From the NCBI GenBank assembly GCA_965235115.1, contig OZ249436.1:18106001-18170000 (forward strand): a DNA stretch of 64,000 nucleotides, given 5' to 3'. This DNA comes from Laetmonice hystrix. Its lineage: Eukaryota. Position numbers and translations under genes: made by a program. The notes below the pieces were generated by a model that worked only from the letters and a program-made list of their open reading frames with translations, was not told the origin of the DNA and searched no databases. This document shows positions 1-64,000 of this stretch, piece by piece; position 1 is the stretch's first letter; each line of letters begins with the position of its first letter.

Positions 1-2577
1 GACCTTTGGTGGGGCTTTGAACACTCACATTTCCCTTTAATTTTATCTTCCGCCGATGTGTGACGATTTACAGTGTAGTCTATTGGGTTTTATTTTAGCT
101 ATTTTCTTTTAGAGGTGAGAGTCCTATGAAACGACCCCCCCCCCCCCCCCCAACGAAAAATGCTGGCTACGCGCCTGAATGTTGCATGATTAAAAAAAAT
201 TGAACATGTCATGTTCAAAAGTCTACGATACGAGAAGAAAATCAAGGATATCGTGACGTATCGTAGATAGTTGTACGATATTGCAGCAAAGTCGCCGTGT
301 GAGGCCGGCTTTACACCCTTCAATTCATCTCCCGCACTTTAACAACTTTCGTGTGTTAAACCGTATCAAATCAGCGTGCTACAAACTGTATTGTTTGGGA
401 GGGACACATTTTGTTTATCAGCGAACTGGGCAAGGCTATCAAGTATTTTTGCGAGAAGTAAGCCTACGGACCGTTTAGTGTTGGTGGTGAGTCTATGGCG
501 ACGATGCCAGGTATTCATAAAGCCGAGTTTCCATTAACGCGGCTGCGGTCCGGCTGCGGTCTGGCTGCGGTGCGGGCACGGGCACGGCTGATATGACACG
601 TCGTTGTTTCCCAGAGACATGGATTCTTTCTATCACTGATTGTGTCAGCTCCCTCGCGTAGACATCAAGACTGAGAAAGGAAGGATGCCTGCTCGTAGCA
701 ACAATCTGTCATAAACACTTGAATGGTTTCTCCTTGATTTCTCTCCAGTGTATTGTTACTTTTACCGACACGCTAGTTTTATTAGCATCACGTACCATCA
801 AATGTCGTCCATCACCTGCAAACTCCGCTCTAGGAGGAATAGCTCGATCGTGTGTGACATCACGTATCCCGGTCATTCCGGCAGTCCCTCTCTAGTCAAC
901 CTTGTTTGTCATAAAAAAAATATTGTCTTTGTGGTCAACATAAACCGCAGATTCAATTGGCAATTATCTGGCCTGCCGATAAGCCTGCGTAAAAACAAAT
1001 TAAACCACGTTTGTGCTATGGGTGGAGAGTGTTGACGTACTTGCCCGAGGCGGACTCCATGGCGCCAGACTCGACAGGCTCTAGATATGCCAGCAGATTC
1101 CGTTCAACGGGACGTTAATAGTAGGTCCATGCAGCCTGGTATCTATCATGAGTCAATCACTGCACGGTAGCCTATAGGTCAAAGCTCATTTCAGTGCCTC
1201 TTAGTCTTACATTATATTGACTTTCCATTAGAACTACACAATGTGAGAAATCATGACGACAGACGACCCGAGTTTAGTTATCCAAGACAGAGTTTCCTGG
1301 AAGGTCTCCTGTACTTTTTTATCTGTGCAACTAAATCGAGGTTTCTCTCCTGAGGCATTGGTTACGAGAATACCCAAGGTATGTACACCAAAGAATACAT
1401 ATTTCCTAGATTACATGCTACAAGTTAGGCGTAAAATGCGCTGCCAAGGTTTGGGAAGGGGACCTGAAGTTAATACATGTACCCATTTTCTCGCCATCTA
1501 GCGACGGAATCGGGAACAGGTCTCAAGCCGGTGTCACACGATATTCCTTCCGATCCTCGGAGCGTTCTCATCGATCGGTACTCTCGCGTGATCACACGAA
1601 TCGACCGCGTTATCAGACGAATCGACCGCGTGGTCAGACGACCGAAGAACTCACAGTACGGCATATTCGTTTTTATTTATAATACTTTATTATCTCAAAT
1701 TCCCAAAAGTAACCACCTACTACTCCGCTGGTCAGATTCCCAGCAAGACTACGAGTGCTGTTCTGCATCCCATTTATTACGACGATAGACAAGACGATAA
1801 ATAGATTATACATTTCGACACACTTAGGACTGAACCAAGAGAATATCGGTCACAGTCACCATTCCTCCACATCAAATTCGATCCCATGTTCTTCCCATTG
1901 TCACACTATCATACAATGTTTGATGTCTGATGATAAATGTCACTATTGTGTGGACTACACTTCACCATAGTACTGTCGAGTACAGCGGAGGGACACAGCC
2001 GCCCAGCTGTGCAGGTTCACACTCAGGTGTAGGAGGTGGCGTAAGTATGTCCCGATACAATGTGGTTTGGAGGTCAAAACGTTTGGGCTCTGTGGATTCA
2101 TTGAAAAACGTGCTGTCAACTTCAACCTGCGATTACCGGTATTTCCATAATTATGGTGGTGGAGGTCTAAATAAGAGGTCTTATCATTCCAGTTTACTAA
2201 GCATCAGGGTCAATATATCTTATGTTAGAAAAACAACCATTTGATTTCATACATAAGAAATTGTCAAAAAACTGGGAGAGACATACGTTCACCTGATGTT
2301 AAACCAAGTAAATTGTGACATAACAATGCTGCATGTCGCCAGCGATACTGTTTTGGCCTCATTAGAATAACATTAGCATAACTACTAGGTCACAAGACGC
2401 CCCCTATACACACATAATGATATTGAGCTGCACGGTTCTTACATACACGGTGATCCACACGCCTTTTAATCTTGACACTGGACAAACAGAGGGTGAAACT
2501 ACTTGATCACTTCATGAGATTGTTTTTGTCTTTATGATTGAAATGCCGCGATGTGAAGGATAATTATGTTGATGATG

Positions 2578-4213
2578 CCATATCAGTGCTACTGATGCTA
2601 ACAGTACAGTGATATGGATAATGTGACACCCCAGCATCCCGATGACCATATCAGTGCTACTGATGCTAACAGTACAGTGATATGGATAATGTGACACCCC
2701 AGCATCCCAATGACCATATCAGTGCTACTGATGCTAACAGTACAGTGATATGGATAATGTGACACCCCAGCATCCCGATGACCATATCAGTGCTACTGAT
2801 GCTAACAGTACAGTGATATGGATAATGTGACACCCCAGCATCCCGATGACCATATCAAGGCTACTGATGCTAACAGTACAGTGATATGGATAATGTGACA
2901 CCCCAGCATCCCGATGACCATATCAGTGCTACTGATGCTAACAGTACAGTGATATGGATAATGTGACACCCCAGCATCCTGATGACCATATCAGTGCTAC
3001 TGATGCTAACAGTACAGTGATATGGATAATGTGGCACCCCAGCATCCCAATGACCATATCAGTGCTACTGATGCTAACAGTACAGTGATATGGATAATGT
3101 GACACCCCAGCATCCCGATGACCATATCAGTGCTACTGATGCTAACAGTACAGTGATATGGATAATGTGACACCCCAGCATCCCGATGACCATATCAGTG
3201 CTACTGATGCTAACAGTACAGTGATATGGATAATGTGACACCCCAGCATCCCGATGACCATATCAGTGCTACTGATGCTAACAGTACAGTGATATGGATA
3301 ATGTGACACCCCAGCATCCCGATGACCATATCAGTGCTACTGATGCTAACAGTACAGTGATATGGATAATGTGACACCCCAGCATCCCGATGACCATATC
3401 AGTGCTACTGATGCTAACAGTACAGTGATATGGATAATGTGACACCCCAGCATCCCGATGACCATATCAGTGCTACTGATGCTAACAGTACAGTGATATT
3501 GATAATGTGACACCCCAGCATCCCAATGACCATATCAGTGCTACTGATGCTAACAGTACAGTGATATGGATAATGTGACACCACAGCATCCCGATGACCA
3601 TATCAGTGCTACTGATGCTAACAGTACAGTGATATGGATAATGTGACACCCCAGCATCCCGATGACCATATCAGTGCTACTGATGCTAACAGTACAGTGA
3701 TATGGATAATGTGACACCCCAGCATCCCGATGACCATATCAGTGCTACTGATGCTAACAGTACAGTGATATGGATAATGTGACACCCCAGCATCCCGATG
3801 ACCATATCAGTGCTACTGATGCTAACAGTACAGTGATATGGATAATGTGGCACCCCAGCATCCCGATGACCATATCAGTGCTACTGATGCTAACAGTACA
3901 GTGATATGGATAATGTGACACCCCAGCATCCCGATGACCATATCAGTGCTACTGATGCTAACAGTATGTACAGTGATATGGATAATGTGACACCCAATCA
4001 TCCCGATGACCATATCAGTGCTACTGATGCTAACAGTACAGTGATATGGATAATGTGACACCCCAGCATCCCGATGACCATATCAGTGCTACTGATGCTA
4101 ACAGTACAGTGATATGGATAATGTGACACCCAATCATCCCGATGACCATATCAGTGCTACTGATGCTAACAGTACAATGATATGGATAATGCGACACCCA
4201 ATCATCCTGATGA
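2578..4213. repeat. 68-bp minisatellite, ~24 near-identical copies
   Basis: Unit CCATATCAGTGCTACTGATGCTAACAGTACAGTGATATGGATAATGTGACACCCCAGCATCCCGATGA; same phase recurs at 2641 and 3661 (15 x 68). Confidence 0.97.
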
Positions 4214-4503
4214 TCTTCTCATGACCTTAATTCAAAGCATCTGGAAGAGAAATATAGACAGATCAGCACATCACTTGTATAGGTATATAGCAACATACAC
4301 TTATCTTAAGAATAATAGTAAAGATCTCTTTACACAGAGGATCATTAAAGATTTTTTAAACAAAAGTGACAATTATTAATATTAACCTTGGCCAGAGACA
4401 CTGCCTGAAACTTTGCCTGTAGTTTAGAACTCTGATATCAGCCTTGTCAACCTTGGCCAGCTGTTGTACATCATGTGACATACCTGATTATGGCAAGAGG
4501 TGT

Positions 4504-7500
4504 TCAGCGGTCCATGGCCAGTTCCAGCTGACGTCGTGCATCATGAACACGAGATTCTTGTCGTTTAATATCCTCCTCTGTAATGATCAACGTCTGTACC
4601 AGAGGCTGGTCCGTGTTGATACTGATGCCTGGGTTCTTGTGAAGTGAGGACTTGGAGGAGTTCTGACCCGTCAGTGGCTGCGTGTTGAGATGGAGAGCAG
4701 CAGCAATACTCTGTAGTAGGTTCTCCGTGCTCAACTCGGGGCCTGCCGCTAAACAATGATGTCGGACGTTAAACTAGATCTAAACTTAGACTGAAACTTA
4801 AAAACTGTATCATCAGCTCATGTATGCTGAAACTGGGTTCGTTACACTTTAGAGATAAACTTTGTTTCAAACTGGGATTGTTGGACTTAAAAAGTCTTTA
4901 TAAACCAGGAACTGCATGTCTACATGTCTAGATAGTATAAACCAGGTACTGCCAACACCCTACTCACATGTTATATTCTTTGGAAGTTCCAGAGTCTTGA
5001 ACGTCTGTTCTGTGATATCACAGGCATTCAGTCCCTGAAGTCGCTTCTCCCAGAAAAGCTGAAGATTTTCAAGGAACCACATAAAAAGAAATCAAGGGAC
5101 TACCTCAAACAACAGATTAAAAAGTCCTGAAATCACAACACTCAGTTATAAAGTGCTTCTGAATCAAAGCACTGTCGAGGCAGTTTGGAGAACACGTTTT
5201 TTCTCTGGGGCAATAAAGGAAGATGTAATATCAGACTCGATTTACTTCAGCATTGTCCCTCCCACAATTTTGTTACCTGTCTTGGTTGCTCCTGCGGGCC
5301 ATGCTTAAGGTCAGTGCGTGTCTTGCTCTCTGGTCTTGTCCTAACTACTGTTACTGGCTGCTTAAAGATTGATGCAGTTTGACGAATGGGCAGAACCAAT
5401 GCTGCATCATGTCGGATCCCTGTTAATTCAAAGATTGAGGCCACAGGCTCAGTGCCAACACCAAGATTTTCATCCTATCTCTTCCTGCAGACTTACAAGT
5501 AGACCCTTGAAGAACTGTTTCCAGATTTCACTTTTCACATTCTAACATGTCTCCAGGCTATGCACTGATTCATACAAGGCTTTTGATATGGCCTGGCTAC
5601 ATCCATGATAACATTACTCATGGGGGATGATATCTATTTGCACTGTAAAAAAATAAAAACACATCTATATGGTGAATTAAGTCAAATAATCAATTACCAT
5701 AAGGAAGACAACAAACAGAGAAAGTGTACACACCTCTGGCATAGTCATATGTTGTTCCTTTCAGTCGCTTACTCTTACGAATAGAGCTCTGAAGAATCTT
5801 GCCCGTCCGAAAATCAAAGGAGCTCAGGTCATACTCGGAGCCGATGGCACGGACCAGCTCAGGCTTGCTGCGGATCTTTTTACATTCAGCGCTAGAATCA
5901 GAAGTTATTCTGTTCATCCACATGGGTGGTTCACAGAATAAAGGGACCTGTATTAATAACACATCACCCCAGGTACAATGTCATCAGAACAAGTTTGAGA
6001 TATACTGCAATGTCCATGTAAACCATCACCAATGTAATCAATCTTCAATACTCAGGGAGGGACTATCCCTTTTTCACAGCACTCAAAAAAAGGTGCACTT
6101 TAAAATTGTAAACTTTCATCCTATGGAGGTTTTTGTGTGACACTCTGAATTCAAGATTAAAAGTAACACTGCAATACTAAAACCTTTCTGATGTTCACCA
6201 AACTTCTTATGTTAGGCTTCAAACAGAACTTTTGGTCGGCCAAATTCATGCCAAAATATGCTACATATGCTATAACCTTAATATTACACAACCAGAAGCT
6301 AACCCAAAGTTGGCAGAAATGAACGTGTTAGTTTCACCAAGAAGTGCACCACAACCTCAGTGCCGATCAAACTTAAGATTGTGCAGCTATCCTGTACGCG
6401 TTGCAGCCATCCTGTATGCATTGCTTATCCAGGACGGCCATTTTAGTGAACAAGCATTGGCAGTTTTCAAAACTCGATTCTTGAAACATCCTCTTAACTT
6501 TCTAATTCTGACCACCACAAATAAGTCCACCATTATGTAACCTTCCAATCACTTATAAAATAACTATTTGCTGTGTACAAATTTCAAATCCTCTCTAGGT
6601 GATAACAAGCAAACTGCCCACCATGTTGGTTCCCATTCACCGGAAGCCCTAGGCAGGGTGCCTAGGAGCATGATTTGTGGAATAAGCACATGGGCATACA
6701 AATAAGAGTTCACATTACAACCAAAATATCATCATTAAACTTTCCGCAATTTGGGATATTACTTAATGAGCGACATTAACATTATGTTGACCATGACGAT
6801 TTCTGCTGTTTGAGCATATATATGGCAATAGGAGGTCAGCACTGGTGTCGCGTCCAATACTGCGTTTGGTAACAAGCTCATAAGTAGTATACATATATAT
6901 ACAAGTTCCGACTGGTAAATTTCTATCGAACAGTGTTATGACTCGCGACTAGGAGGTTGTCTTAAGGAATGACTTTGTGACCTTCACCATGACTGTCCGA
7001 AAACATACAAGTTTAGATTGGTGGTGACAATGACTCGAACACTCCCGCTTCTCACGAGTTGTATTCACGACCAGTCGACCACTTCTCACATCATGAGTCG
7101 AAGTATAGTCAATGCGTCCGATCGCCAAAGTGTCCGACGAGTCAATGCGTCTGGGGGCTAGTCAAAGTGCCCAAAGTGTGAAAAGTCAAAGTGTCCGCAG
7201 TCTTATAAAACTCAAAGTGTCCGACTCCGAGGTCGTTGGTCAATGTGTCCGAGCAGATTACCATACATAGAATCTAAATGAATAAAATCCGACAGAAAAT
7301 GGTGGATCTTAAATCGGCTGCGCGTTTTGCTTTGCAAATAAAGTGACATCTGGCTAGGCATACGCCGAAACCCCTACGCCTGGCTTACGTCCGACAGGTG
7401 AGCCAGTGTTCGTGCTGCCCGCCTGGGCCTGACAGGGCCTGAACCCCGGGCCCGCGGCCTTTGGACCGGCGGACGCTCTGACTCCTATCGGCGGACACTT

Positions 7501-8363
7501 TGACTCAAACGGCGGACACATTGACTCAAGCGGCGGACACATTGACTCGGACGCTTTTCCCATCGGACGCTTTGACCAACCCCCATGAGTCGTATTCACG
7601 AGCACTACCAAACATAGCATGATTAGGTCTCCACTAAAGTTGCATCCCCAATCTCTCTTATTTTGCATGATTTTTACATCACTTATATGTATCTATACTA
7701 ATCTAACACTGTCAATATATTCAGTCACTATCTTTTAAGGTGCGTTGTGTAGGAAAATGTAGTCCACGGCACAGGCTGCACCATGGCCTGGGCATGGCAC
7801 AGGCACAGTCAGTGTTTATGAATACAGACTACCCTTCTGACTTTCTCATGGCAACAATGAGTCGAAAAGCGATCGGTTGCGCAGCTCAGAGGCCGAGCTA
7901 AACAAAATTACTAGGCCTATGTAAGTCACGTAGTGGCTAGTAGATCCATGAACTGGAAGGCTAGACAATCTGTCCAGCTACTACCGGTTCCCCTATTATC
8001 GCCCACGAGTGCTTTGTTTCCGGAGCGACTAGACTCTATTCTATTGTAATTCATATTTTGCCGCTCCTAAATTTGGTCGAATCGGAGAAACACTGATCAG
8101 TTCAAAAAACATATTTAACCACATGGTTTAACACATAGCTGGATAACAACAAGAAATTCAACTTGTGCCACACAACTCTACACGAGTCTAAAATCAAGAC
8201 GAACCGACCAGCGACAAGGCGAACCCGCAAAGTCAAAGCCAACTCACTTGTAATAATACACATCGGTTTTCCCTGCACTGAGTCCCGATTTTCTTACAAT
8301 CTCCTCTCTTTTCCAACCAGGGGGAAGTCCTGGGCAATCCATTCTCCTTCTTTCTACGCTCAT
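4504..8363 (-). CDS. MBD2: Methyl-CpG-binding domain protein 2/3 (invertebrate MBD2/3), 5 coding exons, ~250 aa
   Basis: Exons 8363-8248, 5891-5734, 5419-5277, 5058-4968, 4748-4504; all introns GT-AG, phases join (753 nt). MBD domain MDCPGLPPGWKREEIVRKSGLSAGKTDVYYY..KKIRSKPEL..FDFRTGK; central LPIRQTASIFKQPVT and QPRQLFWEKRLQGL; C-terminal coiled coil ITEEDIKRQESRVHDARRQLELAM. Confidence 0.95.
7100..7585. mobile_element. Non-autonomous element with inverted subterminal repeat arrays in MBD2/3 intron 1
   Basis: Repeated (G)TCAAAGTGTCCG at 7108-7250 versus inverted CGGACAC(T/A)TTGAC at 7490-7577; flanked by the direct repeat CATGAGTCG (7092 and 7584). Confidence 0.5.
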
Positions 8364-8640
8364 TTCGTTAAAAACGCCCTAATTTATCGCGAAACCTACT
8401 TCTAGAACGCAACTCAAACCAACTTTTCGAGAATCGAGAGCGCCACCTATCGACAAGCCAACAAATCTTTGGTTTGCGCGCACTCTGGCGCCAAACTCAG
8501 AACCAACATCCAACGCCTACCCGCTAGGTGTCGCCACCAATCTTGTCGCTACCTCGGCTTCACTCGGGTCACTTGATCGCCAATCGGGATTCCAGTACAA
8601 TCTTTGTTCCAAAGCCGAACTAGCCTCGATCCCATGACCC

Positions 8641-9760
8641 TAAAGCCCGCCGTACACTGTCACGACTTTGCCCAACTCCCGACTCCCGACTCCCGACTGA
8701 CCACCGTACACTCTCCCGATTATTTGCTCCCGACCCATGCAGTGTGGTGGCCATAGATCGGCACCGTAGTTGAGAGGTCATCCAGTTCAACCCCCACTTG
8801 AACCCCCAGAAAGTGTTATTATAATCTTTCTAGCCTAGGTGATAATAGTGTGAAGACTAACTGATCGACCTGTTTAGCTTTCATTGTCACTTGTGACATC
8901 ATAATTAGTTAACTACGTATTTTGATACATAATATTACAATATTTCACTGACAAAAAGCTGTGGCGTCATAAAGAGGACGTGCGGCAGAGCCGTGAAGAG
9001 AAGGCTTAGATCTAACGTAGACTGCACTATTTTGCTGTCTAGCTCTCGTTTTATCAACAGATGCATTAAAATACTACAGACACAGAAACTTCAAAGGTCA
9101 GTAGATATTCTCTGAAAATTATAGCATTATAATATCTGTGTAAACATCATTATAGGCCCCTGATCCTACACAGCTTCGATTGGCGCCTGGCTGTCTATTG
9201 TGATATTTAACGTCATTATCAAAGTTTTGGGAACTTTTAAATTTCCAAACAAAGCTCGCTGTATTCATAACTAAAAGGAGTCTCGCTAAAAGAAAGACAT
9301 CTATGGAAACCTTACGATGTGGGGAAAAATTCTGGTTACTTTTTTGTATAGGTCGTCGCGACAGATTTTGCATGGCAAGACCTAGAAGGTAGAGAAGTCA
9401 CGCGTTTTCAGGTTTTTTATACGTTTTTGATGATTTTCGAATGGCCGTATGAAAAAGAATCCTTAAATCTATTTATTAAATTTTATACTGGACAAAAGCC
9501 ACATATCTCTAGTTTCCTTTGCAATAATTTCCATCTGAATTGATTCATTGTTATTACCACCGCGAGCGTGTTTTGAAGAACCCAAGGTTGGAAAAGCTAA
9601 GCTTAGTCGGCCGTAATCGGGAACCACGCTCGGCTCCCGATTCGTTTTTCGAATCGGCTACGATTTGCTCCAACTGCAGTCGGGAGCTGTCGGGAGCAGT
9701 CGGGAACCATGGTTACCGACTCGAGTTGGGCAAAATCGGGAAAGTGTACGGCGGGCTTTA
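8641..9760. mobile_element. PIF/Harbinger-like MITE upstream of MBD2/3
   Basis: ~38-bp imperfect TIRs TAAAGCCCGCCGTACACT...AGTGTACGGCGGGCTTTA with TAA/TTA ends and internal TCCCGAC/GTCGGGA repeats. Confidence 0.75.
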
Positions 9761-10689
9761 AGCCGAAGGGTGGTAATGGTTATCAGCTACTGCCCACTGC
9801 CACTGGACCCCTACTCCAACATGTCCATACGGACTCTGACCGTCGAGTACAAATACACCAGCGACTGCTGTCCTGCCGGGGTTCTATCTCGGTCCTATCC
9901 CGCATCATCGCCTCAAAGTCATGTTTCAGAGCACTTTTGGCGCTAAAACTTGCTGAGAGTACACAAAAGAGGTTACTTCAACTGATACGTAAATGTATTT
10001 TGTTGGATGTTACCTCAGTAGGTAAAATTCTCAGTTTGTTTGGTCAAATTCAGCGCAGCGCAGGCGACGAGCGGTGACCCAGTTTATCGGGTGTGCATAT
10101 GTCCGACCTCTATAGTGGATCCGGAACGGACCGCATAAGTAGGTCGCGCTACCTGACGCTGACGTCACAGAGTGAAGCAACCCGTTTCAGGTATCATGAG
10201 CGATCTAACTTTTATCAGTTCCCGGTCACTCGGTGCACCGCAGATGGCTTACGGAGCCTACTAACGGACCCGACTTGCTCGTAATCAACCGGACCGTGTG
10301 GACGTTATATTTGTCCAATAATAATAATCAAGGTCAGAATAGACATTCTATCACCTCTGCTCTCTGAAAATATCGATGTCATGTTCCGTGGAAAAAGTTT
10401 AGTACCAAAACGAAGGCCGCAAAGTTGCGATAACGGACCTCTTCGCAAGAATCGCTGGGCAAACGTCACTCTGGAAGACACCGTTTAGAAACTGAACCAC
10501 AGATCTGTGAGTGACTGAACTACTGCACTGGACCCCGGCCCATGCCTTGTGAATGCGACTGTTATGTTACTCTCAATGTCAAGCGGCTTGACATCAAGAT
10601 ACTGACGGTTCTATCTGTTTCAGCAATCACTGCAGTCCTCGTCTCGGAACGAATGTCAGCCGCTTGATGTTAAAAAAAAAAAAAACTTC

Positions 10690-10762
10690 CGCCCGATGAG
10701 GGACTCGAACCCGCGACCCTCAGATTAAAAGTCTGATGCTCTACCGACTGAGCTAACCGGGC
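10690..10762 (-). tRNA. tRNA-Lys (anticodon TTT)
   Basis: Reverse complement GCCCGGTTAGCTCAGTCGGTAGAGCATCAGACTTTTAATCTGAGGGTCGCGGGTTCGAGTCCCTCATCGGGCG: 73-nt cloverleaf with A and B boxes, followed by a poly-T Pol III terminator (A-run 10672-10685 on +). Confidence 0.96.
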
Positions 10763-10857
10763 TCAACGTATCAACTAGCATGAAGATAATTAATAAAGTA
10801 TGCGTAAGGGGCGGACCATTCGATACGGCAGGGGTTCTCTGAGCTACCTTTTTTTTA

Positions 10858-12397
10858 AGCTGGTTCTCGGCTCACTCGCTAGGGGGCTCTGGGGTCGACG
10901 CGAGTAGGAGCCGGTAACGCCTGCCATCTTTGTACGCTCTGGCCGTACATCGTTGGGGGTCTGAGATTGGTAATGACGTATTTCCGGAGTTCCCATAGCC
11001 TGGTCCTCTGCCAATACAGACGCATCCACGTAGTCAATATAGACATGGGGACCAGGCTAGGATTCCCAACGCTCCCGTGAGACCGCGAGCACTGCATAGC
11101 GTGGGAGGAGTGAAGATCTCATGGCCAGCGGCAGCACAGCACCTGAGTCCTGACACTGGCAGGCATGGGTCGCTGTCACTCAGGCAGCTGCACAATTTCA
11201 ACTAATTTTTCATACACATAAACATGTGCTACGGATAGATACGTTACCAAACTTGCCACAGACAAAGGTTCTTATCATAGGTATTTTCTAAAACTAGGAA
11301 CATGGTTTTTAATCTCTGGTACAATTTTAACACGTGTGTTCACGGGCGAAGGACCCGGGAGACCCCACTGAGTCTGAGCACGCCGGCCGAGTCCATGGCA
11401 TGGAGCGCTACCGACGCTCACTGGCGAACACAACATCAGTTTGCTTTTGCCTCAAGACAGTCAAGTAATTTATCACGCAGTTGAAATCTTTACAATAGCT
11501 ACTTACGGCGAATCTCAAAGTTAACAGTCGATTTACTTTTTCACCAAATGTCACTGTCCAGTGACAATGATAGAAGTTCTAAATTTGGTAGAAGAAATCA
11601 TGTGAGCGGGTAGCCTACGTAGTAAGCCTTGTGCCGAGCCAACAAGGCTTACAGGCAGTGGCTTAAATTCCTGGCGGGCCAGACCACACCCAGGCCAGAC
11701 CACCACCGCTTGCACTGATCAACTCACCGGCATCCATTTATCTCGACAGTAAGTGTGTGGGGTCATGAAGCAGTGTTTTTAATAGTACAACGTCAAATTC
11801 ATGTCTAGATCACCCGTTTAACGGCGTTTTACCGGCCGCCATGTTGGCTTTGATCCCAGCATGCATCTCTCCGACGCACACTCCTACGCAGAGACTCGCT
11901 TACTACTGTGTGAAGCGAAAGCGAAGCGGAAGTAGCTCTGCGTTGGAGGGTGTCTCCGACGGTAATGGCGGCACTCAACGAGCATTGAAATTTCTCGGTT
12001 CAAGAGATGTGACTGTCTTTATTTTGTCGCATCGTGCTTTTCCAGCTTGCAGATATGAGAGATAAGTTATTTTGAGTTTATTCATCACTTTTTCATCAAC
12101 ATATAGAGACAAGGGAGGGCTTTTCATGGCAGACAGAAGATTTGTCCGGGTACGCTCGGAAATTCTGAACAGCGATCTTCGGCTCTGTACAGAGCACAGA
12201 GCCGAATTCTTTGGCTAGTGAGCGGGCAGCGCGGCCATCACAGAGGCACATCCTCAATGTATTTTTAGATAAGCCAATAATAAGTGAGCTATCAAAGACG
12301 GGAGTGTGACCAATGACAGCCAAGCTCTCAGTAGGCGTTACCGGCTCCTACTCGCGTCGACCCCAGAGCCATCTAGCGAGGGAGTCGGGTACCAGCT
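10858..12397. mobile_element. Non-autonomous element bounded by ~65-bp inverted repeats
   Basis: GGCTCTGGGGTCGACGCGAGTAGGAGCCGGTAACGCCT (to 10922) is inverted at 12333 onward (AGGCGTTACCGGCTCCTACTCGCGTCGACCCCAGAGCC). Confidence 0.6.
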
Positions 12398-12454
12398 CAC
12401 CTTTTTTTTTGCTCTCAGGCCGAAGCTACCTTTTTTTTTTCGCTATGACCATTA

Positions 12455-13790
12455 ATCAAACTATACAAACAAGTATTCTCTGTGTTACCGAAGCTTGGTT
12501 TAAGCCTGAATTAATGTTAGAACTTAAAGGATCTACCCAAATACCAAATTGTAACCTGATTAGAAATGACCGTAAATACATGTATCTTCTTAAGGGAAGA
12601 AATCAAATATGAATTAGTTACATAAGTGTCTGACAGGGACATTGAAATGCAGGCTATGATTATTGCTGGTCAAAACACAAAGAATATTGTATTACTAATT
12701 TGTTACAGACCACCCAGCGGCAACCCTTAAAATGCAGTAAATACTACTAAAAGCTGTCTTTATCAAATAACAAAATTGGATAGGTGTGAAATTGTGATTT
12801 TAGGGGACCTGAATATGGACTACCAGGATGTTCACTCTGATTCATATAAACTACTGACATCAATATCAAAGACGAGTTTAATGTAAAAGAAATAATTCAT
12901 AACATTACAAGAATAAATAAATCGAAATGGCAGCTCCTTAATCTATGTCATTTTCACAAACATCAAAAACATTTATGCATCAGGCTGCATGGAATACAAC
13001 ATAAATGACCATCTGCCCATTTATATCATTAAGAAAAGGAACCGCACAGTCAGAGAGAAAACATACATCCACAGTTGGAGTTTTAAAAACTATGATAAAA
13101 AGAAGCTTCAAGAGAATTTAAAGAACCCAGACTGGTCAATATTTGACCTTCTTAACAATGTTGATGACATGTGGTACATGATCTACAAGGCCATAACTCA
13201 ACTGCATATGCCCATATAAAAAGTTTAAAATAACTACGAATACCGGTAGGCCTGATTGGATGACAAAAGAATTACAGGAATTTGAAATGCACAGATATGC
13301 TCTATTTAAGATTCACAACAGCAATAAGTCGCAAAGTAACTACCATAAGGCCTTGGTGAATGAGGTAAATGAGGCCAAACAAAATTATACATTATCAAAA
13401 TTAAAGGAACACGAAAAGATCAAAAGCAAATTCTGGAAGGACATAAAATCATTAATACCTGATCTGAAAATGTTAAATGTTGATGCTATAACCCAGATAC
13501 TGAAAGATTGTGCACAGGCAAAGAGGCGAATGATCTTATGAATGATTACTTTATAAATACAACATGTATAGGTAAAGATCTAGCGGACAAATTGCCAACG
13601 TGCAACACTAATTATAACCATGATGATACATGCAGCACAAACCACTCCATATTTGAGGAATTAACAAAAGACCATCCGTTCAAAATTCTAAAAAAAATTC
13701 CATTAACAAACTTGAAATCATCAGGTCTAAAAGAAACCAGCTAGCACAAGATTATTTGTGGACTCATTTACCAGTACACATGTATTCCTT
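12455..13790 (+). mobile_element. Decayed LINE ORF2 fragment (APE endonuclease and linker; CR1/L2-group-like)
   Basis: Frameshifted/stopped motifs ILCVTEAW, NLIRNDR, CYRPPSG, ILGDLNMD, INDHLPIY, SFKNYDKK..DWS, WMTKEL, KFWKDIK, NDYF..IGKDLA; truncated before the RT core. Confidence 0.85.
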
Positions 13791-13984
13791 ACATTTTGGT
13801 TAAATTTTACAATCTCCCTCTTAAAAATTCCCCACATTTGTAACGGCACCCAGCCGAGTGGGTAATCCTGGGTAAAGATGTTCAATAAAAAAGAAAACTA
13901 GAGAAAAGGAAACCTGTCGTTGACATATCATCACTTTCCTGGGTGAAGAAAAGTCACAACTCAGGTATACTAATAAGTCATGTA

Positions 13985-14451
13985 CGTTTATCACAGTTCC
14001 AGTAACAATGCCGCTTTCTGATTGGTCCAGGCCCACGCGATATGAAGCCGTACTCGGTGACATCGCACCAAACGGGTAGGATGGGCCATCCTATAGTAGT
14101 AATCGTCGCGCCATCTGCCGGTCAAACAGGTCATTTTTCTATCCTACCGTTTTGGCTGCAGCGCCGATACTGTGACATCACACTGTGCCTGTGGCCACAG
14201 TGTGACACCAACACTGCCATGCGATGGCAGCAAATGACTGCAAAACTTCAAAAAGGCGTTTTGCCGAATTTAATGACTACATCTAATCTAATGTGAGGAC
14301 TGGAACTGTGATAAAATCGTTGCCCCATGTTTGCTTTTACGAAGTACGGAATATAACCTAGCCTTGGTTGGCCATACCACATTCGGGCTTCGCCCTCATG
14401 TGGTATGGCCAACCAAGGCTAGGTTATATTCCGTACTTCGTAAGCAAACAT
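13985..14451. mobile_element. Hairpin-ended non-autonomous element (Crypton-like), interrupted at 14451 and resuming at 18263-18276
   Basis: 17-bp inverted repeat 13987-14003 / 14299-14315; long hairpin from 14319 centred on GGGCTTCGCCC, whose right arm is completed by AACATGGGGGTAAC after the inserted element. Superfamily assignment is tentative. Confidence 0.55.
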
Positions 14452-17400
14452 CACTGGCTACACACTGATCATCGTAACGCGCGTTACGCTGATCCAAGAT
14501 GGACGATCCCGATGCTCGCTTCGCGTGTTTTTGTTCAAGTTACAAGGGCTACGGTGCATCAACAACATAAAACAACATCTGAATATCATGATAACAATGT
14601 GTGCCTGCCGTTTGTCTCAGTTTGGGGTCCTAGACGGGCGTAGATTAAGAGAAAATGGACGCAGAAGATTTGGCGATGATACCCGTAACGCGCAGCGCTG
14701 ATCCCCGTAACGCAAGTTTAATTTGGTGACAGGATAGGCGTAACGCGGCACCTAAACCTTTCACTGAGCCTAAAGGTTTTTACGTAGACGAGTAGACGAC
14801 TTTCAACATCGGCTCGTGATCTGATAATGAATCTCAACTTTGTAATGAGCATTATCTACTTCAGTATCAAGGTAAAACCATGAGGTACACGTATATAATA
14901 GGGCCCGGATTAACAGCGCGTGTGATACTATACTATACTATAGGTGTTACCATACAGAGTGTGTGTGGACCCCAGGGCGGGGTCACGAATCTAAGACATG
15001 CCTGGCAGGCACCATGAGAGATCGAGATGCTTTGTCCTTCCCCAGTACCCCGGGGTAGAGCACCCTGACTCCTCCGTCTGTCAGCAGGGAGTACGCTAGT
15101 GAATTTGGGGTATTAGCCACAGTGGCTAACAACTGAGGAAAAGAACTAGCCACAGGGAAAAAGTTTAACCACAGTTGTTTTAATGTTTTTTATTTAGGTA
15201 ACCAGAGTTCATTATACATGTATTATACAGTCTTAATTTCTCTGTATAGTATAAAGTACATGTACTTTCATTTGCCAGCTGTGTGTAGGCCTAGTGAACG
15301 TTTTGGGGGGAATAAGCTGTCCTATATCTCGAGGATAACTCTACACAAGTGGCCCTCTTGAGCAGCAAGAATATTGGGATCCAGTACAGTACACCTACAC
15401 CTCAGAGGAGGCCTGGCCCAAATTGACGGGTACCTAGGCTATACATGTACATTGTAATACCCTTTCATCACAGCGATCCCCCCCTGACAGCCCCCACCCC
15501 TCACACCCCCGACCCCCGTACTGAGCGGCCGAGCTGCCTCCCCACCTTCATGCCATGTGACCTCAGCCATGCTATGTGTCGCCTGTCCTCTCCTGGCACA
15601 CTCAGCCTGCCAGGTAGTAATCGGGATAGATTAAACTAGGCCTATATTAGGGGAAGGTGGGGTAAAATGGCCTAGGCGGGTGATATGGCCCACCCCATTA
15701 TCTGAGCTGTTAGCTGCTGCCATCTAGCGTTGACTATATGTACTGTTAGTCTATGTGATGTACGTCTTGGAACAAGCCATGCAGACGACGTCAGTTCATC
15801 CAGTGCCCGACAGATGATCGAAGTCAAAAAGTGACGTCTCTGACCTAAGATAGGCCTAAGTATGGCAGACTAGATGTCATCACTTGTAATCAAGACAACC
15901 TGGAGTGATTGTACCCATTGATAAGTCAGTTAGTGAACTAATTTATAGGATAAAAGAATCCAACTCTCTCATGCGTACCTCTTGTATGACATTTACAGAA
16001 CATGTGAGTTGGCAGGTGGGGCAATATTAATTTTACCCCATATAGGTGGGCCATTTTGTACCCATTGGGCAAAATGGCCCACTTTGGCAAAATATTTCTT
16101 GGCCGCAGATTTTCCTGGAAATGGCTTGTAGGATTCATGTTCACTTCATCTATGTTGCTGCTGATAAGGTCATGTTTCAATTGCATATAGTCAGCTCCTC
16201 TTCGTAGTGCATTAACTTATGTAAAAATCACCCTGAAGCTTAAGGTGGCCATTTTACCCCACCTTCCCACTCCAGGCTGACTGGCATCTGTCATAAACTC
16301 ACCCCAGATGGACTGGACCCAGGCCGGGGAGACGGGCCAGTACTGAGGGCCGGCCTGACCTGGGGTAGTCCGTAGAAGGAACAGACGCATACGGGGGGCT
16401 GGCCTGGCCTGGCGGAGAGACCGGGTCGGGTAGAACTGTACTGGGAGGGAAGACCAACTCTCTCTTTTTTCCGCTTGGGGCGCTAGTAGTCTTATGCGTT
16501 TGCAGCGCCCTCCAGTGGTTATGAGACCCGTAACGTCATCTGCCTTGGCCCAAGTGTAAACATGGGAAGGACCGATCGTCTATTGTGTCCCTGGATGCAC
16601 AAATTATCAAAATAGAGCAGGACGAAAGGCAGGGAAGGTTAATTAATTACTGCAGTAGACTTATATAGCCCGCACAGACAAACATTATGTAGTTCAAACG
16701 ACTGACACCGAATTATGCAATCGCGCCAGTTCAAGATCAAGTGGGCTTGGCCGCAACGCAAGGCTTGGGTCAACCCCCAATAAGAACGGCCCATTAGAAA
16801 TACTAAATCACAACAATAATTTTAGAATCTATCCAGGCCGGATTTTAGAGTAATCCTCGATCTATAATAGTATAAATGTATATGGCATTCACATCTGTTA
16901 CTTAATCTTTTCAAAATTTACCCAAAAAAACTGTCAGATTACGAGGGTACGAAATTGTAACGTCACAAACTTTGCCGATCTCCGGCTATGACAGTGCTTG
17001 GATTGAGAAAGGAGGGACCTTGCTAAACCATTCTAAGTATATGACATTGTTTGGTTCAATATTCTATCCCTTTATATCACGTGTCGACGTCCTTCCTTGT
17101 GTATTTTAGTAGTTAGGTGCGTTTCAACTGCCGAAGCGAAGCGCCGTCCGCCATTTTTTTTTAGGGCCCGTTATGATCACATTCCATTGTGACGTAGCGC
17201 TATTGTGCATTGTTCCTGACGTCGCTGATTGGGTCTCTCAGTCACGGAGTGGACAGGGCCTGATAAAATCGATTTCTAAAATATCTAAGAGTTTGCTAGG
17301 GCACCTAGATTTTTTCCACGCCTTTGCTACATTCTGCTCCACTGCCTATACACTTTATCCATAATCAAGTTGATGTTTAAATCCAAGAGAGTCTAGGCCT

Positions 17401-18262
17401 AATGTCGCCGTCCTATGCCAAGCGTTGCACCCGAGCACCGGTCTCATAACCACATGGGGGCGCTGCGAACGACCCTACATATTTGAGCGATGATTGGGGC
17501 AGGAAAGAGAGTTGGCCTTCCCTCCAGTACAGTTCTATGGTTGGAGAGACCGGGTCGGGTTGGTCGGTCACCCTGGTCTCTGACCACCCACATGTCACAC
17601 CGACACACGTGCTCCAACCACAGTCAGTGGTGGATCAGGCGTGCATGGGGGGGGGGGGGGACCTGAGCTATAAACTGGAGACGGCTGGAATTTGCAGGCG
17701 TGGCGAATTTGGTGGTTTATTTTGGCAGTGGAACTCGCCACAGGCTGGAAGTATTCGCGTTTGCGAGCGTGGCTACCGCTAACGTACTCCGTTCTACATG
17801 AAGTTAAACTGTCAAAACTCTGCCACAACCTGCACAAGATTTCAAATAACACAAACAATTAAATTCCCTTCAAACGAAAACTGGTGAGAATGGTTTTTCT
17901 ACTTGAAAGACGAAGAATAAAGGCATTACAGCTTACGAGTGAATGGCAGGCTAACCAGCAATGAGTCGCGTTACGGGTATCAATAATTCGCGTTACGGGT
18001 ATCATTTGTCAACATGCTTGTCCGCGTTACGGGTATCACAGCGAAAATTTTCGGAGCGATTTTTGAGATTTCTAGGCAATCTCAGGCGCCGAGGTTCACC
18101 AAACATGATGCCACCATTACAATAAACAACTCTGACGTCTTACAGATGAATCAGAGACACGGAACTGCTTGAAATACGCCTAGTTTTAGTTGAAGCGAGA
18201 CCTGCCTTCCTCCATCTTGGATCAGCGTAACGCGCGTTACGATGATCAGTGTGTAGCCAGTG
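14452..18262. mobile_element. Non-autonomous DNA transposon, 52-bp perfect TIRs, 5-bp TSD (Transib/RAG-like signature)
   Basis: TIR CACTGGCTACACACTGATCATCGTAACGCGCGTTACGCTGATCCAAGATGGA at 14452-14503, inverted at 18211-18262; TSD AACAT at 14447-14451 and 18263-18267; subterminal GATACCCGTAACGCG repeats; no transposase ORF. Confidence 0.85.
15650..16268. mobile_element. Nested MITE (Tc1/mariner-pogo-like)
   Basis: TIR GGGAAGGTGGGGTAAAATGGCC ... GGCCATTTTACCCCACCTTCCC, preceded by TA. Confidence 0.65.
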
Positions 18263-18617
18263 AACATGGGGTAACTGTTAGTACACATACTGTACAGGCT
18301 GTAAACAGTGATGCTAAAACAGATTGTGCGCGGAATCTTTAAAAAAAATCGCGATCTGGCTCATACACACTGTAGTGTGTCATCAGATGGTACTGCTGAC
18401 ATTTCTCAATAATAGGCTGACACCAAATATATCAGACATCAGACCAAATACATCAGACTGAAAAGAGTACAATAATATACCTCTACAATGGCCCCTTGCG
18501 TATAATATGAGTATCTAATACGGTAGATAGTTTGTTTCTTAATATATTTCCATACACTCAAAGTAAATAACAGTAACATTACTCTGGTATTGATTACCAT
18601 GTTATTGATTATGATAA

Positions 18618-19726
18618 GGTCATACACCTCATACCAGGCGTTCCACCTTCCTCAGGAACATGGAGGCCATACACCTCATACCAGGCGCTCCACCTTCCTC
18701 AGGAACATGATGGAGGCCATACACCTCATACCAGGCGCTCCACCTTCCTCAGGCACATGATGGAGACCATACACCTCATACCAGGCGCTCCACCTTCCTC
18801 AGGCACATGATGGAGGCCATACACCTCATACCAGGCGCTCCACCTTCCTCAGGCACATGATGGAGGTCATACACCTCATACCAGGTGCTCCACCTTCCTC
18901 AGGCTCATGATGGAGGTCATACACCTCATACCAGGCGCTCCACCTTCCTCAGGCACATGATGGAGGTCATACACTTCATACCAGGCGCTCCACCTTCCTT
19001 AGGCACATGATGGAGGTCATACACTTCATACCAGGCGCTCCACCTTCCTCAGGAACATGGAGGCCATACACCTCATACCAGGCGCTCCACCTTCCTCAGG
19101 CACATGATGGAGGTCATACACCTCATACCAGGCGCTCCACCTTCCTCAGGCACATGATGGAGGTCATACACCTCATACCAGGCGCTCCACCTTCCTCAGG
19201 CACATGATGGAGGCCATACACCTCATACCAGGCGCTCCACCTTCCTCAGGCACATGATGGAGGTCATACACCTCATACCAGGCGCTCCACCTTCCTCAGG
19301 CACATGATGGAGGTCATACACCTCATACCAGGTGCTCCACCTTCCTCAGGCACATGATGGAGGTCATACACCTCATACCAGGCGCTCCACCTTCCTCAGG
19401 CACATGATGGAGGTCATACACCTCATACCAGGCGCTCCACCTTCCTCAGGCACATGATGGAGGTCATACACCTCATACCAGGCGCTCCACCTTCCTCAGG
19501 CACATGATGGAGGCCATACACCTCATACCAGGCGCTCCACCTTCCTCAGGCACATGATGGAGGTCATACACCTCATACCAGGCGCTTCACCTTCCTCAGG
19601 CACATGATGGAGGTCATACACCTCATACCTGGCAGCATATGAACTTAAACCTCATACCAGGTGCTCCACCTTCCTCAGGAACATGGAGGCCATACACCTC
19701 ATACCAGGTGCTCCACCTTCCTCAGG
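18618..19726. repeat. 50-bp minisatellite (~21 copies, some 47-bp variants) just downstream of the MALT1 stop
   Basis: Unit CATACACCTCATACCAGGCGCTCCACCTTCCTCAGGCACATGATGGAGGT; period 50 (18721 vs 18771). Confidence 0.96.
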
Positions 19727-19825
19727 ACGACTATTTAGAAGTCCAGATTAATGCGGCTTTACATTACATTTACATTACAGAGCTCGGAGCTTCAGCTTCC
19801 AGGCGCCCAGTCCATGGCGGTGATC

Positions 19826-22800
19826 CTAGCTTGAGGAGTCTTCATCACCCTTCCATTGGTTCAACTTGGAGACCAAGGGCCAGCCGAGGTCGACCGTGAC
19901 TTCTGTGACTTCTGTCATTTTGTCATCACCCACGCACATCTCCACCCTCAGCACGGGGCACAGTGGTCCCTGAACACACACACAAACATGGCTTTAACTG
20001 GGAGCAGTGACATGGCAGTGACCCTGGCATGGATCAACAAAGATGTTATTGCAACAAGTAGGCCAACGAAGTGAAATCTTCCCAGAAGTTCTATGTTAAA
20101 TTGATCAATCTTTACCCGTCATTTCCCTGAAAATTAGCACAGTGACCTATAATTTTTTATGCTTTATTTTGAAGCTTATACTATAACTATGCTAAAAATT
20201 AGAACTTTGGTATTGTTTTTAATTTTTGGCCTATGACACCGGTTTATCTTTAACTTTTAAGTGCGGGAAATGTTGATAAACGTATATTCTTGAGGAAAAA
20301 CCAGAAGGCTATGTAAGGCTATAAGGCACTGCTTGCCCCCTCTCAGCTATTAAAATGTTTAAAATTTAAACAGATCCATTTTATTCTTATTTATTTTCAG
20401 CATAGTACACTTTTAGTTTCATTGAGAAATATCATGATACATATCGTATCGTGACACAAGTGTATCGTTTCAGCCCTAGAATGGTGGCATATCCACGAAA
20501 TAAAGGGGCTAGATTTTTTTGTTTTGGGGGCGGAGAGGTCTGAGGACCACTGGAGATGTCCCCATAGGATTTACATCTTTAAGATTCAGTAAGAACCAGG
20601 CAAACATTAAGTGGGGTTTACTCCACGTACCACTATATAAGTTACAGATTGGGTCCTACATTAACACCTTCTGTACCAGCTATGTCAGCTGCAAACATCT
20701 CCAGTAGGCAGCACCCGTACTTACCTGTAGCCGCTGGAGACCGCAGAATTTAATGCAGGTTGGTCTAGGAGGGGCACCCGGCACCTGGACATGGTCTGTC
20801 TCATGGAACCCTGAGATAGTCTAAAAACAATACAACACCAACACAATCCAGCGTTAGTCTAAACACAACACAAACCCCCATGAGATAGTCTAAAATTATC
20901 CTTTAACAAAATCTATTAATTCTTTCGAAACACCCTTAAACATTGACCCTCAGACCAACAATGTGTTCCTCGTATTCAGTAACATTAACTTACCAACGGA
21001 ACTTCTTCAACTGTTACTTTCACCCATGATAAACTGCCAAAACGAGTAATTGTGACAAGCATCCTCAACTCATTGGAGAGGACTTGTTTGTAGTCCAGGT
21101 TGATTTCAGCGTCATGAGACTTGATCACGTACGTGCATGCATCTGGTTTCCCTGTAAAATTTAGACACAATCCACTCAGTGTTTCTGACGTGTTGGTTTA
21201 CCATAAAGGCAGGTAAACATACCCAATAAAATATCCACACATACAATCAATATCCAAAATATCTATATCTTATCAATTTTTTTTTACTCTTGTCTACTAC
21301 GTACCTCTTCAAAATTTTAGCTTTTTTGGGGGGGGGGGGGATTTTGGGAGCTTCCTAACTTATACTTACGATGTGCACAGCTCCACATTAACCGACGAAC
21401 GGTCATAGCTTTGGTATGACCAGAGTAGTCAACTGGGTCGTGTAAGCCAAGGCTATCGGACAGGTTGGACCTGATCTCCGGGAACTGTTTTGAAGCTTGC
21501 AGGAGAGGATCCTTTGCAATGGCTGCAAAAGAACTTTTTTTTACCTTTTTTCTCGCCCTGGACACTACATTTGTCGGAAGTTATTTTTTAATGCAAAATA
21601 ACAAGTAGTTAGTACTAAAGTGAAAACTGTCAAAACTCAAAAATTCAAAACTGTTTTACATTGATTAACGAAAACAAAAATTCTAATCACAGTAAATTGC
21701 ACAAATGTAATTCGCGCTTCCTGTTGTTGAAACATGTGGATGAAATATTTGATTAATTATTGATTATTTAATCAATCAGAGTGCTCATCAAATTGTAGAT
21801 GTCAATGCCCAGCCCCCAAGTTGACAGAGCAGAGTGCATACCTTGAGCGAGCTTGGTATGGAGTTCATGGACGCTCATGTCTTGCTGGATGATACCTGTC
21901 AGGTGAGTCATGAGGATTCCCTTCTCCGTCCTCTTATCTTCGTATGACGAGAAACCCGGGGTCCTTATCAAGTCAGGACATAAAATCTGTACTGCTGGCA
22001 TGTGGACAGAAACTTACAAATCTCTACGAACTTGGCAGATTGGTAGCAGCTCAATGTGAAGATTGGTAGCAACATCAATGTGAAGATTGGTAGCAGCTCA
22101 ATGTGAAGATTGGTAGCAACTCAATGTGAAGATTGGTAGCAGTGTTGTCCTACAGATTACGTTTTCACCAATACAACTTTACTTTCAATATAGCCAAGTA
22201 CTAGTTATCCTTTATATTTTCTGAAGCACAACATCTCAAATGGTCAAAGTGCCCCATACCATACACTTGTATATGTTGATTCGATGTAAAATGTTAAATG
22301 AATTCCAAATGATCTGAATGAGACGTGGTAAATGGCAGGATATAGCCTGGAGTATTTTCGATGTTAACATTAATTTCGGAGGTACTCACGTGGCATGGAT
22401 GACACAGGTATTACCAAATGACTTGAGTTTGACCTTGGCAGGGACTTCATCCTGCCGTATGTGGGAGGCTCTGTTAATGGAGAGTTGAGATCCAGTGGAA
22501 GTTCACAAGACCACAGGTATAACTTATGGAAGCAGGAAGTATTTAAATTCATGGTTCCCAGGCTATCAGCTTTCCCAAATTCCCAGACTTTTCCTGGACT
22601 TTTCCCGAATCTTTGACTTTTTCCATGACTATGTTCAGGTCTCCTTCCATTTTTTCTTAGCATGGGATATGGGACGATGATTAAAGAACGGTACCCTGAG
22701 TCGGCCAGAATGTGAACCAGCCACCTAGAATTGGAGTCTGTTGGTCAAATTCCCGGACTTTTCCCGGACTTTTGTACATATTTATCAAATTCCCGGACTT

Positions 22801-25800
22801 TTCCCAGCCAAGGAGGCCCAGTATAAAATTTCCAGACTTTTCCCGGTTTCCTGGACCCATGGGAACCATTTAAATTACTTATCTTCGATTGGGTTTCTAG
22901 TTTACACTGAAGGTCAGGATGCTAGTACTCCTACAGAGATAAAGTGTCAATAGAGGAACTCTGCCTTGCACCTAAAGTCGGCTTTCCTAATTTTGAGGGT
23001 GAAACCCTGTACAGTTGGCTTAGAATTATTTTGTTCCTGCACTGCAGGATGATGTTGGCTGTTCTCACTCATGATTGCTAGGTTAACCTATACTCACTCT
23101 AATCTACATATGTCAATGATTGCCAGACACATTGTTGGGCTGCGCTCTAAGATCGGGGCGAGTACATCAGCCTCCAGGCTGAGGCAGTCTTCAATCCTGT
23201 AGCAGGGAGTTGCATCCCATGGTACCATAAACGATTGGCCCCAGTGATTAAAACCATGTCCAACGTAGAAAAACAGCCCTAAAACATGAAATCACTATCT
23301 CTCAAATACTTTGGTACTATAGTGCATAGATTAGCCTTCATTTGACCTTCAGAGAGGCATTAAAGATTTTCTTTTATATGGTTAACTTAACATCCTGATG
23401 TTGCAAAAATAATGGTGTAATTATTTGAGGCCCTTCCATTATTTCCAAATATTAACTACATTTTCATAAAAATAAAGAAAATTTACTGTAGCTTTTTGTA
23501 TGTCTGATGTAATGACTTCGACAGCAAGGGTCTATAAAGTCCCCTATTGTAATATTTACCCAAATTTCAATCGCGGTGTTTTCACAGCTAATAAGGCATC
23601 TTACCGTACACCCCTTCATCAAGTAATTTACAGAACCATTTGATATGGAAGATCATCTCCTTCTTTTTGAGGTCGACAAGCGAGAGGACCATGAAGTCCA
23701 TGGCCCTCAGGTGGTCAGCCAGAGACAGTACGTCATTACGACCCGCCGGCAGCGGGTGGTGGGCACTCATGTACTTGGCTGTACCGATTAACAGCGCCAC
23801 CTTGGACTGGGCTGTGAGAACAGAACGAGGTCACTAGGTCAGAGGTCACTATTTAATGTCCAATTTCTATGTTGTAACATTCCCAGAGAAATATAATCAC
23901 CCAAAGTAAACCTAATTTATTTACTTCAAATACTTTATATACTTCAAATTTCAACAATGCTAAATTTCAACAATGCTGCCTTCACTGACTTTTTCCTTTT
24001 GCCTAATTTTTATCCCTGGCTGTCAAAATTTCTTTTCCCGTGTTTTCCCTGTGTTTTTGCGATTTTTCCAAATTCCCTGCGTTTTTCCTGCTGGTATTTT
24101 TTTATATCATTTTCCCTGTTTTCCGTGTGCTGTGGTCACCCTAACTATTGCCTCAGGCTTGAATATGTACCCCAGCATGATTTCGTCATAGTGGTGGCTC
24201 CACTGGTCCATTTACGTACCTATAGGCCTCGGTCCAACACGCGGCGAACCGTCAACGTCATTCATCACTGTAATGGTAAGAATTATTAAACAAGGACCAT
24301 CAAACAAGGACCATCAAACAAGGACCATCAAACAAGAGCTATTAAACTACAAAACGTGACAAAATAAAAGACATGTATGCACTTCATTCTACAAACATTG
24401 CACCCTTTGCCTGTTTGATTGTTCCCCCTGGGTCACATTCCTACAAAATCAGGTGTTTGGGTTCCATTGCTGACATCACGTACCTTTGACACTGACTGAG
24501 TGACTCCTTACAGCATACTCAGGGAGGTTCCATACCTGACAGTGGTAACGACCTGTGTCAGAACCTCTGCACTCAGGGATCTAAACAGCATGGTAAACAT
24601 ACCTAAAGTAAGCACTGAAAATCGGATTCATAAAGAGAACAACCTGATAGAGACTCAGTTAAGAGTTACACAGAATAAATAACAAAATAAATTTTTACAA
24701 AAATGGTACAAATACTAGAACTAGATGCATAATATGTAACAGGCTTATCAAAGCTGTTCCTAATTCTAAACTGCTAAAAATATAAATATTTAAGCCTATT
24801 ATATGTTGGCCATAATACATATGAAGAGTCTTTGTGTATCAAAAAGGCAAATCTCACCCCGTCATTGACTGGGTTTCAAGATAAAAAAATGAGCTGATCT
24901 TCAGAAAAATCTCATGTCAGATATTACAGAGAACCTAAAGGCCGCAACACACTATGCGATTACACAAGTGACAGCTATCATTTCTGTTGTCAGCTAGTGT
25001 GTCTTGGCTATCACCAGTTCTGTTGCTTGAGTTGTCCTAACTTGGCCCCCCGGGTCACATTCCTACAAAATCAGGTGTTTGGGTCTCGAACTCCGCATTG
25101 TTGGATCTTACACAAAGTGCTTGTAACTCACATGTAGTATGGGCTTGTTCTGGCCATCAAGTGGACTATTGTCTCTAAACCATTGATAGAATGGTTCGGG
25201 TACTCCCTCAGCACGACAACAAAGTTGGAGAGGTTGGAGAAACTGGATGTTTAACTCTGTAGGTTCTGGATGTTTCAGAATCTTTGCCCTGTGGACCTCA
25301 CACTCAGATACTGTAACCGAAGCCCATTTTGATGTCCCTGACTTTGATTTGTTAAAGTTGTGCGCCTGGGCGGCATACCAACCAGAGTGACTCTTCCTAA
25401 ACAAAAAGAAGTTGAGCATATAAGTTATAAACTCTATCCATCTCAAGACCAGGGGGCTTTGCCCAATGGTAGCCCCCTCTCATACCCCCTAAAATATTCC
25501 TGGATGTGCCTCTCTGTCTCAAGTTATGTATGTATGAGAATATAGTTATCAAGGAAATATAGCATCTTTTCTTGTCTAATTCAATCCAATTCAATGCTTT
25601 ATTCCAGTCACATCCGTGATACAGAGGTCCATAGACTGCATACACTAAACACACTAAAAATAAGATCAAACTAAAGTAGAAAATTAAAATATACTATGCT
25701 AGAGAGAAGCATACCTAACGTCTTCCTTGCAAAACGATACATCTGATTGTCTATCTACTAAGTAGGCCCTACCAGCTGTAATATTATACACTAATATATT

Positions 25801-27818
25801 GCGAACTTCAGTAGAACTGAGTGTAACATAGAATCTAACTTGTACTCTTACCGTATATCAGGTAACGTCAGTGTTTTATCACAGCAACCATCAAGTTTAA
25901 CCATCTTATCGTTACAATAATACCACTGGTAATAGGGATGTGGGAACCCGATGGCCTCGCACGTCAATGTCAGTGTCGCCTTCTCCTCAACCTCTGCGTC
26001 CTCAGGATGGACAACGAACTCGATGGGCTCTGATTTAAAAACATTACAGTTAGTCATTTTTCCTATATTTTCAGATGTTTTAACATTGAAGCACACTCTG
26101 GGACAGTCAAGGACTTTCCCCCTCATTACAATGGGATAAGACTCAATTGTGCAGGCACTTGTAAAGGTCCCCTGTATCAATCCGTCAGGATTCTATTTTT
26201 TAGATATAATCTATTCATTGAACCTATTTACACAGCCTACTTCCAGTGTAGGTGGCTTTACCTGGTCGGCGGAGCAGCTCCAGGGCAGTAAGCAGGTTTG
26301 CTTTATCGAGGTACACTGCGAGTTCTCGGACTGTCAACCCTCGGGTACTAAGTTTATCAAGCAGTGATTTAGAACAGCTCCCACCTGCCGTCTGGATGCC
26401 ACGCTCCACTTCACTGATATCGAGATCACTGAAATAGAGGGATTCTGAAACTCTGCATTCTCCAAGGGGGCTTCACCAACATGTTTCTACTTACCAACCC
26501 ACTTTACTTTCTATAACCGTGCTTGTAGAGCTCGAGTAGGTCAAAATTTCAGGAGTTTTCCAAGAATGGTCAGAGGTTTTTGCTGAATTTTAACATATAA
26601 TGACCAGAATGGGCTTTGGCATCCTCTAGTTTCTGAGAGAACAGACCCCTAATGCATAGCATTTTGGAAGTCTTACTGTGTTTATCAATTTGAACTCAAA
26701 TATTTGAATGTCCTTGCATACCTGAGCCGAAGGCGTTCACAATCGATGACCATGAGCAGCTGCTGCCATCTGTTGGCTACATCCAGGTTCCTGACGAGGT
26801 CAAGGCCGACGTTACCAGGAAGGTCACCAAAGTACTTGATACCTGGCATGAGGAGCCGGATGGGCAGGCCCTGCTTGTCATCACAAGCTGGGATCTGGTC
26901 AAAGCAATACAAGAACATGTCACGTTAGGCCTTGGGCCAGGTCCTTGGTCGCCGAAGTGGCTGAGTGTCACAGACGTTTTTGTCGACCACTCAAAGACTT
27001 CAAGGTCGCCTCGGGTGAGTGGGTGACTGTCCGTTTGCAGCAATGTGCCCTCTTATACAAAATTATCTAAAGCCCTGACAGAGTATCATGGAGGACAGGA
27101 ATTGGCTTTAATCCTTCAACAGGGGGAAGTCACACTGAATATAAACTCACACTCCATTTATCAAGGATTCGTATCCCTTAAACTATAAAAAAATTGTATG
27201 AGAGATTTGATCATAGTGATACTTGATCCTACTGATGTTAGGAGTTTAGGACATTACCTGATCAGGTCTGATTTCATAACCCAGGAAAGTGTGAAAACAT
27301 TGTTACCTGGTTCCGGTGTTGTGAGTATACATCTCTGTACACATGGTGTGGGTTCACGTCCATGTTCCATATTTTCTCTGCGTGTGACTTCATGACAAAC
27401 ATCCTGTTGTCACTTTTTGTGCTGTGCTGCCTGTAACGCGACATGTGGGGACTTTCTTCCTCCTGGTTGTCCTCGCACGACGACCATGGACTGGCCTTAG
27501 GTAACAAAACAAATACATACCGTCACAAGTCAAAGCAAAATACATTAGGTATAAAACTACCTCACAAACAGGTCTGGGTAACAAAAATACAAAACTCTAG
27601 CCAATGTGAATCGTCCATTTCATTCTCTTTGGTGCCATTCCTGAGTTGAGTAGATTTGAGTGAAACTAAGACTCAAGTACTTTTTGAGAAACTGGGCCTA
27701 GTAGTCAACTCAGGGCACTTCCTGAGAGAAAAAATGTTTGAAAACACTTGCAAGCTCTTATATTACGATACAAACTACTTGAGAGAATTCTTGTTGTTCT
27801 ACTTACCATTTGTGCCAT
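19826..27818 (-). CDS. MALT1: Type-1 paracaspase (MALT1-like): death domain, Ig1, Ig2, caspase-like domain, Ig3; 16 coding exons, ~756 aa
   Basis: Exons 27818-27807, 27495-27307, 26894-26722, 26428-26262, 26029-25852, 25396-25132, 24580-24484, 24267-24220, 23811-23605, 23278-23098, 22470-22390, 21963-21842, 21522-21370, 21151-20994, 20820-20725, 19969-19826; all GT-AG and phase-consistent. Motifs KVALLIG, FMVLSLVDL, LFFYVGHG, IIDICR, PEIRSNL, GLQRL, VDLGWPLVSKL. The first two exons are less certain than the rest. Confidence 0.92.
22038..22142. repeat. 23-bp tandem repeat, ~4.5 copies
   Basis: GATTGGTAGCAGCTCAATGTGAA repeated. Confidence 0.85.
22550..22869. mobile_element. hAT-like MITE (related copies at ~37925-38010, ~41000-41222, ~60300-60370)
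   Basis: Termini CATGGTTCCCA...TGGGAACCAT, flanked by TTAAATT; internal AAATTCCC(A/G)GACTTTTCC repeats shared with the other copies. Confidence 0.6.
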
Positions 27819-28056
27819 AGTAACATATTATCCAGCTGGCCTACAACTACAAGTACATTCCCTTCAACTGGTGCACTGCATCTGAAAAACAAAACAAAGA
27901 TAAGGAAATTAAACTACCGGGTACTGAGTGCGACTACCTGCCCCCTCCTAATCGATGTCACATAGTGCAACCTAGTCCAGGGTATGTCCTTTATAAATAA
28001 TTGGAATTATGACCCATTCATATGGAGAATAACCACTGCCTAAGCCTAAGGGCTAA

Positions 28057-29223
28057 GGGGCCGTCCATCATTTTCATCATTTTCACGAGCGTACAAACCG
28101 TACTAGGGGGGGGGGGGGGAGGGGGTCTAGACCCTGCGTACGCTTTTATGAAAAAAATGATGATGAAATATATAGGCCTAGGCCTACTATTTGCCGCCAG
28201 AGCTCTCGCCCTGCGAGAGCGGCGGGCGTCTTGTATAGGCCTATCTGAATTTAGGGTGCCTGTGTTTATAAGTTCAGCATTTATACAGATCTATGAGCGG
28301 ATATATAGGGCAATGGGTGCCGAGAATTTCAAAGAAATCGGTTCAGGGGAAGGGACAGAGCTCACCTTTTAATTCATGTCGGGAATTAGCCTATAATAAG
28401 ACTCTGGTGCATGGGCGGCTTAGGCCTATACCTGAGTTTGGGGTGCCTGTGTTTATAAGTTCAGCATTTATACAGTTCTCGATATTTTTTAACCAAATTT
28501 TCAGATCTAAGGGCGGATATATTGGCGGCAGGCGGCTTGTATGAATTAAGAGTGCTTGTGTTTTGATATTTTTTAACCAAATTTTCGGAATTAAGGGGCG
28601 GATAGATGCAGGAATTGTCATTGAAAATTTCAAAGAAATCAGTTTGTGGGGAGGGACAGGGCCCACCTTTTAATTCATGTCGAAACTTATTCCGTCTGGG
28701 CCACTAGAGTGACACATTAGGCCTACTACTTCGTTATAACTGGGAAAATCCTCAGTTTGGGGGGAAATTTGCCTTCGTTATAGACGTAATTTGGCTATAG
28801 CCGAATTCGTTATATCAGTATTTTATTACATTAAAAATAACAGGGAAAAATTCTGTGTTCGTTATAACCGGACTCCACTGTAGTAAAAAAAACTGACAGA
28901 GTGCGAATCGACCGATAATCAAATATCGCGCTGCTGGCTAGCTCTGCACAGCTTCTCCGGCAGAAAATGCAAGAATACATCTTGTGAGGTTGATGTTTTA
29001 TTTTTGTAATTAAAAAGCATATCCAGGTTTCTAGGTGTGTCTCCATTTCATTTTATGATGGCTCTTCATGGGACGATGACAAGTGGTACGAAACACCACT
29101 ACCAGGGTACCGTAAAAAGTCATCATCATTTTTTTCACGGGTGGTGTGTACTCTTTAGGGGGGGGGGAGGGGGGTCTGGAAGGAAGTACGCTCTGTACGC
29201 TGATGAAAATGATGGACGGCCCC
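28057..29223. mobile_element. PIF/Harbinger-like MITE with nested fragments
   Basis: TIR GGGGCCGTCCATCATTTTCATCA...TGATGAAAATGATGGACGGCCCC; TAA TSD on both sides. Confidence 0.75.
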
Positions 29224-29232
29224 TAAGGCTAA

Positions 29233-29414
29233 AGGCCGGTTTATAGTCCGTCGGCCGACCATCGGCCGACCATCGCTGAACGTTTATAGTCCAGCGATCC
29301 GGCCGTCGACCGACCGATCGCTGGGAGTTAAGCCTGCGTGAACTTTGACCTGACGTCGAGCGATGGTCGGCCGATGGTCGGCCGATGGTCGGCCGACGGA
29401 CTATAAACCGGCCT
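29233..29414. mobile_element. 182-bp PIF/Harbinger-like MITE
   Basis: Perfect ~42-bp TIR AGGCCGGTTTATAGTCCGTCGGCCGACCATCGGCCGACCATCG; TAA TSD. Confidence 0.85.
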
Positions 29415-29541
29415 TAAAGAGTAAAGTTAAACCAAATTGTAGCCATGGCATGGCATTGGCCTTGAGACTAACTTGACTTAATTGAGCCTGTTTTTAACTC
29501 AACTGAATAATAATATTGTCAGATAATTTTAATTTACTTAC

Positions 29542-29650
29542 TGTGGATAGTACTGCGGTACCAATCTTTGAGGCGAGGCGGATCTGTGTAGTTCAAGTCG
29601 GGCCGACAATTCGTATTCTGGCTCCGGAAGATGTTCTATACTAATACCAA
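29542..29650 (-). other. Possible non-coding 5'UTR exon of MALT1
   Basis: Strong donor CA|GTAAGT on the minus strand at 29542/29541, CpG-rich, no ATG; the MALT1 ATG exon has an acceptor at ~27883. The 5' boundary is unknown. A CRE-like TGACGTCA lies at ~29908. Confidence 0.35.
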
Positions 29651-31528
29651 ATACTTCAAATACGGTACGGTGTCGGTCTAACATTAACAAGTCCCAAGAG
29701 ATTATGTGGGAGTGGCTGTGTACCCTTGCCCAGTCGACCTTAGTCTTACAAGTGGCAGGACTTTACAACTCCTCAGCTGACACTAAATCTAAAGTCACTC
29801 TCAGACACTCGGTGCATAACACTTGTCAGTCACAAAACAGTCAGTCAGTAAGCTCACCAGGAAGTTCTATTGGAACACACCTGGGGAAATCCTACCATTA
29901 AGGTATGATGACGTCATAAAACGAGCAATGACGCTAGGCGGCGCATCAATCTCCGCTGACTGCGCCGTAGCGGAACTTACAGAAGTACGGTGGCCCAGAC
30001 GATCAAACTGTTGTGCTAAGTTATAATAAAGTTAAAATAAGATAGTACAGTAAAACTTCGACTGAGAAAAAATGTTCACTAATCTACTATATGATATGGA
30101 GATGTTCCCTAATTAGCGGGAGCTGTAGGCGACACTTCGCGGTTTACTAATGTCTAACATTTTTATACATTATAACAATAAAAACAGAACAATTTTTCAA
30201 AGGCATTTATTTTGAATTTGTTCCCATAAATGTACCGGGATTCCATCGAGGAGCTCCCGGCAAGCTTAATAAAAACGTCCCAAATGTCCAATGACACTCA
30301 AAACAATTTGAGCCTGATGTGTAAATCCGTATAATCCCTGAGTGATATGTGTAGTACAATTGTTCAATGGCAGTGTGCTCAAGGAAAGTCCGCGTTCACT
30401 ATGGAGTGAGATGCTGGTCACTAACCACCTCAGCATTGCTTCAATTTATTTAAAGTTCTCACAGAATGTGGGTAAAATGTCAAAGGTCAGTCTCTGGAAA
30501 ACTACTTAAAATTAGTGGGGGTTCGTGGGACCCAATAGAGGTCAGAGGTCAGAATGGGCTGAACCTCTGACTCGCAGCTGTTCATTTTTGGTCAGTTAGT
30601 GAAAAGATATTAAATGTCTCTGTGACTGTACTATAATCGAATACAGTAACATGTTATGATCACATGATAGGCAAGATTATATATTATTTACTGCTTCAGT
30701 ATATCACAAAATCACGGTTTGTAGCGTTCCCTAAAATAAGGGTCAAAACAATGGAAGTACATTTTGGGACTTGAAAGTTTGTTCATTGCTCACAGTAGAG
30801 AAGTACTAAAGAGAATTTGCCAATACGATACGTTAAAACATAGTGGAAAACTTGGGACTTTGAAAAAGTTTTCACTATTCAGACGTATTCCTTAGTCAAG
30901 TGTTCACTAATGGAGGTTTTACTGTACAGTCAGATCTCGTTTATCGAAACAGCTTGGTCCCCATTAAAATGTATTTGGATTGTGCAGCAAATGGATTACT
31001 GAATCATTTGAAATAAATGCTAGAAGACGTTACCAGAAAGTGTGTTCGAATTGTGAGGTATACAGATTAAAGAAGGCCAGATTAATGAGGGCCAACTGTA
31101 TATAGCTTATAAAGGGTTGCCTTTTTCGGTTTAGGCCAAATTCGTTGTCAGCGCATTACATTAAAACAAGTTGATAAAAGGAATGTTCAGAATTATGAAG
31201 GCCATTGCGCCATATATTTACAACCAAGATTCTTTCTCGACTGTTCTCTCGTCTCGTAATCATTGACTTGTATAATAACACAAGGATAACACAGCAACTT
31301 GCTCCATTTTACACTTAAATATCATTTTTTTACTCTCCTTGTTCACAGACTCAAGCACATTAGAAGTTGTTGAAAGGAAATGGTCAGAATTATGAAGGCC
31401 ATCACGCCATATATTTACAACCAAGATTCTTTCTCGGCTGTCACTTGCTCCATTGCTTCCTACTTTCTACTTGACCTTTGTTTTGGCCTTCTACCTTGTT
31501 TTGCACCCATAAAGCAGTTTGACTGATG

Positions 31529-34491
31529 TCATATTTTTACTGCCACCTTATCCTTGTGTTTCTTCATGTGCCAGTTGAGAGCATTTCGTTGGCGACAACT
31601 GTATTCACAGAACTCACATGTTAAAGGTTTCTCCCCAGTATGAATCCTGGTGTGAACCTCAAGTGCATGACTTGTCTTGAATTTCTTCCCACACAATTCA
31701 CAAAGATATGAACGCAACCCTTGATGCACAGAACTCATATGCTCGGAGAAACGCCCTCTGTTATATGCATAAAAGTCACAAATGGAACAGTGGAAGTGTT
31801 TCACACCCACGTGGGTCATTTCTATGTGATCATGCAAAATGCGTCTATTTCCAAAATATTTTTGACATATGGCACATTTCACGTTCTTATGTGCCTGGGA
31901 CCTGTGCTGTCTGAAAGCTCTGTAAGTAGTAAATTGTCTGGAGCAATCCTGGCACTTAAAGTCTTGTCCCTCTACTTCAGCCCTATGTACTGTTTGCACG
32001 TGTTTGCGAATATTTCCCCTAAGAAATCGCTGTCCACATATTCCACATGGGTAATAACCCTCTTTATAAGTTTTATGACTTGCCAGATCTCTTTTTATCA
32101 CCTTGATGTGTTCACAGACAGGAGAACTCCTATCCCACTCGTGCTGTCTCTCGAGGTGAAGGTGAATCTGGTATCGATGGATCACCTTGTACGGACACTT
32201 CACACAACTAAACATTGTCTTTTCATGTTGATCTTCCACGTGGAAGACAAACAATGACGGAATGGTACACATGAACGTACATTCGGCACACACGTATTTG
32301 TCTCCTTTGTTTCCCCCTGGATTTACTAATTTTTCAAGATCATGAGCCTCGGCTAGATGCTTTGTGACTTCTTGAACTCTATCCTCAATCAATTCCTTCC
32401 ACTGGTACCCACAGAAACTGCACATCTTGACCTCTTGATCACCATGACAACTGAGGCTATGAGCAACCATCGGCTGGTATGTATCAAAAGTCTCCTCGCA
32501 AAAGTTACAAGGGAAAATCTCCATCTCGATGTTCCTTTTCAGTTCCTGTGGGAGTGGGACATTGCTCTCAACCATTTCTTCTGTTGACTCTTCTTTTGGT
32601 AAATGTTGGTCCTTACACTTGTTCTGTTTTTTCTTTTCTTTTTGTCCTATTTTGCAAGTTGGGTTCTTTTTCTGTTTCTTCAATGTACCTGTGCGTCTTG
32701 ACCTGGTCCTCTTCATGGAGTTGTTTGGGTCTCCAGTTACTGCAACATCAGCTTGATTTCTCTTCGTCTTCCATGAGGATCCAGGAAGCCAACTAGGGTC
32801 ATCACATTTCTCTTCTTCTCCTTCATTGTCATCATCTTTATCTTCTTCTAGTTCTTCCTCTTCTTCTCTGTCTTCTTCTTCATCAACTTTTTCTTTTGAT
32901 AGTACAAGTTCACCATTAACTTCAATTGTTTGTGCTTCTTCTTTCACTCTGATCTCATCCAGTGAAAGCTCTACATTCAGAAATAACCTATCACTCTCTT
33001 TAGGTTGTATAATTATAGGTTCACGCTTATCTGGACTTGTTCCAGCCAGCTGCCCATTCAGAAGTTCTACAGGTGTCTCAGCATTACTGAGACTTGGCTC
33101 CCGTCCTAATGTCGAATGTACCATTACCAGTTGTCTAGCCTCCTCTTCATCACTGTAACATAAATAAAGAAACTGACATGAGTAAATTACGCATAGTAAA
33201 ACATATGCCAATTTGTTTTGGTGCGCGTACCCAAAATTTTTTTCTGGCGGAAACCCTGCACAGAAAGAGATCACTTCATAAAAACTGTTCCATATTTCAC
33301 TGAACTTTAGCACTTGAGTAGCTAGAGGAACCTTCAGCTTCAACGATCCCTCTAGCCAAGTACATCATCAACTCACCTACAACCATGAACTGTTTCATGT
33401 ATGGATTCCATCTTGTGCTTCAGTCTGATATATGTTTGTTCCTCGGGACTAGGGGTAGCCAGTCGTTGAGATGTGTCACCACATGCCCCACGCCTCAATC
33501 CAAGGGATTCTTCCAACCTGTAGGTTAAAATTGTTACATACCCCAATAAACATTTGGGTCCTACATATTTCAGATCCTAAACGATTGTTACGTTCCCCCA
33601 TTGGTTTAACATAGGATGAGAAAACACACTTTCAAACATCGACCAGATTTTTGTCAATTTTGACATCTAAACCATGAAGTTTACGTATTTTTTCATATAC
33701 GTAAAACAGGTTGGTGCTCTTGTTTTGTAAGGTACAACAAGGAATGCGCCCTAACAATGAAATGATAATATTAAGAAGTTGACAGCTGCCAGCTCCTATG
33801 GGAGTCACAATGCTAAAGTGACGAGACTACGATCGCGTGGGTGCCAAACGTCACAGTTCTCGAGATTTCTTGTGCTGTGTCGTGACCTACTTACGTCCCC
33901 TATTACTGCATCTACATACCAAATAACTTGGTAAACCATAATTATTGTGAATCAATTTTTTGTGTGTATTTCGAGCCCTGGTATTATTCGCGAAATTGAC
34001 CAAAATCTGACCTCCCTAGCACTGTCTTACATACTTTATGGCACGACATGTTTTTCATATTGATTCTGTGAACATATGCTATGACTGAGTAGACAGCTGT
34101 AAAAATATCCCCTGTGTCGAAAAAAATTACAAAAACTAGTTAGAGTGCATGCAAACAATGCACGATGAATGCCGTCATTTTGGCATGTCACAAATCATTC
34201 AAACTGGTCTCATGATCATGTGAATCTCGCTCTGATTACTTGAGATATAAACACACATGCCACCACTGCTATGTTAGCTTACATATCCAGCAGAATCTGT
34301 GCGAAGGCAGCATCGTTGTCTTCACCAACGACTGTTTTCAGTTGCCTCCATCGTTCAGCCTCAGTACCAATGTCAACTCGCAGCTGCCTGTACCGCCTGC
34401 ACCGTTCCACGTTTCTTTTCTTCTTTTCTGATTCTGACAGCACAAATTTACGGCGACGCTGAGTTTTTGGTTGGGGTGTGCTTTTCGCCAT
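31529..34491 (-). CDS. C2H2 zinc-finger protein of the ZFP91/ZNF653/ZNF692 family, 3 exons, ~657 aa
   Basis: Exons 34491-34283, 33517-33377, 33152-31529 (GT-AG, phases join). N-terminal RRYRQLRVDIG..WRQLK..DAAFAQILLD module, acidic tract, about 10 C2H2 fingers; last finger HTGEKPLTCEFCEYSCRQRNALNWHMKKH resembles the ZFP91-type terminal finger. Confidence 0.88.
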
Positions 34492-36115
34492 GTTGATTTC
34501 TTGTAACCATCTGAGTGACATGCTGTGTTGTAGAGAGCACACCTTCAGTAACAGTCTGCAATGAATGTTACGTAGTTCATGAATATCGCTGATTTTCTTG
34601 AGAATGCTGACAATATTCTAAATCTATTTTTGCTACTACAAATCGAACATCTATATTTATACTGACAGAAGAGCTTCTCATTTGCACAGACCAAAATTTG
34701 CATAGACTAGCTGGGTCTATGAAAAACAACTACAACCATACCTCCATGGATGGTATACATATCACTTTGATGCATCATGCCTCAAGTGGTTGATGCTTTC
34801 AGCCATGCTCCAGCAGATACAGACATTCAAGGTAATTTATTATGCACCAATGCTGGGTTAAGGTGACTGCCTGGTTTAAAATGAAAGTCATGAAAAATTC
34901 AACAAAACTGACTTTCCTGGTGAGAAAAAGTGGCTGAGGTTTCCAATTTAAATTAAACTAAGAAAGAAAAAATGGGGGGTCCTAAACAACTTCTTGGCAT
35001 GTATGGTTAGAAGTCTAATTCCTATGATCGCCACACTTTCAAGAATGATACCTGGTGCATATAAACATAAACATATTTGTAAAACAAACAAGAATCAAAT
35101 AAATATAATATAAAAAAAGACATTTTTGGTAACTTTTTTTTTTTTATATAAAAAAAAAAATAGAAAAAGTCATGGCAAATCCAAAACAGTGACTTTCCTA
35201 GAGAAACAGTTTCACTGAATCCAAAATACATGTACCGGTATATAAAAATTCTGGTCTCCAGCACTACTTGTTGGGCGAATATAGATTGGCCGGGCCGAGC
35301 AGTGCAAGCACAGGGAGAGAGCTACATACATGATATGACAGGGCCCTATTTTTATAACCAGGCACTTGAGGCAGCCACCTTAACATTCACTATGCCTAAA
35401 CTATCATACAATGTACTTATATGCAAGGCTACACAGTGGTTTTTGGTCAGTACATGTAGTACATGTACGTGTAGGCCTACAACAGCTTAAATACAGCACC
35501 ATCATCAAAAGGCAAAACCTAGTCATGGCTGGAATTTCAAATTTTAGGCTACTTGCCCGTCGGGCACGCTGATCAATGCTGCAACAGCCACTCAGGACAC
35601 ACACTGAACAAACAACATGTGAACAAAAGGAGCACTCTGGCGACACACAGGTGGCCAGCTGAAACACAAGGGCGGGGTCAGCTGAGCCTGCCAAATGACC
35701 CCTGCTGTTGTTACTGCACTGGAGAAAGATTGAGCCGCCAAAGGTCACCCCCTTTAAACAACAGTAACCAAAATAGTTACTCGGCCGGCGGACGAGATAC
35801 TGGGCTACCGGACCGAAACTTACTCGTCTCGGACGACCGGACGAGCGGGAAATTCCAGCCCTGCTAGTATACCTCACTTTTTCATCAAAATTGAGCTGGT
35901 ACCATTTTTGGAGTTACTAGGTTATATGCTTCATGTTAATGTACAAGTTATTGCAATTTGTTCCCTAATACCGTTGACACACCAACAAGTGTGATGGCAA
36001 GCGATATTGTAGTGTTATCAAGGATCCTTAATCCTTGGTGTTATACCCAAGTGGTATAAACAATAGTGCAACAAAAGCAATATAACTCTTGAATATGTTG
36101 ACACACTGCCAATTA

Positions 36116-36630
36116 GGCCAAATAAAAAAAGTTACTTATTTAGCGTCTGCCTCATCAAATTTTTCCAGGTCGGGGGAGGTTTTTATTTTTATTTTTTATT
36201 CTATGAATGGAGTGGCAGCGTGACTATAGGAAGAAGACACCATGTGGTATTCATGGTCAGACAGCAACTTAGGAAGGTATAGAAGACTATGAAAACTTCC
36301 AAGCTAGAATTTGAAGAAGAAAACATAAAACTTTTCTTTCAGTCTTTGTTCCAGCGAAAGTTAAACTTGTGCACATGTATTTTAAGACAAAATTTTGTCA
36401 CCAGTCATACAACACAGATCGAAGTGACACTGCTGGGACTCTTTTGGAACCAACTTTACTATCGTTAATGGGTTTACAAAGCGATACACTGTTCTTAGGC
36501 GGGAAGATGTTGTTTTGACAGTTTTTACACTTTATTTATTTTTTAATAAAAAATTTTTAAAAATTCACAGGTCGGGGGCATTTCACAGGTCGGGTGGGGA
36601 CGCTAAACAAGTAACTTTTTTTAATTGGCC
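36116..36630. mobile_element. MITE with TTA TSD (Harbinger/Zator-like)
   Basis: GGCCAAATAAAAAAAGTTACTTATTTAGCGTC ... GACGCTAAACAAGTAACTTTTTTTAATTGGCC; TTA on both sides. Confidence 0.75.
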
Positions 36631-37027
36631 TTATATCGAAACCATGCTGCTATCATTCCGATATTGGTGTCACCAGTAGCAAAACGAATGCACCATTACG
36701 AGGGCTATTACGGGAACGCATTACGTCATCACTGTGGAAAAGGGGGGGTTGTCATGTGGTCTGAAGCGAGTCTGTGGCGCTCTAGTCATGTTCCTGTTGA
36801 TACACCGAAACTGTTCCGCTATGAAAATATAGCAGCATCAGACCACCTCAGGAGCAGGAATTTCTTATTACACTATCGTTGCGCTTTCATTTCATATCGG
36901 GCGTGACACGCCAACATTTTATAGCGCAATAACTTTTCTTATTGCCTTGAGAGCGCTACAAAATCTCAGTGTGTCAACGGTATAAGTCAGCTGTTTCTTT
37001 TGTTTTCTCGAAATCAGTTAATACATG

Positions 37028-37877
37028 TAGTTGGGTCATTTCTGGCACTTCCGTGGAGTCCAAACAAAGGTTTCTGTATGAATTTGTCATCTTTGAGGGT
37101 TACTTTGAAAAATTAGCGAGGGTGACCCTTACTTAGCGAGGGCGACTTTTTCTATGGTTTAGGCTACAGTGCTGATCAGCATATACTTTCTGGGGTTTTG
37201 GGGGTCAAGGAATTCATTTTTGGTATTTTCTTAATGATTCGACCTCCTTTTGACTGAGAAATCCAAGCTGGCTGCCGTTCACCATGTTGGAAACAGGCTT
37301 CTCAATGGTGTGTGGCTATAATGCTGATCAATGCAACCTTTCTGGTTTTTTTGGGTCAGGGAATTCATATTCAATCACTAAAGGCAGGTGGCTTATACAG
37401 GGACCTAATCACTCCAGTAAGGAGGGGTACATAAGGTCCTAATCACTACAGGCAGGTGGGTTATAGGCTCCTAACCACTACAGTCAGGATGGATATAGGG
37501 GCCTAATCACTACAGTCAGGTGGGGTATATATGAACCTAATCACTACAGTCAGGTGGGGTATATAGGGACCTAATCCATCTTGGATTTGTCGGTCAAAAC
37601 GAGGTCGAATCATTACGAAAATACCAAAGATGAATTCCTTGACCCCAAAAACCCCAGAAAGCATATATGCTGATCAGCACTGTAACCTAAACCATAGAAA
37701 AGTAATTTTTAAGGTGGCCCCTGGTGGCCATTTTGGATCCTTGCGAAGTTAGCCCACACTTTTGCGAGGGTCACCCTTGCTAATTTTTCAAAGTAACCCT
37801 CAAAGATGACAAATTTTCCATATAGAAACCTTTGTTTGGACTCCACGGTCAAGGAAGTGCCAGAAATGACCCAACTA
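37028..37877. mobile_element. Fold-back element with long inverted arms and an internal ~33-bp tandem repeat
   Basis: TAGTTGGGTCATTTCTGGCACTTCC... mirrored by ...GGAAGTGCCAGAAATGACCCAACTA; arms similar over ~240 bp; CTAATCACTACAGTCAGGTGGGG repeats at 37373-37575. Confidence 0.8.
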
Positions 37878-38116
37878 TGATGGGATATTGACGACCAGTA
37901 CCCTGAGTCAGCCAGACTGTAAATCAGCCACCTAGAATTGGAGTCTGTGTTGGTCAAATTCCCAGACTTTTCCCAGTCTCGAGCACATATTTATCAAATT
38001 CCTACTTTTCCCGGCCCGGGACATTAACCGCCGTTGCCTACGGTGGGTAATGTCTGGGGGTGAATGTCGGGGGGGGGGGGGGGGCCTGTATTCAAAGACA
38101 TTCCTCTACTCACACT

Positions 38117-38405
38117 GGTCTCGCTCGAAATCGGCCGCCGCTCGAAATCAGCCGCCCGTAACAACCTACGGACGATCGGGCGTAGCACGCGGGGGCTCCG
38201 CTGGCGGAGCCGCCCGCGAGACTAAACTAACACTAACCCTAGGCCAAACCTTAACCCTAACACTAACCCTAGGCCAAACCTTAACCCGACTAACACTAAC
38301 TCTAGGCCAAACCTTAACCTTAACCCGACTAACACTAACCCTAGGCCCAACCTTAACCTTAACCGCCTAGGCCCTGGGCGAGTACGGCCGCCCGTAACTT
38401 ACGCG
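38117..38405 (+). mobile_element. Short element with internal TAACCC/TAACCT repeats (related inverted copy at 49545-49835)
   Basis: GGTCTCGCTCGAAATCGGCCGCCGCTCGAAATCAGCCGCCCGTAACAACCTA end, GC hairpin, degenerate telomere-like array. Confidence 0.65.
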
Positions 38406-38567
38406 TCATGAATTACAACTGTACAACAACCGTAGAAGACCTATTCCAATAAAATTACGTTAAAATTAAGTTAAATTAAATTAAAATAAATTAAAGTAAA
38501 ATAAAATTAAGTTAAAAATAAAATAAAAATAATAATAAAAAAATAAATAAATAAAAGTTCAATGCAC

Positions 38568-39247
38568 TGTCAGACAGACCAAATCAGGCAAATGGACGAA
38601 TCCCACGAGGCAATGATTCAGTAGATTACACAACGGCATTTATTTATAACTTTAGTCTGCCAGTACACACTGGAGGCTGACCTCAATCAAGTGTGACTTG
38701 AGGAAGGTCTGTGAATAGCAAATTGCAAGGTTGACCTCACACTCATGAAGGATGAGGTCGACCTTACACTCTCCCTCGAGTTATCCTTGAGTACTCCTGA
38801 GGATGAGGTTGAGTGATGTCCGTGAATACGGGCCTGAGAGTTGACCGGGTGAAACTGAAACTGAAAGTTCAAGTTGACCGGGCAGGGGCGACCTTGACGT
38901 CCACGGTGCGAGTTTGAAAGTAGTTTGTCTCGAGAAAACCAGGGTAAAAAGTGACCTCGAGTCGCCTACGTACCTTGTGGCGCCCAACAAAAACGGTTCG
39001 TTTCCCGCTGTCTGATATAATTTCTATGCGGTGCATCACACTCGCTCTCCCTCGGATTTCCCCGTTGAGAGGAAGTAACTGGCGCCACCTGGTGAGAGGA
39101 AGTAACTGGCGCCACCTGGTGAGTATGTGCGGTGCATAAGGAAACCGACTGACTGGTCCCCTGCACACTCCTCCAGCCCCTCGGAGATTGAGACAGGTAC
39201 ACACCAGCAAAAACGGGCTAATTTAGGCCCGAATTTATATTCTGACG
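38568..39247 (-). mobile_element. Possible solo LTR
   Basis: Ends TGTCAGA / TCTGACG, AATAAA on the minus strand near 38640, terminal ~100 bp repeated (inverted) from 40001 starting TGTCAGA; no TSD found. Confidence 0.3.
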
Positions 39248-39411
39248 TCAAAAAAAAAAGATCAGTAGACAATCAGTAGACGTAGAAAAAAACATTATGC
39301 ATCGGTGTGCGCCAATGAGAGCGGGTCGCTCTTCGGCCAATGAAATGGGCTAACGCGCTGCTGTGTACCTGTCTCTATCTTCGATAGGAGTTGAACAGGG
39401 AACCAGTCAGT

Positions 39412-40320
39412 GTAGGTAGTTCCTATGATTATCGTCAGATGGCGCCAGGGTTTGTGCAAGTAGTTCCTATAACTATCGTCAGATGGCGCCAGGGTTTGTG
39501 TAGGTAGTTCCTATAACTATCGTCAGATGGCGCCAGGGGTTGTGTAGGTAGTTTCTATCATTATCGTCAGATGGCACCAGGGTTTGTGTAAGTAGTTCCT
39601 ATAACTATCGTCAGATGGCGCCAGGGGTTGTGTAGGTAGTTCCTATCATTATCGTCAGATGGCACCAGGGTTTGTGTAAGTAGTTCCTATTTGGCGACTG
39701 GTCGCAACTGGTTGCTTTGTCTGAGCGGGCTGCCAACGCGACTGGACCGTTGCTAGCGGTAATAACCAATAAGAGACAATCATTTATAGTTCGCTTGGCG
39801 ATTACAACGTCACAATCGCATTGTGACGTAACAGGATCACTGTAGCAGCGGCAGTCGCGTTGCTCTGTGTGAGCTCTCCCGTCTTTCAGTCGTGTGCAAC
39901 TTGCGATTCACTGCAACTGTTGCCGTTGCAAGGAATCGCGTTGCATCGCTCTGTCTGAGCCCGCCATAAGTGACCTGTCGCTCCGGGGGTATTTTTTGGA
40001 TGTCAGAATTCAAATTCGGGCCTAAATTAGCCCGTTTTTTGCTGGTGTGTACCTGTCTCAATCTCCGAGGGGAGGGAGGAGTGAGCAGGGGACCAGTCAG
40101 AGGTTTGTGTACGTAGTTCCTATAACTATCGTCAGATGGCGCCAGTGGTTGTGTAGGTAGTTCCTATCATTATCGTCAGATGGCGCAGGGTTTATTTAGG
40201 TAGTTCCTACGATTATCGTCAGATGGCGCCAGGGGTTGTGTAGGTAGTTCCTATGATTATCGTTAGATGGTGCTAGGGTTTATGTAGGTAGTTCCGATGA
40301 TTATCGTGAGATGGCGCCCG
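39412..40320 (+). repeat. Two arrays (6 + 5 copies) of a 44-bp unit containing CAGATGGCGC
   Basis: Unit GTAGGTAGTTCCTATAACTATCGTCAGATGGCGCCAGGGTTTGT at 39412-39690 and 40102-40320. Confidence 0.9.
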
Positions 40321-41441
40321 GGACTACCCTTCTCTGGCTGGGGTCGGCAGAGATCATCTTCCTGGCCTTCCTTCACCGACCACCTTGACAACAGCATCTT
40401 CCTTGCAGTCCTGCCCCCCCCCCCGACTGGTTACCGGCTCAACTGCTTTTGGAGATAGAGACAGGTACACAGCAGCGTGTTAGCCCATTTCATTGGCTGA
40501 AGAGCGACTCGCTTCTGATTGGCGCACACCGATGCCAAACTTTCGCACTCGTGCTGATATTACTCCGCGCTTGCCGCCTCGTCTGATACAGAATCCCATA
40601 TCACACAGATGGCTGCCAAGCGGCCATTCTGAACGATATCAAAAATTTCTTCCACCTGCATCGATCATTCATGCTACGAAGGTACCTGATCTTGTGTTGA
40701 AATAATGAAGAGGTTTGGTCCACGCGTTATTGAGATATCGTTGTCCAAGAACAGATTGACGCCAATACAGACGTATGTAAGGCGCCACGTACGGACGGAC
40801 GTAGGGTTTTAGAAGACCCCGGTAGGCGGCTAAAAAGTATAAATAGTCCACAATTTACCCTAATTTGTAACAATTTGTTAGAATACTTAAAGCGAGCTTG
40901 ACAGATTTGCGGTGTTGACTGTTGAATTCATTTCTGTATGTCTTTTAAAATGTAAGTCTGAAAAGTCTTCCACATGGCTCCGATGCTCTCAGCTTGAAAA
41001 AATTCCCAGACTTTTCACAGATCTTTGACTTTTTCCATAACTCCTTTAGGACTCCTTCCAGTTTTTCTTAGAATTTGACTTGGATGATGATCCGCATCCC
41101 AACTGTGAATCATTCACCTGGAATTCGAGTCTCTTATAAAATTCTTGGACTTTTCCCAGTCCAGGCCCCAGTATCAAATTCCCAGACTTTTCCTGGGGTT
41201 CCTGGACTCGTGGGAACCATGCATACACTACCTACCAGATTATGGATTCTTTAAAAAAAGGATAAAAATATTTACACCTTAAAAAGGGATAAAAAATGGC
41301 TTGTCTTTTCATTAAAAAGTACCGTATAATACTTTTTAAAAGTACAAAGTGGCAGCACTGCCTTCACATTGAAACTCAAAAATGGAAGAGCTTGGATCGT
41401 TGTAAATTATAAAGTGGAAAAATATGTTGTTGTTATCTTTT

Positions 41442-41447
41442 TTTATT
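41442..41447 (-). terminator. Candidate polyadenylation signal of PSMD12
   Basis: AATAAA on the minus strand ~145 nt after the stop codon. Confidence 0.45.
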
Positions 41448-41590
41448 AGAGACAATTACTTAGAATACATGTCATTAATGTATAATGTAAATGAGCACAC
41501 GTGTGGCTTACACTCATTTCCACACTCAGCGATAATGAAACCCCAGAACAGCCGTTTTTATCCCCCCCCCCCCTTCAAATTGGATGATGG

Positions 41591-44500
41591 TTAGTGTAGT
41601 TTGTGAACCATCTCCTCCTTGGTGATGAGGTGCGTGGTTTTGTTAACCAAGTTCATGATGGAGTTGACGCTGTGAGACCATTCGTTGAGGATGTCGTTGG
41701 GATCCTTGCTCCGTCGGAAGTGTACAAGACCTTCCAAACGATCAATCTTGGAAGTCACTGTTTTGTTCACCACCAACTTGGACAGGAACTCTTCTGTTTC
41801 CTGCAGTAGAATTTAAATGTCAGTGCCATAGTGATAACCATACATTTGTTCAATTGAATGCGGATCATAAATCGTCCAATGAATAACAGTGAAATTTTGC
41901 TACTTTTGAGAAAATTGATTTGAAACTTTGAGGAACTGTGAAAAATCAGTCAATGAAGGAAATCCCCTCCCCCACAGTTGTATTTGTTTCATTAGTCTTA
42001 AGGGCTAAGGGTTCTATTTTCAGTATTTGCCCCTTGCACCGGTACTGCCAAAAATGCCCCCAAAAGTGCCAAAATTTCACTTGCAACCTTACGAGCATGG
42101 GTACGAGGTGTACTACAAAATATTGGGTATACTACTTTAATTACTGGTACTTGAAATTTGCACTTTCTATTGCACTACTGGTGCTGGATTTTTTCTGGCC
42201 AAAATAGTATCAAAATTTCACTTGCAACCTTTTGTTTTGACTCTTTTGCCAGTACCATATAGTACCTACATAAATTCTATTGTCACAAGACTTACAACAA
42301 CAAAATATTGGGCATGCTACTTTACTCGAAATTTGCATTTTCTATTGCACTACTGACACTGGATTTCTTACAACTTAGGCAATATCACAGTTTCCTTTGC
42401 ACATGCCCTGATATAATTTGTGACCTTGTGCTTCTCTAAAGTGTGCACTTAACACCTTGTGTTAGTCATCATCTAAGCATAGTATACACATGTTGACTGG
42501 CCAGGAGGGCAACAGCATATATGTCTGTTCCCCCAGGGGACCTGTTGATCACCCCAAAATCAATCTATTTCCTGAGGGCATCGCCCGAGGGAAATAGATG
42601 ATTTTGGGGTGATCAACATGGCCCTCAGGAAATAGATTGATTTTGGGGTGATCAACAGGTCCCTTGGGGGAACAGAAGTATGCTGTTGCCCGAATAAGGC
42701 CAGTCAACATGTGTTTTATAACACGCCACATCTACATGAATTTCATAGCGACTATGATTCCCGGCGACTGGGTGTGTTATTTTTAGTTCTCAGTCTGCGA
42801 GTGTGACCTACATTAATTAGACCGTTCTTTTACTTTGGCACACATCACTCACTCTGATGCCACTCCTAGATCTGAATCTCTCTTTCATATAAATTCAAAA
42901 GCGTTTTAAGTGCGGAAAAGTTCTTGTCCACCATTTTCTCAGAAGTTCTGCAGGTAGGGTAGGCCGAACTCTTTCCCATGGGCAATAGTTCCACAACTGT
43001 TGCCCGGTAAAGCATGATACAGCATTAAAATGATTTGGACCACGTGACCCAGAACCAACCAATCAGAGCACAGGAAACAAAGTAAGCGTGTTATAATTTC
43101 ATTTGCTACCATGTGATGGTCACTGTTTTCAAAGTACATTTCATGTCACTTGCTACCTTTGCTGACCAACTAAAGGGAACACCTCCGTAGTGCTTCATGG
43201 TGATAAAAAAGGGTTTCACCAGGAATGTCACTTGCGACCTTGTGTTATTCATGGGACGAAATGCATAGACAAGAATGACATAGTATTTCTGCACATTAAC
43301 ATGATTATAAGAGAAGTATAAGAGAAAGTCGGTTAATACTGGAAAAGGAAACCTACTGCCTCCGTGAGGTCCAGCAGAGCTGCCATCCTCTTCATGTGGA
43401 TGCGGGTATAGTACTTGGCCATCACACGGATATTCTACGCAAATAACAAAAACAGTCCATATTAGTCCTGGATCAAAACAAAACATTGTTAGAAATTTCC
43501 CTTGTAAGAGTACCCCAGACAACAAATCAGTACTGACCTTAAAGTTAGGAAAACACAACCTAATTTTGTCCTGAAATTTCTCCCAGAAGCTTAGGGGTGT
43601 TCCTTTATACATGTACATGGACCGTTTCATCTTTGACACTATTTTACCTCAGTAAGTCAGGATTTTCATTCCCTCTGAATGAACTGGTTCTGTTTACATT
43701 ATCTCTCGAGCACAGAACTGGTTGTATAACACACAATGGGATTTTATTGCATCAGCCCAACAAAAACGAGGCAGCTTCTGACTTTAGGCCACACGAGAAC
43801 AGCTTGGCCAATTGGTATTCCCCATAGACCTATTGGCAAGCAATTTAAATTTTAGGGGAAATCTTTTAAATCTGAAGGACCTGAAACACCATTTCCAACA
43901 GTCTCAGGCAAATATTTCTGTCAAAGAGCCTTGGTAAATTGATTTTAGCAGTTTTTTTTATGACTGCAACGTCAACTTCACCTGGATAATCAAGTGAAGT
44001 AATTTGTTTACTCGTGTGACGCGAGTATTATGAGAATCCGACGAAAATATCTTTCTTAGGTCGTTGCTTTTGGGAGCAGATCTTCAGAATCGGGATTTTT
44101 CTGATCATGACCGAGGGTGCGCCACAATTCGTTTTTCAAGCAAAACCGGGAAAATCCAGACGAAATGCTAAAATTGTCTGAGTTACTGCTCAAAATGTGT
44201 TTACATCCAAGATGGTTGCTGAGTGGCCATTTTAAATGATACCAAAATTCTGTTTGAAATGCATCATCCTCAGATCGTTCCTGTGTAAAGTTTATGATTT
44301 CTCACTCTTTTCTGTACTCGCATGTGTTACTTGTTACTTAGAGCCACTTGTAGTTATACAATCAATTAATATCTTTGAAAATAAATCATGGCAGACAAGC
44401 CAGAGTTTTTATCCTTTCGATACATACATGCTCAACCACTCTAATTTTGAGATCCTTCCACCGTTTGTTTCCATCTTCAGATTTAGCAGAGAACACAGCA

Positions 44501-47500
44501 GCTGAGGCCACGCCTTGCGTACTGCTACGGAGGTCAGCCTCATACTCCTTACACAACTCACGCCAGTTCATCAGTTCATGGGTGGTGAACAGACTGAGTA
44601 GCTCTCTGAAAGTACCAGGAAGTTAGCAAGAAGAAATCAAAGCATGGTCAAAACTAAAACTGGACTATGAACACATTTTATTATGTCAGAAGTTTATAAA
44701 GTTCCTTCACACTTTGATAGCAAAAGATGCATGCATATTAGCTGCTTGAAATCAAAGTACATGTACAGGGATCAGATTTTGGGGGATAAATTGTGAAAGA
44801 CTATTATGAAAGAATGATATAGACCATAAAGCTTCGATATGTAATAATCAGTGCAATTCGTTCCATTTGCAGAGTGACAGAAAATGACTTACTTGTACTT
44901 TGGAATGTCACTGATCGTTTTGTCCTGTTCCACTCTATGGATGAGGTCTGACTGTTCATTGTCAAAAGGGGCCAATACCAGATAGAGAACTACACACTTC
45001 AGTACCTGCAGGTCAGAGAAGAAACAACATTTCAGTGTCCCAACATGGCCAAGTAAGCAACATCCACGTTTTGATAACACCGTACAACATGAGTGATTCA
45101 GCAGCAGAGCAGTATTTGCAGAGAGAAACTTCCTTGTCACAATAAGGCTCAAAAAAGTTTGAGGGGCTATTCATTGTGTTTTTTTGGAGGAGCAATTTTT
45201 AAAATTTGATTTGCAATTTCCTGAAACTGATCATGTACCTGAATCAGATACCATCCCCCTCCCCCAAACGAACTTTTTATTGTAGTTTTTGGGGAAAAAA
45301 CAAGAATAACATCTTATTTTGGAATAACAGTCACTTCAAAGCAGCCAAGTTTACAAGGGCTACAGGAAAAATTTCATAAATATTTAGCAATATCAAAACA
45401 CAACATCACAGATCATGTACACAAACACGTGTGGATCTAGCATATTGGAAGGGGGGGGAGGGCAAAACAGAAATATGGCAGAAGTGGTGTCCAAAATGGT
45501 CAATCAGAAAGCTCTGTGAATAAGTATGGAAAAGTAATGCCAAATCGAGGAGGGGGAGGAGCTGTCTTGGTTAATTTAAAGCTATTTTTTGTGCGCTTAT
45601 TTTGAGCGCCTTGCACAACATGGCCATCTTTTACCAAATGAGGCATTTATGTGAGGGAGCTGTTTTACCTCCTTGAGTTTATCAGAATCGTCCTTGATGA
45701 TATCAGTGTTAGCCATGGCACGGTAGTGTTTACAGATGGCCAGGTAAGCCCCATCATGTTGGTCCAACTCAATCATCAGCTCATAGAACTTCAGCTTCAA
45801 CTCCTGCAATCACACAATTCACACCTGGCGCACGTCACAGCAGGCTAAGAAAAAGGTTACTAAACAGGAAAAAAAAACTTTCCATACAGCCGAGTACAAA
45901 CTCATACGAATACCGGACTGTCTTCTACCATCCCAATCGACTTGTTTTTTGGGGGGCAAATTTGAAATACTTTTACCGGCTGAATATTGACACGTTAAGA
46001 CAAGTCATGTGTAGGTTACCTACAATACAATGGGTTGAATGGCCACTTACATCAACTTCCTTCTCTTCAAAGAATTTTGAGGATATTTTTTTACTGATGA
46101 TTTGTGTGCGGATGTAATCTTTTTTTGCCAAACACAAGCGCATCTGCTCAAGGATAAATTCGACTTTTTCACGCTTTTCCATGGATCCAAACGTTTCGAC
46201 CTGTAAAAGAAAAAAACGCTTATGTAAAGTATCAAAGCTGTAGTTCCACTATATCTTTCAATTTCCTTAGCCTCACTGGTGATGCAAAAGACTATCAATA
46301 TAGTACAGGTGAAGCACCGACAGTTCCATACTGCCGTAAATTTGGTAATTAGGTAATGTACCATACTTTGGTGTCTATAAGACACTACTTTTTAACCTAA
46401 GATGACCACTGTTATTTTTTGGTTATAAGATGGCCCTCCATATCCAGAATGTCTTACATTCTGGAAAGTTGACATGATGAAGAGCAAATCACTTGCCTGT
46501 AATTCTTGTAAGATAGTTGCAGCCTCTGCAACATTACCCTGGTCTTCCTTAATCTTGGCCAGTGTGCGGGTCAAACGAGCACGTTCAATCTCCACATAGA
46601 TCTGAAATTAAATACACTACCTTGCTAGACAACCATCAGATTCTTCACCGTTTCGATGCTGAGAAAATTTCTTCTTTTATGGGAATTTGGGCCTATATCC
46701 TAAAATTTAGCATTGCCAAGGGTGAGGAAAATTGTTACCTTGCCAGCTGTGACTGTGCGAAGTGTATCAATGAGTTTCATCTTTGTTTCCAGGTTTGGTG
46801 TCTTCTCAACGTACGTACATGCCTCCTGCACCATTTTTGTCACCGCCTGAAAAGATTCAGGTGAACTTTAAAACAAGTACACAGTTAAGTACACAGGTAC
46901 ACTGGGTACACAGTGAACCCCATTTAAAATCACATCTAGGTCAGTTGACTAAGCCTTAAATCAGCTCTTCTTAATCATGCATAGAATATGATAGAATAAA
47001 TTGCATAAATTTGTAATCCCTTTTACAACAACTGTAAGCAAAATTTTGAGGAGGAAAGAGTACTTCTTCTACCTCTAGTGTGAACTTACCTGTTTTAGCT
47101 GTCCTCGTCGCTTTGTTAGCAAGACTATATTTTCATTCAATAAATCCCATTTCTTGTTTTCGAAACACAGCTTTACAATGGCCTCCAGGATGCGGCTAGT
47201 TGAATGCATGTCAGCACCCTTAAACAAAATGAATTACTGTGACATCTGTGAGATGATACTGAGAGAGTCTACTGTTATCAATATTCAATTTAAGAATAAG
47301 GTAATATTTAACCAAACTGGGGCAATGTCAGACAGTATAAATCATAGTTTTAGTACTTTGAAAAAGGCTGGTCAGAACCATGGAACATGTGCAATATTTA
47401 AAAAAACCAGATTCTGATCGCCAAGCAATACAGGCAGGATCCCCTTTACCCAATGGTTTTCTACATTACCTACATTTTTCTCTCCTTTAATTTGACTATC

Positions 47501-50500
47501 CTGTGATTCCGCCAACTGTTCCAAAATGTACCTGACACTACCGTTCCGAGAGAAAAATGTAACCTGTAGTGTAATAATAGAAAACCATTGGGGAAATGGG
47601 TTCCTACCTGTATTTCTTGGCAATCAGAGTTTCTAGTTACTTACTGTTCTGGTTTGTTTCTCGAGTGCCAATAGAGTATCAATTGCTTCTGGTACCTTTC
47701 CTGACTGAAATGAAATAATCCATTACATATTATACAAAGCTGTCTCACATCCAGTCTAGTAGTCACTGCTAACACCTGGGAAATGTTTGATATAAAGGAT
47801 GTATTTTATATAATCTGGTAAAACACAAAGCAGGGCTTCCGCTAGGCAAAAAAATCCTTTAGCCACTGTGGCTAAGCCACATGTGAGATGCTTTAGCCAC
47901 TGTGGCAAACCAGATTCTAATTTTTCTAGCCACACTCTAAGCCAATTAGCCACAAAAGTAATTAGTGAATGCAAATATGGCAAAACAGAGGCCAGTCAGT
48001 GACTGCATGGGGGATTGGGGCTCCTGGGCCCGTTTTTTGGGGTTTATTTTTCCACCGTGAGCAAGGGTGAGCTGAGCTGAGCAAGGGTGAAAATGAGCTC
48101 ATTCTCACCGTTTTCGTGCTTTTTTGGGTGCTTTTTTTTCATGAAGCGTGCTCATGGCAAGCAAGCTCGCGGAAAAACACCCCAAAAAACGAAAACAGTG
48201 AGCAAAACGGTGAGCATGAGGTTCTGCTCACCCTTGCTCAGCTCAGCTCACCCTTGCTCACGGTGGAAAAGTAAACAAAAAAACTGGGCCCAGAAGTTGC
48301 ACAGGTCTGACCCTTTCCGGAGTATGCGTCGGCTGGAGAGCGTCGGCTGCCAATCCATCAGCCTTTTCAGTTGCCTGTCCTAAAGAGACAGAGAGCTGGG
48401 GCCATAGCCTGAGAAGACCGACAGCCGACGCTCTGCAACCGACGCATGCTCACGCAAGGGGTCAGTCCCTGCAGGTGGTTGACAATCATGATAGTTAGGA
48501 GTTCTCGGCTGCTGTCTCGAATTATTTTCGCCGGTTATGTTATATTATCGCCACAGATGTAAAAGCCGTTTTTTTGCCTTTCGGCCGAGTGGCGAGGGTT
48601 TTGGTACGGTATGTAACAAGCGCCACAAGCAACAGGCGGCCCGCCGGTGTACTTTTGTCTCCGGCCAGTGTACTGAGCACCTAAAGTGACCGCCAGTGTC
48701 CATTTTCACTGAGCACCCATGCCTCAGATGTGGATCTGTTGGGTGTACCCTTTCTGGTGGACCCACACAAATTGACACAATTGCAGGCCTCGAATTAGAA
48801 GTTAAAAGGGGCATGGCAAAAACTCCCGTCGATACATAAGAATCAACATCAAATTTTTCCAGGGCACGGCGGCAAATTTACGAGTAATTCGAGGCCTGCA
48901 ATTGTATCATAGGCTAAGTGAAAAGTACAATTTTGAAGCAGTAACACAGTCAAATTGTTTATTTAAAGTGTCCTTAGATTGAATCTTTTACCCCCCCCCC
49001 CCCCCCCCAAAAAAAAAAACCCCAACAACATGGGAATCCAGGCTGTCCCTGGACCCCCACAGGCCCCCAGACCCCCGGCTCGCCACCGGTGTGACATTTC
49101 ATCCTGTGGAGAACACAGCAGCCCCAGGCTAGTGTTACAATTTATGGCTGTAAGATATCAGATCTATGTATACATTCAACTTGTAATTTGAAGTTTCTGT
49201 ATTGAAAATTAGTGGGGGGGGGATATCCCCCCACAGAATGGCACAGATCCTGAGTGGGGGGGTTGAACCCCCCCAGTCTCCCCCCTGGGGAAACCTAGCC
49301 TACGTAGTAAGCCTCAGCGAGTGAGGCTTACGACCACTCAATGTTAAAAGTTGGTGTGTCACGGACACCTCCAATTCATGTCAAAATGGCCGTGATAGGC
49401 AGAGAGCGAAATTCGTCGATTCCAGACTTTGTGCTGCCCTTATTATGTCTCATTGTGCTTTCCAAACTTGGAAATAAGTAAGATAAGTTACTTTAAGCGT
49501 GTTTATCAATATTCAGTCCAGATATATGGGCAGGGGGGGTGTACATCGAAATCAGCCGCCGCTCGAAATCGGCTGCGCATAAGTTACAGGCGGCCGTACT
49601 CGACCAGGTGGTCACAGTGGTTTGAAATCGGCTGGGCGGTTAAGGTTAGGCCTAACGTTAGGGTTAGTGTTAGTAGGGTTAAGGTTAAGGTTAGGCCTAG
49701 GGTTAGTGGTAGTTTAGTCCCGCAGGCGGTTCTGCCAGCAGAGCTGCCCACGTGCTACGCCCGCTCATCCGTAGCGTAGGCTAGGTTGTTACGGGCGGCC
49801 GATTTCGAGCGGCGGCCGATTTCGAGCGAGACCGGCAGGGGAGGGGTTTTCATGGTGGTCTAATGATTTGACCGAACACGCCAGGAACTTACACAAAGTG
49901 GCGTCCGTCTCTACGGTAGTAGTACAGAGTCTCTGTCTAGGCCTAGGCCAGGGGAAACCTAGCCAACTCGTCAGCTCTGTGTTCCAAACAGAGCTGACGC
50001 TATGGTGGCCCAAAAATCAAGGGACTTTGTTATATTGCCGTCCCCAAACCAAAAAATATATCACAAAGTTCGGAACTGTGCTTAGCTTTGCGGTGGTGTA
50101 AACCTTTAAGGCGGTGGCGTAAATCTTGATGAATAATCACAACTTTTATCCAGCGACTCGCGCATGTTTACCGAGCGGCGCCATTTTGCCTGTCTCGCGG
50201 GCATTACGACAGCCTTGATCATCACGCCCTCTGGCGTTACGACAGCTCAAATCGGGGGAGCATTCATTTTGCGATATTGGCCCTTCTGGAACGCTTTAGA
50301 CCGCAGTTGTATAGAGTTGTTACCGGGTATTAATTCATTTGGAATTAACTCTACCTAGGCCAAGGTCCTGCAAGACGTCGATATCGCCTGTGCACTGCAT
50401 GCTCGATCAAATGGCGCGGACTGCCTATCAGACAAAGTTAGTTCGCGGCGTAGATATTACGAACTGCTCCCTGACACCGGAAGTGACGTTTGTCCCCAGT

Positions 50501-51222
50501 AATAGACCATGGCGGCGGAATGGAATGAAATGTGCTGCTTTGAACATATTTCACCAAATTTCTATGAACAACAGGGACATAAAGATCTTTATTTCTTATG
50601 CAATCGCTCAAGATTAGTCTGTACCATGATTTTCTTCGCGTGATTACACGGTAGGAGGGAGGGAGTAGTGGTAAGGTGTTTCGATGGGATTTAAAGTGGG
50701 CTTACGTCCATCTCTCGGCTAGCCTAGAGAGATGGATATTCTGTCTAGGGGAAACCCTGATAGTAACCATATCATATGGATCAGTCAGAGGCAGAGCCAT
50801 CAAGTTTGACATAAATTTGTATTTGAGCCTTGAGGGAGCCTTCCAACTATCACAAACATAGTCGCAACTCTGGAGGCAAAAAGGAGCTGGGTTTCTGCCA
50901 GAAAATATATTTGTAATTGACGGGGGGATAATCCGGGTGTAATAATAGTTAGATTACGATCTCTGGTAGTCTTGGGCGATATTTCGGGTATTATCCATCC
51001 CCCCACCCGGCCACCGTGCGTAGTGACTTGCAGAAACCGGGAATAGACTAGTCTACCGCTAAGCGTTTGCACCTGAGGCTGAGACTGAGTTACGCACTCC
51101 ACATACTTAGCCCCGTCATAGATTATACTTACTTTAGCTAATTTTTCGCATTCCGGTATTTTCTCGTCCACAGTGGACGCGTAATTCACCTCCATTTTCT
51201 GTAACTTGCCGTCGTCACCCAT
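41591..51222 (-). CDS. PSMD12: 26S proteasome non-ATPase regulatory subunit 12 (Rpn5), 11 exons, ~451 aa
   Basis: Exons 51222-51133, 47704-47645, 47218-47090, 46846-46739, 46601-46497, 46200-46051, 45803-45669, 45005-44893, 44605-44428, 43434-43357, 41800-41591. Motifs [61 protein letters not shown]. Intron 5 is GC-AG. Confidence 0.97.
42486..43097. mobile_element. Hairpin-ended non-autonomous element (Crypton-like)
   Basis: Long hairpin 42486-42714 centred on GAGGGCATCGCCCGAG; distal end with CACGTGACC..CCAATCAGA; same architecture as the element at 13985-14451. Confidence 0.55.
48024..48293. mobile_element. Harbinger-like MITE
   Basis: CTGGGCCC...TTTTCCACCGTGAGCAAGGGTGAGCTGAGCTGAGCAAGGGTGA mirrored at 48228-48293; CWG ends. 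Confidence 0.75.
49545..49835 (-). mobile_element. Second copy of the TAACCC-containing element
   Basis: Inverted ends TCGAAATCAGCCGCCGCTCGAAATCGGC / GCCGATTTCGAGCGGCGGCCGATTTCGA; internal GGTTAGGGTTAAGG array; homologous to 38117-38405. Confidence 0.7.
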
Positions 51223-51421
51223 CTTGGCTGCAGAGTCGCGACTTTTTTGTCGTCGGTGGCCGGTGGCGCCGAGCCGGAAGTTGATTTCATTTTGAGGCTC
51301 TCGGTCATCACGCGAGGAAGGCCGAGTACCGCGGCCGTGTGGGTGTGTGTGATTGTTGATAAGTGGAAAGGACTACTTGTTTGCGTGAACAACGCTGTTC
51401 TATTGAGATATCAGTGTCATC
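51223..51421. promoter_or_regulatory. Bidirectional promoter / 5'UTR region between PSMD12 and PITPNC1
   Basis: Only 199 bp between divergent ATGs; CpG-rich; ETS/GABP-type CCGGAAGT at 51274-51281; YY1-like CAAGATGG overlapping the PSMD12 ATG. Confidence 0.7.
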
Positions 51422-53896
51422 ATGCTGATGAAAGAATACAGGATATGTATGCCTTTAAGCGTGGAAGAGGTGAGTCAGTGTACCCCACCCGTTTAATGAA
51501 ATAGACCTAACCTAACCTGAAACTAAAGTGAAAGTATACATGTAGGATAATGTAACACGTTATGTATTCACCTTCTACTTGGCTTAGGCCTTGGCAAGGC
51601 TTGGGCTTGGCCTTGGGCACGGGCCTCTTTCCAGCCAGGCACTGAGGCAGAAGAACCTTTCCAGACTGTCCCAAACCCCCAGTCGTACTCGAGAAGCAAG
51701 GGACTTAGGGAGTAAGCAATTATCTGTCTGCAGAATTGCCAGCCTGTGACTGCCCCCCTCCCGTCCCCCTGTATGAAACCCTGAATACCTTTGACTACCG
51801 TACTTTGACGCTTCCTTTGACATGCCATATTCCATTTATTTTAAGCTGCATCGACTCGACAAAAATCTACAACAGTACAAGTTTACATTTACAAAGTCAA
51901 AAGACCAACATTGCAACAGATTAGGCTATATTTACCACTTTCAAGAATTCTGTGGCGAATAATAAAAATTTTATGATATAAAAACAACAGTGTTCCCAAA
52001 AGTTTTGAGATACCTACATCAGACATTTTGTCTGATGTTGAGCAGCTGAACGTCACACATTTTTGGTCCACGTCATCACAATGAACATCACAATGAACCA
52101 TCAGTCACATAATTGACAATTTCTTTAACCAGTTACTAGTTACATATTTTCACTATCATGGGTCACTATCACCTGGGTGCTCCAAGGTATAAGCAAATAA
52201 CTAAGATTTTAAAAATATGCTGCCAGCTCTTATAATTTCTGAATGGCAGCCCTCTAAAAACAGCTCAGAAAAAGAAGTTTTTTTTCAGGGGGTCTTGGGG
52301 GTATAACATGGGAACCGTTGGGAATTTGGAAGAAAAATTTCAGAAATATACGTCAGATATAGATCCAAATACATGCCAAATAAGAAAAAAATTGGAGATG
52401 GTCACCCGGGAGCCACTGGTTGATTTGCCATGGAATGACCCAATTGAAATATTTTTATTCGTGCTATTTGTGCCAGGCCGTCTGCACCTAATGTTGCAAG
52501 AAAATAACTACAAAATCTTAAAATATGATTCATGACATGAAGGACACTTCCATTTTTCAGTACCGGATAGGACAGCTTTATATGATAGCCAAGCACAGTC
52601 ATGAACAAAGTGACAAGGGAGAAGGTGTAGAGGTGGTGAAGAATGAACCATGTGAGGACCCACAACATGGCAAGGGACAGTACACAGAGAAGAGGATACA
52701 CCTGTCCAGGTTCGACCCAGCCTCCTCTATCTCTCATATCATATCGTAAGGTAAAAAGTAAATGGTTTATGGAGGTTATTAGAGTTAAAGGTCAAGCTAA
52801 GAAATAAAATTTGTACCACCTTATATCCAATCTCCTGTTGGCCGGAGCACTGGAGCAGACACCACAACTCCAACCGACACACACACCAACTACCACACAT
52901 CGTAGTCCTATCATCTGTCTCCTCTAAGGCTGGGCGCACACTACAAAAATATGACTGTGCGTTATTTGACTGGCTATCTCATTGCAGTCAGATTTTACTG
53001 CAGTTGTCCTAAATGGCTGTGGCACAGTGTGCGCCGCGTACCACAAGAACCGCACCAGGGGCCAATTTTACTAAAGGTCCTTATTTAAGGACGTCGCTAA
53101 TTTAACATAGAAGTGAATGGGTTGCTAGGTCCAAAATAACGACCTATCAACCATTCACTTCTATGTTAAATTAGCGACGTCCTTAAATAAGGACCTTTAG
53201 TAAAACCGGCCCCAGAGTCTCAGTACAGGCACTGGAGTTCTAAAAAAAAACAGTGCACACTACTTGCGGCCATTCCTGCGGTAAAAAAATTGGCAGCAAA
53301 AATCAAACCAGTTTTATTCTTCCCTAGTATGACGTCACAGTCACACATCGCAGGCAGATTGGGGACAGAATTATGTAGTGGGCGCTCTGCGCACACTACA
53401 TGAAATATGGCTGCGATCAGATCGCCGCTGAAATCACAGTCATATTTTTGTACTGTGCGCCTAGCATTAGTGATAATTCCAAAGTTGGTGGCACTCGTAT
53501 TGGGCTAGGTCCACCTATCAGTTGGCAAGATAATTTCTGGACTAGACTCGCCTCTAGAGCTACCCACGCTAATGCAACTGGAGCCAGTGCCACATCTATG
53601 ATCTAAGATGCTTGCTTGTGACGGTCCTGAGATCTATGTGATATAGGTGGTGATGATGGCGGTGGTACCGTGGTGGTAGTGGTGGTGGTAAAGGTGGTCT
53701 GCTGCCGGCCCCTGAAACCTGGGGAGAGGCATGCCAGGTTGTGCAGCCCCTTTTAGAGGCATGATTAATGGGACTCATGCCTCTAAAAAAACAATGACCA
53801 ATAGGTATCCCCCGGACCCCATGCAAGAGATGTTTGTGAATTATTGTAATTATTTTGATGTATCATGATGTATTTCTATATTTAATTATGTCAAAT

Positions 53897-53940
<44 letters not shown>

Positions 53941-56900
53941 ATAGACAGACATATCTGCCCTCCACACTGCTACGCCCTGAGACATGGGCATGCCACAAAC
54001 TGGGGGGAGGGGGACCTGGCCATCAGCACACAAAGAGAGAAACTTGCATTTCCCCGGGAAACATGGGGGGCAGGGTCCATTGTTCTACTCAACCACCAAT
54101 GCTTCCTTTTTATGGAAGTGGTAGTGGCCGAGTTGGCATGGGCGTTGATACCTTATGCTCTGAGAGTGGGGAAGTTATTTTGGGGCATGGGTTCGATTCC
54201 AGAAATGTGTTATACAATTTTCTCTTTCCCCTCCATGTCAAGTCTGAGATTCACAAGTTGTTTTTCAGTTACCTCGGTTACATTGTATCATTGTATCTAA
54301 ATATCATTTCGTTTTCCTCGTTCAGTAAGCTACCTCTGTGGGTCCAGTCATTTGTGCCAAACATATTCTACATCACAGAAAAAGCCTGGAATTACTATCC
54401 CTACACGATCACAGGTGAGTGGAGATTCATCTTTTCTTCTGGCTTTATTTGATCATATTTAAAATGTTTTAACTAAGTCCAGGATCTTTTTATGCTCGGA
54501 ACCTGAAAATACACCCATAAACCAACTAACCCTTTAAAACTAAATCGACCAATGCAGGATGAGACCATCTTTACATTTCTTTGTACTGTTGCACAATGAT
54601 CAAGGATGATCGGGGGACAGATAGGAACTCGTATATGAAGTTTCATATGGTGCCATTTTCCATGACCTTCTACGCCTCAAGGAATGGCATCAAATGAAAG
54701 GACTTCCTATGCTTGTTTAACCCTTTGCAGTCTGGCCCGTACCTTAATCGTTTTCTATACAGCCTGTTGAAAGGATGGAAAATACATAAATTACATGGAT
54801 GATTTCATTTGACCTTTAAGGGTTACTCCAGGTCAATGGCAATGCTTCTAAAGGAAACCCATATACGAGTTCCTATTCATAGTTAAATAGTTTCCAAGAT
54901 GCAGCTACCTGAAATGTCAAAATTTCAGACTGTGCTTTTAACCTCTATTTCCATATACTACTCACATGCAGATGTGACAGTAACCGGCTTTTAGGTCTAG
55001 AAATGACACCCCCTCCCCCCCTCGACCAGACCAAGCGATCTGAAAGTGCTTGTAATAATTCTATCAAGAAACCCTGGCCAGCACTGTTTTAATACAAGTA
55101 CTAACTTACTGTGTAATCATGCTTCATTCCCCACTTCCCTCCTCCGCCACCGCCAATGTTACAAGGCTACTGGCATGGTACAGTTTTTCTGTTGGTGGAA
55201 ACAATCTACTTACTAGTGTTCTATCAGGGATGTGCCCACGCACCCGATTTTAACCAAGTATTTTTATTAGGCCTATCATCTGATAAATGTGTACATTAAC
55301 TTCTCATACCATCTCTTGTTCATTTATACCAAGGCGCTAACCAAACGGCCCTCACCTGCACCCCTTGCCAACTGAAAACCTTGCGCCTTCGGTGCTAGTG
55401 CAAAACTACCGCCCGCCACTCAATATTTTCTGGCCACATCCCTGGTTCTATGATGTACTAGATTTGTCTTACACGAGTCCCAGTTTACAGAAGATTTGCT
55501 ATTATAACATTACCTACTAGTATTTATGCATACAGTTTGTGCACTTATTCTCTTTCATGTCTGTTGCGATAACCAGAATACACGGTGAGTAATACGCTAC
55601 TGTCTGCCTAGCTGGAATTTGAGGTTTGAATTGAAACATTTAAGAGTTTGTCCATGCTTTACCATATGCAGAAGTTGGTAGAAACTGTATATAGGTTTGG
55701 TGAAGGTGGCTGTATGAACTTGGTGGGTGTGTTAGTTAACACAGGGCTACGGCTCAGAGTGCCTCCTTTCAGCTTGGTGGCACGGACCCAGCACTAGAGT
55801 AATTTAGGGGTTTCTTTTATATTACTGATAGTGATACTAACCCGAGCTGTGTCTTCATGGAAAAAGTCCAGAAGCTGTTTCAAGGTGGAAGACACTGGTA
55901 GTGTGGTACCGCCTTTGACATGTAGCGAATGTACCAGTAAATTACATGTAAATGTACTCAAATGTCTAATCTTGCCTCTAAAATAATATGTGTGTTACCT
56001 GTGGGAAAAGCATAAACCTATTTTAGCCCCAAACCCGAAGGCTTGCCCAGGGTGCTTCTAATTTGACATCCGTCCATATATATGTGCATACATCCAGCCA
56101 TTTCTCAGAAGTGTATTGATCAAATTGTATGAAACTTTACACAATATTCCTGGATGTTCTGAGGATGATGCACGTGAAACATATTTTTGACATTATTCAA
56201 AATGGCCACTTGGCAACCATCTTGGATGTAGGTAAGCACATTTCGAACAATAACTCGAACTAAACAATCCTGATTTTTTTTTCAAATTTGGTGCAAGGTA
56301 GATGCATAAGAGGAGAAATGTACATGTGTATTCTTAATTCAGAGCAAATATGGCAACATGGCAGCCATATTTTTTTTACTCCCAAAATAACACTGTTTTG
56401 GCTCATATCTCGAAATTGGTGCAAGATTTATAACACAATACCGTAAATTATCGTTTTAAATGAAAAATGAAAATGCGTTCAGAAGATTTATTGAGAACAG
56501 TCATCTGTATAAAATTCCTTTTACTGGCTTTTGTCTTGGCCTTTTTGTTTTATTGAGTATTGTCTCACGTGTGTGGAACTGTCTGCACTTTGTATTCCTG
56601 AGAGTTGTGGTAAAATTCCCACGCCCAAAGCATGATGTGTTACTTGCTGTCCTTGCAAGAATTGAGAAGTCAACATTATTGGGGTGGGGTGGGGTGAAAA
56701 TTGTATGTAATGATTGTGCATGTTCTTTGGTTGTAGAGAGGACATAATAACATTTCACCTTTGTTGGTTCACTGAGGTATGTTTGGAGGTTGTATACTTT
56801 CAGATCAGCTATTTTAGACAAATGAAAGCGACAAATTTTTGCTGACTCCAGGTTGCAGAAGGATATGAATGTAATCAATGATACATCGGCACATTTCAAA

Positions 56901-59900
56901 TAGCGTTCGGTACATTGACTTTTCGTACAGGATATACCTCGGGGAGAGGCCAATCGTCTGACAGCCCAATGGTCCAACAGACCAATCCCCTATGGGTTAG
57001 AGTTAAGGTTAGGTTTAGAGTTAGTTTTCTTTGGTTTTAGGCCAAACTGGGCTGTCGGACTATTGGGCTGTCAGACTAAAGGACCTAGAGCCATACCTTT
57101 AGAAGAGACCTGTCGGTATTCCTTTCTTCAGAAACAAAGGGTTCATTACATAGTGGTGTTGCTAATGCTGTATCGTGAGACTTTTATGCTCGTGGAAGCA
57201 TATTACAGCATGTAGAGTAAAAGTATGGCTTTGTATCACCCTAGAACAGCTTTCTGATCAAAGGAGGACGTAAACACTAGAACAGTAGTCATCACAATAT
57301 AGTAACTCTCTTCTTAAGGGTTTCACTTTTAAGTTGTATGCCTATAGTTTCATAGGCGGATCCAGGGGGGGGGGGATGGTCGGCGACGTCCGGACCCCCC
57401 CCCCCCCCCCCCTCAAATTTGCCAAATTTAATTTTTTATAACCAAAATGCCTTATTGTTTTTACAACGGACCCCCCCTCGCTTTGCCCTTTTTATGCTGG
57501 ACCCCCCTCGGATCCCCCCTGAATGTAGACCCTAGATCCGCCCCTGAGTTTTGAGGCAAAAGTGGCCAAAATAGTAGGCCTACTGCCTATAATGCCGGGC
57601 TGTCCAAAGGGGCACGTTTCAATAGGATCCATACAGGATGTCACTTTCTTGTAAGAGTGTCACACCTACCAAAATTGCTATGGTAATCACGAGCTCCACT
57701 CCTGCAAGTTGCAGAGCTAGGTTTCCATTGAATCTATTGTGACACAGAACAGTCTCATTCATGATCCTTGGACTACCTAAAAACTATATAGATACATATT
57801 GCACGTAATGATATTAATTAATGGTCGGAGTTTTCAGACCAGGAATTCTCGTACCTGCCCTGTCCCATCTTTCTGATCTTCGGTATGCACATATGGCCGA
57901 ATGCAAGGACATGGTTAGTCTCAAGATTAACCCAATTCGCAGATTTTCGCCTATTCCCAGTCGCCAGAATGTCACATTTTTCGCTGAGAGAGAGAGAGGA
58001 CACCCCTCCCGCACCTGCCCCCTAGTTGCACCACAAAAGTTCAGGCTTTTTTTCCTTCACCTGACCACACCCCTGAGATATTAAGTTAAGCCATTCCTGG
58101 GATTAACTTTATAAAATTTGTTGCATCTGGCCATAAGGGCTTTAGGAGTGGATGAGATACATGTATCTAGCTTTTCCGCTACTGTCTCTTTGGTAAGGTT
58201 TCCTCCACTTCGCACTCAAATGATGAAATGTGAGGTATATATTTTGTGTTCCCCATAAAAGTAAAGAATAGAACTAACATGCTTTTTTCCGGTGTGGTGG
58301 TCCCAGTATTTTACATAGTGAAAACCCTCATGAAATTGTCCTGTCGGAGAGACACAGGTTAGAAAACCTGATGTATGCATGTCGAGTATGATAATTGTAC
58401 ACCCCTATAGACCCGTAGAAAAGGGGATGAGATTGAAAAAGTTATCATTCGTTGCTTTCTGTTCCAATGTACAGGCGCTAGTGTTGATCTTCTAGTTTCA
58501 GATTTCATATTATAGTGTTTCTACACGGTATCTCTATATTTACAGTGTTCCTTCATCCCCAAGTTCTCTATTCACATAGAGACACGATATGAGGACAACA
58601 ATGGTAGCTCAGACAATGTAAGTTATCTTGGATTATGCCTGATTATTTGATTGCTCGATTACCTATCACGTGATCATGAATGATAAGTGCATTCAGGCCG
58701 ACACCCCTCAGGTAAAATCAGGTAAGTATGAGTTTTTTAACACAGCACACATGTTCACATATTTAATCAGAGGGATCATAAAGTAAAACTAAAAGTTGCT
58801 CAGTCGAGCTTAACTGATTTACTAAACATACTAAGAAGGAAAGAAAGAATGAATGAACGAACAAACAAATTAAGGAAGGAACAAATTAATGCAGTAACAA
58901 ATATAGCACTTCGTAATATTGTGCAATCTCAAATTTATTGTACTCTTCCAAATGCAGTAATAATACTTTATAGCCAAAAACCTACAGGAAAAGCTCAAAC
59001 TATCAATATAATATTGACATTGGGCCATAGCTGCAGTCCAAAGCGGAAACCGAATTCAATAGAGTTTAGCTAAGTCTGTGAGAGCCTGCAATGGAGACAA
59101 CCAATCAGAAGGCCTCGCAACATCATGTGACACGTTATGTGACTGTGTTGGTGCAGAAGTTACACCCCCTGCCACCAGGATCGCATGGCTAGAAGGTCAC
59201 GACACAACAGACTTCTCCGGTCCTGTCCTTGTGTACATGTGCCCCAGTCTGAACGAGTCCTAATGAGTCTTCAGGACTAAACACTCCTCCAGACTCACGA
59301 CAACTAGTCCGTTAAAGTCTTTCATCCATGCTTCTCGCGCGAGTAATAATGTGTGCATATATGCTGGATTCTGGTTTGATTAGTATAGCTAATTGCATTT
59401 TACACGACCCTGGGGGGGGGGGGGGGGGCAGCTCAAACAATAGCTGCCAGTGGTAAAGTCTCCTGGTGACAGCATTACATGCACCCTGAAAATCCTTGAA
59501 AGTCGTGGAATATTTTATTTTCATTTTCCAGTCCTGGAAAAACAGTAGTTGTCCTGGAATAATGTGGAATAACTGTAATGTCATGTTGTTGCTACTCCAT
59601 ACTCCTCCATCCATCTGATCTACTATAGAGTATTAATAGTACAGTAACAAATACATGTGCAGAAGAGCTCTTATGCAGAGACTTTCACAGCAGGGACCAA
59701 ACGATATCACTGGGCTAGAGCCTGATGCATACCGATGCTGCCAACCGTTGATGTTTTGGAACTGCAGGTGCTGGGCCTTGACCAGGAGCAGCTGGTGGAC
59801 CGAGAGGTGAGCTTCCTTGACATTGCTACAGACCCCGTACCCGAACACAAGTACAAGAAAGTCGAGGTGAGTGGAATTCAGCCGCCGGGTCACAGCAGCG

Positions 59901-62900
59901 GCTTTTCTTTAGTGGGGTTTGAAGGTTTTGGATAGGTGGCACTTGATTCACAGTTTAGGGGTCTGGAGTTATCATGCTATCTTTTAAACAATGATTTATT
60001 ACTTTTCGAGAAACGTTTTAAGTCTGTTATGATTCAGATACTTTTCTCTGGAATAGCTGTATTTTATACATGGGTAGGGCAGGGACTAGGTTAGGACTAC
60101 TTTAATCTCTTAGAATGAAGCAATAATAATTCTGGAATAGTTGATTTTGTGTGATGTACTGTGATTACTGTGTTTCCTATACTAGGATCCTGCCAAGTTT
60201 AAGTCCGAGAAGACTGGGCGTGGACCACTAACAGAAGGATGGCGGGTGAGTCAGCCAGACAGTCACATTCAGTTACAGTAGATACGTCAGAGATTAATAC
60301 GCAGGGTTACCACAGGTCAGGAAATAGTCAGGAATTTTTTTTCGCAAGGTCAGGGAAAAGTCAGGCAATTTAGTAAAATCTTGTAAGGTTGGCCGAGCTT
60401 TTGGGCCTTTTAGTTGGATCTGATCATGATGACAAATCCCCCCCCCAAATAATTACAATGAAAAGAGTAGTGGCAGGCAGACACTACTTTTCTCCCCTAA
60501 CTTATCCCTATATTTTTCCATTTTGACTCACCACTTCATCAAGCTAATACCCACACGATCACACACTGATTTCGGTTCTTCAAATATACATTGTACTGAG
60601 TACAATGAAAACACATACATTTGTAAGTCCAAATGTATACGGGGTATATATTTTCATCACCAGTAGGATGTGCAAAGGGTTTTGGTCCATTCCATTGAGT
60701 TACCTCTCTCGTACGCATCATGTGCTGTGCTGTGCACGACTGCATTAGCGAAGTACTGGCTGTCGACATAGAGCGTTTGTGGTCATGCATAAGTTGCATT
60801 GATGGGAGTGGCCACGTCCTCATAAAATGGTGATGTGAGGGCCACAGAAATCAATCACAAATGTACAACAATACGTGCCGCGACCCGCCACACAGGATGC
60901 GTATCCGTCGATACTGACCTGGCCTCTAATTAAATATCAAATGTGACTGTACTTTCTTATAAATATTTGAGCTATATTTTCAGCCTCTGTGTTTTCATTG
61001 CCGTAATTGCGATAATGAATGGAAAAGAGTAGAGCCCAAACTTAAGGACAATGTGAGTGCAAGTAGTCGATTGGTTTCTAGGCTCAGTCGTACACTGGCT
61101 TAGGCCTAACTGATTTAAAATCCGGCCCCAGGGAGGGATCTTGTGGGTAAGTGGTCAGTCAAAATGGGAAATGATAAGTTGCCAAAAAAGAGTAGTGTCA
61201 GCCTCTCGCTACTCCTTTCATAGCAAAGTAGGACACCGTTTTCGTCAAACCCTATGTCGGGTGTTTTCGAGTCAGAATGTCAGGAGTGGAGCAGAGTACT
61301 GACTAGGGTTTGACTTGTCTAACTTACGTAGTGTTGATTGCAATTAGATGTATGACTGAGTACAAGCTTTAATGAGGTGTGGTGATTCCAGGAGGGCGAG
61401 ACTGTGAAGCCCATCATGTGTTCGTACAAGTTGGTGAGGGTGAAGTTTGAGGTGTGGGGGATGCAGACCCGAGTCGAGTCGTATACCCACAGTGTTGTGC
61501 GCGACATCCTACTACTAGGACACAAGCAGGCATTCACCTGGATCGATGAGTGGCACGGTAGGAGACACTGGCACCCACCCATGTCATGGCACGGTAGGGG
61601 ACACTGGCACCCACCCATGTCATGGCACGGTAGGGGACACTGGCACCCACCCATGTCATGGCACGGTAGGGACACTGGTACCCACCCATGTCATGGCACG
61701 GTAGGGGACACTGGCACCCACCCATGTCATGGCACGGTAGGGGACACTGGCACCCACCCATGTCATGGCACGGTAGGGGACACTGGCACCCACCCATGTC
61801 ATGGCACGGTAGGGGACACTGGCACCCACCCATGTCATGGCACGGTAGGGGACACTGGCACCCACCCATGTCATGGCACGGTAGGGGACACTGGCACCCA
61901 CCCATGTCATGGCACGGTAGGGGACACTGGCACCCACCCATGTCATGGCACGGTAGGAGACACTGGCACCCACCCATGTCATGGCACGGTAGGGGACACT
62001 GGCACCCACCCATGTCATGGCACGGTAGGGGACACTGGCACCCGCCGATGTCATGGCACGGTAGGGGACACTGGCACCCGCCCATGTCATGGCACGGTAG
62101 GAGACACTGGCACCCACCCATGTCATGGCACGGTAGGGGACACTGGCACCCACCCATGTCATGGCATGGTAGGGGACACTGGCACCCACCCATGTCATGG
62201 CACGGTAGGGGACACTGTTACCCACCCATGTCATGGCACGGTAGGGGACACTGGCACCCACCCATGTCATGGCACGGTAGGGGACACTGGCACCCACCCA
62301 TGTCATGGCACGGTAGGGGACACTGGCACCCACCCATGTCATAGAACGCAGGCAAATTATTATGGCTGCAATATATGCGGCACAGGCAGAAAGCTATAAC
62401 ATTAACAGATTAACATTTTGCCCATTATTCTGATGGTATAAAGTGCATAATAAATTGTTAAAAACATGCCAGTGAAAGCTGGGTGTCATTCAGGGGCGGA
62501 TTTAGGGGGGGGGGCGAGGGGACCCGGCCCCCCTTTCGTCAGGGTACCAATCAGAAAAAATTTTGTTGTTCGCAACTAAAAGCAATCATTTTGCTTTCTT
62601 AGAATGCAGGAAATGCCATTTCAGAGACTCAAAATTGTCCGGGGGGCATGCCCCCAGACCCCCTTAGCAGGGCTCGGGCTTTGCCATCAGACGACCCCCC
62701 CCCCATTTCCAAAATCCTGGCTCCGCCCCTGATATTTACATTGTGTTTATGGTAAAGGCAAAAAGAAAACGTGGTAAAGGCAACCCCCCCCCCCACCCAC
62801 CCCTACCCAGAATAGAAGAAGAAAGAAAATGTTTCTTATGTTAAATGATAACATTTTCTCTCGCTTTTTCAAAGGGATTTCTATTGAGGAACAATATGGC

Positions 62901-63301
62901 AAAAGCTACAGAAGAGACTCTGTCTTATTCCTTTTAGACCACCCATCACAATTAAAGATGATTTGTATGGATCATGGGATTTGCTTACACCAAACAGGAC
63001 TCGGTATAGGATGGGAAATTTGGAAATAGAATTTGAAACTCCTTGCATAGTGACAAAGACGTTGATTCTCCAAACCAACCCATCTTAGCTCATGATCTGA
63101 CATGGCTTCTGTTTCATTCTTCCTTCCTTCCTTGCAGGAATGACATTGGAGGACATCCGGAACTACGAGACAGAAATGCATTCAGAAACCAACAAAAAGG
63201 TGGGTGTAACGGTGTACGACTCGCCCGCCTCCGCGTCGCCCTCCACGCCGACCAACACACCGACGGGTAACACGCCCGAAGACAAGGACCCGGCTGAGTG
63301 A
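51422..63301 (+). CDS. PITPNC1: Cytoplasmic phosphatidylinositol transfer protein 1 (RdgB-beta), 9 exons, ~284 aa
   Basis: Exons 51422-51469, 52561-52709, 54326-54414, 55577-55584, 58546-58617, 59768-59866, 60186-60245, 61392-61557, 63138-63301; GT-AG, phases join. Motifs MLMKEYRICMPLSVEEYRIGQLYMIAKHS, GEGVEVV, EKAWNYYPYTITEYTCSF, KTGRGPL, PIMCSYKLV, GHKQAFTWIDEW. Confidence 0.95.
52928..53466. mobile_element. Older Harbinger-like MITE containing a younger nested MITE (53059-53212)
   Basis: Outer TIR GGCTGGGCGCACACTACAAAAATATGACTGTG / CACAGTCATATTTTTGTACTGTGCGCCTAGC; inner element has ~60-bp near-perfect TIRs and a CAG TSD. Confidence 0.75.
53897..53940. repeat. (CTA)n microsatellite
   Basis: About 14 CTA units. 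Confidence 0.95.
55225..55444. mobile_element. hAT-like MITE
   Basis: CAGGGATGTG...CACATCCCTG flanked by the direct repeat GTTCTAT. Confidence 0.65.
57352..57546. mobile_element. GGCGGATCC/poly-G/C MITE (related copy at ~62490-62731)
   Basis: Termini ..GGCGGATCCAGGGGG / CTAGATCCGCCCCTG; related termini CAGGGGCGGATTTAGG / CCTGGCTCCGCCCCTG at 62490-62731. Confidence 0.6.
61551..62342 (+). repeat. 36-bp minisatellite, 22 copies, starting inside PITPNC1 exon 8
   Basis: Unit TGGCACGGTAGGGGACACTGGCACCCACCCATGTCA; includes the exon end and donor TGGCACG|GTAGG. Confidence 0.97.
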
Positions 63302-63798
63302 CCGTAGGCGGGCCCCTGTCCGCGGGCCCCTGTCCGCAGGCGGCCCGCGGACCCTTGTCTGCCGGCCGCCATCAGCCGGCATATCAGCTCCAAGTACTTA
63401 CAGCCATTCGCTTAGACCACCGTGTAGTAACCGGCAGGCGAACTGATGACGGTACAGAGTCTTTATTTTCAGATTACAGTGGCCACAGGGTTTAACCGAT
63501 TACATGACATATATTATGTTCTAGTAAAATGAGCAGTTATCAACAGGTATGAGAGTTGCTGGAAGAACGTTATTCATGTATAGAACACCCACAGACACGC
63601 ACACCCAACCACAGACACAGCACACCAGTAGTTGACAGACTCATATCATATTGTAGACCAAGTGAGATCAAAGAAAATGTGATTTTTTTGTCATAACTAA
63701 AAAGATATTTGGCCAGTACATTGTAATTGGAAGAGGCCAGTGGTGTGCTATACATGGCATGGAATAGGCCTACAATTCCTGACAAAGTAACTGTAATG

Positions 63799-63804
63799 AA
63801 TAAA
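63799..63804 (+). terminator. Candidate polyadenylation signal of PITPNC1
   Basis: AATAAA ~500 nt after the stop codon. Confidence 0.3.
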
Positions 63805-64000
63805 TGAGCATCCTGAGATGTTTATGATGCAGTGGAATATCTCAGTCAGGCACGTATCTTGCCAATGCATGTCGAGTACCGGAATGATGCTATTACAGAA
63901 TAGTTTAACTGGATAAAAAAGTGTAAGAAAGTTTGAAAAGGGCAACCTAGTTTACCATGCTTCTTTCTACTGGATCATTTATATCTAAGAGGAACTTAGA

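Follow-up and report, generated by a model that had tools for sequence, protein, structure and literature searches.

The window, a stretch of 64,000 nucleotides of Laetmonice hystrix contig OZ249436.1, carries a predicted PITPNC1 gene in which the end of exon 8 falls inside the first unit of a long minisatellite (Table 1). The gene encodes a PITP domain (PF02121 match, E 3.6e-21), and 94 homologues were returned from 100 candidates, those with names being mostly cytoplasmic phosphatidylinositol transfer protein 1. Matches bearing that name reach 80% over exon 8, with 91–108 bits at the top, and PITPNC1 rather than PITP alpha/beta is the best named match on the basis of match scores, not of a tree. 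Solved PITP alpha/beta score 44–48 bits in a search separate from that of the PITPNC1 scores.

The gene model includes a candidate micro-exon 4 of 8 nt (55577–55584, plus strand), which has AG and GTGAGT signals and is required to complete the PITPNC1 frame; as predicted from sequence, it restores residues seen in homologues. The exon 9 acceptor has the best pyrimidine tract among the AG sites listed (17/19). Another AG lies inside intron 8 at 62874, with a tract of 16/19 and 51 codons open in the exon 8 frame, and could be that of a minor alternative last exon or a product of chance.

The neighbouring multi-exon gene, at about 45700–51230 on the minus strand, is arranged head-to-head with PITPNC1, with its start some 200 bases away from the start codon of the latter. 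We take it to encode a proteasome subunit, PSMD12-like, and the pairing is presumably the arrangement found at human 17q24. A Pfam scan of 100 of the 302 open frames of the window also identified, all on the minus strand, a methyl-CpG-binding protein C-terminal domain at 4507–4773, two Ig domains and a caspase domain at 23591–26192, in what is presumably a MALT1-like gene, and a 611-aa frame with C2H2 zinc fingers at its end at 31532–33364.

Table 1. Coordinates of the gene, its relevant exons and the repeat features, with the basis for each assignment
Feature	Position in window	Strand	Basis or remark
PITPNC1 gene of nine coding exons, predicted product 284 aa	51422..63301	+	tblastn with four homologues and splice signals
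PITPNC1 exon 8, 166 nt	61392..61557	+	Pfam PF02121 positions 179-230 of 246; 5' joint from exon 7 (GT..AG) in X4 record 25
Minisatellite, 36 bp x 22	61551..62342	+	Each unit joins the 7 closing bases of exon 8 to the 29 opening bases of intron 8
Donor 1, authentic site (ACG/GTAGGA)	61555..61563	+	X4 record 25 departs at 61558; homologue continuity; 6/9 consensus positions
Donor copies 2-4 (61593, 61629, 61665)	61591..61671	+	Predicted to be in frame with exon 9; +12, +24 or +36 aa
Copy 4, 35 nt	61659..61693	+	G run short by one G; C>T, also in copy 19 (window assembly)
Donor copies 5-22 (61700-62312)	61698..62318	+	Predicted not to keep the frame of exon 9; would lengthen exon 8 to 309-921 nt
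Degenerate 7-nt match to unit start, 5/7	62342..62348	+	3' edge of array; may have seeded the initial duplication
PITPNC1 exon 9, coding part to stop codon	63138..63301	+	Terminal helix and disordered tail; homology, P0001 model

A 36-bp array at the end of exon 8

In the window assembly, Tandem Repeats Finder describes the minisatellite as a head-to-tail array of period 36 with 22.0 copies, 97% matches and a score of 1507, and a 22-copy array is far beyond chance. A real exon–intron boundary lies within the first unit, seven bases in, and the splice signal is kept in the copies, all 22 of which have GTAGG and an equal consensus count. The last exon bases of the donors fall at 61557, 61593, 61629, 61665 and 61700 and then at 36-nt steps to 62312, in each case where the original prediction had placed them. 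Its account of the unit (seven exon bases and the GTAGG donor within 36 bp, free of stops and a multiple of three in length) is likewise borne out by Tandem Repeats Finder and by a listing of the units. Its description of the donors as near-identical holds for the 22 GTAGG motifs but needs two corrections around them, since copy 18 has TGGCATG ahead of its donor, a change at −2, and copies 1, 12 and 16 have A at donor position +6. Copies 14, 15 and 19 carry internal changes. The consensus unit makes up 14 of the 22 copies and point or length variants the other eight, with some variants common to distant copies of the array.

Other large minisatellites of the window are at 2574–4213 (68 x 24), 18617–19724 (50 x 20), 39410–40322 and 37373–37576 (34 x 6), with sizes following the order given, and the list includes two 44-bp arrays of one unit. 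As judged from flanking translations only, none of these has a clear exon edge inside its unit.

Four public runs (X1–X4), all from one sample of one study that is possibly the source of the window, carry the stretch, and their contigs were compared over 59700–61600, which takes in only unit 1 and donor 2 of the array. X1, X2 and X3 each have a contig that begins upstream of exon 8, crosses unit 1 and ends at 61593; the end at that position was considered as a clue to array structure and rejected, being an outcome of the 31-letter words. Contig depth over 61556–61600 is 464, 342 and 388 in X1, X2 and X3, compared with 48, 66 and 35 just upstream, values that do not amount to a copy number. The exon–intron boundary and a multi-copy unit are present in the reads of these three DNA runs.

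That the whole array is an assembly artefact, absent from the genome, is scarcely credible given that these contigs cross exon 8 into unit 1 at such depths and that point variants occur in 8 of the 22 units, some of them common to distant copies, even though no contig listed spans the array and every run derives from a single sample that may be the window's own source. A narrower error, confined to the copy count or to the one-base deletion in copy 4, is much likelier than that, and we hold it to be possible at well short of even odds. The loss of one base from a G run, which is the change seen in copy 4, is a frequent long-read error, and the frame switch that follows this copy is accordingly to be regarded as provisional. 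No indel corresponding to it occurs among the contig differences listed over 59700–61600, a stretch that ends before copy 4.

Elsewhere in the same contigs, T is replaced by C at 61493 in one X2 contig, at a third codon position of exon 8 that lies 64 bases upstream of donor 1, and this is a possible allele marker. Over 60049–61243, in introns 6 and 7, X2 and X3 contigs differ from the window by many substitutions and by indels of 7–33 bases, which suggests a highly heterozygous individual.

The donor used in the transcript

Run X4, which its record does not label as RNA, has a GT..AG joint that is absent from X1–X3, and we infer from this that it is RNA. One of its contigs, record 25 (1178 nt, depth 15.1), makes this joint between exons 7 and 8, matches 61391–61558 without differences and then departs from the genome, leaving 931 nt unmatched. 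The intron and exon 9 both begin with G, so that base 61558 is common to them, and an exit at this position indicates that donor 1 was used. The remaining 931 nt have a length that fits exon 9 and a 3' untranslated part, and homology together with this length suggests that the contig joins at 63138. These data support regular splicing at the authentic site in the main assembled transcript form, as represented by one contig of one sample.

The depth of X4 contigs in the bin 61556–61600 is 1.01, a value that the three bases contributed by record 25 suffice to explain (3 x 15.1 / 45). No listed X4 piece covers the remainder of unit 1 or donor 2, which is uninformative: contigs drop rare forms, and X4 therefore speaks only for the main form. 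The X4 word share of 0.26 is consistent with exon 8 and exon 9 without the array, for which 0.21–0.27 is expected; expected shares are 0.40–0.54 with the array and 0.06–0.08 for exon 8 alone.

Donor 1 does not stand out by sequence strength, since all 22 donors match the consensus equally, at six of nine positions. It is weaker than six of the seven upstream PITPNC1 donors, which match at 8–9 of nine positions. Folding predictions rank donor 1 between first and fourth of 22 for openness in all seven settings; of donors 1 and 2, the first is predicted to be the more open in the three settings listed per donor, and the three A-type copies exceed the median G-type copy in predicted openness in seven of seven. 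The predicted opening energies of authentic PITPNC1 donors (3.0–5.9 kcal/mol) overlap with those of the array copies (from 5.0), so that little is explained by structure alone. As the sole cause of the choice, RNA structure was rejected on account of this overlap and of the finding, by the authors of the F7 study discussed below, of no such arrangement in their system (PMC1557585). Weaker RNA pairing at donor 1 may possibly act as a helper only.

The choice of the first among equivalent donors has a precedent in the 37-bp minisatellite of human F7 intron 7, which is present in 5–9 copies (Borensztajn et al. 2006, PMC1557585). As described there, the most upstream donor alone is used, and the identical downstream donors are functional yet idle: the next donor takes over only once the first is destroyed, downstream donors strengthened up to CV 91 fail to compete, and arrays of 1–12 monomers, with units deleted or added, are spliced at the same donor. 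On this default, neither special selection nor a rheostat would be needed for donor 1 of the present array.

Products of the downstream donors

In silico, donor 1 gives a protein of 284 aa and donors 2, 3 and 4 give 296, 308 and 320 aa, in agreement with the in-frame additions that the original prediction had proposed. The first unit of the inserted peptide reads RRHWHPPMSWHG and not RGHW... as that prediction had it, in keeping with the A at +6 in copies 1, 12 and 16. Donors 5–22 would give products of 279–483 aa that stop one codon into exon 9. The frame shift that had been attributed to the 35-nt copy 4 stands in the window assembly; its outcome would be not a new C-terminus drawn from exon 9 but a protein cut short after another repeat peptide and lacking the terminal helix. 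With full intron retention, the reading frame would cross the array and stop at 62399.

The open frame of the unit is expected by chance, as 85% of 20,000 shuffles, in which the 13 boundary bases were fixed and the remaining 23 unit bases shuffled, were stop-free in the exon frame. The period is divisible by three in one of the seven larger arrays listed in the window. With the in-frame repeat peptide as query, a protein search, itself a weak test, returned six candidates, none at E <= 0.001. Matches of the repeat frame to collagen and cornifin were rejected as low-complexity, with no stretch passing.

The place where an insertion would enter the protein is highly conserved in length. Seven residues separate the tryptophan motif at the exon 8 end from the helix motif of exon 9 in 87 of the 94 homologues and in the window model; two of the other seven lack the first motif and five the second, and four of these five are bird gene predictions that apparently read into the intron. 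In an AlphaFold2 model of P0001, built on 57 of the 94 sequences, the junction is a 4-residue linker between helix 226–229 and a terminal helix at 234–252, with pLDDT of about 95. By homology, this terminal helix is probably the G-helix, which closes the lipid pocket as a lid in PITPs (PMC8266687). Donors 2–4 would lengthen the invariant linker, and donors 5–22 would delete the terminal helix. The chance-level open frame and the invariant junction spacing together give no sign of function in the in-frame unit.

We consider it unlikely, though worth keeping in mind, that splicing is leaky without being functional, with donor 1 dominant and donors 2–3 used at about 10% or more, so that 12 or 24 His/Trp/Pro-rich residues are inserted before the terminal helix as tolerated noise. 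Donors 2–4 are in frame and equal donor 1 in consensus match, and the junction is a loop and not a helix in the P0001 model. CBS and 6-16 (cited in PMC1557585), and likewise ABCA7 (PMC5954066), do use proximal copies, such that a +36-nt product would not be surprising. However, the X4 contig that crosses the end of exon 8 uses donor 1, donor 2 is the less open of the two in the predictions above, and in F7 a further 50 clones contained no other form (PMC1557585).

Very improbable, by comparison, is a functional rheostat, kept by selection, in which the proportions of normal, insertion-bearing and lid-less PITPNC1 are set by array length or by the copy-4 indel. Such a device could draw on a unit that is open and a multiple of three in length, and the out-of-frame forms might persist, as a stop in the last exon may spare a transcript from nonsense-mediated decay. 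The lid function of the terminal helix in PITPs (PMC8266687) and the influence that VNTR length has on splicing in ABCA7 (PMC5954066) would also suit it. But the open frame is at chance level, all 87 homologues with both motifs have one and the same junction spacing, and P0001, the closest of the 94 homologues returned (89% over exon 8), has no insertion at the junction. Moreover, retention of one unit in ABCA7 is independent of VNTR size (PMC5954066), and unit number is without effect on the donor used in F7 (PMC1557585). We would be greatly surprised to find a heritable splicing dial in which array length and indel position set the isoform ratio by allele or tissue, donors 2–4 adding a His/Trp-rich linker of 12–36 aa before the lid helix and later donors removing the lid.

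The original prediction had posed a choice between strong selection of the first donor and a repeat-length rheostat yielding insertion and altered-C-terminus isoforms. Use of donor 1 in the main form agrees with the X4 contig, but selection special to this gene is dispensable under the F7 default (PMC1557585). The rheostat finds no support in the contigs of one sample, and its insertion point is length-invariant in homologues.

Origin and relation to known boundary-spanning repeats

We favour, at a probability of roughly 0.8, a neutral, locally arisen intronic minisatellite that started by chance on the exon 8/intron 8 boundary, in the manner of F7 intron 7 and of the 'mirages' of amphioxus, and from which donor 1 is used. 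Slippage or unequal exchange between the 7-nt word at the exon end and a degenerate copy 36 nt downstream may first have duplicated the boundary, and further unequal exchange would have expanded and homogenised the array to 22 units. The 5/7 microhomology at the array edge and a unit that is unique in the window, where the best further match is 22/36, fit a local, microhomology-seeded duplication, and the variants common to distant copies fit turnover by unequal exchange. In the main assembled form, donor 1 is spliced, so that the array is removed with the intron and a normal 284-aa protein results. As in F7, the most upstream of equal donors would be taken, downstream donors making ever longer exons, and weaker RNA pairing near donor 1 may help slightly; the remaining 21 donors would be silent or leak at trace level. 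Against this explanation stands the fact that the F7 rule comes from mammalian cells and not from the present animal.

The array is a further case of a described class, the boundary-spanning minisatellites of the F7 intron-7 or 'mirage' type, and has those of its defining features that can be tested. Like F7, it has a first unit over the exon/intron boundary and near-identical reiterated donors, the most upstream of which is used, but F7 has 5–9 copies with four exon bases, whereas the present array has 22 copies with seven, and the present unit, unlike that of F7, is divisible by three, so that proximal copies are in frame (PMC1557585). The present host is an animal outside the mammalian models, and the array is known here from one assembly.

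Further boundary-spanning minisatellites are those of the interferon-inducible gene 6-16, with 25 pseudo-sites in intron 2, of CBS, with 15–20 units in intron 13, and of LMNB2 and PDGF (cited in PMC1557585). They resemble the present array in similar copy numbers and in a donor reiterated after the exon, but in 6-16 and CBS the two nearest copies are used too. Here the main form is spliced at donor 1, and the nearest copies may serve minor forms. The amphioxus mirages, in Adh3, the globins BflGb6 and BflGb9, troponin C and PGBD5 (PMC3087553, PMC3902484), are likewise tandem duplications of an exon–intron boundary, with units of 10–160 bp, splice signals kept and splicing reportedly undisturbed; they concern different genes in what is probably another animal group, and length instability is shown for those of amphioxus. 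The 25-bp VNTR of ABCA7 intron 18 (De Roeck et al. 2018, PMC5954066) also has about 24 reference units running from the donor onward, with a usable donor in its second unit, but the unit there is not divisible by three, and what VNTR length affects is whether the following exon is skipped, not retention of one unit.

PITPNC1 itself is a class IIB PITP with splice variants, sp1 and sp2, that have different C-terminal extensions (PMC8266687). The host gene is thus one whose C-terminus is varied by splicing in vertebrates; the passages on these variants mention no repeat and offer no tie to the present array. Searches of the literature on PITPNC1 with splice variants or tandem repeats, in part at the level of titles and abstract openings, showed nothing on the array, and supplements may hold more loci. 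Splicing-associated repeats have been catalogued across the human genome (PMC10078293), and membership of that set requires population data.

The finding suggests that the rule by which the first donor wins extends to 22 weak, equal donors in another animal. The locus also makes a natural test case, with proximal copies in frame and later copies out of frame, and the synonymous difference at 61493 could phase the alleles. Should reads show a 36-nt ladder that follows allele length, the lid of a lipid-transfer protein would be under a dial set by repeat length, and only then would the array take on greater importance.
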